Source: a virus. Taken from it: a DNA stretch of 64,000 bases. A program made the translations under genes and the position numbers. Below the pieces are notes generated by a model that was not told the origin of the DNA, did not search any database, and was given only the letters and a program-made list of their open reading frames with translations. How positions within the stretch are numbered: the first letter of the stretch is position 1; every line of letters starts with the position of its first letter. Where the stretch lies: positions 35,207 through 99,206 of IMG/VR virus record IMGVR_UViG_3300017917_001914; one strand, given 5' to 3'. Positions 1-64,000 of the stretch are shown piece by piece.

Positions 1-2
1 CC

Positions 3-752
3 CCTCCGTTTATTACCATTGTAAGAAATCCTGAAGTTAAATTCGGAACTAATCCTGCATTACTTTATAACATTCCAAATAGAAAACAATATTTTTATGC
101 TCAAGTACCTACTTGGGATGGAAATAGAAATGGTATGGACATATATAAAATACCTCAACCTGTTCCGGTAGACATTACATATTCTGTTAAAATTATTTGT
201 AATAGAATGAGGGAATTAAATGCTTTCAATAAAAACATTCTTGAAATGTTTGCATCTCGTCAAGCCTACACAACAATCAAAGGTCATTATATTCCAATCA
301 TAATGAATAACATTACTGACGAATCAGTTATGAATATTGATAAAAGAAAATATTATATTCAAAGTTATGATTTTACAATGTTAGGATTTTTAATTGATGA
401 AAATGAATTTGAAGTTACACCGGCAGTTTCAAGAGTTTTAACTGTTATTGAATTTGAAAAAGAATCCTTTATGAAAGGACGAAGAAAAAATATTACAGAT
501 GAAGGGACTGAAACAAATATTTTATTTGTTGTTGGTAACAATACTATTTCACAAGTTTTTGATTATACCGTTGATTTAAATTTAGGTGAAACAACTAATA
601 TTGAATCATTTGATGTGTACTTAAATAATCAATATTATGGGTCTGATTTATATCAAATACAAATCAACACCAATGATGTTTTGAAAATTGTTGTGGTTAA
701 AAATGATGATACTTTAGAAGGTTCTATTGTGTTACAAAACCAATTAGTTTAA
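3..752 (+). CDS. Tail terminator / tail completion protein (T4 gp15-like), 5'-truncated by the window edge
   Basis: The frame is open from base 3 (PPFITIVRNPEVKFG...) through the listed ORF 135..752. PQPVPVDITYSVKI and Y-D-F-T-M-L-G-F-L segments resemble gp15-like terminators, and the gene lies just before the sheath gene. Confidence 0.6.
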   Translation, partial: PPFITIVRNPEVKFGTNPALLYNIPNRKQYFYAQVPTWDGNRNGMDIYKIPQPVPVDITYSVKIICNRMRELNAFNKNILEMFASRQAYTTIKGHYIPIIMNNITDESVMNIDKRKYYIQSYDFTMLGFLIDENEFEVTPAVSRVLTVIEFEKESFMKGRRKNITDEGTETNILFVVGNNTISQVFDYTVDLNLGETTNIESFDVYLNNQYYGSDLYQIQINTNDVLKIVVVKNDDTLEGSIVLQNQLV

Positions 753-913
753 TCCTCACCGTAGATATCCTTCTTTTCCTTACATTTATCAATAATCATT
801 CTTTCTAAAAAACGATACATTTTAATCCCCCTCTTTTCACAATAGGTCTTTAGGATATTATGAACCTCAATTGATATCTTTAGGTTCTTTATTTTTTTTT
901 CGTTATCTGCCAT
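749..913 (-). CDS. Small ribbon-helix-helix DNA-binding protein (54 aa), not in the ORF track
   Basis: Manual translation: MADNEKKIKNLKISIEVHNILKTYCEKRGIKMYRFLERMIIDKCKEKKDIYGED*. It shows an alternating beta-strand (KNLKIS), helix A (EVHNILKTYCEKRG), a G-x-x turn and helix B, the CopG/Arc/omega RHH pattern. Confidence 0.75.
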   Translation of the reverse strand: MADNEKKIKNLKISIEVHNILKTYCEKRGIKMYRFLERMIIDKCKEKKDIYGED

Positions 914-942
914 GGTAGAATAAAGGCAGAATTTATTCTACC
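914..942. promoter_or_regulatory. Putative operator: 11-bp inverted repeat abutting the RHH start codon
   Basis: GGTAGAATAAA-GGCAGAA-TTTATTCTACC, giving three GGYAGAA units (direct, direct, inverted). Confidence 0.6.
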
Positions 943-948
943 TAATTT

Positions 949-999
949 ATAAATACTTCTTACGAAGTAAAGTATTTTGGTTTTTTTTATAATATTTAT
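949..999. promoter_or_regulatory. Back-to-back putative late promoters (TATTTAT on - at 949-955 and on + at 993-999)
   Basis: The same heptamer precedes many structural genes in the window. An imperfect palindrome AAATACTTCTTACGAAGTAAAGTATTT (951-977) lies between the two copies. Confidence 0.5.
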
Positions 1000-1036
1000 C
1001 AATAAAAATAAATTTACAAATAAAAAAGACAAACTA

Positions 1037-4000
1037 ATGGCATCAAATCAAAAAGTATTCGTATCTCCTGGAGTATATACTTCTGAAGTTGATTTAAGTT
1101 TCGTAGCACAAAGTGTGGGGGTTACCACATTGGGAATTGTAGGTGAGACCTTAAAAGGTCCAGCTTTCGAACCTATCTTTATACGAAATTTTGATGAATT
1201 CACAAATTTCTTCGGTGGAACTTCTCCAGAAAAATTTATAAATACACAAATTCCAAAGTACGAAGCGGCTTACATTGCCAAATCCTACTTACAACAATCT
1301 AACCAATTATTCGTAACGAGAGTGTTAGGATTATCTGGTTATGATGCAGGCCCATCTTGGTCTATAACAACTAAAGCTAATGTTAACCCAACAACGGTTG
1401 ATTTCTTTTGTGAAAGTGCAACTACAGTTAATTGTGTTAATGAATGTGTTGACTTTAAAACTATAAACTATTCTGTTGATTTCTCGGCATGTACAAATAG
1501 TGTTGATAGTGTAATATTCACAAACACATCTAACTTACCGGCAGAAATATCTACAATTTTATATGAACCTTACGAACAATTTGATGGTTCTACAAGTTCA
1601 TTATATCAAGATATGTCTAAACAAATTTTTGATATTGTTTCAACACCGGCGAAAGAAGATACTTCAATCTATTACTACGGAGCAATACCAACTAGTGTAT
1701 ATTCAGGATTAAGTGAGGTATATACAGGTGAAACTAATGTTTATGAGGTTGATAATGTAAGTGCTAACTTATGTAATTATTCAGCACCTCAAAATGACCC
1801 TTGGTATTATTCATTATTTGATAATGTGGGTAATGCTGTTTATACAGGATATTCGTTTTGGTCAGTTGTAACAGGTTTAACATTAACACCTATTATTACA
1901 ACAACAACATCAACATCAACTACTACTACAACTACAGACCCTTGTACGACAACTACTTCAACCTCAACTACTTCAACAACAACGGCAAAACCGGTTAATT
2001 GTTATACAGGTACATTGATTGGGGTAATTTATGTTTATTCAGGAACTGCATATACTGATTATGATGATTTAGTAATTGCAACACTTCGTTCAAGAGGTTT
2101 ATCAACATATGGTCTTGATGATGGCCCTGTTTATGAAGTACCGGGTGGTGTTGATGGATATGGTAATTTTGATGGTTCAGCGGTTACTTTAGATTGTACA
2201 GGAACATATTCAGGAGTTACTAAGAATCCATTCTCAACTTTTGGAGTTAATATAACAAGTAAAGATGGTGACCAATATTTCTTTGAAACATCATTCTCTA
2301 ATTCTGATTCAAAATACATTAGTAAAGTATTTGGTTCAACTAACTTCTCTAAACCAAGAACTGTAGTTCCATTATTTGTTGAAGAAAGATTCCAAGCTTT
2401 ATTAACAAATGCTTGGAGAATGGGTTATATTAGAGGTTTAAATTGTGAATTAACGGCATTACCTGATGCTAGACAAGCTAAAGACCCTACGTCAATTGCG
2501 TTTTACTTAGAAAAATATCAATCTCCGGTATCTCCATGGGTTGTATCTGAATTAAGAGGTAATAAAGTTTATAACTTATTTAAATTTACTACAATTGCTG
2601 ATGGTGATTCTGCGAATGTTGATATTAAAATATCGTTAGCTAACATGTCATTTAATAATGGTACGTTTGATGTATTAGTAAGAGATTTCTTCGATACTGA
2701 TTCGGCACCTGTTGTTCTTGAAAAATATACTAATTGTAGTATGAACCCTCAAGACAATTCATTTATTGGTAAGAAAATTGGTAGTTTAGATGGAGAATAT
2801 CCATTATTATCAAGTTATATTATGGTTGAAATGAATGAGGATGCACCGATAGACGCACTTCCTTGTGGATTCTTAGGTTATGATTATAGAGAATATGCTG
2901 GTGTAAGACCACCATTCCCATTAATCAAAACTAAATATTACTATCCTGGTGAAGTTGTTTACAACCCACCATTTGGATTAGCATCAGGAGCGGATGACGC
3001 AACAACAAGTGCAGGTGATAATGTAAGAAGAACTTACTTAGGTATTTCAGATACTGAAGGTATAGATGTTGATTTCTTCCAATATAAAGGAACACAACTT
3101 CCATTAGACATTTGTAATGATACAGAAGGATTACCTTGGAACTTTAGAACAAGAGGTTTCCACATGGATAAAAATGCGAGTGGTATTACTATTCCAAATA
3201 TATTTGTAACTAGTGGTACACCGGCATTCTTTGTTGGTGATGCAACATTTACCTCAGACCCTGATAGTGAAGAAAATCCTTACTACAGAATTTTCGCACG
3301 TAAATTTACATTATTAGTTAAAGGTGGTTTTGACGGATGGGATATCTATAGAGAATTTAGAACCAATAAAGATGAGTTTATGTTAGGTAGAAGAGGTTAC
3401 TTGAAAGGTGCTTGTCCTACTATCAAATATCCAACAGCTACAGGTTGGGGAGCATTTAAACAAATCATTGTTGCTGATAATACTCAAGATTACGCTAACA
3501 CAGATTATTACGCATATTTATTAGGTCAACAAACATTTGCAAACCCTGAGGCGGTAAATATTAACGTATTTGTAACACCTGGTATTGATTATGTAAATAA
3601 CTCTAATTTAGTTGAAAATGCAATTGATATGATTGAATATAGTAGAGCGGATTCATTGTACATATGTACTACTCCTGACTACAATATGTATGTTCCATCA
3701 AATAGTAATCAATTAGATTTTATTTACCCTCAAGAGGCTGTAGATAATTTAGCTAATTCAGGTATTGACTCTAACTACACAGCTACTTATTACCCTTGGG
3801 TATTAATGAGAGATACGGTTAATAATACACAAATTTATATACCGGCAACGGCTGAAGTTACAAGAAACTTAGCGTTAACCGACAACATTGCGTTCCCTTG
3901 GTTCGCTGCGGCGGGTTATACAAGAGGTATTGTAAACGCGGTTAAAGCGAGAGTTAAATTGACTCAAGAGAATAGAGATACTCTATATCAAGGTCGTTTA

Positions 4001-4390
4001 AATCCAATCGCAACTTTCTCTGATGTTGGAACAGTAATTTGGGGTAACAAAACTCTTCAAATTAGACAATCGGCTCTTGACAGAATCAACGTAAGAAGAT
4101 TATTACTTCAAGCACGTAAATTAATATCTGCAGTTTCTGTTAGATTATTATTTGAACAAAACGATGCTAAAGTAAGACAAGATTTCTTAGATTCAGTTAA
4201 CCCAATATTAGATTCGATAAGAAGAGATAGAGGTCTTTATGATTTCCGTGTAACAGTTTCGTCTGACCCAGCTGATTTAGACAGAAATCAAATGACAGGT
4301 AAGATTTATATCAAACCAACCAAATCGTTAGAATTTATAGATATTACGTTCTATATTACTCCAACCGGAGCGTCTTTCGAGAATATATAA
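1037..4390 (+). CDS. Contractile tail sheath protein with large insertion domains and a poly-Thr tract
   Basis: N-terminal FVSPGVYTSEVDLS and GETLKGPAFEP; C-terminal PWFAAAGYTRG, WGNKTLQ, LDRINVRRLL, IKPTKSLEFIDITF. The start is reassigned from 977 to the ATG at 1037 (MASNQK), after an A-rich leader. Confidence 0.96.
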   Translation: MASNQKVFVSPGVYTSEVDLSFVAQSVGVTTLGIVGETLKGPAFEPIFIRNFDEFTNFFGGTSPEKFINTQIPKYEAAYIAKSYLQQSNQLFVTRVLGLSGYDAGPSWSITTKANVNPTTVDFFCESATTVNCVNECVDFKTINYSVDFSACTNSVDSVIFTNTSNLPAEISTILYEPYEQFDGSTSSLYQDMSKQIFDIVSTPAKEDTSIYYYGAIPTSVYSGLSEVYTGETNVYEVDNVSANLCNYSAPQNDPWYYSLFDNVGNAVYTGYSFWSVVTGLTLTPIITTTTSTSTTTTTTDPCTTTTSTSTTSTTTAKPVNCYTGTLIGVIYVYSGTAYTDYDDLVIATLRSRGLSTYGLDDGPVYEVPGGVDGYGNFDGSAVTLDCTGTYSGVTKNPFSTFGVNITSKDGDQYFFETSFSNSDSKYISKVFGSTNFSKPRTVVPLFVEERFQALLTNAWRMGYIRGLNCELTALPDARQAKDPTSIAFYLEKYQSPVSPWVVSELRGNKVYNLFKFTTIADGDSANVDIKISLANMSFNNGTFDVLVRDFFDTDSAPVVLEKYTNCSMNPQDNSFIGKKIGSLDGEYPLLSSYIMVEMNEDAPIDALPCGFLGYDYREYAGVRPPFPLIKTKYYYPGEVVYNPPFGLASGADDATTSAGDNVRRTYLGISDTEGIDVDFFQYKGTQLPLDICNDTEGLPWNFRTRGFHMDKNASGITIPNIFVTSGTPAFFVGDATFTSDPDSEENPYYRIFARKFTLLVKGGFDGWDIYREFRTNKDEFMLGRRGYLKGACPTIKYPTATGWGAFKQIIVADNTQDYANTDYYAYLLGQQTFANPEAVNINVFVTPGIDYVNNSNLVENAIDMIEYSRADSLYICTTPDYNMYVPSNSNQLDFIYPQEAVDNLANSGIDSNYTATYYPWVLMRDTVNNTQIYIPATAEVTRNLALTDNIAFPWFAAAGYTRGIVNAVKARVKLTQENRDTLYQGRLNPIATFSDVGTVIWGNKTLQIRQSALDRINVRRLLLQARKLISAVSVRLLFEQNDAKVRQDFLDSVNPILDSIRRDRGLYDFRVTVSSDPADLDRNQMTGKIYIKPTKSLEFIDITFYITPTGASFENI
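1889..1993 (+). repeat. Poly-Thr/Ser mucin-like tract in the sheath (PIITTTTSTSTTTTTTDPCTTTTSTSTTSTTTAKP)
   Basis: ACA/ACT/TCA codon run, directly visible. Confidence 0.95.
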
Positions 4391-4397
4391 TAAATAA

Positions 4398-4430
4398 AAT
4401 TATGACCCATTGTAATAGTGGGTCATAATT
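4398..4430 (+). terminator. Stem-loop after the sheath gene (terminator or mRNA-stabilising hairpin)
   Basis: AATTATGACCCAT-TGTAATA-GTGGGTCATAATT; no clear U-tract. Confidence 0.5.
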
Positions 4431-4446
4431 AAGCCAAATAACAATT

Positions 4447-5268
4447 ATGTTAAAGAATAAAATTTTAAGAGAAGGTATTGATGAGGTGGGAGCACCTGAT
4501 GAAAAATACTACGCATTTGATTGGGATGATAATATTGTTACTATGCCAACCAAAATTATTTTAAAAGATGATGGAGGACGTGAAGTAGGTATGTCAACTG
4601 AAGATTTTGCGGACTATAGAACTGAGATTGGGAAAGAACCTTTCGAGTATGAAGGACATACTATAGTAGGTTTTGCAGATGAACCATTCAGATATTTTAG
4701 AGATAAAGGAGACAAACAATTTATTGTTGATGCTATGTTAGCAAAACCAGGGCCGGCTTGGCCTGATTTTGTTGAGGCGATAAACAATGGGTCTATTTTT
4801 TCGATAGTGACTGCAAGAGGTCATAACCCTAATGTCCTTAAACAAGGAGTTTATAATTATATTGTTTCAAATACCAATGGTATTGATTCAAATGAATTAG
4901 TTAAAAATTTAGAAAAATATAGAGATTTGGCGGATGAGGAAGAAATATCTAAATCTGAAATGATTAAAGAATATCTTGATATGTGTCGTTTTTATCCGGT
5001 GTCTTTTGGTGAGGGTTCTGCGACTAACCCTGAAGAAGGTAAGATTAATGCTTTAAAAGAATTTGTTAGTTATGTTAAAGATGTTTCAAAAAAAATTCAA
5101 AAGAAGGCTTTCTTAAAAAATAAGATAAGTAATTATTTTGTACCAAAAATAGGTTTTTCTGATGACGATTTAAGAAATGTGGACGTAGTTAAAAAACATT
5201 TTGAGCAAGACCCAGAAAATATTATTAAAACTTATTCAACAGCAGGAGGAATAAAAAAAGAATATTAA
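4447..5268 (+). CDS. HAD-superfamily phosphatase-like protein
   Basis: Motif I AFDWDDN, motif II VTARG, motif III Lys (EEGKI), motif IV GFSDDD. Confidence 0.7.
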   Translation: MLKNKILREGIDEVGAPDEKYYAFDWDDNIVTMPTKIILKDDGGREVGMSTEDFADYRTEIGKEPFEYEGHTIVGFADEPFRYFRDKGDKQFIVDAMLAKPGPAWPDFVEAINNGSIFSIVTARGHNPNVLKQGVYNYIVSNTNGIDSNELVKNLEKYRDLADEEEISKSEMIKEYLDMCRFYPVSFGEGSATNPEEGKINALKEFVSYVKDVSKKIQKKAFLKNKISNYFVPKIGFSDDDLRNVDVVKKHFEQDPENIIKTYSTAGGIKKEY

Positions 5269-5286
5269 ATACTTATAATAAAATAG

Positions 5287-5331
5287 AATAAACTAGTAAT
5301 AAAAAAACTAGTATTAAATAAACTAGACTGG
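5287..5331. repeat. Three tandem 15-bp units with an AAACTAG core
   Basis: AATAAACTAGTAATA / AAAAAACTAGTATTA / AATAAACTAGACTGG, with CTAG at 5293, 5308 and 5323. Confidence 0.7.
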
Positions 5332-5437
5332 ATTATAATGATAATAAATTAAAATCTAAAAGTCAATAAAAAATATTTTTTAAATAGAGATATTTATTAA
5401 ATAAAGATAATAAAAATAAAATTAAAAACAATTTGAA

Positions 5438-5926
5438 ATGGCTGATTTATTAATGAAAATGCCCATACCTTACGAACCTAAAAGACAAAATAGGTTTATT
5501 TTACGTTTTCCTTCAACATTAGGGATTAATGAATGGTTCGTAGAATCGGCTGCAAGACCAAAAATAACAATTAATCCGGTAGCAATTCCTTTCTTAAATA
5601 CTGAAACTTATGTTGCAGGACGTTTTACGTGGGGAACTATTAGTGTTAAATTCCGTGACCCAATTGGGCCTTCGGCGTCTCAAGCTCTTATGGAGTGGGT
5701 ACGTTTATGTGCTGAATCAGTTACAGGTCGTATGGGGTACGCTGCGGGTTATAAAAAAAATATTGACCTTGAGATGTTAGACCCAACAGGTGTTGTTGTG
5801 GAAAAATGGATATTAGAGGGAACTTTCTTATCTGATGTTAACTTTGATTCTTTGGGGTATAGTACAGATGCGTTAGCAACAATTTCTGCAACACTTCGTA
5901 TGGATAGATGTATATTAGTTTACTAA
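5438..5926 (+). CDS. Tail tube protein (T4 gp19-like)
   Basis: YEPKRQNRF, YVAGRFTWGTISVKFRD, YKKNIDLEMLDPTG, W-x-L-x-G, LRMD. Size 162 aa, located after the sheath. Confidence 0.92.
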   Translation: MADLLMKMPIPYEPKRQNRFILRFPSTLGINEWFVESAARPKITINPVAIPFLNTETYVAGRFTWGTISVKFRDPIGPSASQALMEWVRLCAESVTGRMGYAAGYKKNIDLEMLDPTGVVVEKWILEGTFLSDVNFDSLGYSTDALATISATLRMDRCILVY

Positions 5927-5954
5927 AATTATAATTTATATTTAAAATTAAAAG

Positions 5955-5983
5955 TCCACATATCAAAAATATGTGGATTTTTT
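5955..5983 (+). terminator. Rho-independent terminator
   Basis: TCCACATAT-CAAAA-ATATGTGGA followed by T6. Confidence 0.8.
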
Positions 5984-6040
5984 ATTAACTATTTATAAAA
6001 AACCATTTAAGATTATATTTTATAATAAAAACAAATTAAT

Positions 6041-6796
6041 ATGGATGAGAGTTTAATTAACGCAGGAACGGAAAATTTCACATTACCACATGATGTGGTA
6101 TCATTACCAAGTGGTGGGATTTTTTATAAATCTAAAAAAAAGTCGGTTAAAGTTGGTTATTTAACGGCATCTGATGAAAATTATTTAATTGGTGCAATAT
6201 CAGGTAAAGAAAATGTTGTTTTAACATTATTAAGAAATAAATTATATGAACATGATTTACGTCCTGAAGAATTGTTAGATGGTGATGTTGAAGCTATTTT
6301 AATCTTTTTGAGAAATACTTCTTTTGGCCCGGAATATATAATTAATTTAGTTGACCCACAAACTAATAAAACATTTAGTCATACTGTTATATTGGATGAA
6401 TTAAATATTAAAAAATCTCAAAATCAACCAGATGAAAATGGTTTTTTCACTACAATGTTACCTAAAACAGGTGTTACTGTTAAATTAAGACCAACAACTT
6501 TTTATGATACTGTTGAATTAGATAAGATGGTTGAACAATATCCGGTTGGAAGACAGGCACCAAGAATTACTTGGAAATTACAAAAACAAATTGTAGAAAT
6601 TGATGGTGATAATGATAAAGGTAAAATAGCTATGTTTGTAGATACGTTACCAATTATGGATTCTAAATATATAAGAACATTTTTAAGAGAAAATGAACCA
6701 TCGTTAGACCTTAAAAGAACTGCAATCGCCCCATCAGGAGAAATGGTATCTTTCGAGATAACCTTTGGGGTGGAGTTTTTTCGGCCTTTCTTTTGA
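6041..6796 (+). CDS. Baseplate hub assembly protein / tail assembly chaperone (gp26-like)
   Basis: LPSGGIFY, LTASDENYL, GDVEAILIFLRNTSFGPEY and the terminal FGVEFFRP. Position is between tube and tape measure. Confidence 0.75.
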   Translation: MDESLINAGTENFTLPHDVVSLPSGGIFYKSKKKSVKVGYLTASDENYLIGAISGKENVVLTLLRNKLYEHDLRPEELLDGDVEAILIFLRNTSFGPEYIINLVDPQTNKTFSHTVILDELNIKKSQNQPDENGFFTTMLPKTGVTVKLRPTTFYDTVELDKMVEQYPVGRQAPRITWKLQKQIVEIDGDNDKGKIAMFVDTLPIMDSKYIRTFLRENEPSLDLKRTAIAPSGEMVSFEITFGVEFFRPFF

Positions 6797-6938
6797 TTAC
6801 CGACAACTTCTAATTGAGGAATATTATTTGATGGCTAGATTTTTAAGAACATCATATAATGACTTCAACGGGATGCCTACATATGTTAGAAAATTTTTAA
6901 TAAACAGAATAATAGACGATAATACACCAAAGACGTAA
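6783..6938 (+). CDS. gp51-like / GT-type chaperone extension, probably reached by +1 frameshift (or a 35-aa ORF from ATG 6831)
   Basis: The +1 frame reads GLSFDYRQLLIEEYYLMARFLRTSYNDFNGMPTYVRKFLINRIIDDNTPKT*. The MPxxxRxxxI pattern resembles gp51-like chaperones, and the frame overlaps the 3' end of the upstream gene at TTT TTT CGG. Confidence 0.65.
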   Translation, partial: GLSFDYRQLLIEEYYLMARFLRTSYNDFNGMPTYVRKFLINRIIDDNTPKT

Positions 6939-6962
6939 ATTAAAATATGTCTTTGGTGTATT
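6921..6962. terminator. 14-bp inverted repeat at the end of the chaperone extension, overlapping a TATTTAT motif
   Basis: AATACACCAAAGAC ... GTCTTTGGTGTATT. Confidence 0.55.
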
Positions 6963-6983
6963 TATTTATAAAACAAATTTAAT

Positions 6984-8864
6984 ATGCAAGACGCGGGAAG
7001 TAATTTAGATTCTAGTGCCAATAAAGGTAAGGACATTCTTAATGAGTTAGGTAAAGCATTAAAAAGTAATTTTAGTGTTGAGGCCATTGGTATGGTTGTT
7101 GCAGAACTTGATACTGGTGCTAGTCTACTATTAAAACAATTTGGTGTTGGTCAAGAAATGGCTCAAACATTAAGAGCAACCATGGCGGATGCTGTTAGTA
7201 ATGTTAGAGCTTTAGGTGGTGATATATCGGACGTTATTAAAACTCAAGAGGCTGCATCAAAAGCGTTAAGTAGAAATGTTATTTTATCTGCCGAAGTTAC
7301 TAAAGACCTTTATGCAACATTTAAAGTAACCGGAATAGAAGCTGGTAGAGTTGTTACGGCTATGAAAGATGTTGGTATTGGTTCAGGAAAGGCGGCTGAA
7401 GAGATGAAAAAAGTTGTTGATATTGCGGTACAATCAGGTGTAAATGCTCAGGCGGTATCTGAAAAAGTTGTCGCAAATATGGATGCACTTAATAAATATA
7501 ATTTTGAAGGTGGTGTATCAGGATTGGCTAAAATGGCGGCACAAGCGACAATGTTAAGAATTGATATGGGTCAAACTTTAGCTTTTGCTGAAAAAGTATT
7601 TGACCCTGAAGGTGCTATTGAAATGGCCGCGGCGATGCAAAGATTAGGGGTATCTCAAAGTAGTTTACTTGACCCATTAAAAATGATGGATTTAGCTCAA
7701 AATGACCCTGCTGAGTTACAAAATCAATTGGCTGAAATGGGTAAACAATTTGTTCAGTTAAATGAAAAAGGCGATTTTGAAATTATGCCGGGGGCAAAAC
7801 GTCAATTAAGAGAAATATCCAAAGCTATGGGTATTCCTTATGAACAATTAACAAAAATGGCGTTAGGTAGTGCTGAGTTGGAAGATAAAATGAGTAAAAT
7901 TCGTTTTCCTGATTTAGATATAGATGAGGACAAACAGAAGATGATAGCCAATATGGCTGAAATGGGTAAAGGTGGTAAGTATGAAGTACAAGTTAAAGAT
8001 GAGGAAACAGGTCAAACAATAACAAAGGCTATTGATGAATTAACTAAAAAAGATGTTGAAAATCTTGAGAAAATGGCTAACACTGCTCCAAAAACTATGG
8101 AGGAATTGGCTAAAGACCAATTAAGTGCTTTAGAATCTATTGCTGCGGATATTAAATCAATGGCTGATAAAACAGGATTGGCTGCTGCAAGAACTAAAGC
8201 GATGGGAACTACTTTAAGTTATGGTAGAGATTTATCAAAAAGTGTTGCAAAAACTCTTTCACCAAAACAATTAGAAACTAAAACTCTTGCTGCAACTATT
8301 GACGCAGGAATTGATAAAAATTTAAACGTTCTTCAAAGATTAACTGATGGTGAAATAACAGCATCTCAAGCAAGAAAAGAAGTTGGTGAAAATTTAACAA
8401 AATTGAATTCATTACTAAAGGCTGCGTATAATGAAGGTCTTGATAGTGCTAAAGAGGAACAAAAAAAATTAAATGAAAAATATCCTGTTCCTGAGCAACT
8501 TATGAGACTTGCAACAGGTGATTTACGTGGGGTTAAAAGTAGTGAAAAACCTCGAACTAATATTACTAGAGAAATTGGAAATGTTAGAAATACATCTTCA
8601 ATACCGACAAATAATACTCAACCTCAATCAAGTAACGTATCTACTGAAAAACCAATTGAAATTACGTTGAATCATAATATTGATTTAAAAACAAATGGTA
8701 ATATTGATACTAATCAAGTTGTTATGGCTCTTAAGAATACAGATGTTCAACAAGGTATGGTTAGTGCCTTAAAAGAAGCTATGTATAATAATGGATTATT
8801 AGCACCAACTTCAAATAAAACACAACTAATGAATCCTAACTTATCTCAAAATTTAGTTGGATAA
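6984..8864 (+). CDS. Tape measure protein
   Basis: Ala/Met/Gln/Lys-rich, predicted helical, 626 aa. It directly follows the tube and chaperone genes. Confidence 0.8.
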   Translation: MQDAGSNLDSSANKGKDILNELGKALKSNFSVEAIGMVVAELDTGASLLLKQFGVGQEMAQTLRATMADAVSNVRALGGDISDVIKTQEAASKALSRNVILSAEVTKDLYATFKVTGIEAGRVVTAMKDVGIGSGKAAEEMKKVVDIAVQSGVNAQAVSEKVVANMDALNKYNFEGGVSGLAKMAAQATMLRIDMGQTLAFAEKVFDPEGAIEMAAAMQRLGVSQSSLLDPLKMMDLAQNDPAELQNQLAEMGKQFVQLNEKGDFEIMPGAKRQLREISKAMGIPYEQLTKMALGSAELEDKMSKIRFPDLDIDEDKQKMIANMAEMGKGGKYEVQVKDEETGQTITKAIDELTKKDVENLEKMANTAPKTMEELAKDQLSALESIAADIKSMADKTGLAAARTKAMGTTLSYGRDLSKSVAKTLSPKQLETKTLAATIDAGIDKNLNVLQRLTDGEITASQARKEVGENLTKLNSLLKAAYNEGLDSAKEEQKKLNEKYPVPEQLMRLATGDLRGVKSSEKPRTNITREIGNVRNTSSIPTNNTQPQSSNVSTEKPIEITLNHNIDLKTNGNIDTNQVVMALKNTDVQQGMVSALKEAMYNNGLLAPTSNKTQLMNPNLSQNLVG

Positions 8865-8901
8865 AATAAAGTACAATCTATTTATAGATAAATAATAATA
8901 T

Positions 8902-11900
8902 ATGTCAGACAGTCCATTATCATTTGCATCCACGGCATCCTTTAGAAATTCTCTAATGGCGAAAAACTTGGCCCCATATAGTGTCCAAGGGGTTTATACA
9001 CCACCAGCAAATCAAGTTAATTACGAAACTGTTTTAGGTGTTAGTAATGTTATTGATTCACCTGGTGAATTAATTACAGGTGACCCGTATGCAAATTTAT
9101 TATATCCATTAAATGAATATGGGCCAAATGGAGGTTATAATTTACAAATAAATTATAACGGGCCTCCATTACCTGTTAATTCTAATCAAGGAGAATACAA
9201 CCCTAATGATACTGTGTTAGATTTAGTTAATGAGTTTTTTATTGACGCTGCGTACATTCAAAACAGATATGGGCCTGCCGGTAGTTTTAACGATATGGTT
9301 ATTATTACTGATGTTGAGAATAACAATAAGATTTATCAACCTTATTGGGAGCCACCAAGTTTTGCACCCTCTTCATATTCACCATATAATATTTTATTAT
9401 CACCAAATCCTATTGGTAGTAATGGTTTATTATCTCAAGATTCATTTATCGCGAGATTTGGGGCATCAGAATTAAACTCTTTATTGAAAAAAAGAATTGA
9501 CGCTGAATTATTCCAAAACACATTAGGTCAAATCAACTTACAATCTCTACAAGACCCTTTTGAGATTAGTATGATGTTGTCAGGACAACAACCTTTAGTT
9601 TATAAAAATTGGAAGATTACAGTGCCTGAAAACCCTGTTGTTGCGGCTGCCGACTTCTTAACAAGATTAGCGGGGGCTTATTGGCCTGTTTCCTTAATAC
9701 CGGGGGATTACTTTAATGATAATAACGAAAATAGTCAAACACAACAAACATCAAACGCCTTAAATACTGTAAATCAATTAACAGGTGGTTTATTAGGCCC
9801 AATATTAAATTTTAATAGAAGTGGTTCTCAAATATTTTTGGCTAACACCGGTAACGGACAAAGGTCTGTTTTATTTGCAAATATAAATTACAATAGATAT
9901 CAACCATCTTATGATAAAGATTATGGTTTATTATTTGGTGTTGCACAAGGACTTGTTAATTTATTAGTTCCAAATATTAATCCGGGTAATGGTACACTAG
10001 TTGGTGGTTATTATGTTGGTAATAGAACATCAGAACCTTCTTACATTACATCACCCCCAAATCAAATACCGGTTAACGCCTTTGGTCAACAAGACCCTTC
10101 ACCTGTTTATGGCCCATCTGAGATGGGTATTTTATATGAAGGTAATGAATCAACACTTAGTAATTTTGGTTTAGGAGGTAAGTCCTATAGTGATGGTGGT
10201 GGTATTGACGGAGGATTTGTTTGGGTATCTCCAAAATATAAAGCCAATGCAGGATTCCGAGCAATACCGGGAGGTGGTTCGGGAACAATGGATGAAGATT
10301 ATCAATTGGTTAGTGGAAACATTACAAGAGATGAATCTACAAATATTGAATTTAAAGAAACATCAATATTAGACCAAACTCAAAGATTAATTGATTCGGC
10401 GGATGGTGTTACAGGTATTGCCCGATTAAAACATGTGGGTAATGCGATGAACCAAATTAGTAAAGTATTCAATGATGGATATAAAGAAATTACTAAAGGT
10501 TCTCAAGTGTTGTCGTATACAGATAATACAACCGGTGGTGCTGCGGGAATTGAATATTGTAGAGTTTTTACAAAAGACAATCCTTATTACACATATAATG
10601 ATTTACAAAAAACAGATGGTATAACAACTTCAGGAAGAAGGTTTACTCACTCTGTGTTAGATAATACATATAACTTAAACATAGTACCATTAAGAAATCC
10701 GGGGTCAACAAACATTATTGCTAATAATGTTAATGGAACGGGGGGTTATGCTAAAAAATATATGTTTTCTATTGAAAATTTAGCATGGAGAACTTCAAGT
10801 AGACCTGGGTTTACTTACGATGAATTACCTGTTTGTGAAAAAGGGCCAAATGGTGGTAGAGTTATGTGGTTTCCACCTTATGATTTAAAATTTTCAGATA
10901 GTAGTACTGCAAATTGGAATGATACTTCATTTTTAGGTAGACCTGAACCAATTTATACATATAAAAACACTAGTAGAAGTGGACAATTAAGTTGGAAGAT
11001 TATTGTGGATAGTCCTTCGGTTATGAATACTGTTGTTGAAAAACAATTAAAAGGTCAAAATAAAGAAAGAATTAATTCAATTATTGACTCATTCTTTGCT
11101 GGATGTGTTAAATATGACATCTATGATTTAGCATTAAAATTTAATACAATTCCAACTAAGGATTTATATACGTATCAAGAGATTTTAAGTAATCCAAGAT
11201 TAACGGATGAAGAGTTAAAGAATGTTAGTGCAAATATTCCAAGAGAAAATTCTGTACCTCAAGGTGGTGCGGGTAGTCCGGCTGATTCTTCAGTACAAAC
11301 GGCAAATCCTGACACATCTATTGATGATTTTAAAAAGAATTATTCACAATTAGCGTTTTATTTTGATAATGATATTCCTGACCCAAAATCAAATGGAACA
11401 GTTTCTTCTGTACCATATGATGTAACATATGCAGCTTATACAAGTGCCGAAAATAAAAAAACATATGTTGATACTGCAAGTGGAATTTTTAATGAGGGTA
11501 GTATTAATAGAAATGTTGGTGAATTTTTCACAAATATTGTAGAATCTAATTATAAAAAAATTGCTCTTAATGATAATAATTTCATAAAAGATGCTTATAA
11601 TATTCTAAAAGAGAAAAAAGGAACTATAAGTATTCAAATGGTTGGTTCGGCATCTGCGACAGCAAGTGTTAAATATAATGAAAATTTGTCTAAACGAAGA
11701 AATGATTCGGTTATTGACTTTTTAAGAGCGTATCCTGTTGGTGGTGAAACATTGGCACAATTTTTTGATAATAAAACATTACAAGTAACATTACAAACAG
11801 GTGCTGGTGAACAAATTGTTATTCCTCAAGGAGAATCAGGTACAGGTACACAAGTTAATTGTACTCAAGATGTAAAAGATAAGAATGGTCAAGTTACTAA

Positions 11901-13905
11901 ATTTTCTCAAGTATATTCTACTGATGCTATGGCGTGTAGAAGAGTTAAGATTAATAATATTCTTGTAACACCAACGGTAACTACAACAACGACTACTTTA
12001 AAAGTTGAAATAACTACACCTGAAGTTAGTGCAACAACAATCAATACTATAAAACCTGTTCAAACTGTTGAAATACAACAAAAATTAAAAGAAGGTATTG
12101 GTAAAAGAATTTTAAGACAATTATTAAGTGAATGTGATTATTTTGAAGTTATTAAAGAAAATAATCCTATACTATATGGGTCAATTGCGGATAAGATTAA
12201 ATTTTTTAATCCTGCATTTCATTCCATGACACCTGAAGGGTTAAATTCAAGATTAACATTTTTAAATCAATGTGTTAGACCTGGTGAAACAATACCGGTT
12301 ATTGGTACGGACGGTAAACCAAAATACAATGATGCTGTAAATACTTCTTTTGGTGCACCACCGGTTTTAATATTAAGAATTGGTGATTTCTACAATGGTA
12401 AAATAATACCAAAAACAATTTCATTTTCATATGAACCATTAGTGTTAGATATGAATCCTGAAGGTATAGGTGTTCAACCAATGATTGCAAATGTTAATTT
12501 AAGTTTTGATATGATTGGTGGTATGGGATTAGCTAAACCTGTAGAACAATTACAGAATGCGTTATCATTCAACTACTACGCAAATACTGAAATTTATGAT
12601 GAAAGAGCAACATGGACTGAAGACACTTCAGCTTTAGATGCTAAATTAATTCAATCAATATTAGATGCTCAACCACCGGTTACGGTTAACAATGTTCAAA
12701 ATGGTGTTGTTAATGATGGTGGAAATACCATTGGGGAAATATTAACTAATATTCCGGTAACTAATGGTCAAACAGGTGAAATAACCTATATGAGTATAAT
12801 GGATAAAATATTAGACGCAACTAAAGAATATTATACTAATGTTTTAAATCAAAGTGATAGTATAGTTAAATCGTACAATTATGGTGTGTGGCAATTAATT
12901 ACTCAAGATAGATTATATACTTCGGGAGAAATAAGTTTAAATTCTAGTAGTATATTGGCACCAATTTACGGAAAACCGGAAGGTGTTGAAACTAAAGTGG
13001 ATTCATTGTTTAGTACGTTTATTTCAGATATTAATGCTGATAATCCAACAAATAAAAATTATATCATATCACGATTAGTTGGTTTTAAATTTACTGATGC
13101 GACAATTCAAAGAGTTAAAACTAATATGAATCAATATATTAATACATTAAAAAGTGATTACAGTAGTGGTTTATTTACTAAAATTCAAGAAATAGTTGTG
13201 TTAGAACAAAGTATGGTTCAAATAATTAGAAAAATTAATTTAGTTACAACTAAAACTGATGGTAAGATTTTAGATACGGGAGTTCCAAGAGTTTATACAA
13301 TTTCAGGTACAACTGAAGTTAATAGTGCTAGTCTTGGGTCTCCATTAGATACATATCAAGAGTTATGTGATGATTATCGTTTAGTTGGTCTTAGATTAGA
13401 TGAATTTAATGTATTGATGGAGTCTGAAAAAATAATAACAACTATTACAGTTCCATATGAAGGGCCGGGTGAATTTGAACCAATATCGAAAGAGTTTGCA
13501 ACAGCATCAGTTGAAGACAAACGTCAATTTATGGTTATGGCACAAATTTTTAATGATAAAAATAAATTAACGGAATTTAAAAATGCAATTATTAGTGGTG
13601 AGTTAAAGAATGATAATAAATTAGTTAGAAAATTTAATAACATTTGTGATGATTTTGCGGATTTAACTAAAAAAGAATTAATTGCTGAACAAAAATTTAT
13701 TAAAACAATTAGGGATAAAGAATCGTATTCAAAATTTGTAAATCAAACCGCTTATCCTAAAGGTAAGTTAAGAAAATTTACATATACTACTGTTCCTGAC
13801 CCTGCAACTGAAACACAACAAAAAACAGATATTGCGAATTTATATAAAACAGTTAATGTGAATAATGATAAATTAACATTTGACGGTAAAATAAAATTTG
13901 ATTAA
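8902..13905 (+). CDS. Large baseplate/tube-initiator-like virion protein with an internal OmpA-like domain
   Basis: WFPPYDLKFSD...FLGRPEPIYTYKNTSRSGQLSWKI and FGAPPVLILRIGDFY...ANVNLSF resemble tube-initiator folds. FYFDND...GSASA...YNENLSKRRNDSV...CRRVKI is OmpA_C-like. Confidence 0.65.
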   Translation: MSDSPLSFASTASFRNSLMAKNLAPYSVQGVYTPPANQVNYETVLGVSNVIDSPGELITGDPYANLLYPLNEYGPNGGYNLQINYNGPPLPVNSNQGEYNPNDTVLDLVNEFFIDAAYIQNRYGPAGSFNDMVIITDVENNNKIYQPYWEPPSFAPSSYSPYNILLSPNPIGSNGLLSQDSFIARFGASELNSLLKKRIDAELFQNTLGQINLQSLQDPFEISMMLSGQQPLVYKNWKITVPENPVVAAADFLTRLAGAYWPVSLIPGDYFNDNNENSQTQQTSNALNTVNQLTGGLLGPILNFNRSGSQIFLANTGNGQRSVLFANINYNRYQPSYDKDYGLLFGVAQGLVNLLVPNINPGNGTLVGGYYVGNRTSEPSYITSPPNQIPVNAFGQQDPSPVYGPSEMGILYEGNESTLSNFGLGGKSYSDGGGIDGGFVWVSPKYKANAGFRAIPGGGSGTMDEDYQLVSGNITRDESTNIEFKETSILDQTQRLIDSADGVTGIARLKHVGNAMNQISKVFNDGYKEITKGSQVLSYTDNTTGGAAGIEYCRVFTKDNPYYTYNDLQKTDGITTSGRRFTHSVLDNTYNLNIVPLRNPGSTNIIANNVNGTGGYAKKYMFSIENLAWRTSSRPGFTYDELPVCEKGPNGGRVMWFPPYDLKFSDSSTANWNDTSFLGRPEPIYTYKNTSRSGQLSWKIIVDSPSVMNTVVEKQLKGQNKERINSIIDSFFAGCVKYDIYDLALKFNTIPTKDLYTYQEILSNPRLTDEELKNVSANIPRENSVPQGGAGSPADSSVQTANPDTSIDDFKKNYSQLAFYFDNDIPDPKSNGTVSSVPYDVTYAAYTSAENKKTYVDTASGIFNEGSINRNVGEFFTNIVESNYKKIALNDNNFIKDAYNILKEKKGTISIQMVGSASATASVKYNENLSKRRNDSVIDFLRAYPVGGETLAQFFDNKTLQVTLQTGAGEQIVIPQGESGTGTQVNCTQDVKDKNGQVTKFSQVYSTDAMACRRVKINNILVTPTVTTTTTTLKVEITTPEVSATTINTIKPVQTVEIQQKLKEGIGKRILRQLLSECDYFEVIKENNPILYGSIADKIKFFNPAFHSMTPEGLNSRLTFLNQCVRPGETIPVIGTDGKPKYNDAVNTSFGAPPVLILRIGDFYNGKIIPKTISFSYEPLVLDMNPEGIGVQPMIANVNLSFDMIGGMGLAKPVEQLQNALSFNYYANTEIYDERATWTEDTSALDAKLIQSILDAQPPVTVNNVQNGVVNDGGNTIGEILTNIPVTNGQTGEITYMSIMDKILDATKEYYTNVLNQSDSIVKSYNYGVWQLITQDRLYTSGEISLNSSSILAPIYGKPEGVETKVDSLFSTFISDINADNPTNKNYIISRLVGFKFTDATIQRVKTNMNQYINTLKSDYSSGLFTKIQEIVVLEQSMVQIIRKINLVTTKTDGKILDTGVPRVYTISGTTEVNSASLGSPLDTYQELCDDYRLVGLRLDEFNVLMESEKIITTITVPYEGPGEFEPISKEFATASVEDKRQFMVMAQIFNDKNKLTEFKNAIISGELKNDNKLVRKFNNICDDFADLTKKELIAEQKFIKTIRDKESYSKFVNQTAYPKGKLRKFTYTTVPDPATETQQKTDIANLYKTVNVNNDKLTFDGKIKFD

Positions 13906-13907
13906 TT

Positions 13908-14234
13908 ATGGGTACTAGAGATTATTATAATAGATACAATAATTTTATTGTTAATGGACAACAAACTGTTGTTCCATATATTACTCTGCCAAGTAAAACC
14001 ACCGATAAAAAATATATTTACAAAGTTGCTCAATCTAGATTAGATAAAGTTTCACAACAATTTTATGGTAGTCCTTATTTTGGTTGGTTAATTTTACAGG
14101 CAAACCCATTATACGCTGGTCAAGAGTGGAATATCCCTGATGGGGCTATCTTGACAATCCCTTATCCTTTAATAGCATCTTTACAGGATTACAACAATGA
14201 CTTAGAAAATTACTTCTTTTATTATGGTAGATAA
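13908..14234 (+). CDS. LysM-like baseplate wedge protein (gp53-like)
   Basis: RLDKVSQQFYGSPYFGWLILQANP...IPDGAILTIP. Confidence 0.8.
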   Translation: MGTRDYYNRYNNFIVNGQQTVVPYITLPSKTTDKKYIYKVAQSRLDKVSQQFYGSPYFGWLILQANPLYAGQEWNIPDGAILTIPYPLIASLQDYNNDLENYFFYYGR

Positions 14235-17200
14235 ATCGGAAAATATATTAGTTGAGTTTGATTATAACAACATATCAATCATTGACCCAAATAAAGTTAT
14301 AGATAATGACGGAAGAGTACAAGAAAGATATGTAAAACAGGAAAACTTAGTTATGTATGCTAATTTAGAGTGTAAAGTTTTACCACGTACTAAATTAGCA
14401 CTTGGTGTTGCAAACAACGACCAAGTACAAACAGTTTCAATTGCGAGTATTAATTTTTTAAAGCCGGGTGATAAAACATATTTAGATAACTCATATACTG
14501 ATGAGTTAACCGGTAAAGATACTATTACCGGTAATGGTGTTAATCAACCAAAATTAACATCAGTGTCTAATCCAAACAAAAGTAGTGATTATTATATTAA
14601 ACAAACAATAAATTCAGGTGGTAAACAAGCATCTGTTGATAATGGATTGTTAGGTATAACATCAATTAATATTAGACAAGGATTAGATTTCTTACCTTCA
14701 ATAACAATTGAATTAGAAGATGTTAAAGGTAGAGCAATGTTTGAGGCGGGTGATAATTCACCATACGCAGCTTTCTTTAATTTACCTTATCCGATGTTTC
14801 AATTAACTATAAAAGGATTTTATGGTAAAGCCGTTAAATTACAATTAATGTTACAAACATTTTCGTCAAGATATGATACATCAAATGGTAATTTCAAAAT
14901 TAAATTACATTTCTATACGTACAAATATACTTTATTAAGTGAAGTGCCTATGGCAGCATTAACAGCTGTACCACATATGTATCAATCAAGAGTTAATATA
15001 CAAACTGTTAAAGGTAGTTTAACTAATTTTTCAAATGTTCAAGATTCTATTGTATCAAGAGGTTATCAAAAGGTTAGAGAGTTATATAGTGAATACAAAT
15101 CAAAAGGTATGATTCCTGATGATTTTCCTGAGATTACCGTTGTACAAATGAGGGATAGAATTGAAAATTTTATTAAAAATATTTTAACATCATTTTCACA
15201 ACAAAATTTAGACCCATTAACTTATGTTGAAGAATATCAAACATTGTTAGGTAATTTAGATAAAGATGTTTATGTTGGTGCCGGAACTTCTTGGTTTTCA
15301 AAATATATGGATACGGAAAATTATTTGGTAAAAACAGATGGAAATAAGGTATATACGTTCAAACCTGAAATTAATACTTCACAAAAAAGACAAAATGCTT
15401 TAGCAGAATTACAAGGTATTATTAGTAAAGCTCAAGAAAAAATGGATGCTAATTCTGTTTGTGGAATAAACGGTAAATATACAATTGATGGTAAAACAAA
15501 CAATAATTCACACGTCCCATTTAAAATTAAACCGGAAATATTCCCAATAGATTTAAAAGAATCGGATGTTAATGTTAGTGAAACATATAGACAAAGAAAA
15601 AAATTATCAACACAACCAACACCATTACAACTTCAGGAATTTAAAAATCAATTATCAGAAGAAGGTATTTTTAATTCATTAGTTATAACTAATAAAGGTG
15701 GTTCTGAAGAAAAAAAATTCCAATTTTATACTTTTGAAGGTGTGGGTCGATTTGAGGATTTAATAAATCAAATGGGTAAAGATGTTAAAACCGCTAAAGA
15801 AAATATTCAAGAGGGGTTAACTGAAGCTTTAACTAATTTATTACAAAAAAAAGATAATGGTATTGGATTTGTTCCAAATATTAGAAATGTACTTGCAGTT
15901 ATTTTTGCAAATGGAGAGGCATTTTTAAGATTAATGGATGATGTACATGTTCAAGCTTGGAATTTAAATGATACTCAAATAAAGGCTCGAAGAAATGCAA
16001 TTTTAAATCCTGAAACCGCGAATGCTTGTGTGGATAATCTATCAACAGGTGATAATAAAACATTACCTATTTATCCTTGGCCTCAAATGTTGGTTGCAAC
16101 ATCAGGAAAAGATGGTCGTGAACAATTTGAACTTACATATCCTGGAGATAAGAGTGTAATAAATCAAACTAAAGCTTATCTAACTGATTTATGGCCTGAA
16201 GTTGAATTTGTTGAAGAGTTTATAAGAGCAACAACTCAAACAGTTAAACCGCCTGCAGACCCTTTAACCACGACAAATCCATTAACTGATGTTCAAAGAG
16301 TATCGTTAGATGCAATTGAATTTCCAATTAGTAATGCGGTTTATGATAATAAGGAAGAAATTAAATATTTTTATGAAATATTTGAAAGAATATTTTTAAC
16401 ATCAAATTATTCGGGATTATTAAGAAGTAATGGTAATACTCAAGACCAAGATAAAGTTACTGATGTTATTGCTGAGGCGGAAAGTATTAATATTCTACAA
16501 AGTTTATCAAACGATAATCCTTTTATAATTAAAAAATTAAAAGAGTTTGGTATTAACGCTGGAAATTTTGAGATATTGATGAGACATATTTCTAATGACG
16601 GTACAGGTGAAAGTTGGCAAAATTTTATTAGAGGTATCTTTAATACATCATATATTAAAAATAAAGTTAATAATTCAAGTTTTGAATTTTTAAGTCAAAA
16701 TTTGTTAAATGAATCTAAATCACAACCGTTAGTATCGTTACCAGGTGAAAACAATGTTGTTAATTTTATTTCAAATTCAACGTCAAGTAATATTTTTAAT
16801 TTAACGGATACATATCCATTTACAAATTTTACTTGGGTTAAAAACGAGTTAGCGAATGGTAATTCAATATCAGATATTAAATCATCATATAATACAACAA
16901 AAGTATTAACGTATAATACTAACAAAAAAATAATATCTAATTTTTTAGATATTACAAACAATAATGATAGAAGACCTTTTACTAATTTTTTATTTAATGA
17001 TATTAAATCACCAATTTATACTTTTGATTTAAAATTATTTTATGAAAATAGAAGTTTTGATAGACAATTACCAACAGAAGGTAATTTAAGGTATAATGAT
17101 TATTCAGGGTTAGTTACTAGTAATCAAACAGTTTCAATGTTTAATACACCATATTTTGTTAATTCAATTCAAGAAGGTGTTAAGAATTTCAGAAATAATA

Positions 17201-20200
17201 GTGAGTATCCGTTTGTGGCTTCGGCGTATTTGTTTTTAAATAGTTTACCATTATCAACTCTTAGAGAGAAATATAAAACATATGAATCAAATTCAGTTAC
17301 TGATTTAGATTACATTTTTGCTACTCTAAAGAAATTTGGTGCGGTTCATAAATTACCATATCCTTGGATATTAAAAATAGGTTCTGTTTGGAACAGATAT
17401 AAAAACTTTGTTGAAACAGGTCAAGATATTTTAGACACATCATGGTCAGGATTTAGTTATGTACACAATTATGACCCAGTAACTAATTCACCAACAAGAA
17501 ATTACGGGTTAACAATAAATGGTTCTCAAATAGATATTGTATTAGAAAAAAACACAACATTAGGACTTGAAACCTCGTCGTTAATTAATACGGGATTTTA
17601 TCCATTATTGATAAATGATTTTAATGTTTTTTATCAGGGATTCCAAATATATTCAGGTTACACTGATACTGACATTCAAAACGGATTTAGTTCAGGTGTT
17701 ACATTAAATTATGTTCCGGAAGCAATTATTAATTTACCTGAAGGTTTTGACCCAAATAACCCAAAAAGAGATTTAAGAGTAATCCCTTGGTCAGTTTATA
17801 TTACAACTTTAGACCAAACAGCGTCTTATATTGTGCCATCACAAGGTGCGTTAATTAATCAAACAAGTAATGAATGTATAACTGAAGAAACTAATCAATT
17901 AAAATATGAAATAACAGGTAATACTGCAATGTACAATGGTTCAGTTAGATTATTTTGGGCGGCACCTAATTATGGTTATTTTGATGTTGATAAAGTAGTT
18001 AAACCTACTCCGTTAAAATATTTAAAACAAGTTTTTAATATTACCGGTGACACTAAACAAGAAAACTTTTCTATTAACGGAAAACAAGACCAATATACTG
18101 AAATTAGTGAAATGTTTTCTGTCTTTGAAAAAGAAGTTTTAGATAGTTTTGAGTTAGAGTTTTTAAATTTCTCAAAATCAATATATGATTTTGATGATGA
18201 ATTTATATCAAATACTGATACTGAAACAACAAAATCATTCAAGAATTTCCAAATGTTAATGAGAAGTTTAATGAAAATTCCAAAAGTTACTGGAACAAAT
18301 ATTAACACTGAATTAGTTTCTACGGTTTCGGAATCACAATTAAATGTTTTATCTAATATTTTACAATCATTTTTAAATTATGATGTTGTTTTCAAATATG
18401 GTAACCCTGCAAATTTTGATAAAAGATTATTTTATACATTTTCAAATAAATTAATCGCTGACCCATATACTTGGAGTAAGTATTCATTTCAAACACCAAC
18501 ACCATTACCAACATCAGGTGGTACGGTAACTTTATCTCAATCAATTATAAACTATCCAAATGAATGGGAGGCGTTACAACTATATGTTGGTTTTTCGGAA
18601 ATACCTCAATTACAATATACAAATAATGGTTCATATATAACCGATTTCTTTGTTGATTGTAATATAGATTTTAGTGTTGATAATATTAAAACATTTGCCC
18701 CAATTATTAAAATTTATGCGACACAAAAATTAAATGATAATACATTAAATTATAATAAATTTGTAACATTAATGAATCAATACATTGATAGTACAGATAA
18801 GTTTCAAAATATTATTATTAATAAATTGATGCCTAAATTACAAAAACAATTACCGGATGTTGGTAGTACACCTGACGCTGCTTTAGCAACAGCATTAGAA
18901 GGGCCTCAAACAAAGTTAGAATATTGGGAGTCATTTAAAGCGTTAAACGATAAATGGATATCAGGAAATGATTTTAAAACTAAAACATTATTTGAGGATG
19001 TTTTATTAATGGATAGGGCAAATAGAAATATTGGGGATAAAATTTTAGTTGATGTTAATAAATTAAAAAATAGATTAAGTAAGATAAATCCAAAAACAAG
19101 TATGTTAACTTTTGTTCAAACAATTTTAGTTGAAAACAACTTTGTTGTTATGAATATACCATCTTACGTTAATTTTTATAATGTACAAGATGCGGTAAAA
19201 AATCCTGTACCAAAACCTGAAGGAAGTCTTGAGTTTGCGAATACAATGTTTGGAACATTCTTAAATGTTGATTATCGAAATTCTTCAGCAAAAATGGTTT
19301 GTTTTTATGCGGGAAAACCAAGTGAACAACCTGATTTTAAAAATAACGCTAATGTAAGATTTAAAGGTGATTCTTTTGATTTACGAAGAGCATCGGATAA
19401 CCCATTAATTGAAGACCAAATAGGTAAAATAGATTGGGATAAATCTAATAAAGTTGTTGGATTTAATGTTGATGTTGGGCCACAAAATCAATCAATTTTC
19501 CATGGATTCCAAATAGACCAAAGTGCTGGTCAAGCAACAGCCGAATCTTTACAACAAACGGATGAATTGGTTAAACAATCTTCAGGTAAAGTTGCGGGAA
19601 CTCAAAATATTTCATTATATAATTTATATAAAAATAGAAGTTATGCTTGTACGGTATCTATGATGGGTAATGCTATGATTCAACCAACGATGTATTTTAA
19701 CTTGAGACATGTGCCTATGTTTAGTGGGGCATATATGATTCAAGAAGTTAATCATAGTATTGGCCCGGGAACTTTTGAAACGGTATTTAAAGGTATCAGA
19801 CAAGCGGTATCAAATTTACCTGAAATTGATAGTTATATTCAAACTTTAAAAACTAATTTATTAACATCTATTATTGAAAAGAATAAACAAGATAAACAAG
19901 CTGCGATAAAAGAAAGTGGTACAAAACAAAATAATGTTATTAGTCAGTCTAATAACACAGTTAAAGATGCTACAACTAAACCGGCAAATACCTCAACTGA
20001 TTATCCAAGTTGTACACCAATTAGGAATTATGAGAAATATCAAAAAATAGATTCTCCGACAACAACTAAATCTAAATATAAAGATGTTATTGCAACAATT
20101 ATAAATCAAACTCAAGACCAAAAATTAAGATATTTAGTTTTTGCAACAATCTATTTAGGTTCATCAAACGGAACTGAATTAGAAACAAATGAGAATAACT

Positions 20201-21096
20201 ATTCAGGTGTTGATTTATTACAAAATTGGGGTCAAGCGGGTGTTTCGTACTTTAGTAACGAATTTTATTGTAATTCAAGTAATATACCATATGCTATTTT
20301 TTCAGATTTATCTAAACATGTTGAATTTTTAATTGCAAGATTTAGTGGTAAGATAGGATTATTACCGGCAATTACTGCTAAAGATATTACTAAATTCTAT
20401 ACGTTATATTTTTCTGCGGTACAAAAGAATATTGATGTTTATAATAAATTAGTTGAAAATCCAAGTCAATTAAGTGAAATTGAAACTAGTGTTCAACAAT
20501 CTATAGATTTATTTAAAACAGGTAGTGGTAACGAAAGTGGTTCATTACCACCTAGTACTCCACCAACCGCTAATACGGATGAAGGTATTTTTAAAGACGC
20601 AAAAGCGTTTAGTACAACTTCATTAAATAATCTTGATATAAAAAATGGGGTTTTAACTGGTAATTTTGTTGTTTATTATGAAGGGGAATTATTATCTCAA
20701 GATTATCCGGCTAAATTATATATTGCAGGAGGGGTGAATAATAGAGTTGAAATTGGTAGTTTTGTAATAAAACCAACAACAAATAAAAACGTTGGTTCAT
20801 TTGTTTCTGTTCCTAAAATTACAGAAATTTTAGATGTGGCAAAAAATGATGAAACATATCGTATTACATTTATAGTTGTAGTTAATGCGTTCCCCAACAT
20901 TAGTTATGGGTTTACAAGAGTTTTAGCACCAATAAAATGTCCTGATGAAGATTTTGATTATCGTGATATAATTTCGGTAAGTACTTGGGATTCAGTTAAG
21001 GGTAATATTTGTTGTAATTGTTATAGTGAACCATATGAAGGTTCAGAAATTATTTGGGATGGTAAACGTTGTTCAAAAAATGGAACAACATGTTAA
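14224..21096 (+). CDS. Very large baseplate hub protein (gp27/VgrG-like folds with large insertions)
   Basis: N-terminal LGITSINI...ITIELEDVKGR...YPMFQLTIKGFYG; C-terminal CTVSMMGNAMIQPTMYFNL...FSGAYMIQEVNHSIGPGTFETVFKG. It follows the LysM wedge gene. Confidence 0.7.
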   Translation: MVDKSENILVEFDYNNISIIDPNKVIDNDGRVQERYVKQENLVMYANLECKVLPRTKLALGVANNDQVQTVSIASINFLKPGDKTYLDNSYTDELTGKDTITGNGVNQPKLTSVSNPNKSSDYYIKQTINSGGKQASVDNGLLGITSINIRQGLDFLPSITIELEDVKGRAMFEAGDNSPYAAFFNLPYPMFQLTIKGFYGKAVKLQLMLQTFSSRYDTSNGNFKIKLHFYTYKYTLLSEVPMAALTAVPHMYQSRVNIQTVKGSLTNFSNVQDSIVSRGYQKVRELYSEYKSKGMIPDDFPEITVVQMRDRIENFIKNILTSFSQQNLDPLTYVEEYQTLLGNLDKDVYVGAGTSWFSKYMDTENYLVKTDGNKVYTFKPEINTSQKRQNALAELQGIISKAQEKMDANSVCGINGKYTIDGKTNNNSHVPFKIKPEIFPIDLKESDVNVSETYRQRKKLSTQPTPLQLQEFKNQLSEEGIFNSLVITNKGGSEEKKFQFYTFEGVGRFEDLINQMGKDVKTAKENIQEGLTEALTNLLQKKDNGIGFVPNIRNVLAVIFANGEAFLRLMDDVHVQAWNLNDTQIKARRNAILNPETANACVDNLSTGDNKTLPIYPWPQMLVATSGKDGREQFELTYPGDKSVINQTKAYLTDLWPEVEFVEEFIRATTQTVKPPADPLTTTNPLTDVQRVSLDAIEFPISNAVYDNKEEIKYFYEIFERIFLTSNYSGLLRSNGNTQDQDKVTDVIAEAESINILQSLSNDNPFIIKKLKEFGINAGNFEILMRHISNDGTGESWQNFIRGIFNTSYIKNKVNNSSFEFLSQNLLNESKSQPLVSLPGENNVVNFISNSTSSNIFNLTDTYPFTNFTWVKNELANGNSISDIKSSYNTTKVLTYNTNKKIISNFLDITNNNDRRPFTNFLFNDIKSPIYTFDLKLFYENRSFDRQLPTEGNLRYNDYSGLVTSNQTVSMFNTPYFVNSIQEGVKNFRNNSEYPFVASAYLFLNSLPLSTLREKYKTYESNSVTDLDYIFATLKKFGAVHKLPYPWILKIGSVWNRYKNFVETGQDILDTSWSGFSYVHNYDPVTNSPTRNYGLTINGSQIDIVLEKNTTLGLETSSLINTGFYPLLINDFNVFYQGFQIYSGYTDTDIQNGFSSGVTLNYVPEAIINLPEGFDPNNPKRDLRVIPWSVYITTLDQTASYIVPSQGALINQTSNECITEETNQLKYEITGNTAMYNGSVRLFWAAPNYGYFDVDKVVKPTPLKYLKQVFNITGDTKQENFSINGKQDQYTEISEMFSVFEKEVLDSFELEFLNFSKSIYDFDDEFISNTDTETTKSFKNFQMLMRSLMKIPKVTGTNINTELVSTVSESQLNVLSNILQSFLNYDVVFKYGNPANFDKRLFYTFSNKLIADPYTWSKYSFQTPTPLPTSGGTVTLSQSIINYPNEWEALQLYVGFSEIPQLQYTNNGSYITDFFVDCNIDFSVDNIKTFAPIIKIYATQKLNDNTLNYNKFVTLMNQYIDSTDKFQNIIINKLMPKLQKQLPDVGSTPDAALATALEGPQTKLEYWESFKALNDKWISGNDFKTKTLFEDVLLMDRANRNIGDKILVDVNKLKNRLSKINPKTSMLTFVQTILVENNFVVMNIPSYVNFYNVQDAVKNPVPKPEGSLEFANTMFGTFLNVDYRNSSAKMVCFYAGKPSEQPDFKNNANVRFKGDSFDLRRASDNPLIEDQIGKIDWDKSNKVVGFNVDVGPQNQSIFHGFQIDQSAGQATAESLQQTDELVKQSSGKVAGTQNISLYNLYKNRSYACTVSMMGNAMIQPTMYFNLRHVPMFSGAYMIQEVNHSIGPGTFETVFKGIRQAVSNLPEIDSYIQTLKTNLLTSIIEKNKQDKQAAIKESGTKQNNVISQSNNTVKDATTKPANTSTDYPSCTPIRNYEKYQKIDSPTTTKSKYKDVIATIINQTQDQKLRYLVFATIYLGSSNGTELETNENNYSGVDLLQNWGQAGVSYFSNEFYCNSSNIPYAIFSDLSKHVEFLIARFSGKIGLLPAITAKDITKFYTLYFSAVQKNIDVYNKLVENPSQLSEIETSVQQSIDLFKTGSGNESGSLPPSTPPTANTDEGIFKDAKAFSTTSLNNLDIKNGVLTGNFVVYYEGELLSQDYPAKLYIAGGVNNRVEIGSFVIKPTTNKNVGSFVSVPKITEILDVAKNDETYRITFIVVVNAFPNISYGFTRVLAPIKCPDEDFDYRDIISVSTWDSVKGNICCNCYSEPYEGSEIIWDGKRCSKNGTTC

Positions 21097-21139
21097 ATTA
21101 AGTTTTTTCAAAATAAAAGATATTTATAAATAAAAGATT

Positions 21140-21364
21140 ATGGACACAAAATTAATATTAGACAACTATTTAGGTAAAAATACCAGAAGTACCGAAAAAG
21201 ATTTGGGAGATGGTTCTAAACAAGTATGTGATTTAGATACAGGAGATTGTTATACTATCAGAATGAAAGATGGTTTAATTGAAAGAGTTGATAATACATT
21301 AAATAAAAATAAAAAAATTCAAGTTGAAACCTTAACAGGAGTAAAACAACTATTAAACGGTTAA
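21140..21364 (+). CDS. Hypothetical protein (74 aa)
   Basis: Clean ORF with TATTTAT at 21121-21127 and an A-rich leader; contains CDLDTGDC. Confidence 0.75.
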   Translation: MDTKLILDNYLGKNTRSTEKDLGDGSKQVCDLDTGDCYTIRMKDGLIERVDNTLNKNKKIQVETLTGVKQLLNG

Positions 21365-21368
21365 TAAC

Positions 21369-22040
21369 ATGAAAAAAATAGACAATCAAATTTTAGAAGA
21401 GATTGCTAGATATAATTCTATCAATCAATATATTGTTGAACAAGATGCTACATTACCTCCACCACCTGGTGAGGTTGACCCAAACGCCGCTCCGGCACCT
21501 GATGCGGGATTAGCACCACCGGCTGACCCAAACGCGGCACCACCGGCACCGGCAGCACCGGCTGGCCCTCAACCTGTTGATGTTGCTAATGACCCTGATG
21601 TTGAGAAAGTTGGTGAAGATGAAAAATCAGAATCAAAAACTGAAGAAATGGATATTACTGATTTAGTAAAATCTCAGAAAAAAGTTGAAGAAAAACAAGA
21701 AGAATATTTTAACAACCTATTTCAACATTTAGATAATTTAGAAACTAAATTAGGTGAAATGGATGGTATCATGACTAAATTAAATGACTTGGAGGCTAAA
21801 GTTGAAAAATACAGAGAAAAAACACCTCAAGAAAGATTAGAATTAAGAACATTAGATTCAGGGCCTTTTAATCAAAAATTAAGTCAATTCTTTGATGATA
21901 AAGAAGAAGATATGGAAAAATCGGGAAAAAATGAATATGTTTTAACCCAAGACGAAGTTGAAGATTATTCACCAAATGAGATTAGAAAAACCTTCAGAAA
22001 TTTTGAAGATGAAACAAATCCATTTAGACAAGTAAAATAA
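21369..22040 (+). CDS. Hypothetical acidic Pro/Ala-rich coiled-coil protein (possible head-internal/scaffold-like)
   Basis: PPPPGEVDPNAAPAP... low-complexity tract, then a heptad-like LDNLETKLGEMDGIMTKLNDLEAKV segment. Confidence 0.6.
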   Translation: MKKIDNQILEEIARYNSINQYIVEQDATLPPPPGEVDPNAAPAPDAGLAPPADPNAAPPAPAAPAGPQPVDVANDPDVEKVGEDEKSESKTEEMDITDLVKSQKKVEEKQEEYFNNLFQHLDNLETKLGEMDGIMTKLNDLEAKVEKYREKTPQERLELRTLDSGPFNQKLSQFFDDKEEDMEKSGKNEYVLTQDEVEDYSPNEIRKTFRNFEDETNPFRQVK

Positions 22041-22043
22041 TAT

Positions 22044-22070
22044 AAACGGTCTTAATGACCGTTTTTTTTT
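22044..22070 (+). terminator. Rho-independent terminator
   Basis: AAACGGTC-TTAAT-GACCGTTT with a T9 run. Confidence 0.85.
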
Positions 22071-22080
22071 ACTAATATTA

Positions 22081-22112
22081 TTTGACAAACACACGGCTGA
22101 CACTTATACTTT
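22081..22112 (+). promoter_or_regulatory. Host-RNAP-type (early/middle) promoter for the replication block
   Basis: TTGACA (22082-22087), 17 nt spacer, TATACT (22105-22110). Confidence 0.75.
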
Positions 22113-22139
22113 AATAAACCTTTAAATATTTTAAACACT

Positions 22140-22994
22140 ATGGCGACAAATTCATTAGACGCAGTTTTGGCTCAATACGAGCAATCAAAACAAGGTGGTT
22201 CTTCTAACACCTCAAAATTCACACAAGAAGAAAGAATGAAAAAATACTTCGCGGCAATCCTTTCAGATAAGGAAACTCAAGGCCAAAGAAGATTAAGAAT
22301 CTTACCAACTAAAGATGGTTCTTCACCATTTAAAGAAGTTTGGTATCACGAGATTCAAGTTGATGGTAAATTCCAAAAATTTTATGACCCGGGTAAAAAT
22401 GACAATGAACGTTCACCTTTAAATGAGGTTTACGAAGAACTTCGTTCTACCGGAAAAGAATCTGACAAAGAGTTGGCTAAACAGTACTTATCACGTAAGT
22501 TTTATATTGTGAAAGTTATTGATAGAGATAACGAGGAAGATGGGGTTAAATTTTGGAGATTTAAACATAACTACAAAAATGAAGGAATTTTAGATAAAAT
22601 TATTCCTATTTGGAGAAATAAAGGTGATATTACCGACCCTGTAACAGGTAGAGATATCATTTTAGAATTAACTAAAGCAAAAACTCCAAAAGGTGCTCAG
22701 TACACTGTAATTCAAACGGTTATGTATGATGATGCGGCTCCGGTTCACGAAGACAAAACAACAGCAGATAGTTGGATTAACGATGAGTTATCTTGGGAAG
22801 ATGTTTATTCTAAAAAACCTGTTGAGTATTTAGAAGCTATTGCAAGAGGAGAAACTCCAAAATGGAATTCTGATAAAGGTGGTTACGACTATGGTAATTC
22901 AGATGAGGATGAAACTTCATTTGGTGGAGCAAAACCTTCAGGTTATGAAGACCCACAAGCGGGTGCTGAAGGGGAAGATGATATGCCATTCTAA
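22140..22994 (+). CDS. Single-stranded DNA-binding protein (T4 gp32-like)
   Basis: RLRILP, FYIVKVIDRDNEEDGVKFWRF, GDITDPVTGRDI and an acidic C-terminal tail ending EDDMPF. It is adjacent to recA. Confidence 0.85.
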   Translation: MATNSLDAVLAQYEQSKQGGSSNTSKFTQEERMKKYFAAILSDKETQGQRRLRILPTKDGSSPFKEVWYHEIQVDGKFQKFYDPGKNDNERSPLNEVYEELRSTGKESDKELAKQYLSRKFYIVKVIDRDNEEDGVKFWRFKHNYKNEGILDKIIPIWRNKGDITDPVTGRDIILELTKAKTPKGAQYTVIQTVMYDDAAPVHEDKTTADSWINDELSWEDVYSKKPVEYLEAIARGETPKWNSDKGGYDYGNSDEDETSFGGAKPSGYEDPQAGAEGEDDMPF

Positions 22995-23005
22995 TCAATG
23001 AAAAT

Positions 23006-23091
23006 AACTTGGACAAATAACTTGGACACGAACTTAGACATCGTGTCCAAGTTGTCTAAAAAACTTACAAAAAATAACATTTACTTGGACA
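23006..23091. repeat. Cluster of ACTTRGACA direct and inverted repeats in the recA leader
   Basis: AACTTGGACA at 23006 and 23019, AACTTAGACA at 23031, inverted TGTCCAAGTT at 23044, TGTCTAA at 23053, TACTTGGACA at 23082. Confidence 0.9.
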
Positions 23092-23092
23092 T

Positions 23093-24091
23093 ATGGGAAT
23101 AAAAAAGAAAACCTTCTCTATGGAGGATATAAAAAACAAATACTCTACTAAAACAAAATATAAAGACGAAAGTTATTATAATTGTGGTGAAGCGTTTATG
23201 GAGGCTTGTGGATTACCAGGGCCTATTATGGGTGGAATCAATATGTTTTTAGGTCATTCAAACTCATCAAAAACAACCGCAATGATTTTAGCTGCGGCTG
23301 ATGCTCAAAGAAGAGGTGATTTACCGGTTCTTATGATTACAGAAAAAAAATGGAGTTGGACTCACGCTGTTGAGTTAGGATTACAAGCGGAACAAGATGA
23401 AGATGGTAATTGGGATGGTCATTTTATCTTTAATGATAGTTTTGATTATATTGAACAATTAACTGACTATATGAATGATATATTGGATGCTCAAGAAAGT
23501 GGGGAAATTCCTTATAATATTTTATTTTGTTGGGATTCTGTTGGTTCAGTTCCTTGTAAAATGACTTACGAAGGTAAGGGTGGAAAAATGCACAACGCTG
23601 CGGCACTTGCTGATACAATTGGTATGGGTATTCACTCGAGAATTTCTAAAACCAAAAAAGAAAGTGTTCCATATTACGCAACTATGGTTGTAATTAATCA
23701 ACCTTGGGTTGACTTACCGGACAATCCTTTTGGACAACCTGAGATTAAAGCTAAAGGTGGTGAGGCATTATGGTTAGCATCAAGTTTAGTATTCTTATTT
23801 GGTAATCAGAAGAAAGCGGGTATTAACCACATCACAGCAACTAAGAATGGTAGAACAGTGGCTTACGCTACAAGAACTAAAATATCTGTATTGAAAAACC
23901 ACGTTAATGGTATTTCATTCAAAGATGGTAAGATTATTGCAGTACCCCAAGGGTATATTAAAGACGATAAAGTGGCTTTAGACAAATACAAAAAAGAATA
24001 TTCAGAATTTTGGAATAAAATCTTATCAGGTGATGGTGACATTATCTTCAAAGATGTTGTAACAAAAGTAGAAGAAGAGGACGAAGACTAG
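23093..24091 (+). CDS. recA: RecA/UvsX-like recombinase
   Basis: Walker A-like GHSNSSKTT, ITEKK, Walker B FCWDSVG, VVINQ, KAKGGEAL, KISVLKNHV. Confidence 0.9.
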   Translation: MGIKKKTFSMEDIKNKYSTKTKYKDESYYNCGEAFMEACGLPGPIMGGINMFLGHSNSSKTTAMILAAADAQRRGDLPVLMITEKKWSWTHAVELGLQAEQDEDGNWDGHFIFNDSFDYIEQLTDYMNDILDAQESGEIPYNILFCWDSVGSVPCKMTYEGKGGKMHNAAALADTIGMGIHSRISKTKKESVPYYATMVVINQPWVDLPDNPFGQPEIKAKGGEALWLASSLVFLFGNQKKAGINHITATKNGRTVAYATRTKISVLKNHVNGISFKDGKIIAVPQGYIKDDKVALDKYKKEYSEFWNKILSGDGDIIFKDVVTKVEEEDED

Positions 24092-24113
24092 TACTAATGT
24101 AAACAAACAAAAA

Positions 24114-25115
24114 GTGGTTAAAACACTATTAGTGGATGGTAACAATTTAACAAAAATTGGATTCCACGGGGTTAAAGATTTTTTTAATAAAGGTAAACAC
24201 ATAGGTGCCGTATGGCACTTTGTGAATACCCTTCGTAGACTTATAGACGAAGAAAACTACGACAAAGTAGTTGTGTTTTGGGATGGGGATGATAATTCCC
24301 TTACCCGAAAAACATTATATCCCCAATATAAAGAAAAAAGACGTACAACCGATGAGTTCAAAGACCAATCTTTTGAAGAACAAAAAGAGAGGATTAAGGC
24401 GTATTTGGAAGAGTGTTATGTAAGACAAATAAACGTTGAAAAAAATGAGGCGGATGATTTGATTGCTTACTACTGCCAAATCTCGGAGAACGAACAAAAG
24501 ACCATATTCTCGGGAGATAAAGACCTTATTCAACTTATCTCTGATAAGGTATCTTTATATTATCCAAAAACAAAACAAACATTTAGAAATGGAGACAAAG
24601 TAATGTTGGAATATTATTATTTCCCACATCAAAATGTTCGTACCTATAAAATTTTATCAGGTGATAAATCCGATAATATTGATGGTATTTCCGGACTTGG
24701 AGAGAAAACTCTTGTAAAGTTTTTTCCTGAGTTACTTGAAAAACCGGTTTCTGTTTCCGATATTTTAGAAAAGGCTGAAATCCTACTAAAAGAGAATAAA
24801 AGTAATAAAACTTTACAAAATCTATTATCCGGAAAAACAAGAACCGGAGTATATGGTAATGAGTTTTTTGAAGTTAACCAAAAGATTGTTGACTTATCAA
24901 ATCCTCTGATAACAGAAGAAGGTAAAGAAATGGTCGAATTATATTATAGGGAAACTTTAGACCCTGACGGAAGGGGTCATAGAAACCTAATAAAGATGAT
25001 GATGGAAGACGGATTTTTTAAATATCTACCGAAAGGGGATGACACTTGGGTGAATTTTGTTAGACCCTTTTTAAAACTAACAAGAAAAGAAAAAAGAAAT
25101 TATAACAACAATTAA
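24114..25115 (+). CDS. 5'-3' exonuclease / flap endonuclease (Pol I N-terminal, T4 RNase H-like)
   Basis: LLVDGNN, VFWDG, RKTLYPQYK, EADDLIA, SGDKDLIQL, GDKSDNIDGISGLGEKT (H3TH). GTG start. Confidence 0.93.
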   Translation: MVKTLLVDGNNLTKIGFHGVKDFFNKGKHIGAVWHFVNTLRRLIDEENYDKVVVFWDGDDNSLTRKTLYPQYKEKRRTTDEFKDQSFEEQKERIKAYLEECYVRQINVEKNEADDLIAYYCQISENEQKTIFSGDKDLIQLISDKVSLYYPKTKQTFRNGDKVMLEYYYFPHQNVRTYKILSGDKSDNIDGISGLGEKTLVKFFPELLEKPVSVSDILEKAEILLKENKSNKTLQNLLSGKTRTGVYGNEFFEVNQKIVDLSNPLITEEGKEMVELYYRETLDPDGRGHRNLIKMMMEDGFFKYLPKGDDTWVNFVRPFLKLTRKEKRNYNNN

Positions 25116-25123
25116 TTAAAACT

Positions 25124-25576
25124 ATGAAAGACCAAGAATCGGTAAAATTAGAGTTCTTAATGATGGTAAACGACAACATCATTGTACAGAGATTTTTTAA
25201 TGTGAGAGAGTTTAACAATGAGGCTAAAAACTCATTAGAACTTTATGAATTACTTCGTGAATTTAAAGACGATATTCAATCACAATTAGCATTGAAAACC
25301 GTAACGTATATGACGGACAATATGTACGAAATTATTAACAATCCGGCGATTTTAGAAACGTCATACACTGACGGCCCGGAGTACTTCAACATCTTCATCA
25401 AACAAAATGATGTGACAATTTGTCATAGACAAGTGGACGCTAAAGTATACCCTCCAAAGATAAGATATACTGTGGATGTACGCCCACACCTAAAAAACTT
25501 ATTGATGAACTTGACTGACATTTTTTCATCTAAAAATTTAACAAAAAAATATCTAGAAGTTAACCTAAGTGTGTAG
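25124..25576 (+). CDS. Hypothetical protein in the replication block
   Basis: Clean 150-aa ORF tightly packed between the exonuclease and the helicase. Confidence 0.75.
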   Translation: MKDQESVKLEFLMMVNDNIIVQRFFNVREFNNEAKNSLELYELLREFKDDIQSQLALKTVTYMTDNMYEIINNPAILETSYTDGPEYFNIFIKQNDVTICHRQVDAKVYPPKIRYTVDVRPHLKNLLMNLTDIFSSKNLTKKYLEVNLSV

Positions 25577-25606
25577 TATTTATTATTACACTAAAAGAAA
25601 AAATAT

Positions 25607-26992
25607 ATGGCGTCAAACAAAAATTTCGAGTATCTAGGTAGTACCTTTCAGATACAATTATTAAACCAAATCATTATCGATAAAGATTTCTCAAGGTCTA
25701 TTATAGATGTGATTGAAACAAGTTATTTTGAGAATAAATACTTCAAATTAATCATTCAAATGATTAAAGAGTATTACACAAAATACGAACACACACCAAC
25801 CTTTGACACATTAGAACAAATCACAAAATCTGAGATACAACAACCTCTGGCTGCAAAAATCATTATTGATACCCTTAATAAAGTTAAGGAATCAACACTT
25901 GAGGGGGCGGAATTTGTACAAGAAAAATCGATGAAGTTTTGTAAACAACAAGAGTTACAAAAAGTTATGGTTAAGGCTCAAAAAATCATCGACACGGGTG
26001 AATTTGAGAGTTATGACACATTAGAAGAGATGGTTAGTAAAGCTCTTCAAGTGGGTGAACATGATAAGGGAACTGAAAGTGTTTTCAGTAATTTAGACGA
26101 CGTTTTAAACGAGGATTATCGTCATCCGATACCGATGGGTATTCCGGGGATAGATAGACTCTTAAAAGGTGGTTTAGCTAAAGGTGAAATTGGTGTTGTT
26201 TTAGCACCAACAGGGGTAGGTAAATCGACTTTACTAACAAAAATCTCAAATCACGCATTTAATTTGGGATACAATGTTTTACAAATTTTCTTTGAGGATA
26301 ACCCAAAGATTATCCAACGTAAACACATTACTTTATGGACAAAAATCCACCCGGATGAATTGTCTTTAAGAAAAGATGAAGTTATGGTAAAAGTTAAAGA
26401 GGTTAAAGAAAAAATGACTAATGAACTTATACTTAAAAAACTTCCATCTGATACCGTAACAATGATGCAAATTAAGAATCAAATTAGAAAAATGATTTCT
26501 GAAGGAAACAAAATTGATATGGTATTATTAGACTACATTGATTGTGTTGTTCCTGATAAAAACTTGGGGGATGAATGGAAATCTGAGGGGTCTGTGATGA
26601 GAGCATTTGAGGCTATGTGTCACGAGTTGGACATCGTTGGGTGGACTGCAACTCAAGGTAATAGAAGTTCAATATCTTCAGATGTAGTAACTACCGACCA
26701 AATGGGTGGTTCTATCAAAAAAGCTCAGGTTGGACACGTAATCATTTCCGTGGCTAAATCTCTACAACAAAAAGAAATGAAATTAGCAACAATAGCTATT
26801 ACAAAATCACGTATTGGTGATGATGGGATAGTATTTGAGAATTGTAAATTTGATAATGGTATGTTAGAGATAGACACAGAAAGTTCAGTAACATTCTTGG
26901 GTCTTGAAGAACAAACCGAAGAAAGAAACCGTCAAAGAATTAAAGATTTGATGGACAAAAGAAAAGAAAAAAACCAAACACAAAATAATTAA
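25607..26992 (+). CDS. dnaB: Replicative DnaB/gp41-like (SF4) helicase
   Basis: [17 protein letters not shown], Walker [28 protein letters not shown]. Confidence 0.93.
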
Positions 26993-26996
26993 AAAA

Positions 26997-27947
26997 ATGG
27001 AAGAAAAAATATTAAAAGAAAATCCGAATAGATTCGTGATTTTCCCAATTGAACATAATGATATTTGGGAATTTTACCAACAACATCAATCGGCATTTTG
27101 GACGGCAGAAGAAGTAGATTTATCTAATGACATTAGAGATTGGGAAAATTTAACTGATAACGAAAGATTCTTTGTGAAGAATGTATTATCATTTTTTGCG
27201 GCATCTGACGGAATTGTTAACGAAAATCTTGCGGAGAATTTCTTAAAAGAAGTTCAATACCCTGAGGCTAAGTTTTTCTACGGATTCCAACTTATGGCTG
27301 AGAATATTCACTCTTTAATGTATTCATTATTGATAGATACTTATATTTCAGATGCTAATGAGAAAGACGAATGTTTTCACGCAATTGATAAATTACCTGC
27401 GGTTCAAAAGAAAGCAAAATGGGCTTTGGATTGGATTGAAAATTCAACATTCCAAGAAAGATTAATCGCGTTCGCGGCTGTTGAAGGTATTTTCTTTTCT
27501 GGTTCGTTCTGTTCAATCTTTTGGTTAAAATCAAGAGGGATTATGCAAGGTTTATGTAATGCTAATTCATTGATATTCAAAGATGAAAACTTACACTGTG
27601 ATTTTGCAATTCATTTGGTTAATAATCATTTAGAAAACAAACCAAGTGAGAAAAGAATTAGAGAAATTTTATTATCTGCTTTGGAGATTGAAAAAGAGTT
27701 CATTACAGAATCTATACCAGTTTCATTAATCGGTATGAATTCAAATTTAATGAAACAATATCTTGAATTTGTAACCGATGGTTTATTAGTTAAATTTGGT
27801 TGTAAAAAACAATTTAATGTGGAACAACCATTTAAATTTATGGAACAAATAGCTGTTGAAACAAAAGGTAACTTTTTTGAATCTAGAACTATGGAATACC
27901 AAAAGGCTAAATTAGGTGAGTCATTAACATTTACAGACGATTTTTAA
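26997..27947 (+). CDS. nrdB: Ribonucleotide reductase class Ia beta subunit
   Basis: [30 protein letters not shown] (radical Tyr), [27 protein letters not shown]. Confidence 0.97.
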
Positions 27948-27948
27948 T

Positions 27949-30363
27949 ATGATGTCATTAAAGATAAAAAAAAGAGGGGGGGACGAAGTTTCGTTCAACC
28001 CCCAAAAAATTTATAATAGAGTTAAACGAGCGGCAAGAGGTTTAAACGTAAATGCTGATGAGGTATTCATTAAGGTGATTACTTCAGTTCCAACGGAGGG
28101 TGTTATTACAACCAAAGAGTTGGATAAATTGGTTTATGAGATTGCGGCGGCTTATACCGGAAGTCACCACGATTATTCAAGATTGGCGTCTTCAGTGGCG
28201 ATTTCTGCATACCACAAAGAAACTGATGATAGTTTTTGTAACACAATGCGTATATTACACGTTAATGGTATCATTAACGATAAATTAATGGAAACTATTG
28301 AACAATATGGTTCTGAAAATATTGATTCTGTAATTAATCACGATAATGATTACAATTTTGATTATTTTGCATGGAAATCATTACAAGAAATGTATTTGTT
28401 AAAAACTCCTGAAGGTAGAGTAATTGAAAGACCTCAACACATGTATATGAGAGTGGCTTTGTGGGTGACTAAGTCATTTGAACAAGCGGTTGAGTATTAT
28501 CAATCATTATCAAATCAACTTATTTCTCCGGCAACACCAATTATGATTAATGCAGGTACAAGAACACCACAATTGGCTTCTTGTGTATTGAAATATAATC
28601 ATGGGGATTCAAGAGAAGGTTTATTACAAACATTCAACGATATTTCGACTTATTCATCTGATGCTGCTGGTATTGGATTATGTATGTCTAATGTTCGTAG
28701 TAAAGAGAGTCGTATTAACTCATCAGGAGGATTTGCGGGTGGTTTATTGAAATACCTAAAGATTGTTAATGAAGGATTAAGATTTTTCAACCAACAAGGA
28801 AGAAGACCGGGAAGTGCGGCTATCTACATTGAACCTTGGCATAAAGACATTATTGATTTACTTGATATAAAAAAGAATACAGGGGCTGAGGAATTAAGAG
28901 CAAGAGATTTGTTTACATCTATTTGGTTACCGGACAACTTTATGGAAGCAGTTAAAAATAATGATGATTGGTATTTGTTCTGTCCTAATGATATCTTGAA
29001 AGCGGGTATCAAACCATTACAGGAAACTTATGGTGTTGAGTATGAAGCAAACTACAACAAAGCGGTTGAACTTGGTCTTGGTAAGAAAGTAAAAGCACAA
29101 ACTATTTGGAATAAAATTATTGAATCTCAAGTTGAAACTGGTGTTCCTTATTTATGTTCTAAAGATAGTGCTAACAGAAAAACAAACCATCAAAACATCG
29201 GGGTGATTAAACAATCTAACCTATGTAATGAAATTTACCAATATACTGATGAGAATACTACGGCAATCTGTACATTATCATCTATGGTGTTGAAAAACTT
29301 TATTGTTAAAGGTGAGTTTGATTTTAAATTACTTTATAGTGAGGTTAGAAAGGTTGTAAGAGCACTTAACAAAGTTGTTGACATTAATAGTTATTCAACT
29401 GAACAAGGTAGAAAAGGTGGTTTAGAACAAAGAGCAATCGCTATCGGAACTCAAGGTTTAGCTGACGTATTCTATTTAATGGATTACATCTTCACATCTG
29501 AAGAGGCGAGACAATTAAATAAAGAAATCTTTGAAACTATCTACTTTGCGGCAATTACCGAGAGTATGGAATTATGTAAATCAGGTGAATACAAACCATA
29601 CAAATTCTTTAATGGTTCACCAATGTCAAAAGGTGTATTCCAATTTGATATGTGGGGATTAGATTATGAAGGGTTAGGAAGAATGTGGGATTGGGACTCA
29701 CTTAAATTAGAAGTATCCAACCACGGGGTTTGTAATTCGTTATTCACGGCTCAGATGCCAGTAGCATCTTCAGCTAAGATTACAGGTTCATTTGAAATGA
29801 CAGAACCAGCTCACTCGGCATTATTTAATCGTCGTGTAGTTGGGGGAGAAATCTTAATTGTTAACAAATACTTAATTAACGATTTTGAGAAAATTGGTAT
29901 TTGGTCTGAAGATTTGAAAAATGAGATTATTATGAATGAAGGTTCTATTCAAAATATTAACTTCAATCATTACCTTGACCCTGAAGAAAAAAACTATAAC
30001 AAAAAGGTTAAAAGAATTGAACATTTAATTCCAAAATATAAAACTATTTGGGAGATATCACAAAGAGAACTTATTGATATGGCGGCTGACAGAGCACCAT
30101 TCATTGACCAATCACAATCGATGAATATCTATATGTCAAACCCAACATTATCAAAAATTTCATCATCACACTTCCATTCTTGGGGTAAAGGATTGAAAAC
30201 TCTTTGTTATTATGTTAGAACTAAAGCTATATCTACCGGAGCAAAACACTTGGCGGTGGACATATCTAAAGTAGGTCAACCAAAACCAATTGAGAAACCA
30301 AAAGTTGAATTAACACAAAAACCTTCGGATTCCGAGTTTGAGTGTTTCGGATGTGGTTCTTAA
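27949..30363 (+). CDS. nrdA: Ribonucleotide reductase class Ia alpha subunit with ATP cone
   Basis: N-terminal IKKRGG ATP cone, ERPQHMYMR, SPATP, QLASC, SNLCNEI, MPVASS, DQSQS, KTLCYYVR, C-terminal CFGCGS. Confidence 0.97.
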   Translation: MMSLKIKKRGGDEVSFNPQKIYNRVKRAARGLNVNADEVFIKVITSVPTEGVITTKELDKLVYEIAAAYTGSHHDYSRLASSVAISAYHKETDDSFCNTMRILHVNGIINDKLMETIEQYGSENIDSVINHDNDYNFDYFAWKSLQEMYLLKTPEGRVIERPQHMYMRVALWVTKSFEQAVEYYQSLSNQLISPATPIMINAGTRTPQLASCVLKYNHGDSREGLLQTFNDISTYSSDAAGIGLCMSNVRSKESRINSSGGFAGGLLKYLKIVNEGLRFFNQQGRRPGSAAIYIEPWHKDIIDLLDIKKNTGAEELRARDLFTSIWLPDNFMEAVKNNDDWYLFCPNDILKAGIKPLQETYGVEYEANYNKAVELGLGKKVKAQTIWNKIIESQVETGVPYLCSKDSANRKTNHQNIGVIKQSNLCNEIYQYTDENTTAICTLSSMVLKNFIVKGEFDFKLLYSEVRKVVRALNKVVDINSYSTEQGRKGGLEQRAIAIGTQGLADVFYLMDYIFTSEEARQLNKEIFETIYFAAITESMELCKSGEYKPYKFFNGSPMSKGVFQFDMWGLDYEGLGRMWDWDSLKLEVSNHGVCNSLFTAQMPVASSAKITGSFEMTEPAHSALFNRRVVGGEILIVNKYLINDFEKIGIWSEDLKNEIIMNEGSIQNINFNHYLDPEEKNYNKKVKRIEHLIPKYKTIWEISQRELIDMAADRAPFIDQSQSMNIYMSNPTLSKISSSHFHSWGKGLKTLCYYVRTKAISTGAKHLAVDISKVGQPKPIEKPKVELTQKPSDSEFECFGCGS

Positions 30364-30372
30364 TAAGAATAT

Positions 30373-30399
30373 AAATCACGGCTTATGTCGTGATTTTTT
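30373..30399 (+). terminator. Rho-independent terminator
   Basis: AAATCACGGC-TTAT-GTCGTGATTT followed by a T run. Confidence 0.8.
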
Positions 30400-30447
30400 A
30401 TTTTGGGGGTATTTATAAAAAATAATTACGACACTATATTTATAGAT

Positions 30448-30906
30448 ATGGCAGATGGAAAAACATATGGTATTAATTTCCCTTTTAGGGATTCTTATGA
30501 TGGAAAGTATTTAGACCTTTCTAATGATAGTGCAGAAGAAACTAGAACTGACTTAATACATTTATTATTAACTAGAAAAGGAAGTAGATATTTTTTACCC
30601 GATTTTGGAACAAGATTGTATGAGTTTATTTTTGAACCATTAGACGGCCCAACTTTTTCAGATATTGATGCTGAAATTAGAGACGCGGTTGAAGAATATA
30701 TCCCCGGAATAACAATAAAAAATATAAGTATTACTGCGGCATCAGATGGTGAGGAGGATAAAGGTACTTATATTGACCAATACGATACTCGTGTCTATAG
30801 AGTACCGGGTATTGGAACTAAAGAACATACTGCGAAAGTAAAAATAGATTATCAACTAAATAACGACGTGTTTAACGCTAGTGATTTTGTAATCCTAAAT
30901 ATTTAA
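30448..30906 (+). CDS. Baseplate wedge protein gp25-like (GPW/gp25 family)
   Basis: LLLTRKGSRYFLPDFGTRLYEFIFEP. The start is reassigned from 30403 to ATG 30448 (MADGKTYGINFPF). Confidence 0.92.
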   Translation: MADGKTYGINFPFRDSYDGKYLDLSNDSAEETRTDLIHLLLTRKGSRYFLPDFGTRLYEFIFEPLDGPTFSDIDAEIRDAVEEYIPGITIKNISITAASDGEEDKGTYIDQYDTRVYRVPGIGTKEHTAKVKIDYQLNNDVFNASDFVILNI

Positions 30907-30911
30907 AGAAT

Positions 30912-32750
30912 ATGGCTAATAAAAAAATATCGTATACTACGAGAGATTTCCAATCAATTAGAACTGAATTAATAAACTTCACTAGAACTTATTATCCGGA
31001 TTTAGTTGACAACTTTAATGATGCGAGTGTGTTCTCAGTATTATTAGATTTAAATGCTGCGGTTACCGACAACCTTCAATTTAATATTGATAGAAGTATT
31101 CAGGAAACTGTATTACAATATGCTCAACAAAGGTCGTCAGTTTTTAATATTGCCAAAACTTATGGATTAAAAGTTCCGGGACAAAGACCATCAGTGGCTT
31201 TAGTTGATTTTTCAATAACTGTACCGGCTTTCGGTGATAAAGAAGATTTAAGATATTGTGGTATATTACGTAGAGGTTCTCAAGTAAATGGTGCTGGTCA
31301 AGTATTTGAAACGGTTTATGATATTGATTTTTCATCACCTACAAATGCTGAAGGATTTCCAAATAGATTAAAGATACCAAATTTTGATTCTAATAATAAA
31401 TTATTGAATTATACGATAACTAAACGAGAAACTGTGGTTAATGGAATTACCAAAGTTTTTAAGAGAGTTATTACCGCAAATGATGTAAGACCATTCTTTG
31501 AATTATTTTTACCTGAAAAGACAGTTTTAGGTGTTACTAGTGTTTTATTGAAAGATGGTACACAATATGCGAATGTTCCTTCAAACCAAGAATTTTTGGG
31601 TGTTGAGAACAGATGGTTAGAAGTACAAGCTTTAGCTCAAGATAGAGTGTTCGTTGAAGACCCAACCAAAGTTTCGGATAATCCGGGAATTAAAGTTGGT
31701 AGATATGTTGCAACATCAACTAAATTTATTACTGAATATACACCTGAAGGTTTCTTCAAACTAACTTTTGGGGGAGGTAGTCAATCGGCTGATGAACAAT
31801 TAAGAGAATTTGCTAGAGATGGTAAGCCATTAAATTTATACAAATATTCTAATAACTTTGCTTTAGGTAGTACTTTAAAACCTAACTCAACTTTATTTGT
31901 TCAATATAGAATTGGTGGAGGAACGGGAAGTAATTTAGGTGTTGGAGTTATAACTCAAATAGGTACTGTTTCATTCTTCGTGAATGGGCCGTCGGAATCT
32001 GTAAACACAACTGTTGTTAATTCGTTAAGATGTAATAATGTAACTGCGGCTATTGGTGGGGCTAATTACCCAACAACAGAAGAAGTAAGAAATTTAGTAT
32101 CATACAACTTTACCGCTCAAAATAGAGCTGTTACCGTAAATGATTACGAATCAATTATTAGAACAATGCCATCACAATTTGGAGCACCGGCTAAAGTTGC
32201 GATAACTGAAGAAAACAATAAGATTAAAGTTCAAATGTTATCTTATGATGAAACCGGTAGATTGACTGAAATAGTTTCTAATACACTAAAAAATAATGTT
32301 GCAAATTACCTGTCAAATTATCGTATGATTAATGATTATGTATCAATTGAAAGTGCTAACGTTATTGACTTAGCTATCAATGTTGACGTGGTATTAGATA
32401 ACTCACAAAATCAAGGTTCTATTGTTTCTCAAATAATTAATATAATATCCGACTATTTTGACCCAACAAACCAAGAGATGGGTGAAAATGTTAATGTATC
32501 GGAATTAAGAAGATTAGTTCAAAGTGAAAATGGGGTAATCTCAGTTTCTGATATGACATTCTTTAATAAAGTTGGTGGTCAATACTCTTCTTCTCAAACA
32601 TCTCAAAAATACATTGATTCTGAAACTAAACAAATTGAATTAGTTGATGATACAATTTTTGCAGAACCAAGACAGGTGTATCAAATTAGATATCCTAATA
32701 AAGATATCAACGTTAGAGTTAAAAATATTAAAACAGTTAATTTCTCTTAG
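30912..32750 (+). CDS. Baseplate wedge protein (T4 gp6 / baseplate J-like)
   Basis: YTTRDFQSIRTELINF, DNFNDAS, AQQRSSVFNIAKTYG, QNRAVTVNDY. Confidence 0.9.
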   Translation: MANKKISYTTRDFQSIRTELINFTRTYYPDLVDNFNDASVFSVLLDLNAAVTDNLQFNIDRSIQETVLQYAQQRSSVFNIAKTYGLKVPGQRPSVALVDFSITVPAFGDKEDLRYCGILRRGSQVNGAGQVFETVYDIDFSSPTNAEGFPNRLKIPNFDSNNKLLNYTITKRETVVNGITKVFKRVITANDVRPFFELFLPEKTVLGVTSVLLKDGTQYANVPSNQEFLGVENRWLEVQALAQDRVFVEDPTKVSDNPGIKVGRYVATSTKFITEYTPEGFFKLTFGGGSQSADEQLREFARDGKPLNLYKYSNNFALGSTLKPNSTLFVQYRIGGGTGSNLGVGVITQIGTVSFFVNGPSESVNTTVVNSLRCNNVTAAIGGANYPTTEEVRNLVSYNFTAQNRAVTVNDYESIIRTMPSQFGAPAKVAITEENNKIKVQMLSYDETGRLTEIVSNTLKNNVANYLSNYRMINDYVSIESANVIDLAINVDVVLDNSQNQGSIVSQIINIISDYFDPTNQEMGENVNVSELRRLVQSENGVISVSDMTFFNKVGGQYSSSQTSQKYIDSETKQIELVDDTIFAEPRQVYQIRYPNKDINVRVKNIKTVNFS

Positions 32751-32821
32751 CAATTTATTTTAAATTTTATTGAATTATCTTTTGAAAATAGTATATAAAC
32801 TATTTATTAAAAAAGATTATT

Positions 32822-35800
32822 ATGTCCAATTCATTTAGAATACGTACTGAGCCTGGTGTTGATAAATCACTTAACGTCTTGATAGACCAAGAATTTGAGT
32901 ATTTAGAAATATTATCTCTAAAATTATTACAAAGTCAAATATATACTAGACAATGCTCTGATTATGGGGTTATTGTTGGTAGAGTAAGTGTTAACAATGG
33001 TTTTGGTATTCCAAATGCTAAAGTATCTGTATTTATTCCTTTAGATGCTCAAGACGAACTTAATCCTGTTGTATCTGATTTATATCCTTATAAATCATTA
33101 ACAGATTTAAATGAAGATGGTTATCGATATAATCTATTACCATATGTTAAATCACATTCGGGGCATAATCCAACAGGAACTTTTTTTACAAGAGATAATG
33201 TTTTAACTGACCCAACATTAATACAGGTATATGACAAGTATTACAAATATTCTACAGTAACCAATTCTAGTGGTGACTATATGATTTTTGGTGTACCTAC
33301 CGGAAGTCAAACTATTGTTGTTGATATTGACCTATCTGATATTGGTGAATTTTCATTATCACCTCAAGATTTAATAAGAATGGGTCTTGCAACACCAACT
33401 CAAGTTGCGGGTATAAATTTTAAAGCATCATCAAATTTAAATTCATTACCTCAAATTATTACTATTAATAGAACTATTGAAGTTGAACCTTTGTGGGGTC
33501 AACCTGAAATATGTAATTTGGGTATAACAAGAACAGATTTTGACTTATCTAATGAGGCGGGGATTGATATTAGACCGACAGCTATTTTTATGGGTTCAAT
33601 TGTCTCAAGTAATGACGATGAGGCTCTTCCAAGAAATTGTAAACCTAGACTTAAATCCGGTTCACAATGTACTTTAGTTACAGGCCCGGGGGAAATATTG
33701 GCAATAAGACAAACTATTTTTTTAGACGCTCAGGGTAAACCAATTTTAGAGACAGTTGATTTAGAAGAAGGTGGACAAGTTATTGATGATAACGGTACGT
33801 GGTTAGTTGATGTCCCAATGAATTTAGATTATTTAATAACTAATGAGTTTGGTGAACAAGTTATATCTGATGACCCTAAAAAAGGAATTCCAACAAAAGG
33901 TAAATATCGATTTAAAGTTAAATGGAATCAATCGCCTTCATTATCCGAAAATGTTAAACGTGGATATTTTTTAGTACCAAATATTAAAGAACATGGATGG
34001 ACTTCATCAGATACCGACCCAAATTCGACTCTTAAACATAAGTCATATGCGTTTAGTTTAGATTGGGATGATTATGTTGATTTTCAATCGGCAATTGATT
34101 GTACAGACACGTTTTATTTGATGCAGTATAATAAAGTTTACACGGTATCTCAATTAGTTGACCAATACAGAAAAGGATATTTAAATACTCAATTTATTGG
34201 TATTAAAAATATTTTAGATGAATCTTGTGAAAGTGAAAATAATAAGTTCCCAACTAATGATGGTGTTTTTAGGTTTGATTTAATTTATTTCTTATTTTGG
34301 ATAATGTTGTTTTTATTCAGACCGGTTTTTATTTCATTAATACCTGTTATCCATATCCTTTGGTTTGTTCTTAAAGTTATTGGTATAATTTTAGTAGTGA
34401 TTCTTTATCCATTAATACTCGTTGTTGGGTTTATTTGTAGTATTTTAAAAGGACTTTTAGGTATTCTTGGAGCATTACCATTTGGTCTTGGTAGAAGATT
34501 TAGAAGATTAAGAGACAAAATGTCTTGTCCTGGATTAGCGGATGCTAATCGTCTTGCTAAACAAATTCTTGAATTTCCTGATAAGTTAAAAAATATTAAA
34601 ATACCAAATTTATCTTATCCGGAATGTTCATTTTGTGATTGTGGAGATAATGGTGATTTACCTAAAGATGAACCTGGTGTTGAACAGTTAGAAACAGAAC
34701 CTGTAGACACGGCACTTCCTGAAGGTGCTGGGTCATCATTATTAACCCCATTTGAAATTGCTTCACAATATAAGATTAATAGATTAAATAATGGAACACC
34801 TGGCGTGCCCGGTGTTAATACTGCTGATTCGGTTTATCAAAATTTATTTGCCGGAAATGGTTTAGGTAACGAAGAGGATGCTTCATTTATACCATCAACA
34901 AGAGTACCTACTTCATTTATATCAACAAATGATGACGAAAACCCAACGGTAACACCACCTGAAAATGGCCCTGAATATTTGTATTTTTCATCAAGTTTAA
35001 CTGTGTCTGAAAGATTAAATTTATTTAATACTAAAGGAAAATATTTTAACGATGGGCCTAATAATCCTGGAGGAGGAGTTAATAGAATTAAAGTAACATT
35101 TCAACCGGATTTGAATAATCCGGCAACTAATTTTCACTATGATAATGTGGTTGCGATAGTATGTACTCAAAGTGCTACAAATTTAGAGGCTGGTGTTATG
35201 TTGTCTTTTCAAGATTTTGCTTTATCAAAAGATATAAATGTTATTAATACCGGAACTACACTAAATGATTATGGTACTAATACTATAACAGGTACAACAA
35301 TAAATAGCGGTACAACAACTAATCCCGGAACAATAACCGTTAACTATGCGAATCCTGATGGTTCTGGTAATATGGCTACACCGGTAACATATCAAATTGT
35401 TACTTTTTCAGGTGACCCTAAATACGCTAGATTTCCTATGGATGTTGAGTATTTTCAAGTGATTACTGGAATGACTTATTCTGAATATAGTGGAATGTGT
35501 AATAGTGGTTCTATTTCTATTAATGGTGATTGGGATAATAATAATTCATTTAATAATAGGTTTTTAAGTAACGATATGAGATTTTATCGTGTAAGACAAC
35601 CTCAAGAAAATGAAGCAAATGGTTCTTACAATTGTGGTAAAAATTTGTCTTGGTCGACAATAGAAAGATTTTTTTCACCTGTCGATTATTATAAATCAAT
35701 GGATAAACAAAAAGTTATATTCATGGTTAGAGGTGTTGACCCTAATTCATCTAGAACTAAAGTTCAATATGATTTAAGTCGGTTATTTGGTTATAATTTT

Positions 35801-38137
35801 GGTAATTCATCAACAATAGTAACAGGTAATAATTATAAATTAAATTATCCAATTCAAGGTAATTTAAATTGTGTTAATCATATTGCCACAGATAATATAA
35901 CATCTAATTTTTATTTTGATTCGTTTCGTTTTCGACCATCTATAACACCTCCTGACCCATTAATTCAAACGTTTGGTTTTAGTTCGTTCACTAGTAATCT
36001 ACATACGTATTATTCTAATTTAGATACAACAAACGGTGGTTTTACTCCGGTAAATGGACTTCCTACGTTATCATCCGTAACATTACCATCGTCTTCAGTT
36101 TCTAAAGTGGTTAGGCAATATACTAATGATTCACCACCACCATATTTTCTACCACCAGCAACTCCTATAACAGGTGGGACACAAGGTTGGAATGGGTTTA
36201 TTGTTGAATGGGATATTCAATATACTTATGATATAAGATGTACATTTATTATTTCTTATTTAGACACTCCTTATGATAGAAGAGCGGGAACTTACAATAT
36301 TTCACCTAATGATAATAGAGGTTATTATCAAGGTGAAATAGTTGAAGGTGGTACTATGTTTTATCAGAAATTAGATATTAATCAAACTGTGGGTGATTCT
36401 CCATTTTTTATTGAAGGTATTTACTATGCCCCAAAATATCCAAGTACGGGAGTAACATCGTCTTTAAATTTCACATTAAATAGTGGCAATCAAACTAAAA
36501 TAGTGATGAGGTCTGATAGATTACCGACCTCGACAGTTGTACAAAATAATTTAGGAAATAGTTTTCCATTACACACAAATACTAATTTTGCAATTTTTAT
36601 TGTAACTGATGATGGTGCAACGATTAATCAAAGTGTTGGTGGGACGGGGTCAAATTCAATTTTTAGTGGTGAAACAGGTGCGTTTGTTCCTGAAGCTGAC
36701 GAACCAGCGGTTGTTAATCAAATTTTAGAATCATTTAATTGTGGTAGTATGGCACCATTAGGTTGTTATTATAGTGAAGAACCTTCTCCTGGTAAATATA
36801 ATTTAAGAATTAGAGATAAAGGTAATGATTGTTGGAGTTTTGGTAGTGGTAAAGTTAAATTTGATGGTGGGTGTTATATATTAATTACACAACCAATATT
36901 GTCGTTATTAAGTGGTCAAGATTTTCAAATAGTGTTTGAATGGACAAATAGAATTCAAGTAATGTTTGGTGCGTGTAGAAATGTATTCTCTCATTTATTT
37001 ACAAACAATTGGATTAATGGTACTCTTTATTCTTTTTCGTTTTCAAATGATGTATTTTTTGATAGTTTAAATAGACCTCAAAGTAACATTTGTGATGATA
37101 ATATCTATTTTGACCAAGTTACTAATAATTTTTATTATAGAAGTAGTCCTTGGAATGATAGTACTTCAGAATTTGTTGGTATGGATAGACCTGAACCTAG
37201 TTCATTTATACGTGGTATATTTGGTGGTTATGGTGGTAATTTTACAAATTTAAAATATCCTACAACTATTATGGATTTAGGGCCAAGAAATTTATATTTA
37301 CAAGAATTAGTAATGTCTGATGATTTTGATGGGTATGTTGCTAATCGATTAAATACTACAACTTATGGGGATGTGTCTGAATTATTGAATCTTTTAATTA
37401 TTACAAGATTAGCGAGTCCTACTTTTTTAACACAAATCGCGGGGGTTGGTATTCTAACATTTTTCACTAGAACTAAACTTATGGTTGACGGTGATTACGC
37501 TCAAATGATTGCGATTAATTCTGAGTTATCGGTGGCACCTTTCCAATCTATAAATTATCCTGATAATCCTATTGGAGAGCAAAATCCAATATATTATAAT
37601 CCATCAGGTAATATTAACGATATAGTATTTGGGGTTTTCTTTTCTTCGGATACTCAAACACGAGATTTTATATCACCAAAAAGAACAATTATTGACCCTG
37701 ATGGACTTGTTACTGATGATTGTACTTTTAGTTATTTTTCGGTGTTTACTCAAGAAGTACCATTTTATCAATGGAACATTAAAGGTGAAGACACTAATAG
37801 TATTTTTGGGTCTCAAGAAAATGAATGGTATTCTGAACCATTAAACGGGTCGGCATTTTTTAGTTATCCATATCAATTATTAGATAGAACAAAACCTTCA
37901 TCAAGATATATGAGAACATCACAAAGAGCTGAAAATAAATATTTTAAAGGTTACATTTATTCTGTTTATCCTGATGGTACTTTAAATCCGGAGTTTAATT
38001 CAATTGACCCAAATTCATATAACGATAGATTGTTTAATACCGGTGCACCGTTTTATTTTTATTTTGGATTGAAAAAAGGTAAATCGGCGTTTGATAGATT
38101 TACAACTAAATGGTTAGATACAACAACAACAACATAA
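32822..38137 (+). CDS. Large virion structural protein with a carboxypeptidase-regulatory-like N-terminal domain and an internal hydrophobic membrane-like segment
   Basis: GVIVGRV...GIPNAKVSVFIP...TVTNSSGDYMIFGVPTGSQTI; about 70 hydrophobic residues at 34280-34500; located in the baseplate cluster. Confidence 0.6.
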   Translation: MSNSFRIRTEPGVDKSLNVLIDQEFEYLEILSLKLLQSQIYTRQCSDYGVIVGRVSVNNGFGIPNAKVSVFIPLDAQDELNPVVSDLYPYKSLTDLNEDGYRYNLLPYVKSHSGHNPTGTFFTRDNVLTDPTLIQVYDKYYKYSTVTNSSGDYMIFGVPTGSQTIVVDIDLSDIGEFSLSPQDLIRMGLATPTQVAGINFKASSNLNSLPQIITINRTIEVEPLWGQPEICNLGITRTDFDLSNEAGIDIRPTAIFMGSIVSSNDDEALPRNCKPRLKSGSQCTLVTGPGEILAIRQTIFLDAQGKPILETVDLEEGGQVIDDNGTWLVDVPMNLDYLITNEFGEQVISDDPKKGIPTKGKYRFKVKWNQSPSLSENVKRGYFLVPNIKEHGWTSSDTDPNSTLKHKSYAFSLDWDDYVDFQSAIDCTDTFYLMQYNKVYTVSQLVDQYRKGYLNTQFIGIKNILDESCESENNKFPTNDGVFRFDLIYFLFWIMLFLFRPVFISLIPVIHILWFVLKVIGIILVVILYPLILVVGFICSILKGLLGILGALPFGLGRRFRRLRDKMSCPGLADANRLAKQILEFPDKLKNIKIPNLSYPECSFCDCGDNGDLPKDEPGVEQLETEPVDTALPEGAGSSLLTPFEIASQYKINRLNNGTPGVPGVNTADSVYQNLFAGNGLGNEEDASFIPSTRVPTSFISTNDDENPTVTPPENGPEYLYFSSSLTVSERLNLFNTKGKYFNDGPNNPGGGVNRIKVTFQPDLNNPATNFHYDNVVAIVCTQSATNLEAGVMLSFQDFALSKDINVINTGTTLNDYGTNTITGTTINSGTTTNPGTITVNYANPDGSGNMATPVTYQIVTFSGDPKYARFPMDVEYFQVITGMTYSEYSGMCNSGSISINGDWDNNNSFNNRFLSNDMRFYRVRQPQENEANGSYNCGKNLSWSTIERFFSPVDYYKSMDKQKVIFMVRGVDPNSSRTKVQYDLSRLFGYNFGNSSTIVTGNNYKLNYPIQGNLNCVNHIATDNITSNFYFDSFRFRPSITPPDPLIQTFGFSSFTSNLHTYYSNLDTTNGGFTPVNGLPTLSSVTLPSSSVSKVVRQYTNDSPPPYFLPPATPITGGTQGWNGFIVEWDIQYTYDIRCTFIISYLDTPYDRRAGTYNISPNDNRGYYQGEIVEGGTMFYQKLDINQTVGDSPFFIEGIYYAPKYPSTGVTSSLNFTLNSGNQTKIVMRSDRLPTSTVVQNNLGNSFPLHTNTNFAIFIVTDDGATINQSVGGTGSNSIFSGETGAFVPEADEPAVVNQILESFNCGSMAPLGCYYSEEPSPGKYNLRIRDKGNDCWSFGSGKVKFDGGCYILITQPILSLLSGQDFQIVFEWTNRIQVMFGACRNVFSHLFTNNWINGTLYSFSFSNDVFFDSLNRPQSNICDDNIYFDQVTNNFYYRSSPWNDSTSEFVGMDRPEPSSFIRGIFGGYGGNFTNLKYPTTIMDLGPRNLYLQELVMSDDFDGYVANRLNTTTYGDVSELLNLLIITRLASPTFLTQIAGVGILTFFTRTKLMVDGDYAQMIAINSELSVAPFQSINYPDNPIGEQNPIYYNPSGNINDIVFGVFFSSDTQTRDFISPKRTIIDPDGLVTDDCTFSYFSVFTQEVPFYQWNIKGEDTNSIFGSQENEWYSEPLNGSAFFSYPYQLLDRTKPSSRYMRTSQRAENKYFKGYIYSVYPDGTLNPEFNSIDPNSYNDRLFNTGAPFYFYFGLKKGKSAFDRFTTKWLDTTTTT

Positions 38138-38138
38138 T

Positions 38139-39992
38139 ATGGGAAATAGAATTGATACTAGAGTAATTTTAGGTTCTTTACGATATAAATCGGCACCAGA
38201 TACTAATCTGATGTTTAATGTTCCGTTAATTCAAACCGCTCAAATAAATGTTGAGTTTGATAGAAATATTGATATTAGTTTAGAACAAGTATTTGATGAT
38301 GAAAGACAAAAATCTGATATATTTAGACCGACATGTAAGTTTTCATTACTTTTTAATAACTCATATACAGGTAATACAAATTATCAACCATTTGAAAATA
38401 ATTTATATTATGTTAATGAGGCTCAAGCGGCAATAAATAATTGTCCAATTAATTTAAACGTTGCTTGGACAGGGTTACCCCAATATAATGAATTTGATTT
38501 TATTAGAACTGATTATGATGTTCCGGGTTATACTCAACCACCATATAATCATTTAACTTTTGTAAGTAAAAGTGCTTCAACATATAATTGGAATCATTTT
38601 ATAAGTTATCCTTTTGAAAATGATTATCAAAAACAATTACAAGCGGTTACCAAAATACCTTCAATTTCAAACGCGATAACGTTAGATTGGGTGGCATCAG
38701 ATGGTATACCATTTGTTATTGAAAATGATGATACTACAGTTTATAATGGTAGAAACATTATAAAATTTACCTGTCCTATGAAACACGGATTAACTCCGGG
38801 TGAATTTGTTAAATTAAGTTTTGGTTACAACAATGTGGATACATTTGAAGTATATAGTTTAGGTGACGGAAAATATGAGAGTGATTTGTATATCTTTAAC
38901 ATTTTTAATGTTGGGTTTACGGGAACTACATTTACAACAGGTACTGAAGGAACGTTTAGACGAATTATAAATAATGATAACCCAAACGACACTATTTCAA
39001 CATACTATGTTAGAAGACATAAAATATTAACAAATCCTGAAAATGCTATTTTAGTGAATGCAGGATTTGACCAAAATATTTTTGGTGTTAAAAGAAAATA
39101 TGAAAGTAGTGGTTTTACTCCAAACAGAATTGCTAGAGTTTCAATAAAGGAAGGTGCTCAATCTTATACATTATCATTTGATAAAGATGTCAGAATTAAT
39201 GATTTAATTGATAATCAAAAAAGACCATTAACTGAATTATTTTTTACAACAATTTGGAAAGGTTATTTTGGTTATATGTTTGGTAGATTAATAGGGCCGG
39301 GAATGGGATATCAAGGTATGAAGTTTGGATATGATTTTAATTTACCGTTAAATCCTCAAACTAAATTACCAACTGATTGGTGGAGTGAGGCTGAAAATTT
39401 GTCGGACACAAACATTCCTATAGACACATATGTAAATACAACGTTAGGGCCAAATGGATTACCATTAGGTGAGTATAATGGTGCTCCAATAGTTTTCACA
39501 TACAATAGGTCTTTAAAAGAAGGTGATACGTTAGATGGTGATTACTGTGAATGGAATAATTTTGAACAAACAGAAAGAGTTATATCTAATTTATACCATA
39601 AAATAACGTATAATGCTAAAGTATTTAACATTGGACGACCAATTAGTTCGACAGGTTATAGAATGTCATTAACAAATCCGTTTGGTTATTATTATCAACC
39701 TCATAATTCTTTAACAATAAGACAATTCTCTGATTACATTGAGGAGGGTAATAAGAAAAATGTTGTGGATGTACCTAATTATGCGTATTACTCCCCAAGT
39801 AAAGATACTTTTTTATGGAAAGATTTATATAGTTATGGGTTCGTTGACTCTAATGGTATTGGAGTTAATTATCCATTTTTAAATGGGGCTCATTACCCTT
39901 ATGATAATATTATTTTTAGAATAATACCTGAAGGTACTAATTATAATGAACAGATAATAACCGCAGAACCAATAATAGACGATTGTGAGTAA
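38139..39992 (+). CDS. Putative structural (baseplate) protein
   Basis: 617 aa, Asn/Thr/Tyr-rich, tightly coupled within the structural operon. Confidence 0.55.
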   Translation: MGNRIDTRVILGSLRYKSAPDTNLMFNVPLIQTAQINVEFDRNIDISLEQVFDDERQKSDIFRPTCKFSLLFNNSYTGNTNYQPFENNLYYVNEAQAAINNCPINLNVAWTGLPQYNEFDFIRTDYDVPGYTQPPYNHLTFVSKSASTYNWNHFISYPFENDYQKQLQAVTKIPSISNAITLDWVASDGIPFVIENDDTTVYNGRNIIKFTCPMKHGLTPGEFVKLSFGYNNVDTFEVYSLGDGKYESDLYIFNIFNVGFTGTTFTTGTEGTFRRIINNDNPNDTISTYYVRRHKILTNPENAILVNAGFDQNIFGVKRKYESSGFTPNRIARVSIKEGAQSYTLSFDKDVRINDLIDNQKRPLTELFFTTIWKGYFGYMFGRLIGPGMGYQGMKFGYDFNLPLNPQTKLPTDWWSEAENLSDTNIPIDTYVNTTLGPNGLPLGEYNGAPIVFTYNRSLKEGDTLDGDYCEWNNFEQTERVISNLYHKITYNAKVFNIGRPISSTGYRMSLTNPFGYYYQPHNSLTIRQFSDYIEEGNKKNVVDVPNYAYYSPSKDTFLWKDLYSYGFVDSNGIGVNYPFLNGAHYPYDNIIFRIIPEGTNYNEQIITAEPIIDDCE

Positions 39993-40785
39993 TAAATTTA
40001 GATTTGTAATACCTAATGATGAACAGTACATTCTTTTACCGATTGAACTGAAATGGGATATGTACGGACAGGAAGATAGTATTGAACTTTATGAAGAAGA
40101 TGTTATAAAGGACATAATTGGTGTTGCTGAAGATTTTGAATTATTAAGATTTTCACATAAACCATATAATGATGATACAAAAACCGATGTAAAATATGAT
40201 TTTTATTTTTATAGTGGTAATGTTAATAATGTGACAACTGCGACTAGTAATGATTGGGTAAATAGTTACTTACCTGAAGGATTTGATAAAAGTGAAATTT
40301 ATTATTATGAAAAACCTTTTACAAAATCATTTTTCAAATTGGATTTTTACGATACAATGGATGGTAAATCTCAAACTAATTATTTTACAATTATTATACC
40401 GGTTCAACAAGGATTTACAGAATCAGTAACTTTATCCCCATATATTCCGGATGTTTTGATTAAACGACCATCATATAAATTAGATTTTGTTGGTGATAAG
40501 GAAGGGTTTTTCATTTATTGGTTAAAAAATATTAAGTTTTATAACTTAACAACTTTTTATATGAGTGCTAAGTTTTTTGATGGTAAATTGGGGGTTTATG
40601 TTAAAATGATGAAAGTACCTCAATCATCTCCATTGATTCCTAGTGCTTTTGAGTTTGATTCAAAATATTTCTATTACAAAGTTAATTTAGATTATGTTAA
40701 TAAAACTTATGAAATCTTGGATGATTTAAATGTTAGAGCAGGAACGACAAGTTCCATAAAATGGTATGAATATATAAATCCATAA
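39985..40785 (+). CDS. Putative structural protein
   Basis: The GTG start overlaps the upstream stop. FTKSFFKLDFYD motif; operon context. Confidence 0.55.
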   Translation: MSNKFRFVIPNDEQYILLPIELKWDMYGQEDSIELYEEDVIKDIIGVAEDFELLRFSHKPYNDDTKTDVKYDFYFYSGNVNNVTTATSNDWVNSYLPEGFDKSEIYYYEKPFTKSFFKLDFYDTMDGKSQTNYFTIIIPVQQGFTESVTLSPYIPDVLIKRPSYKLDFVGDKEGFFIYWLKNIKFYNLTTFYMSAKFFDGKLGVYVKMMKVPQSSPLIPSAFEFDSKYFYYKVNLDYVNKTYEILDDLNVRAGTTSSIKWYEYINP

Positions 40786-42011
40786 TGAGTGCAAATACGT
40801 ATCGTATAAGAATATCTCCTGAAGTAATTAATGGTGATGTTTTTAAAATTAGTTATATCGGAGACCCATATCTTGAGCAACAGAAGATTCCATTTTGTTG
40901 TGATATCTATACTCGTGAGGTGACCAAATATGTTGATGGGAATGCTTATGTATATTCATCAATGACTCAAATATTAACAGGTGCAACAGGTACAACTGCG
41001 ACTTCTAATATTTCAAAGGCAACACTCAAACCAGGAACATCATTATTAACAGGTTTGACTATCCCAATATTAATTACTGAAAATACGGTTGATGTTGGAT
41101 ATTATTCAGTTTTTGATGGAATGATAGTCCAACAAGAGGTTATGACTAACTTTTTGTTCTCCGCTAATACAACTGACCCATATACTTACAATTTTTATAA
41201 TACTTCGGATATTGAGTTTAAAAAATATTTGGAATTTTCGTCTTATGAAATAGATTGGGGTGATGGTACACCAAAACAAACAGTTACAAATGTTAGTCCT
41301 AATTTTTATTCACATACATATTCACAAGATGGTGAATTTACGATTAGTATGTCAGGTATGAGCCCGTGGGGTTCTAATGTGGTAAAGAAGACGGTTAATA
41401 CTCCATTTACAAATATAACAATATTAGACCCTAAAGGAACAACTTGTTTTACTCCAATGGGTGGTAGTTGGTCGGCAACTCCAATTTGTTATGATTTTAT
41501 TTACAGTGGTGATGCTAGTTGTGATACATATCAAAGTGGTATTAACCCTTATTTAACAGTACCATTAGTTGTTACAGGTTATACCCAATCATCAGTGGCG
41601 GATTTAAGAGTTTATGGTAAAAAAACCGATTTAGATGATGAATATTATAAGATAGGCGTCCAAGTAACGGGTACGACCGGTGTGGTAGGTACATATTGGG
41701 GTGGAAGAGCAAGTGGTAATCAATTATACACTGGGTATACAATTAATGGAGTTGATTACTATGATTATAGTGATGGTACAACACTCTTTGTAGTTAGTGG
41801 TGTAACACCAATAGATACGGTATGTGAACCAATTGTAAAAAATGAGGCATTATTAAATGTAATTGATGAGCCTGAAGTTCAATCCAATGTGTTCATTGAA
41901 CGTGGGAAAGTTTCCGGATTAGAATCAATGGAAAGATTAGGGGAAGTTGATAATTTGGGTGACCTTGAAAAATATGGGTATAAGTTTTTTAATATAATTA
42001 AAATTGATTAA
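40785..42011 (+). CDS. PKD-domain-containing structural protein
   Basis: YEIDWGDGTP...YSHTYSQDGEFTISMS is the PKD signature. TAATG coupling to the upstream gene. Confidence 0.7.
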   Translation: MSANTYRIRISPEVINGDVFKISYIGDPYLEQQKIPFCCDIYTREVTKYVDGNAYVYSSMTQILTGATGTTATSNISKATLKPGTSLLTGLTIPILITENTVDVGYYSVFDGMIVQQEVMTNFLFSANTTDPYTYNFYNTSDIEFKKYLEFSSYEIDWGDGTPKQTVTNVSPNFYSHTYSQDGEFTISMSGMSPWGSNVVKKTVNTPFTNITILDPKGTTCFTPMGGSWSATPICYDFIYSGDASCDTYQSGINPYLTVPLVVTGYTQSSVADLRVYGKKTDLDDEYYKIGVQVTGTTGVVGTYWGGRASGNQLYTGYTINGVDYYDYSDGTTLFVVSGVTPIDTVCEPIVKNEALLNVIDEPEVQSNVFIERGKVSGLESMERLGEVDNLGDLEKYGYKFFNIIKID

Positions 42012-42086
42012 AAATATAAATTTGATATTTATCAATATGAGACAAAAAAACACTAAAAATAATAAATTAATTAAAAAAGAAATATA

Positions 42087-43001
42087 ATGGCGACTGGCAC
42101 CTATGGAACTATAAGACCCGCAGATGTATCACCGGAAGATGTGGACATCATTCTTAATTATACACCATCAAGAGATGAGACAGATAATTTTGTATTAACA
42201 AAGTTAGATGCTGTGTCAATATTAAGACCTTATTTTAATAATCAAGAAACAAGTTCAAGTCCTAACCCTAATGTTGAAATATTAGGCGGATTATACAATT
42301 TAAGACTGCCTGCGGAACAATTTAACCAATTAGGTATCTACACCTTATATATTAGACCTGCGGAGATTAGAACGAGTATTTTGGATTGTGGTGTGTTATC
42401 GTCATTACCTAACGTAAAAGGACTTGTAATAGATTTGAATAATGTACCATCTCAATTTAGAAATAAATTTGTTAATCAAGGTTTAGTTGGTTTTAGAATT
42501 GAATACTTAAACTCTGATGGAACAAAAATACCTAATTTCTTTAGAATTGTTACATCATCATTCTTTTGTGAACCAGTTGTTCAAAATTTAACAAATACAT
42601 CACAAAAAGCGATAAGATATAGATATACTGATAATAATACAAATTTAATCTTTTGTACGGTTTCTCCGTCGTCATCTCCGACAAACAAACCAAACGCAAC
42701 ACCATATATTGGACAGCCAAATCAAAATATTATAATGTCTAATACCTTCTTTAATCCTATTACACTTGATATTGAAATTGCTGACCAAGATTTCTCAACA
42801 TTGGCAATTGCTCTTTATGGTAATCAAACTAAATCTATGGATGATGGTATCTACACTATTTACGATGCGAATAATAACATTTACCAACAATATAACTTAT
42901 ACGAAATTAGAGACCAATTTAATACGTTGTTATACGAAGTTAGACAAAATAGAGGTGATAATATTGATTTTAGTAAAAACTTTACAAACATAACTGAATA
43001 A
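42087..43001 (+). CDS. Putative structural protein
   Basis: 304-aa ORF preceded by TATTTAT (42026-42032) and coupled to the next gene. Confidence 0.55.
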   Translation: MATGTYGTIRPADVSPEDVDIILNYTPSRDETDNFVLTKLDAVSILRPYFNNQETSSSPNPNVEILGGLYNLRLPAEQFNQLGIYTLYIRPAEIRTSILDCGVLSSLPNVKGLVIDLNNVPSQFRNKFVNQGLVGFRIEYLNSDGTKIPNFFRIVTSSFFCEPVVQNLTNTSQKAIRYRYTDNNTNLIFCTVSPSSSPTNKPNATPYIGQPNQNIIMSNTFFNPITLDIEIADQDFSTLAIALYGNQTKSMDDGIYTIYDANNNIYQQYNLYEIRDQFNTLLYEVRQNRGDNIDFSKNFTNITE

Positions 43002-46000
43002 TGGCGTTACAAAAATTTACATGTCCTCCACAAGGCCCATCCGGAGCAAGTTCATTCTCTGATGATTTAGTTGGTTTCCAATTAGTCACGGGGGGTGGTT
43101 TGACGCAAGGTAATTTTGAATTTGCGACTTCTTTTAATGAGAAAACTAATAGAACTTTTAGTACAGGGACATTTTCTGACCCAATTAGTTTAGAAGGTTT
43201 AGGATTAGATAGTACAATTCAATCAAGAACAATTTTTGAGAATAATTTTAAAGTTTATCCAAATTTTGATTTAAGTCAAATTACCAATTTTACCCAATAT
43301 GGTTCTTTAGTTAAAAGGTTATCAACTTCAGTTGAAACAATTATATCTAAATTCCCTGCGGCTCTTGAGGCTACTACTATGGGTGAAAATTATGTTAAAG
43401 GTGAAACTGCTACAAATATAACCTATAATGAGGTTGATAACATAACAAGTTTTGATTTAGATGTTTCTCGTTTAAGAAATCCATTTGCTATTGATTTTAC
43501 TGTGAATTCAACAAGAAATATTCAATTAAAAGAAATTGAGGTATCTCCTCTTAGAGATATGACGGTTGAATATGCTAATTATAGTTTATACTATAATGGT
43601 AATGGATATAATGTAACAGCAATTATTCCTACAACATCTTTAACATCCGGGACTTTAAACATAAGTGTTAGTGGACATCCATTTCCATTTCAGACAGTTA
43701 CTTTTGATGATTTGGTTATTAGACCAAATGATTATGAAGTTAATAGAATTTTTAATGAAGATTTAGATGAGGTTGAAAATTTCTTATTAAATAGAAATAT
43801 AACCCCAAAATATACCGCTAATTTTAATGTGCCAAGAGAAGCTGAAGATGGTAGTTATTTTACTTCACAAGAGTTTGTAACATTCCCATTAAATGGTTCT
43901 TGGAATCTTGATATCGTAACCAATGCTTTTACAAATTATTTAGTTCAGTTAAATGATATTGGTGCATCAATGGATGAGTATAAAACAAACATTATTGCAA
44001 GATTTTTAACAACGGGTGCTTTCCAAGAGTTTGACACAATAGGTCAAAAAATGGAAAAAGTGTTACAGATTTATGGTAGAAGTTTTGACGAGACAAATAA
44101 GTTTATAAGTGCTTTGGCGTTTATGAATTCTGTACATTATAATCCCGGTGATGATATTCCATCTCAATTACTTAAAAATTTATCACAAACATTAGGTTGG
44201 CAAACAAATATGTCACCGGTATCTACTGATGATTTTTTAAGTTCAGTATTTGGTCAAAGAAATACCGACAGGTCTCAATATCCTGGTATATCAGATGCGA
44301 CAACACCTGATGAGTTAAATTATCAATATTATAGAAATTTAATATTAAACTCAGCATATCTTTTCAAATCAAAAGGAACAAGAAAATCAATTGAAACTTT
44401 AATGGCTTTAATTGGTGCACCTGAAGCTTTAATTGAGTTTAATGAGTACATTTATTTAGCAGACCAAAGAATTAATGTTAATCAATTTAATACTCAGTTT
44501 GCTCAAATATCGGGTGGTACATATACTCAAGAATTACCAACACTTGAGGCGGGTAATACGTATAGATTTAGAAATGTAGAGTATACAGGATTTACAACGA
44601 CATCAGTAATTCAAGATGTTAATATAACCAAAGATGAATATCCAATGGATGCGTTTGGTTTCCCTAAAGCACCGGCAAATACCGAAGATTTTTTCTTTGA
44701 AAAAGGTAGTGGATGGTTTGAACAAACACCAAAACACAGAGCCCCTGAAGAAGTAAGTTTTACCAATAGTGTATTTACCGGAGCAAACCCTAACTATCAA
44801 ACAGTTTTGACACCATATAGTTATGGTCAAGAATATTTTGATAGATTTAGACAATTTCCTTTTATGAATTTAGGGTATAATCTAACACAAACTATTGATA
44901 ACAATAAAAGTTGGGTTGATACAGAAGTTGGGGTACGTTCAAATTTAGATGGTGGTTATAATGCTTTATATTATACAACAAATGATGCGTTAGTTCTTAA
45001 CGCCAAAAATACTGATTTATTTTTAAATCCGGCGCAAGGTTTATCATATGATGTGTGGACAATGTCGAGAGAATATAATTTCCCAATACCTAATGAAGGT
45101 TTAAATTATGTTCAACCAACTTATTGCGACCCAAATCCGGTTTCTAATTATCCAATGAGAGGTGGGGTGGATTGGACTGAAATAAATCCACAACCAAAAC
45201 GTAAAACATTCTTTGAGTTTGCCCAAACATTTTGGAAAAACATGATTAATGTTAGAAATAGACAATTTTCGACTGATGGTAAGACAATGGGTTACCCAAC
45301 TCTTCAGTCAATTTATTGGAAATACTTAGACGCTCAAAAATTAGCCGGAGTACCTGATGGTAGTTTCAACTATACTAACATGATTGAATATGTTGATGGT
45401 ATGGGTGATTATTGGGTACGACTTGTTGAGCAAATGATTCCTGCAAGTACTATTTGGAATACGGGTGTTAAATATGAGAATTCAATCTTCCATAGACAAA
45501 AATTTGTTTGGAGAAGACAAGAGGGTTGTCAATTAATTCCGGTGCCGTGTAATCCATGTTCAATGATTAGTAATATCTTTACGTATGATTGTTATGTTCA
45601 ATCAACACAATGTTCTATTTATCCATGGCAAACTAATCCACAATTACAATCATTTAGTGCGGTCTTAGGTTATTTATTGAATAATTATTTAACATCACAA
45701 GGTTATGAATTAAATGATTGTTTACTGAACACATTAAAAAGTACTTGGTATGTTGTTTTAAGTTTAGATGACGTTGAGATTGTTCAATATCAGTTTTTTA
45801 CAGGTATAGGATATCTTAATACAGGTTTGAGTTCACCAACAACAGAACAATGGAACGAGGCGTTAATCCCCGCTTTAAATGGTTTAGATTTATATGGGTT
45901 TGAGTATATTTTAAATGATACGGATGTGGTTATTTACAGTTCAATTTGTTCAGTAAATGACGTTGGAATCAATTTTAAATTGAATGTTGGAATAAATTTT

Positions 46001-46018
46001 GAAATTTTATGTAATTAA
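43001..46018 (+). CDS. Baseplate wedge protein (gp7 / P2 gpI-like domain)
   Basis: IPSQLLKNLSQTLGW...YRNLILNSAYLFKSKGTRKSIETLMALIG, typical of gp7/gpI-like wedge proteins. Confidence 0.75.
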   Translation: MALQKFTCPPQGPSGASSFSDDLVGFQLVTGGGLTQGNFEFATSFNEKTNRTFSTGTFSDPISLEGLGLDSTIQSRTIFENNFKVYPNFDLSQITNFTQYGSLVKRLSTSVETIISKFPAALEATTMGENYVKGETATNITYNEVDNITSFDLDVSRLRNPFAIDFTVNSTRNIQLKEIEVSPLRDMTVEYANYSLYYNGNGYNVTAIIPTTSLTSGTLNISVSGHPFPFQTVTFDDLVIRPNDYEVNRIFNEDLDEVENFLLNRNITPKYTANFNVPREAEDGSYFTSQEFVTFPLNGSWNLDIVTNAFTNYLVQLNDIGASMDEYKTNIIARFLTTGAFQEFDTIGQKMEKVLQIYGRSFDETNKFISALAFMNSVHYNPGDDIPSQLLKNLSQTLGWQTNMSPVSTDDFLSSVFGQRNTDRSQYPGISDATTPDELNYQYYRNLILNSAYLFKSKGTRKSIETLMALIGAPEALIEFNEYIYLADQRINVNQFNTQFAQISGGTYTQELPTLEAGNTYRFRNVEYTGFTTTSVIQDVNITKDEYPMDAFGFPKAPANTEDFFFEKGSGWFEQTPKHRAPEEVSFTNSVFTGANPNYQTVLTPYSYGQEYFDRFRQFPFMNLGYNLTQTIDNNKSWVDTEVGVRSNLDGGYNALYYTTNDALVLNAKNTDLFLNPAQGLSYDVWTMSREYNFPIPNEGLNYVQPTYCDPNPVSNYPMRGGVDWTEINPQPKRKTFFEFAQTFWKNMINVRNRQFSTDGKTMGYPTLQSIYWKYLDAQKLAGVPDGSFNYTNMIEYVDGMGDYWVRLVEQMIPASTIWNTGVKYENSIFHRQKFVWRRQEGCQLIPVPCNPCSMISNIFTYDCYVQSTQCSIYPWQTNPQLQSFSAVLGYLLNNYLTSQGYELNDCLLNTLKSTWYVVLSLDDVEIVQYQFFTGIGYLNTGLSSPTTEQWNEALIPALNGLDLYGFEYILNDTDVVIYSSICSVNDVGINFKLNVGINFEILCN

Positions 46019-48972
46019 TGGCTTGTAGTTTATCTTATATATTAACTAGTTTATCGGGAGATTGTACTAATTCTAATTTAGGAGGATTTAGTATTGATAT
46101 AACAGGAACTGCTCCTGATTATAGTATTCAGTGGGTTAATCCCGCTTTAGGGACTATTGTTTTAGGGGCCGGAGTTACCGGATATACCGCAACTACATTA
46201 TCTGCGGGGACATATTCGTTTAATATTCTTGATTCTTGTTCACCAACAAATACCTCGTTACCGGTAAATATTTATATTTCTAGTGGTACTTGTGCGAGTA
46301 TTACAGGAATTGCAAATACGACGTGTAATGTCGGCAATGGTTCTATAACAGGACAAACATCTAATTTATATGGTATAGGTACGTTTAGTTTATATGAAAC
46401 TACCGAAGGTTTTATTAGTTCAGGGGTATCATTTACTAATACATATTCTTTTACAGATTTATCACCAGGTATTTACTACATTATTGCTGATGATGGTGGT
46501 GGATGTAGTGGACAAAGTGAAACTACAATAATACAACCATCAACTAATATTAATTGGGGTTTTTATACTGTAATGGATTCCGGTTGTGCAAATGTAGATT
46601 CCGGTAAAATATACATAACAGGATTAACAGGGACACCACCATTTACTTATTTATGGTCTAATGGTGAAACAACAGATTTTATTACAGGATTAACCGCTGG
46701 CAGTTATTCGGTACTTGTTACGGATAGTTTGGGATGTACATTATCTAAATCTGCGACAATAACTGAAGTTGACCCATTAGGATTTGGTTCATTTACTGTT
46801 GTCCCACCATCATGTTTTAGTAATAATGGTGAGGTAACCCTTACAATTACAGGTGGTACAGGCCCATATTATTATTCAGCTTCAACTGGGGTGATTAATG
46901 TTTCTTTTAGTTCTTCACAAACATTTTACAATATTGGTGGAGGCCCTTTTTCAGTTCAAGTTACAGACGCTGCTTTATGTAAAATAACACCAACTACTAC
47001 AATAATACCTCCAAATGGTTTTAACATAGTTAGTGTTAATACAACTAATTCAAATTGTGGTGGTAGTGATGGTAAAATAACTATTAATATATCTGACGGT
47101 GCAGTACCATTTACTTACACATTAACTAATTCATTGGGGGATAGTTATGTTCAAACTAATAATTTTAGAAATTGGGTATTTACTAATTTAGAATCGGGAA
47201 CTTATACCCTAACAATTTCTGATAATGGTGGTTGTACTTTTACTAATACATACACTATAAATAATTCGCCTTTATTTGTATTTACGGCTGACACAACCGG
47301 AACAACGTGTAATTTAAACAATGGTTATGTTGAAATAACAGTATCAGGTGGTACTCCACCATATACTTATAATATTGGTAGTGAATCTATTACCACACCA
47401 TTAAGTGCTTATACTTTTGATAATTTATTTTCAGGTGTTTATTCTTTGGAGATAACAGAATCAACCCCAAGGGTGATTTGTAGACAAACATCAAGTTTTA
47501 TTATTGACCCGTCAAATGATGTTGATTTTATGTTATCAGGAACTGATGCCAATAATGGTAATGATGGTACGGTTTCTGCTTATATAACAAACGGGGTGCC
47601 TCCATTTACATTATTATGGAGTGATAACGTAAATGGTCAAACAGGTTATTATTTAAACAATTTAAGTGCTGGAACATATAGTTTACAAGTTACAGATAGT
47701 GATGGGTGTGTTAAAACTAGAGAGGTGACTATAGATGGTTTTGATTCGATATCATCGTATCAAACATTTAATATTTGTGATAGTGAATTTGAAAACATTG
47801 GTGAATTAGTTAAAAAAGGGCCGAAAGAAATGTTAAATGAAGGTTTTTATGATTTAACATCAGAGTTTACTAATTGTATACTTAATCAAGCAATTTTTAA
47901 TATTGTAGTTCAAATTGGAAATGTTACTAATATTTCTCAATTATATATTAGTACGGCTTTAAATGATTACCCAACAGATAATGAATATTTTGATGCTTTA
48001 GTTGCTTTGATTGAAACTTTTGACCAAGTTGCTCAAGTTAATATTGACCCATTAAATAACGGTATTCAAATCATTGCGAAATGTGAAGAACAATATTTGG
48101 TTGCTACCGACGTTAGTGTTAATATGTTTATTGAATATAACATATCGTGTCAATATTGTTCATTACCACCAACAGCGACACCAACCTCGACACCAACAGC
48201 AACACCAACACCGACTTTTGGGCCAACAGCAACTGCTACACCTACACCAACAACTACACCAACAACCACACCAACACCAACAACGACGCCAACTGCAACA
48301 CCAACACCTACTCCAACCCCAACATTACAACAACAATGGTATTTATATAAATCATGTTTATTAGTTAATGAAGAATACCAATATATTTTACAACCTGTTT
48401 TAGCATTAAATAGTTTAATTATTGGTGATGTATTTTTAGATAGTACAGGTGGAAAACCAATTTGTTGGTCATTAGAATCTGTATATAATGGTCAACCTTC
48501 ATTACCATTCTTAAACCCTACAATTTATAACACAAATTATTTTGAAGCGGTTACCAATACAAATTATGGTAGTGTTGATGAAAGAGGTTGTGAATTATGT
48601 GAGATAAGTAAAGATGAGATTGTAGAATCAACAAATAATTTCCTTGTTACTATTATCAAAGAGGAAACGCAAATTTTAGAAATTAATCCACCATTCTATT
48701 CATACAGTAGTAGTTATAGTTTCCCAATAACAGCGTTTGATTCTTTCCAAGGTACTCATGGAGGATTAACTAATCAAATTATTGAAATTACTGTTAGAGC
48801 TTTAGTACCTAATACATCGCAATGTATTTCTTTAATTGTTAATGGTAGTGTATACTTGACACAAACATTACAAGTAACTAATACGGGTCTTTATCTTGTT
48901 CAGTTTTATAATGTAAATGTTTTATCAACCGATACATTACAAATTCAAATATTCCCTGGAGCATGTAATTAA
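46018..48972 (+). CDS. SprB-repeat adhesin-like virion protein with a long Pro-Thr linker
   Basis: Multiple C-x5-G-x-I-x-I-x-GGTPPY-x-Y-x-W...L-x-x-G-x-Y-x-V-x-V-TD-x-x-GC repeats, e.g. GTPPFTYLWSNGETTDFITGLTAGSYSVLVTDSLGC. Confidence 0.85.
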   Translation: MACSLSYILTSLSGDCTNSNLGGFSIDITGTAPDYSIQWVNPALGTIVLGAGVTGYTATTLSAGTYSFNILDSCSPTNTSLPVNIYISSGTCASITGIANTTCNVGNGSITGQTSNLYGIGTFSLYETTEGFISSGVSFTNTYSFTDLSPGIYYIIADDGGGCSGQSETTIIQPSTNINWGFYTVMDSGCANVDSGKIYITGLTGTPPFTYLWSNGETTDFITGLTAGSYSVLVTDSLGCTLSKSATITEVDPLGFGSFTVVPPSCFSNNGEVTLTITGGTGPYYYSASTGVINVSFSSSQTFYNIGGGPFSVQVTDAALCKITPTTTIIPPNGFNIVSVNTTNSNCGGSDGKITINISDGAVPFTYTLTNSLGDSYVQTNNFRNWVFTNLESGTYTLTISDNGGCTFTNTYTINNSPLFVFTADTTGTTCNLNNGYVEITVSGGTPPYTYNIGSESITTPLSAYTFDNLFSGVYSLEITESTPRVICRQTSSFIIDPSNDVDFMLSGTDANNGNDGTVSAYITNGVPPFTLLWSDNVNGQTGYYLNNLSAGTYSLQVTDSDGCVKTREVTIDGFDSISSYQTFNICDSEFENIGELVKKGPKEMLNEGFYDLTSEFTNCILNQAIFNIVVQIGNVTNISQLYISTALNDYPTDNEYFDALVALIETFDQVAQVNIDPLNNGIQIIAKCEEQYLVATDVSVNMFIEYNISCQYCSLPPTATPTSTPTATPTPTFGPTATATPTPTTTPTTTPTPTTTPTATPTPTPTPTLQQQWYLYKSCLLVNEEYQYILQPVLALNSLIIGDVFLDSTGGKPICWSLESVYNGQPSLPFLNPTIYNTNYFEAVTNTNYGSVDERGCELCEISKDEIVESTNNFLVTIIKEETQILEINPPFYSYSSSYSFPITAFDSFQGTHGGLTNQIIEITVRALVPNTSQCISLIVNGSVYLTQTLQVTNTGLYLVQFYNVNVLSTDTLQIQIFPGACN
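48166..48324 (+). repeat. Pro-Thr mucin-like tract (53 aa)
   Basis: [53 protein letters not shown]. Confidence 0.95.
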
Positions 48973-48975
48973 TAT

Positions 48976-49010
48976 AAAAAAACCCCTCCGTTAAGAGGGG
49001 TTATTTTTTT
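48976..49010. terminator. Bidirectional terminator between convergent operons
   Basis: A7-CCCCTC-CGTTAA-GAGGGG-TTA-T7. Confidence 0.85.
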
Positions 49011-49608
49011 ACCATATTTTTTCTTGTTTCATATGACCGATAACACAACAATAAGCGTCTGTTTGGTCAAAGTTTTCTTTTTTTAGGGTATTGTTTCTTG
49101 TATATTGCCAAGTTATTTGAGGTTCTCTTTTGGCGACTAAATCCCATATAATCATTTTCTTATCAACATTTTTATCTAAACCCCCAAATAAAACAAATTT
49201 ACCTTTGTCGTTTGCTTGAACTAATTCCGGGAATGCAAATTTTCTTGAATTGTATGTTGAAATAAATTCAGGTACAACACCTAAAGTATCATATATTTGT
49301 TTTGTGATAAGAGTGTTAAAACGTAACAAAGTTTGAATAGTGTAAACATTATTAGAATTTAATAATGGTTCTTCTATTACTACTTTAGTTATACCTAAAT
49401 CCTTATAATCTAAAAGTTTAGTTTTAAAAATTTCACTTTTAAGTAATAATTCTTTTATCTTATTTTCTTCTTTTGGTTTTGGTACAGGTGATATGTGAGT
49501 TAATTCAAGTAATTCTTGACTTTGTATATCAAATAGTGCCCAACCAATTGTTTTGGTACTAACATCTAATCCCAAAACTTTAGGACTTTCTTTAAGAGTT
49601 TTTTTCAT
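49009..49608 (-). CDS. RuvC-like Holliday junction resolvase
   Basis: VLGLDVSTKTIGWA, VVIEEP and C-terminal FDQTDAY acidic catalytic motifs. Confidence 0.8.
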   Translation of the reverse strand: MKKTLKESPKVLGLDVSTKTIGWALFDIQSQELLELTHISPVPKPKEENKIKELLLKSEIFKTKLLDYKDLGITKVVIEEPLLNSNNVYTIQTLLRFNTLITKQIYDTLGVVPEFISTYNSRKFAFPELVQANDKGKFVLFGGLDKNVDKKMIIWDLVAKREPQITWQYTRNNTLKKENFDQTDAYCCVIGHMKQEKIW

Positions 49609-49614
49609 ATTTTA

Positions 49615-52101
49615 TTAGAAATCAAATTTAACCAAAAACTGTTGAATCCCTTGTCTTAACACAGGAGATTGTAGCTTTGATATAATCATAAGATTCTTAT
49701 CAGAATCGTAAAGACCAATTTCAGTAATATATGAACTTGTTCCTTTAGTCCACGTTGGATTTGAGGTTGATTGAAACTCTGCTTGACCAAGATTTATTTT
49801 ATATTTCATCTCATATATTGTTGCTTCAATATCAGTTTCTAATGAACCATAGAAATAATATTCATCACCAAAATTCAATGAAGGTGTTGTTGTGTTATTT
49901 AAAACTAATGGGATAAAATCATTTAAATTATAATCGTCAGCTGCGGCATAATTCTCTTCAGTGATTGTAAACGTTGTTCCTGTTAAACTATCTACTGTTA
50001 GATAACCATTAATTGTTGTTGCACTTATTTGAGGTGTAAAATCAATGATTTTCCATTCATCTGGGTCAGGTCTACCATTACCAATAACTTTTTGACAAAT
50101 AACTTGGAAAGTATCAGCATAAAACCCTGTTATTAAATCACAAGAAGGACATAGAGTCGTTGTTGTGGTTGTTGTGGTAGTGGTTGTTGGAATTAATGTT
50201 GGTTGATTTAAACATGGGAACTCAGCACCAAATCTAATTGAAACGTTTTGTTCTGTTAAACCTCCACAAGAAATATTTGGCCCTTGAATTTTGGTATAAT
50301 AATTACAATGTAATGAATTTGTGAATATATCACTATTACTAAATCTGTAAGTTACATACATATATTCAGTATCCGCAGTTAAAATACCATTAACTGTTGG
50401 TTGATTATTTTCTATAACACAAGTGTTTGGTGTTGTTAATCCGATTTTAGGTGCAGGTAATGTCCAATTACGATTTGATTTATAAGACATTGCAGCAATG
50501 ATTTCTTCATCATCAATTATAATGATTTGTGAATCAGGGAATACTTTACCAATTCTATTTGGATATCCATTATCATTTGGGTTATTATCCCAAAGTTGGT
50601 AATATCTAATACCCGGAGTATTCATATCCGGATTTTTAGTTGATTCTATATAGTATTCTCTGAATATTAAACTTTGTCCGTCATTTGATACTAAATCTTC
50701 AAATCCTGGTGGGTCAACCCAAAAAGTTTGACCTTTACAACACTCAGGGTTTTTATGCCACATAAGCCATGGTAAATGTAATTTGAAGTTACGAGCTTCA
50801 CCTGTTGTATCTGTAGGATTATTAGGGTCATAAGGTTCAAAGGCAAATTTCTCACCATAGAAGAAATCAATTGATTGGTTAGTATAGTGAATAATAGCAA
50901 TAGCTTTTTGTTCACTAGGTTGAACAACTACAGTTTCATCAAATGAATTGTAATAGTAAACAATACCCGTATCTGTTTGTCCACTATCAGACATATATCC
51001 GAAATATTCTTTACTACCTAAATAAGATGCTGAACCAAAATATTGATAACCTTTATAAGTAGATTCATATAATCCTGCAGGATTTTCCGACCAAGGAATA
51101 TTCATATTCCAAATTTTAACATCAGATTCGTCCGTACTACATAATGACTCAAAATTAATAACATTTTGATTCCAATGAGAACTTGGTGTAACACTATCGT
51201 ATATTGTTGTCATATTTGGTGGGTATACTAATACTCTAGCATAACATCCACTTGAAAAGTTTGAAAAATCAGGTGTAGGTCTATCTAACGTATAATTACC
51301 GTTACAAATATCTATAATTTTATATGTTAATATTGAATAACAACTACTCATAGACATCTCACAATTAGGAGGTGTTGGAGTTGGTAAAGGGGTTGATGAA
51401 CAAGTTATTGTTGGAGTTGGGGTTGGAGTAGGTGTTTGACATATAGTTGATGTATGTGTTGGTGTAGGTGTTGACATAGGTGTTGATGTAGATGTCAACC
51501 CTGGCGTTGATGTAGGTGTTGGTGTTGGGCCTGGTTCACAATAACAATTGTTTTTACCTTGTCCGTCATAATATATTGTTACAAAATCACCTATAGATGG
51601 TAATCTTACAATATTTGAATTACATCCTGAATATATTAATTGAATAACACTACCACCTGTCAATGTAGACATATCTACAAGGTAGTTAGAATTTATAGTG
51701 TATTGGCTATTAGTTAACGCACTCCAAGTTATAGTTGTTGCAGTTGTATCACCGGTGAAAAATCCTCTCATTGCTGCTCTATTATAAACTGCTTGAGGAA
51801 CTGATGCCATATATGGAATTCCATAAGTATTACCGGTTATTCCATCAACATAGTATGGGTATTTAACATTTTGTTTATTAGATTCAGGAGCTCCTGTTGA
51901 ATTTTGAGCGTTAAACGCTGGTTCAAGAATGTTTGTTGAGGTTTGATTATAAGGTGTCCCGGTTAATGTGTTATAAGACACTTCACTATCACCTACTTGA
52001 AAATAAGAAATGTTAAAACTACCTTGTGATAGTTTTTGTCTTGCGGTATCGGTTAATCTTGTGCTAAGTAAACCTTGTGTATTTTTTAATATGTATCCCA
52101 T
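49615..52101 (-). CDS. Tail fibre attachment / baseplate-associated protein with PT and poly-T tracts
   Basis: N-terminal TRLTDTARQKLSQGSFNISYFQVGDSEVSY and C-terminal YITEIGLYDSDKNLMIISKLQSP resemble a split tail-fibre N-terminal (P2 gpH-type) fold. PT tract at 51367-51535, T-run at 50155-50190. Confidence 0.7.
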   Translation of the reverse strand: MGYILKNTQGLLSTRLTDTARQKLSQGSFNISYFQVGDSEVSYNTLTGTPYNQTSTNILEPAFNAQNSTGAPESNKQNVKYPYYVDGITGNTYGIPYMASVPQAVYNRAAMRGFFTGDTTATTITWSALTNSQYTINSNYLVDMSTLTGGSVIQLIYSGCNSNIVRLPSIGDFVTIYYDGQGKNNCYCEPGPTPTPTSTPGLTSTSTPMSTPTPTHTSTICQTPTPTPTPTITCSSTPLPTPTPPNCEMSMSSCYSILTYKIIDICNGNYTLDRPTPDFSNFSSGCYARVLVYPPNMTTIYDSVTPSSHWNQNVINFESLCSTDESDVKIWNMNIPWSENPAGLYESTYKGYQYFGSASYLGSKEYFGYMSDSGQTDTGIVYYYNSFDETVVVQPSEQKAIAIIHYTNQSIDFFYGEKFAFEPYDPNNPTDTTGEARNFKLHLPWLMWHKNPECCKGQTFWVDPPGFEDLVSNDGQSLIFREYYIESTKNPDMNTPGIRYYQLWDNNPNDNGYPNRIGKVFPDSQIIIIDDEEIIAAMSYKSNRNWTLPAPKIGLTTPNTCVIENNQPTVNGILTADTEYMYVTYRFSNSDIFTNSLHCNYYTKIQGPNISCGGLTEQNVSIRFGAEFPCLNQPTLIPTTTTTTTTTTTLCPSCDLITGFYADTFQVICQKVIGNGRPDPDEWKIIDFTPQISATTINGYLTVDSLTGTTFTITEENYAAADDYNLNDFIPLVLNNTTTPSLNFGDEYYFYGSLETDIEATIYEMKYKINLGQAEFQSTSNPTWTKGTSSYITEIGLYDSDKNLMIISKLQSPVLRQGIQQFLVKFDF

Positions 52102-52131
52102 GTGATATAAATATTCTTATTTTTTTTATTT

Positions 52132-53151
52132 TTAACTAACACTTATTATTTCTACACGACAACACCCACAACCGGATATCGTTGCATTACCAATACTAAA
52201 TGAATCTTGACTTGATGTATAAGTACAAGGTGTTAATGGTTCGTTTTGTGTAATTGTTGTTGTTGTGTTTAGTACTATTGAATCTGAATTTGAAAATGTT
52301 AATGTCTCCCAACTTTCAGTATAAAAATCAATATAATTTGTTAAATTTTGACACCCTTGAATTGGGTTATAATTTGTGTTTGATGTTGTAGACCCTGTAG
52401 TTGTAACAGTTATTGGTGTATTATTTTTAGTTAATATTGTATTAGTAGTCAAAGTGGCTGTTGAGGCACTTGGTGAATAATTAAATTGATTATTATGATA
52501 AATATTAAAACTAATAGTTGTTCCACTTGGTAATTCAGGTGTAACACTAACGGTTGTTGTATATTGATTAGTTAATGTCGTATTATTATTTACCGGATTT
52601 GTTGATGTTGTAATTAATTTTACACTATATAATGTTGGTGGTGCCGGTTCATTTAATGTTACATTATTACTATTGGTATTACCACTTAAATCAATTACTT
52701 TAATACTATATATACCCGAACATAAATTATTAAAAATTGGTGAATTAGAATAAGTTACACCATTATCTATTGAGTATTGGTACGGAGGGTAACCACCTGA
52801 AGCTGTAATCATCAAATTACCATCACACGTACATATTGGTTGATTAACACTATAAGTTAACGAGTTAACACCTAATGGATTACAAACACCTTCATTTGCT
52901 ACTACAGTTCCGTTAGCTCCTAATATGTACCAAGAGTTAAGAGGAGGATAAGATGCTGATGAATAAACTGAATAAGATAAATTACCTCCATTCAATTTCC
53001 ATCTACTTAATGAAATGTCCCAATTAATTGAATAGGCATAATCATCGGAAATCCATTGATTATATCCATTACCATCTAACCCATTTGGATTAAAATGAAT
53101 TTGTAAGTTATTAATACTAATATTTAAACAAAAATTATATTCAATTTCCAT
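52132..53151 (-). CDS. SprB-repeat-containing, Thr/Asn-rich structural protein
   Basis: ASGGYPPYQYSIDNG...FNNLCSGIYSIKVID. Likely start is ATG 53151 (MEIEYNFC), or it is the 3' half of a split gene. Confidence 0.65.
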   Translation of the reverse strand: MEIEYNFCLNISINNLQIHFNPNGLDGNGYNQWISDDYAYSINWDISLSRWKLNGGNLSYSVYSSASYPPLNSWYILGANGTVVANEGVCNPLGVNSLTYSVNQPICTCDGNLMITASGGYPPYQYSIDNGVTYSNSPIFNNLCSGIYSIKVIDLSGNTNSNNVTLNEPAPPTLYSVKLITTSTNPVNNNTTLTNQYTTTVSVTPELPSGTTISFNIYHNNQFNYSPSASTATLTTNTILTKNNTPITVTTTGSTTSNTNYNPIQGCQNLTNYIDFYTESWETLTFSNSDSIVLNTTTTITQNEPLTPCTYTSSQDSFSIGNATISGCGCCRVEIISVS

Positions 53152-53153
53152 AG

Positions 53154-53714
53154 TTAAGTTGTTGAGGTTAATTGACATGTTGTTGTAGCGGTAAAATCTC
53201 CCCAATAATCTACAATAGTTACAGGATAAGACCCAACAGATAAATTCATAACCGCAGGGCTAATATTTCCTGAAATACTACCACCCCAAATATATTTGTA
53301 TGGTGGAGTACCACCGGTTATTGAAACCGAAACTCTCCCATCATTTGATGTTGAACTTGAAGGATTAATAGAATCACATTCAATGGTCATTGGAAATATT
53401 GTAATTACATCACATTCATTTGATTGAAGATAAGTAATTGCTGGTTGTGGTGGTGGAGGTGGAAAACAACTATAAGCATTTTCTAAACAATCTTGACAAT
53501 CAGGATGTAACGTTACAGTACCATTTGTTCCGTTATATATTAACGAACCTGATGGTATTGGCCCTTCAATTAAAGTTGCACACCCACTGAATGAAGGAAC
53601 TTCAATTGAGTAAACATTACCATATATGGGTAAAGTTAGTAAAAGGTCATTTACTCCGAAATAATTATCGGATTCATTTAATTTGACGCAACATGTTTGA
53701 AAATAATATATCAT
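53154..53714 (-). CDS. Cys-rich SprB-repeat-containing protein
   Basis: ITGGTPPYKYIWGG...NLSVGSYPVTIVDYWGD; DCQDC and PPPPPQP. TATTTAT on - at 53737-53743. Confidence 0.7.
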   Translation of the reverse strand: MIYYFQTCCVKLNESDNYFGVNDLLLTLPIYGNVYSIEVPSFSGCATLIEGPIPSGSLIYNGTNGTVTLHPDCQDCLENAYSCFPPPPPQPAITYLQSNECDVITIFPMTIECDSINPSSSTSNDGRVSVSITGGTPPYKYIWGGSISGNISPAVMNLSVGSYPVTIVDYWGDFTATTTCQLTSTT

Positions 53715-53734
53715 TATAATGTTTTTCTGTTATA

Positions 53735-54715
53735 CTATAAATAATCCTTTATTTGTTTTTTAACCAAAGATTTCATAACTTCTACATATTTTTTTGTAGA
53801 ACTTTGAGAACTAACATAATCAAAAAAGTTAATATCCTCTTTTAGTTTATCTAATGGATTAATATTAATAAAATCTCCTTTATAAAATTTATCTTGTTTT
53901 TGGTTACCGGTAACTCCTGCCATATGAAGAATTGGTTTATCTTCATATATTTGTATTGAATCTGTTGCCCATGAAAAATCTAATTCAGGTGTTATTCGAG
54001 TTTCAATTCCATGTAACCATAAGTTCCATAATAATGACCACATTTCTGCAGTCCAAAATTGAATTTCACCGGGACTAATTGGGAATCTTTTTTGATAATC
54101 TAACATTTGGTCATATAATGGAACACAATCTGCATAAATTTTTTCCCATAATAACCAATCAGTATTTTTGATTATATATTGTCCACCACCTGAATTCTCT
54201 TGATTACATTCGATACATTCAACAGAAACACCTATAACGTCTGCCATTTCTTGAATTAATTGACCTTTACCGGAAGTTGGGTGTGCATTCTCATAACGTT
54301 CACAACAATCCATAATATATCTGTAACCAATATAACCTATTGTATCAGATAGATATGTTATATCGTCATTAATTAAACTATCAAAATTTGGTAATTTTCT
54401 GAAGATAATATCAGAGTCGTGTAAGAAGAAACATTTACCATATTCAGGAAAATCTTTTAACCATTTTGAAATTAAAAAAGGCTTTACTGTTGGTATATAA
54501 TGTTTTTGAGGTCTGTCGTCAATATAATGATGAACATTAACACCTAAATCTTTAATTTTTAAAGATTCTTCAGTTGGTTTACCATCCTCACTTATAATTC
54601 CAAGTAATATGTGTATTTGATTGGGGGAGATTCCATGTTCAATAAAGTTATGTATATACACCATTATTTGCCAATGGAAATATGGTACATCAGGTTGTGC
54701 TGTAACAAAAATCAT
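53735..54715 (-). CDS. GT-A glycosyltransferase resembling peptidyl-Ser O-galactosyltransferase / Hyp O-arabinosyltransferase (GT96/GT95-like)
   Basis: Ordered motifs PYFHWQ, Y-x-P-x-x-KP-x4-WL, FFLHDSDIIF (DxD), GGG, WTAEMWS and terminal ILH match, from memory, SGT1/HPAT motifs YFDWQ, YPAINKP-x4-WL, ILDAD, VGG, WISEMY and IH. Confidence 0.75.
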   Translation of the reverse strand: MIFVTAQPDVPYFHWQIMVYIHNFIEHGISPNQIHILLGIISEDGKPTEESLKIKDLGVNVHHYIDDRPQKHYIPTVKPFLISKWLKDFPEYGKCFFLHDSDIIFRKLPNFDSLINDDITYLSDTIGYIGYRYIMDCCERYENAHPTSGKGQLIQEMADVIGVSVECIECNQENSGGGQYIIKNTDWLLWEKIYADCVPLYDQMLDYQKRFPISPGEIQFWTAEMWSLLWNLWLHGIETRITPELDFSWATDSIQIYEDKPILHMAGVTGNQKQDKFYKGDFININPLDKLKEDINFFDYVSSQSSTKKYVEVMKSLVKKQIKDYL

Positions 54716-54793
54716 AATAATTAAAACGTTTTTAATTAAATATAAATGACAATCAAATGTAATAAATGGTAAAGATGATGATATTTATATAAT

Positions 54794-54964
54794 ATGAAAC
54801 TGATTAGAACAATATCAAATTTGGTTACAGAATCTAAAAGAATTTACGAAGAGGCCTGTGAAAAAGGTGTCAACGAAAAAGAATTAGATAGATTAGAAAA
54901 AAACTACAATGAATCTTTAAAACTTTTAAAGTTGTATGAAGGTTTAGGTAAAAAAACAGAATAG
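54794..54964 (+). CDS. Small hypothetical protein (56 aa), not in the ORF track
   Basis: MKLIRTISNLVTESKRIYEEACEKGVNEKELDRLEKNYNESLKLLKLYEGLGKKTE*, with TATTTAT at 54782-54788 just upstream. Confidence 0.7.
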   Translation: MKLIRTISNLVTESKRIYEEACEKGVNEKELDRLEKNYNESLKLLKLYEGLGKKTE

Positions 54965-54966
54965 TT

Positions 54967-57870
54967 TTACGTTCCGTAAGCTATTTCAACACCCTCAATA
55001 TGTATCGTCCATCTTAATGTTTCACCAACCGCACCTGTTACTTGTACTTGTAAAGCATCGTTAGTATTGTCTGCGGTAATTGTAACATCATAAGACGCGT
55101 TATCTTCCATATCAGTACCAATAGTTGATACTGTACCAATTAAAGATGTTGTCCCACCTACATTCTTAATAGCCACTTTTCTGATGTAATGAGCCCCTGC
55201 AGAACCATCAGATTTAATACCACCAATATTAACAGTCACAAACATTGCTGTTCCATTAATAACACTTATAAGTTCACTTGTTCCATTTAAGAATATATTA
55301 ACTGGTGTGGCATTTGTTGTTTTATTTCTACCAACTAAATCGATTTGTTGTGAGGCGGCCGGAGCTGTTGTTCCACTCCAAACACCTGTTGCAAATGACC
55401 TTTGACCAAAACGAGGTGCACATGCGAAACTTCCTCCCATGATTGCAGAATATCGACCCGATGTTTCGTTTCCTGCCCCACCACCTATAAAAGTTGAAGT
55501 TTCATTTGATATGTTACAATTTCCTCCAGCAATAACTGATGAACTGGCATATAGTGTCATAGTATTACAAAGACCACCACCAATAAATGAAAGAGTTCCT
55601 CGAGTATAGTTGCAAAAACCACCCGCAATTGTTGCTTGTGACCGATTTATTATATTTCCTTGTCCACCACCGATTGTTCCGTAAGGTTCACAAACACAAT
55701 TACATCTACCTCCACCGATTGTTGCGTAGGCACCATATGTTGATGCTAGATTTAATCTACCACCACCAATAAATGCAAAACATTCTGAAACGGTATTACC
55801 TGAACCACCACCTATTGTTGATAATAAACCTTGTGTATTGTTTTGAAAACCACCACCTATTGTTGATAATTTACCTGCATTGTTTTTTGTTGGTGACACA
55901 TTAAATATTCCCGTAGAACCAAAAGTTCCTCCAGAAGTATTATTTCCAGCACCACCACCAATAGTTGCGCCTAATGAACAACTTTCATTTGTTGGGGATT
56001 GTATTATATTACATCTACCACCACCAATTGTTGAATTGCTTGCATTAGTGCAGTTAGTTGAACCACCACCAATCGTTGAATGACTTCCACATGATATATT
56101 AGATTCACCACCACCAATTTTTGACCATGAAGAAAACACGCAATTGCTTCTACCACCATTAATAACTGAATAAGTACCTCCTGAAATTGTGTTACATTGA
56201 CCACCACCTATAACATTTTTTTGATTAGTAATTGTATTATTAAAACCACCACCAATTACAGACAAACAACTTGCGTAATTTGGAATAATACTATTTCTTA
56301 AACCACCACCAATAAATGATAAATCACTTGTAATTATATTAGCAGTTCCCCCAACAATAGATGATGTACGACCTGATACGGTATTCCCTAAACCACCACC
56401 AATAAATCCTTGGTAACACCCACTTGAGCTTGTTGTAAAATTTCTTAAAAATGGTACAGATAAAGAGAATGGATTTACTGCCGCAGTTGCACCACTAACA
56501 TATAAGTTAGTATATGGTGCGGAATATGTTTGTCCCGTAACAACTACGTTTCGACTACATCCAAGATTATCGTATGTTAATAAAAGGTCATTTACACTAA
56601 ACGATGATGATTGATTCCCGTACAATTGTATTGTACAATTATTCGCGGAATATGATTGTATTACTTGAGAATTACCTATAAAGTTTAATGCTCCACCACC
56701 AATTATAGAATGTGCCCCACGACTTACGTTAACACTTCCTCCTCCAATAACCCCAAATGGTTCGACCACTCTATTATTATTACCACTAACAATACCACCA
56801 CCATAAGAATTTGAACCTAAACAGTTCCCACACCCACCTAATATTGCTGCTCTAACCCCATATGTTTTATTTTTAAAACCACCAACAATAATACCATCTT
56901 CACCAACACCTGTTGTTCCAGATATTTGATTACATCTACCACCACCAATAAATCCGTATGATTGACAAATTGTATTATTACCACCACCGGCGATTACTGA
57001 CCTTATTGGATTTAATGTATTACTGTTAATACAGTTAAAAACACCACCACCTATTGAAGAATCTGTTCCACAAATAAAATTAAATCTACCTCCCGCAATT
57101 GTTGTATAATTACAACATATTGTATGACTACGACCACCACCGATAAATGAATCAATTCCTGATGAAGTGTTATATCTACCACCACCAATTGTTGAATAAT
57201 TACCTAAAGAACAGTTACATCTACCACCACCAACAAATGATTGAAAACACGCTGTATTATTTCTACCACCGACTATTGTTGCGTAAGTACTTAATGCAGA
57301 ATTACCACAACCTCCGGCAATTGTTGTTGAAATTCCTGAAGTTTGGTTAGACCTACCACCACCAACAAATGAACATCCACACAACGCGGTATTTAAACGA
57401 CCACCGGCAATTGTTGAGGACGTACCTGATATGCTATTACCACAACCACCACCAACAGTTGAACCAAAACATCCTGATATATTACAACGACCACCACCTA
57501 TTGTTGAATAACAACCTGCATTATTATTACCATAACCACCTCCAATGAATGAATGTGTTCCACCACTAACTATGTTTTTTCTACCACCAACAACCATTGA
57601 ATTATTTGTTGTTGCTGAGTTTGAATACCCTCCTAAAGCTCCGGAATTATTACCTGATGCAAGATTATTAACATCTCTTCTTATAGAAGAATTAACACCT
57701 GTCCCACTAACAATAACAACAAATGGTGAGCCACTAATTGCTTCGTCAATGGTTGATTTATAAGATGAACCTGCCGGGTTTTGAGTCGGGTTATTAGTAT
57801 CAACAATATGTATTAATGTTTGACTAGTTGTAAAACCTGATGGTGAATATGTTCTTTGAGTTAATATCAT
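54967..57870 (-). CDS. Gly-rich repeat tail fibre / adhesin (beta-roll or beta-helix-like)
   Basis: Dozens of about 15-aa repeats S(T/F/V)I(G/A)GG-x-x-N-x6 in two blocks separated by a non-repetitive domain. Confidence 0.75.
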   Translation of the reverse strand: MILTQRTYSPSGFTTSQTLIHIVDTNNPTQNPAGSSYKSTIDEAISGSPFVVIVSGTGVNSSIRRDVNNLASGNNSGALGGYSNSATTNNSMVVGGRKNIVSGGTHSFIGGGYGNNNAGCYSTIGGGRCNISGCFGSTVGGGCGNSISGTSSTIAGGRLNTALCGCSFVGGGRSNQTSGISTTIAGGCGNSALSTYATIVGGRNNTACFQSFVGGGRCNCSLGNYSTIGGGRYNTSSGIDSFIGGGRSHTICCNYTTIAGGRFNFICGTDSSIGGGVFNCINSNTLNPIRSVIAGGGNNTICQSYGFIGGGRCNQISGTTGVGEDGIIVGGFKNKTYGVRAAILGGCGNCLGSNSYGGGIVSGNNNRVVEPFGVIGGGSVNVSRGAHSIIGGGALNFIGNSQVIQSYSANNCTIQLYGNQSSSFSVNDLLLTYDNLGCSRNVVVTGQTYSAPYTNLYVSGATAAVNPFSLSVPFLRNFTTSSSGCYQGFIGGGLGNTVSGRTSSIVGGTANIITSDLSFIGGGLRNSIIPNYASCLSVIGGGFNNTITNQKNVIGGGQCNTISGGTYSVINGGRSNCVFSSWSKIGGGESNISCGSHSTIGGGSTNCTNASNSTIGGGRCNIIQSPTNESCSLGATIGGGAGNNTSGGTFGSTGIFNVSPTKNNAGKLSTIGGGFQNNTQGLLSTIGGGSGNTVSECFAFIGGGRLNLASTYGAYATIGGGRCNCVCEPYGTIGGGQGNIINRSQATIAGGFCNYTRGTLSFIGGGLCNTMTLYASSSVIAGGNCNISNETSTFIGGGAGNETSGRYSAIMGGSFACAPRFGQRSFATGVWSGTTAPAASQQIDLVGRNKTTNATPVNIFLNGTSELISVINGTAMFVTVNIGGIKSDGSAGAHYIRKVAIKNVGGTTSLIGTVSTIGTDMEDNASYDVTITADNTNDALQVQVTGAVGETLRWTIHIEGVEIAYGT

Positions 57871-57901
57871 TGGTTTTTTGTTTTATATTATAAATAGTTC
57901 A

Positions 57902-58207
57902 TTATTGGAAATCGAATATCTCAAAATCCATAAATTCAAAATATTCATAATCTTGAAATTGTTTTGGAACTGGTGGTAATAAATTACAATATACTACTTC
58001 AAATCTTTCACAACCATCACCATAAATAACTTTAATACCTACTGCCGCCACATTATTAAATTGTGGTGGTAATACTATAACATTGTCAGGTGGTACTGAT
58101 GTTGTAATTGTTGCAATTAAAATACATTGGTTACCATAGACATCACACGCATAAATTATATACGGAAAGTTTGAACCTGTGATTGATTGTATGTTAATTG
58201 CTGTCAT
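57902..58207 (-). CDS. Small putative structural protein, paralog-like to 61348..61563
   Basis: I-x-I-x-x-ITG-x-x-P-x-x-IY-x-CD...PP...KVI...CE shared with 61348..61563. Confidence 0.6.
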   Translation of the reverse strand: MTAINIQSITGSNFPYIIYACDVYGNQCILIATITTSVPPDNVIVLPPQFNNVAAVGIKVIYGDGCERFEVVYCNLLPPVPKQFQDYEYFEFMDFEIFDFQ

Positions 58208-58210
58208 ATC

Positions 58211-60430
58211 TTAAAAAGTATATAATGGGTTTGGTATTCCGACTATTGAACCATTGACAACTGTTACGACAGTATCAGGATAATTTGTTGCGGTTCTAAC
58301 ACCATTAACAATTGGGTTTGCTTTAATTGTGTATGATGTTAAATTAGGTGGTGATGTTAATCGTAGGTCATAATCATAAACATATACTTGTTGTAACTGA
58401 TATCGTTGGTTACCTGGATTTAAAGTCACCCCTTTAGTACTAAAATCACAGGTTTGTGCTGATAATGATGTTATTGGTGTGTATGGTGACGAGTTACCTG
58501 AAAAAGGTATTGTTAAATTATATGAATTATAAAACTGATATACTCCTTGTATTGTAGCGCCTGTCGCGGGGTTATTCACATTAAAAGTTAGTTTTCTATC
58601 TTGATAAAATGGAGATACATATCTTTGACCTCTATTAGTGGTTCTAATCATGTTATTTGTAGTTCCGGTTGACGAACTATTAATAGTATTCACTAAACTA
58701 TTTAATGTAGATTCACAAAATTGTTCACAAGTTGTATAATTAATTTGTTTTGTTATTGTAGGCATATCCATAGTTAATGTATAACTATTAGATGTACTTC
58801 CAGTTGTTATCACACTTGAATAATGTATGTCAAAATATGTTGGAGTTGTATTATCGCCACATTCTTGAAGACCGGTACTATTTTGTATTGCTAACGTAAT
58901 GTATTGATAATAATTAATGTTAGTTGGGTTTGAGTTATATCCGGAGGTTGCTTTTCTACTTTCATATGAATTTTTATAAACGATTAAATCATTTAAATCA
59001 CTAAAAATCATATTAATTTTACCAATTCCTGATACAATTGTCTTTTCAAATGTTATTGTGTTATTATTTGGTGGTTCAGCACACACTAAAGTTGTGCTGA
59101 AGTTAGAACCAAAACTACATGTGGTAGTACCTGTCGTAACATTTATTTGTCTTTGTAATAAGTTTGTTAAATTACTTGTATTCACATTAGCGAATTGATT
59201 CACCGCGTCACTTGTTGCACCCATGGAATATTTCCAAAGGTCTGATGAATTTATTTGACTAGTAGAACAACCTGATAATTCTAACGGTATTGTACTTTGA
59301 CCACAACTTCCCGGAATAATATTGGTTATCGAGCTCGTTTTAATTTTATAAGGTGTGTTTAAATAACTATCTAAACATAATGAACAATCAAAAGAATCTA
59401 AACAAGTGAAATAAAAATCCCAATTTGTTTGTGTATTTAATTGATTTGGAATTACTTCTAAAATTAAATAATCACCTGAATTTATTGTTAATGAAGTTAA
59501 TGAAGTTACTTTAAAAAAATAACTTGGGTCAGGAGTTACGTAATTAGCGGTTCTACCTGATTTTGGTAAAGTTAATAATGATATGTCTGAAATTAAATTT
59601 GACCCAGTACCGATAGTCCAATATTCTAAAATAAGTGGTTCATCGTAAGAAGAACCTGAAAAAGTTATTTTAAGCGAATCTGATACAGCAAAACCGTTAA
59701 ATTTCCACGCAAAATAATCAGTTGTTGGGTCTAAATCAAAGGTTGTTTGTAATGATTCGGGTGTCACACCAATACCCGCACCGGTAAAATTAACTCTATG
59801 TGTGTAATCATTATTAATTAAGTTACCATTATCACAATTGTAAGATGTGATTGTTATTGGAGACAAACAATTCATTTCGGCTTGGACAACACCATTATCT
59901 CCTGTTTGAGAAAAATTAAGTCCGTTTAAGTTAACTTGATTTATTATCGGAGTGTAAACTCCTGATGGTTGTATTACAGCATTTGTACCTGTTAACGGGT
60001 GAGTGTATTGGTAAGTTAAGTTATTACCAAACCCTGATGTAAAGGCTAATGTTGTTGTACTATTTGGGCCATACCAATATATCTGATAATCACTAATTTG
60101 ATTATCACAATTACCTGTTAAATTCCCCACAACAATTTGACCAATACTGGTTGATTCATATGTATCAAAATTTAAATCACATGTGATACATAAATCATTT
60201 GATTGTAGGTCAATAGTTGCGCAACATTTATTTCCTGTGTCAATAATTTTTATAGACGTAGTATTATCTGGAACATTACCCATAATATATGGACAAGTTG
60301 TTAATGTTAATAATGGTATACTTACTTGAAATGGTGTTGTATAGTTATCAACATTTGAATAAATGTTAAATGCTCCAGTTGATACAAAACCTTGAGGGTA
60401 AGTTAAACAAGTTGACGCTGAAAATGGCAT
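58211..60430 (-). CDS. Thr/Asn/Cys-rich putative structural (fibre/decoration) protein
   Basis: 739 aa, beta-rich composition, in the minus-strand late operon. Confidence 0.55.
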   Translation of the reverse strand: MPFSASTCLTYPQGFVSTGAFNIYSNVDNYTTPFQVSIPLLTLTTCPYIMGNVPDNTTSIKIIDTGNKCCATIDLQSNDLCITCDLNFDTYESTSIGQIVVGNLTGNCDNQISDYQIYWYGPNSTTTLAFTSGFGNNLTYQYTHPLTGTNAVIQPSGVYTPIINQVNLNGLNFSQTGDNGVVQAEMNCLSPITITSYNCDNGNLINNDYTHRVNFTGAGIGVTPESLQTTFDLDPTTDYFAWKFNGFAVSDSLKITFSGSSYDEPLILEYWTIGTGSNLISDISLLTLPKSGRTANYVTPDPSYFFKVTSLTSLTINSGDYLILEVIPNQLNTQTNWDFYFTCLDSFDCSLCLDSYLNTPYKIKTSSITNIIPGSCGQSTIPLELSGCSTSQINSSDLWKYSMGATSDAVNQFANVNTSNLTNLLQRQINVTTGTTTCSFGSNFSTTLVCAEPPNNNTITFEKTIVSGIGKINMIFSDLNDLIVYKNSYESRKATSGYNSNPTNINYYQYITLAIQNSTGLQECGDNTTPTYFDIHYSSVITTGSTSNSYTLTMDMPTITKQINYTTCEQFCESTLNSLVNTINSSSTGTTNNMIRTTNRGQRYVSPFYQDRKLTFNVNNPATGATIQGVYQFYNSYNLTIPFSGNSSPYTPITSLSAQTCDFSTKGVTLNPGNQRYQLQQVYVYDYDLRLTSPPNLTSYTIKANPIVNGVRTATNYPDTVVTVVNGSIVGIPNPLYTF

Positions 60431-60440
60431 ATTTTAATTT

Positions 60441-61346
60441 TTAAGTTTTATTATACATATATCCACCTAAACCACAATCAATACATTCTGAAGGAACAGG
60501 TATTGGTGTAGGTGTTGGTGTAGGTGTTGGTGTTGGAACAATAGATTCTGAACATAATATACAATCCCCTTGGTCTAAAAATCCATACGGGCCTTCTAAA
60601 AGTGTTATATTATCAATACCTATAGTATTATTATTAACTCCTATGTAAGAGATACAAATAACTTCACCATTAACATTTGCTTTATAAACTTCAAATTTAG
60701 TTATAGTATTACCGTTAGGTGTTATGATTTGGTTTGTTGTAAACAACATCTTACCTGTGCCGTAACACTCTTGGAATTGATAACTATATGGACAAACTAT
60801 ACTATCATCTATTGTATTAAAAGTCACTCCTGCCTCAAAAGTACAATCACGAGAGATTGTTGGAGACGGAGTTGGTGTTGGGCTGGACGTAGGAGTTGGT
60901 GTAGGTGTTACACTTTGAATACTTGCACTTATAACAACATTACACGGATTAGTTGGTGTAGGTGTTGGTGTAGGTGTTGGTGTGGATGTAGGTGTGGCGG
61001 TTGGTGTAGGTGTTGGAACGTCACAATCAAAAATTGCTGAAAAATCTAAACTAGAACAATTTGCGGTTGGACTTGGTGTTGGTGTTGGACACACTCCACT
61101 AAAAAAATAAACACTATCTAAATCCGGACATGGATTAAAACAAGGAGATTGACCTGATAATAAACAAGTTCCATCTAAAACTGTTGATAAACACCATTGA
61201 GTTGAACCTGTATTATAGTAGATGAATAAGTTATTTGTTTGACCAGTCCAATATAGTTCAGAGTTATGTGTTCCGGCGCTAAAATAAACATCGTCAAAGG
61301 TTGGATAACCTGTATTAGATAAGCAATATGTTGAACTACAAGGCAT
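60441..61346 (-). CDS. Mucin-like protein: Cys-rich modules separated by four Pro-Thr tracts
   Basis: CPTPTPSPT; [22 protein letters not shown]; [17 protein letters not shown]; [16 protein letters not shown]. Confidence 0.8.
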
Positions 61347-61347
61347 G

Positions 61348-61563
61348 TTATAATGTTAAATTTAAAATTGATTCACAATTATTGTCATCAATTACTTTTA
61401 GGTTAAAAGATGTTAATGAACTCCAAATAGGTGGTACTATAAAATTATATGGAAACGTTGAAATTGTATCTATATAAATTGATAGAGTAATTGGATTGTC
61501 ACACAGATAAATCTGAAATGGCAGTGTTCCGGTAATATTACTGATTGTTATTTGTGCACTCAT
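61348..61563 (-). CDS. Small putative structural protein
   Basis: First gene of the minus-strand operon, with TATTTAT on - at 61581-61587. Confidence 0.65.
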
Positions 61564-61613
61564 TTTAATATGTTATCTCAATAAATATAATGGGAATGAA
61601 AAACTTGTGAAGA

Positions 61614-61644
61614 TTGACTGTTATATTATTTTTTCTTATCTTTG
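61614..61644 (+). promoter_or_regulatory. Host-RNAP-type promoter with a Bacteroidota -33/-7 match
   Basis: TTG(ACT) at 61614, 20 nt spacer from TTG, TATCTTTG (61637-61644) = TAnnTTTG, 4 nt before the primase ATG. Confidence 0.65.
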
Positions 61645-61648
61645 ATGT

Positions 61649-62548
61649 ATGTCAGATGATGCCGAAATTTTATTAGAAATACTACACGATATATTAGGTG
61701 ATGAAAAACTTCACTATGAATCAAAAGGTCAAATATCTTTTGATTGTCCCGTATGCGATGAAGACAGACATAAAGGGAATCTTGAGGTGAACTACTTTGA
61801 ACACGTATATAAGTGTTGGAGTTGTGGTGATGAGAATGGGACTCACGGGCCACTTGGAAAACTAATAGATAAATTTGGTAACAAGAAACAACGTAAAGTT
61901 TATAACCTACTTCAACCTGAAAATCACAAACCAAAAGAGAAACGAGTTAATAAATTAAAACTACCTGAAGGGTTTACCCTATTCAAGGATAGTAGTTTGG
62001 TTTATCCGGTTCGTCGTCAGGCTTACAATTATTTAACACAGAGAGGTATCACTGATGAGATTATTGAAAAGTATGGTATTGGGTTCTGTGATAAAGGAGC
62101 ATTCTCTGGTAGAATTATTATACCATCTTATGATAGTAAGGGTGAGTTAAATTATTTTATTGCTCGAAGTTGGGATTTAAATTCAAGAGCCAAGTACAAA
62201 AACCCCGAAGCCGCAAAAGATGAAATAATTTTCTTTGAGAATACAATCAATTGGAACGAAGACATCCATCTTTGTGAGGGTGCATTTGATGCTATATTCC
62301 TACCTAATAGTATCGCTATGTTGGGAAAACATATGTCTGACTTATTACTTAACACCTTATATGAGAAAGCGAATGGTAATATAATCATATGTCTTGACTC
62401 AGACGCTTGGGCTGACGCTGTTAAATTATATCATAATTTAAATGGTGGTAGATTATATGGTAAAGTTAAAATAATAAAATTAACAGGTGATGCTGATGTT
62501 GCCGATTTAAGGGGTGACATCAGTAATTACTTTTATAAAATGAAATAG
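61649..62548 (+). CDS. dnaG: DNA primase (zinc finger + TOPRIM)
   Basis: CPVC...CWSC, YLTQRGI, GRIIIPSYD, YFIARS, KYKNP, LCEGAFDA, CLDSDA. Confidence 0.9.
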   Translation: MSDDAEILLEILHDILGDEKLHYESKGQISFDCPVCDEDRHKGNLEVNYFEHVYKCWSCGDENGTHGPLGKLIDKFGNKKQRKVYNLLQPENHKPKEKRVNKLKLPEGFTLFKDSSLVYPVRRQAYNYLTQRGITDEIIEKYGIGFCDKGAFSGRIIIPSYDSKGELNYFIARSWDLNSRAKYKNPEAAKDEIIFFENTINWNEDIHLCEGAFDAIFLPNSIAMLGKHMSDLLLNTLYEKANGNIIICLDSDAWADAVKLYHNLNGGRLYGKVKIIKLTGDADVADLRGDISNYFYKMK

Positions 62549-63412
62549 ATGAAAGATTTAAATGAAGTTGCAAAAGAAATTAGAGATTTACTAGATAAAA
62601 GAAGACAAGAACTTGAACTAACATTCGTTGAGGACACCCACACCTATTATATGAAAGATATAAATGGTGAGATGAGAAGTGACTTTCCATCGGTAAGTAA
62701 GGTAATCAAATATTTCTACGATGAATTTGATAGTGAAGGGATATCATTCAAGAAAGCCAAAGGTGACGTGTTTGTTCAACAACAACTATTAGATGAATGG
62801 AAAGCGGCTGGTGATTATGCAACAAATATGGGTAGTAGAGTCCATTATTTGTTGGAGAAAAAAGTTATTGATATGTTTGGTGGTTATAAAGATGTGAGAC
62901 AACCAATATTTGAATGTGACTTTACTCAAGTATTAAAAGGAGATTCAATGGTATCTGCGGGTACATCATATCTAAACCTTATGGTTGAAAGAGGTGCCGT
63001 ATTATTGGATACGGAGATTGTATTGGGTGACCCTGAATTGGGTTATACAGGACAACCGGATAAGGTGTGGTTGATAATGAATAAAGAACAAACCGAATTT
63101 GGGTTGGTTATAACCGATTGGAAATCAAACAAGCCAAAGAACTTTGAGGAAACTCATTTTACCACGAGAATGAAATACCCATTTCAAAAACACCCGAACA
63201 ATGCGTTGGGTCATTATTTCACCCAATTACCTTTTTATGGTAAACTTCTTCTTAAAATGTTACAGGGAACTAAATACGAAAATATGAAATTATTTGGGTG
63301 TATTATTGTCTTGGTAAAAGAAACGGGTGAGTACGAAGAATTTAGAGTTCCAAAGGAAGTAATCACAACCATATTAGATATGGATATGAAAAAGTATTTG
63401 ACAAAGAAATAA
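62549..63412 (+). CDS. PD-(D/E)XK exonuclease (RecB/Cas4/lambda-exo-like)
   Basis: HTYY, PSVSKVI, GSRVH, TE, GQPDKV, DWKSNK, QLPFY. Confidence 0.85.
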   Translation: MKDLNEVAKEIRDLLDKRRQELELTFVEDTHTYYMKDINGEMRSDFPSVSKVIKYFYDEFDSEGISFKKAKGDVFVQQQLLDEWKAAGDYATNMGSRVHYLLEKKVIDMFGGYKDVRQPIFECDFTQVLKGDSMVSAGTSYLNLMVERGAVLLDTEIVLGDPELGYTGQPDKVWLIMNKEQTEFGLVITDWKSNKPKNFEETHFTTRMKYPFQKHPNNALGHYFTQLPFYGKLLLKMLQGTKYENMKLFGCIIVLVKETGEYEEFRVPKEVITTILDMDMKKYLTKK

Positions 63413-63428
63413 AAAATAATTAAATTTA
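63397..63428 (+). promoter_or_regulatory. Host-RNAP-type promoter
   Basis: TTGACA (63398-63403), 17 nt spacer, TAAATTTA (63421-63428). Confidence 0.55.
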
Positions 63429-63440
63429 AAATAAAAACGT

Positions 63441-63656
63441 ATGGACGATTTATTAAAACCAAAAATTGACTTAAAACAACAACCAACATTAGTATGTGAA
63501 GAATGTGGTGGAATGTTCTTCAGAGAAGTTGTTATGATAAAAAAAGTTAACAAATTGTTAACGGGGGGTTCTGAAGATACTATTGTACCTTTCCCAACTT
63601 ACAGATGTGATGATTGTGGTCACGTAAATGAGGATTTTAAATTATTTGATAAATAA
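63441..63656 (+). CDS. Zinc-ribbon protein
   Basis: CEECG ... CDDCGH. Confidence 0.75.
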   Translation: MDDLLKPKIDLKQQPTLVCEECGGMFFREVVMIKKVNKLLTGGSEDTIVPFPTYRCDDCGHVNEDFKLFDK

Positions 63657-63844
63657 TGAAAATAGTTAAACGACCTGAAGTTTGTGGTATATGTACAGCA
63701 TCATTATGGTGGATACCGACAATGACTTACTTCATTATGAAAATGAATGATATAATATCACCAAGAAAAGAATGGGTATGGTGGGTAGCAATACCAACTA
63801 TGTTTTTAATATGGGGATTGTTAAATTGGAAAATAAAAAAATAA
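63656..63844 (+). CDS. Small membrane protein (two hydrophobic, Trp-rich segments)
   Basis: SLWWIPTMTYFIM and WVWWVAIPTMFLIWGLL; TAATG coupling. Confidence 0.6.
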   Translation: MKIVKRPEVCGICTASLWWIPTMTYFIMKMNDIISPRKEWVWWVAIPTMFLIWGLLNWKIKK

Positions 63845-63845
63845 G

Positions 63846-64000
63846 ATGATAAAAAAATTAGTTCACTTTAGTGACTTACACATACGATTATTTAAAGACC
63901 ACGATTTATACCGTGGAATCTTGAATAATATGTTGGAACAATTCAGAGAGATTGCTCCGGACAGAATTGTCTTCACAGGAGACTTAGTTCATTCCAAAAA
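63846..64000 (+). CDS. Metallophosphoesterase, Mre11/SbcD/gp47-like nuclease, 3'-truncated
   Basis: MIKKLVHFSDLHIR...PDRIVFTGDLVHSK: DxH and GD motifs. Confidence 0.8.
   Translation, partial: MIKKLVHFSDLHIRLFKDHDLYRGILNNMLEQFREIAPDRIVFTGDLVHSK

Follow-up and report, generated by a model that had tools for sequence, protein, structure and literature searches.

To our knowledge, glycosylation of virions by phage enzymes has been shown for mycobacteriophages only, and in those phages it alters immune recognition. This system is, by analogy, the nearest precedent for the locus described here. As presented in a citing paper, glycosyltransferases of phages Che8, Corndog, and Myrna are thought to decorate the C termini of capsid and tail-tube proteins (Freeman et al. 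2023, Cell Host Microbe 31:1216, via PMC12619734).

We analyzed a 64,000-nucleotide stretch of viral DNA (the window; positions 35,207 to 99,206 of IMG/VR record IMGVR_UViG_3300017917_001914). The source is a large, uncultured, aquatic jumbo phage. The features that matter here are the following, with the Thr and PT tracts taken from ORF translations.

53735..54715, minus strand: predicted glycosyltransferase P0001, soluble, 326 aa, modeled GT-A fold, phrog_4417, DSD at aa 100-102
1898..1984, plus strand: two Thr/Ser runs of 13 residues each (aa 308-336), within the extra N-terminal region of the sheath protein (977-4390)
11980..11997, plus strand: T6 run (aa 1027-1032) in a 1667-aa protein (8902-13905)
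38120..38134, plus strand: C-terminal TTTTT tag, the last residues of a 1771-aa protein (32822-38137), absent from the list in the earlier note on this DNA
48178..48324, plus strand: PT/T-rich linker (aa 721-769) of a SprB-repeat protein (46018-48972)
50155..50190, minus strand: P-T11 run (aa 638-649) in the second linker of an 828-aa protein (49615-52101)
51409..51528, minus strand: first linker of that 828-aa protein, a (PT)n tract (aa 192-231)
52132..53714, minus strand: two proteins rich in Thr/Ser (186 and 357 aa), encoded immediately downstream of the enzyme gene
54967..57870, minus strand: 967-aa fiber/adhesin-like protein without a Thr run, just upstream of the enzyme gene
60504..61088, minus strand: several (PT)n tracts (aa 87-163 and 271-281) in a 301-aa protein (60441-61346)

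The mycobacteriophage-type combination, a glycosyltransferase together with Ser/Thr-rich tags on capsid and tail-tube proteins, was found in siphophage members of the P0001 family, which carried such tags at the C termini of both proteins. In the window, it was instead the sheath and large tail or fiber-like proteins that bore the runs, mostly as internal linkers. Compared with the mycobacteriophage enzymes as described in citing papers, P0001 belonged to an apparently distinct, unannotated enzyme family with pure poly-Thr as its apparent code, and the hosts of that family were Bacillota and Bacteroidota, not Actinobacteria. More distant systems were also considered. The GT8/GT24 enzymes glycogenin, Skp1 alpha-galactosyltransferase Gat1, LgtC, UGGT, and GlyE (the last an enzyme of the serine-rich-repeat adhesin pathway) were only 7-13% identical to P0001. 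GT95 (HPAT) and GT96 (SGT1), the plant/algal hydroxyproline O-arabinosyltransferase and the peptidyl-serine alpha-galactosyltransferase, respectively, are alike in concept because they place sugars on hydroxyls of repetitive Ser/Pro/Hyp-rich peptides, but the plant enzymes are Golgi membrane proteins and P0001 is soluble. Chlorovirus PBCV-1 A64R, one of the enzymes that glycosylate giant-virus capsids, was a weaker match to P0001 than the GT8-like enzymes were, and PBCV-1 glycans are N-linked at atypical sites, with no Thr-run tags involved.

The comparisons reported below led us to favor, with a probability of about 0.68, the reading that P0001 glycosylates poly-Thr runs on particle proteins that the phage itself encodes. 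Phages that carry members of this family would then probably sugar-coat their own particles.

The enzyme and its family

The P0001 reading frame was open throughout, and the protein had no membrane segment. It matched the phrog_4417 profile over nearly its whole length (E 2.6e-69; residues 1-317 on profile positions 1-291 of 293). This phage family had no annotated function, and the literature that we searched held no description of it. The family contained more than 2,000 sequence clusters and was present in 77 of 50,697 phage records. Sequence searches of P0001 against Pfam, NCBIfam, and the PDB returned nothing useful; at E ≤ 10, the Pfam search gave one unrelated weak match and nothing else. 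All five motifs that the earlier note had listed were present (YFHWQ at 12-16, KPFLISKWL at 78-86, DSD at 100-102, GGG at 176-178, and WTAEMW at 221-226), although the second motif read KP-x5-WL and not KP-x4-WL. D100, D102, and H264 were invariant among relatives; for the two aspartates, this held in 55 relatives and nearly so in 150. The D100-S-D102 sequence followed the strand formed by residues 95-98, which is the placement of the DxD motif that binds metal and nucleotide-sugar in GT-A enzymes.

The AlphaFold model of P0001 was confident, and its best structural matches were glycosyltransferases. It consisted of a single Rossmann-like alpha/beta/alpha domain, and known GT-A enzymes were matched over most of the chain. 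The closest solved folds were the retaining GT8/GT24 enzymes glycogenin, Skp1 Gat1, LgtC, and UGGT. The fold thus leans toward the retaining GT8-like type, a likeness in fold only, as Pfam GT8 (PF01501) did not match P0001. P0001 is best explained as a cytoplasmic, metal-dependent GT-A glycosyltransferase of an unannotated phage family. The acceptors of the best-matching solved folds were both protein and LPS, and the acceptor of P0001 was not fixed by its fold because the nearest neighbors included the LPS enzymes LgtC and WbbM.

The earlier note had assigned the enzyme to GT95/GT96 and had expected those families as top structural matches. A glycosyltransferase fold was indeed found, but GT95 and GT96 entries were absent from the solved-structure matches listed, and the label could not be confirmed because the Pfam HPAT model (PF23452) did not match P0001 at E ≤ 10 and the closest solved folds were GT8/GT24. 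Among 55 relatives, two reached E 0.09 at best with this model, and none of 78 long relatives matched at 1e-3. It also found nothing on the phage record or on five cultured-phage records (E ≤ 1), a weak result in that control genomes were silent as well. A weak lead in the other direction was that HPAT was present on a minority of members in 19 of the 30 named Atlas clusters nearest to P0001. Other glycosyltransferase domains were fused to the P0001 family in at least 12 of the 78 long relatives (GT7C in six, PF11397 in three, GT2 in two, and GT6, GT25, and O-FucT in one each).

Threonine tracts in the window and in a syntenic relative

The PT or poly-T tracts attributed by the earlier note to 49615..52101, 60441..61346, 46018..48972, the sheath, and the 8902 protein were all real in translation, with the proviso that the 301-aa protein (60441-61346) had PT runs only and no pure poly-T. 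The Thr runs were encoded by mixed ACA/ACC/ACT/ACG codons and therefore were not a simple DNA repeat, and the T11 run was far above chance expectation at a Thr content of ~8-13%. This P-T11 run was the strongest candidate acceptor near the enzyme gene. Thr runs of varying number and length occupied the second linker of the 828-aa protein in 26 of 27 aligned rows (the window plus 26 homologues), and in some homologues T7-T9 runs replaced PT in the first linker. The sheath protein, whose C-terminal domain matched the sheath family phrog_23 (E 2.2e-56), had Thr/Ser runs at the same position in 58 of 79 relatives. Homologues of the 186-aa and 357-aa proteins often bore Thr runs in relatives.

The label of fiber/adhesin cluster was borne out in part: SprB repeats were found in 46018-48972 (E 3.7e-26) and UspA1-head-like repeats in the 967-aa protein (E 2.4e-12), but the remaining neighbors of the enzyme gene matched no annotated family. 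Baseplate wedge genes were located upstream at 30403-32750, and no capsid gene was recognized on the 99-kb record. For the 828-aa neighbor, the AF2 model built from the 27-row alignment was poor (pLDDT 44). PDB sequence matches of the large neighbors arose mostly via PT linkers and were set aside; the match of the 967-aa protein was the only real one.

A relative of the source phage, G071, was collinear with the window over about 54 kb. The comparison covered 69 kb of a genome that is 21% complete; within these 69 kb, the enzyme gene was not found, and it could therefore sit elsewhere in that genome. No site homologous to a window run had a poly-Thr run in G071. The second (T11) linker of the 828-aa protein was deleted, a non-Thr segment replaced the Thr/Ser runs of the sheath, and the homologues of the 1667-aa and 1771-aa proteins lacked the T6 run and any Thr run, respectively. 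The region aligned to the SprB-protein linker (aa 721-769) had no PT run, and no homologue of the 301-aa or 967-aa protein was found in the 69 kb. Some (PT)n linkers were retained, and a shorter P-rich/PT first linker was kept in the 828-aa homologue. The (PT)n linkers are unproven substrates because they persist in G071, where the gene was not found. The proposal that the enzyme O-glycosylates the tracts thus gained comparative support for poly-Thr and none for (PT)n, although P0001 may modify the (PT)n linkers as well. The closest cultured relative of the sheath was only 30% identical, and isolates hence provided no gene-lacking control. Most sheath-bearing contigs were 9-33% fragments that ended short of the enzyme position, where absence of a match is uninformative.

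The results cover the fold of P0001, its catalytic motif, its family, and its co-occurrence with poly-Thr; for the acceptor, donor sugar, linkage, and benefit, we infer the following scheme. A sugar would most likely be moved from a nucleotide-sugar to the hydroxyl groups of Thr in unstructured poly-Thr runs, before or during particle assembly. Four tracts of this phage are candidate acceptors: the insertion in the sheath, the T11 linker in the putatively fiber-like 828-aa protein, T6 in the 1667-aa protein, and T5 at the C terminus of the 1771-aa protein. The record also encodes further glycosyltransferases, together with a sulfotransferase and a methyltransferase, which may lengthen or modify the glycan. 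The benefit might be shielding, stiffening, or adhesion.

Gene and tag in two prophage lineages

Loci related to phiFL1A were fetched by the capsid body, with the C-terminal tag excluded from the query. The gene was present in 12 of 30 loci, all 12 of which had poly-Thr C-terminal tags on capsid and tail tube; all 18 loci that lacked the gene were without any Thr run. Capsid bodies were 80-89% identical on the gene-bearing and gene-lacking sides alike. A second set was retrieved with the PLE3 capsid body as query, and in it the capsid tag tracked the gene without exception at a capsid identity of 94-99%. The tail-tube tag, 2.3 kb away, agreed with the gene in 31 of the 34 loci that carried it and in 15 of the 17 that did not (counted on the 51 loci in which both proteins were scorable). 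The discordant loci were three gene-bearing loci with an untagged tail tube and two complete or near-complete proviruses that had a tagged tail tube and the gene nowhere in them. Independent events were few in each lineage because the gene changed state only three times (PLE3 set) and twice (phiFL1 set) on the gene trees, and an independent-pairs sign test on these trees was not significant, with too few pairs.

The phiFL1A locus also bears on an unlikely alternative, the most probable of three, in which P0001 is an elongating transferase in the jumbo phage and an enzyme of the PF11397 family (GT60-like polypeptide GlcNAc-transferases) puts the first sugar on Thr. GT60 enzymes transfer GlcNAc onto Thr or Hyp in polypeptide acceptors. 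A PF11397 gene (E 2.8e-71) is located upstream on the same record (G000, 20416-21663), where it adjoins a PT-rich protein, and the three PF11397 fusions noted above fit this idea. However, phiFL1A has the tags and the family and no other annotated glycosyltransferase; its family member would therefore have to act on peptide itself, and the family can apparently act alone. In addition, the coupling with poly-Thr tracks the P0001 family and not PF11397.

Still less probable, in our judgment, is a target outside the particle proteins (host envelope polysaccharide, teichoic acid, LPS, or phage DNA), with the link to Thr runs due to cassettes co-moved by recombination. Phage glycosyltransferases commonly modify DNA or host surface glycans (PMC12619734), LgtC and WbbM are among the close fold neighbors, and tag and gene are physically adjacent in the PLE3 set, where the capsid tag is about 100-550 bp from the gene and one recombination could therefore move both. 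This account sits poorly with the position of the gene within morphogenesis operons (tail tube/chaperones or capsid/adaptor) and not at moron positions, with tags on proteins 2-3 kb off that change together with the gene, with the recurrence of the pairing in unrelated lineages on different tagged proteins, and with phiFL1A, in which no base hypermodification genes are annotated. On these grounds, DNA glycosylation and lysogenic conversion were ranked low.

Gene and tag across other phages

Thr runs were found on proteins beside the gene in six more cultured lineages: phiCTP1, Staphylococcus RQ1, Arcanobacterium TPWB06, Enterococcus 9183, Lactobacillus Iacchus, and Chryseobacterium MA9V-3. These proteins were structural in the first five, which were annotated; the Thr-run neighbors in MA9V-3 were unannotated. 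As background, a Thr run was found in 5 of 52 loci lacking the gene. Of the two kinds of tract for which the earlier note had suggested testing co-occurrence, it was pure poly-Thr that tracked the gene across lineages; (PT)n did not track it in G071. The arrangement did not hold up as a specialty of T4-like myophages, as the family was widespread in Bacillota siphophages with capsid and tail-tube tags.

Poly-Thr also occurred without the enzyme, in near-complete phages that lacked the P0001 family, and two of these gave no match to GT2, GT8, or PF11397. The least probable alternative, that the tracts are mere flexible or extended spacers and that P0001 acts elsewhere on phage proteins or co-occurs by lineage habit, fits these phages, the hypervariable linker positions of the runs between conserved, Cys-flanked domains, and the interchange of (PT)n and poly-T at linker 1 of the 828-aa protein, but C-terminal tags on capsid and tail tube connect nothing, capsid tags vanish exactly with the gene in relatives 80-99% identical, and G071 is without all poly-Thr runs yet keeps some PT linkers.

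Returning to glycosylation of poly-Thr runs by P0001, we consider the odds slightly better than even that a short Thr run is a portable, genetically encoded glycosylation tag that is read by one small soluble enzyme. Such a two-part module would have spread through tailed phages of Bacillota and Bacteroidota that are not related to one another, decorating any particle protein that gained the tag, be it capsid, portal, tail tube, sheath, or fibers. On this view, many phages used in therapy or met in dairies would be glycoproteins, and the enzyme-tag pair might offer a simple tool for cytoplasmic protein glycosylation. If glycosylation of the runs is correct, glycosylated particles would be common in phages of Enterococcus, Staphylococcus, Lactobacillus, Lactococcus, and Clostridium and in abundant freshwater jumbo phages, with consequences for phage therapy (antibody recognition and clearance), particle stability, adsorption, and the reading of cryo-EM and proteomics data, and the unannotated family would gain a name. 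Cultured members that carry or lack the gene at 80-99% capsid identity put the idea within direct experimental reach.

A reverse test started from viral contigs that were selected for nothing but an in-frame T8 run, with the same DNA pattern in another frame as the control. Against the base rate of 77 of 50,697 phage records, the gene was present in 5 of 36 in-frame contigs and 0 of 29 other-frame contigs, and in three of the five gene-bearing contigs, the T8 run was in the adjacent gene. In the clade of P0001 itself, Thr runs were within 10 kb of the gene in 72 of 80 loci, and in many of the 80, the gene that started right after the enzyme's stop had a Thr/Ser run.

Family and predicted fold of the enzyme

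The candidate glycosyltransferase gene (53735-54715, minus strand) was intact and encoded a 326-aa protein, P0001. The source record in IMG/VR was 99 kb, estimated at 34% of a genome, and the window represented part of it. The window had a G+C content of 31% and contained T4-like sheath, tube, and baseplate genes, as well as Bacteroidota-type SprB repeats. Genes for an SSB, a UvsX-like recombinase, an exonuclease, a DnaB-like helicase, and both RNR subunits were located at 21369-30363, between the tail-tube/hub and baseplate wedge genes.

P0001 matched phrog_4417 (E 2.6e-69), a phage family with no annotated function, and nothing was matched in Pfam, NCBIfam, or the PDB sequences. At 50% identity, the phrog_4417-type family fell into 823 clusters, and at 90% into more than 2,000; among the clusters listed, all source names were 'hypothetical protein'. 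Literature searches for the family or for poly-Thr tags yielded no description.

The AlphaFold model of P0001, which was built from an alignment with 55 relatives, was very confident (pLDDT 97.5). The best solved-structure matches spanned the whole chain and were retaining GT8/GT24-type enzymes, namely, glycogenin (15.1), Skp1 Gat1 (14.7), LgtC (14.2), UGGT (14.1), WbbM (14.1), and GlyE (13.2), and the Foldseek results were concordant. When a viral structure library was searched, uncharacterised phage proteins came out on top, followed by viral GT8 enzymes. Based on the model, P0001 is predicted to be a GT-A glycosyltransferase. D100, D102, and H264 were invariant in the alignment of relatives, and a search for membrane segments in P0001 found none. 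The motifs named in the earlier note were located at residues 12-16 (YFHWQ), 100-102 (DSD), 176-178 (GGG), and 221-226 (WTAEMW), but the motif given as KP-x4-WL was KP-x5-WL (KPFLISKWL, 78-86).

The earlier note had also assigned the enzyme to GT95/GT96 and had expected these families to top a fold search. Among solved structures, the fold search placed GT8/GT24-type enzymes at the top. The assignment was not confirmed by sequence, as the Pfam HPAT model failed on P0001, on sets of 55 and 78 of its relatives, and on the five cultured members searched. The sole lead to GT95/GT96 came from nearby Atlas clusters, in which HPAT was carried by a minority of the members. Plant HPAT and SGT1 offer a functional analogy to P0001, and kinship is unproven.

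At least 12 of 78 longer relatives were fused to further glycosyltransferase domains (GT7C, PF11397, GT2, GT6, GT25, or O-FucT), and a methyltransferase fusion and a radical-SAM fusion were each seen once. This pattern would be expected of enzymes that assemble a glycan step by step. The family member in Enterococcus phage 9183 (L312:10001-10870) carries a GenBank note of homology to the PqqD peptide-modification chaperone, which does not fit the GT-A fold modeled here.

Threonine runs in the window and its relatives

Translation of the neighboring proteins bore out the low-complexity Thr and PT tracts that had been claimed for this region, and added one C-terminal run that was absent from the earlier list (32822-38137). 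The codons of the Thr runs were mixed.

Thr and PT tracts in proteins encoded in the window
977-4390 (plus), sheath: two 13-residue Thr/Ser runs, aa 308-336
8902-13905 (plus), 1667-aa protein: T6 run
32822-38137 (plus), 1771-aa protein: C-terminal TTTTT
46018-48972, protein: PT runs, aa 721-769
49615-52101 (minus), 828-aa protein: PT runs, aa 192-231, and a P-T11 run, aa 638-649
60441-61346, protein: PT runs only

In the window's own clade, Thr runs were found within 10 kb of the enzyme gene in 72 of 80 loci, often in the genes just downstream, and enzyme identity ranged from 58 to 95%. In an alignment of the 828-aa protein with 26 homologues, the Thr runs of the second linker were kept in 26 of the 27 rows, and their number and spacing varied.

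We also compared the window to G071, a syntenic relative on a 69-kb contig that shared its gene order with the window over about 54 kb (protein identity, 34 to 93%). G071 lacked the block carrying the enzyme gene, and no enzyme match was found in this 69-kb fragment even at E 10. Every poly-Thr run was missing from the corresponding sites of the G071 sheath and the 1667-, 1771-, and 828-aa proteins; some (PT)n linkers were retained. The four-gene block downstream of the enzyme gene (window 49009-53714; L396:5208-10905 in G071) was transcribed convergently to the genes before it in the window and in the same direction as them in G071, and no equivalent of the five genes at 53735-61346 was found in the 69-kb G071 contig. 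The block orientation and missing genes suggest an inversion together with an insertion or deletion. Within this block, ORFs 52132-53205 (TTG start) and 53154-53714 shared 52 bases (53154-53205); because of this overlap, the real start of the downstream gene, annotated as 52132-53205, is probably later than the TTG call.

Coupling of the gene to threonine tags in other phages

The proposed co-occurrence of the enzyme gene with Thr tracts was found in two prophage sets, in six more cultured lineages, and in a reverse test. For the first set, viral contigs were retrieved by homology to the capsid body of phiFL1A, a phage with a phrog_4417 member, with the poly-Thr tag excluded from the query. 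The gene was present in 12 of 30 loci, and all 12 had poly-Thr C-terminal tags on both the capsid and the tail tube; in the remaining 18, the gene was absent and there was not one Thr run. The capsid body ended with the same residues with or without the gene, and identity was 80 to 89% on both sides. The same design with the capsid of PLE3, another phage with a family member, gave capsids that were 94 to 99% identical and a capsid tag that tracked the gene with zero exceptions. Adjacent tag and gene could move together in this set. Among the 51 loci in which both proteins were scorable, the tail-tube tag, 2.3 kb away, was present in 31 of the 34 with the gene and absent from 15 of the 17 without it. 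In the gene trees, the gene changed state only three times (PLE3 set) and two times (phiFL1 set), so the perfect gene/tag tables rest on few events, and a sign test was not significant. In two proviruses (L278 and L281; 100% and 96% complete), the tail-tube protein bore exactly the PLE3-type T7 tag. Their capsids were untagged, and neither record contained the enzyme gene at any position; these proviruses are probably recombinants with an orphan tag.

Thr-run proteins beside the enzyme gene in six further cultured lineages
phiCTP1: portal, a head protein, and tail tube
Staphylococcus RQ1 and Arcanobacterium TPWB06: protease or scaffold, and tail tube
Enterococcus 9183: tail tube (weak)
Lactobacillus Iacchus: two small proteins directly upstream of the gene; surrounding annotations are replication genes
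Chryseobacterium MA9V-3: two upstream proteins; all genes of the stretch annotated hypothetical only

As background, a Thr run was found in 5 of 52 siphophage loci without the gene (5 of 1,742 ORFs). In the reverse test, viral contigs were chosen solely by the DNA pattern (ACN)8. The gene was present in 5 of 36 contigs with an in-frame T8 and in 0 of 29 with the pattern in another frame, and the run was in the gene adjoining the enzyme gene in three of the five positives. The base rate of the gene among phage records was 77/50,697. Near-complete phages with poly-Thr runs were also found in which the phrog_4417-type enzyme was not detected, including one with a GT2 gene and two without any glycosyltransferase family tried; thus, the rule runs from enzyme to tag and not from tag to enzyme.

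In a 74%-complete phage that lacked the enzyme family (L091:4643-8486), three proteins ended in T5 to T13, and a GT2 gene was located elsewhere on the contig; another enzyme family may serve these tags. In RQ1 (L310:9620-9928) and TPWB06 (L311:9672-9923), a short ORF full of T7 to T9 runs lay in a different reading frame from the major tail protein gene and overlapped its 3' end. This ORF may be a frameshift extension that places a long Thr-rich tail on some tail-tube subunits.

Proposed modification and further glycan genes

We propose that the soluble enzyme would be produced alongside the late proteins and would attach sugar to threonines within disordered runs of the particle proteins, drawing on a nucleotide-sugar from the cytoplasm and on a metal bound by the DxD motif. 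The donor sugar, linkage, and benefit are matters that we infer, and the retaining-type fold of the model leans toward an alpha linkage. Among known systems, virion glycosylation in mycobacteriophages is the closest, and the nearest folds are the GT8/GT24 enzymes. For freshwater jumbo phages of Flavobacteriia ('moraphages'), four core glycosyltransferase groups have been noted, and virion glycosylation was raised as a possibility (PMC12619734).

A glycan toolkit was located outside the window, upstream on the same record (L004:9793-14827 and L005:274-6465). It encoded a GT25 enzyme, a GT9-like protein, a sulfotransferase, a methyltransferase, a DUF3431 protein, an HtrL/YibB protein, a 281-aa protein in which T6 occurred three times, and a PF11397 GlcNAc-transferase (E 2.8e-71) whose gene adjoined that of a 358-aa protein that was 24% Thr and rich in PT runs. 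The enzymes of this set and the GT9-like, DUF3431, and HtrL/YibB proteins could extend or modify the glycan. Alternatively, the PF11397 protein could be the priming enzyme in the window phage instead of P0001. In phiFL1A, there was no other annotated glycosyltransferase, so the family member there would need to act on the peptide itself. Also upstream, an ORF free of long Thr or PT runs (L004:659-8680) encoded a 2673-aa protein that was 19% threonine.
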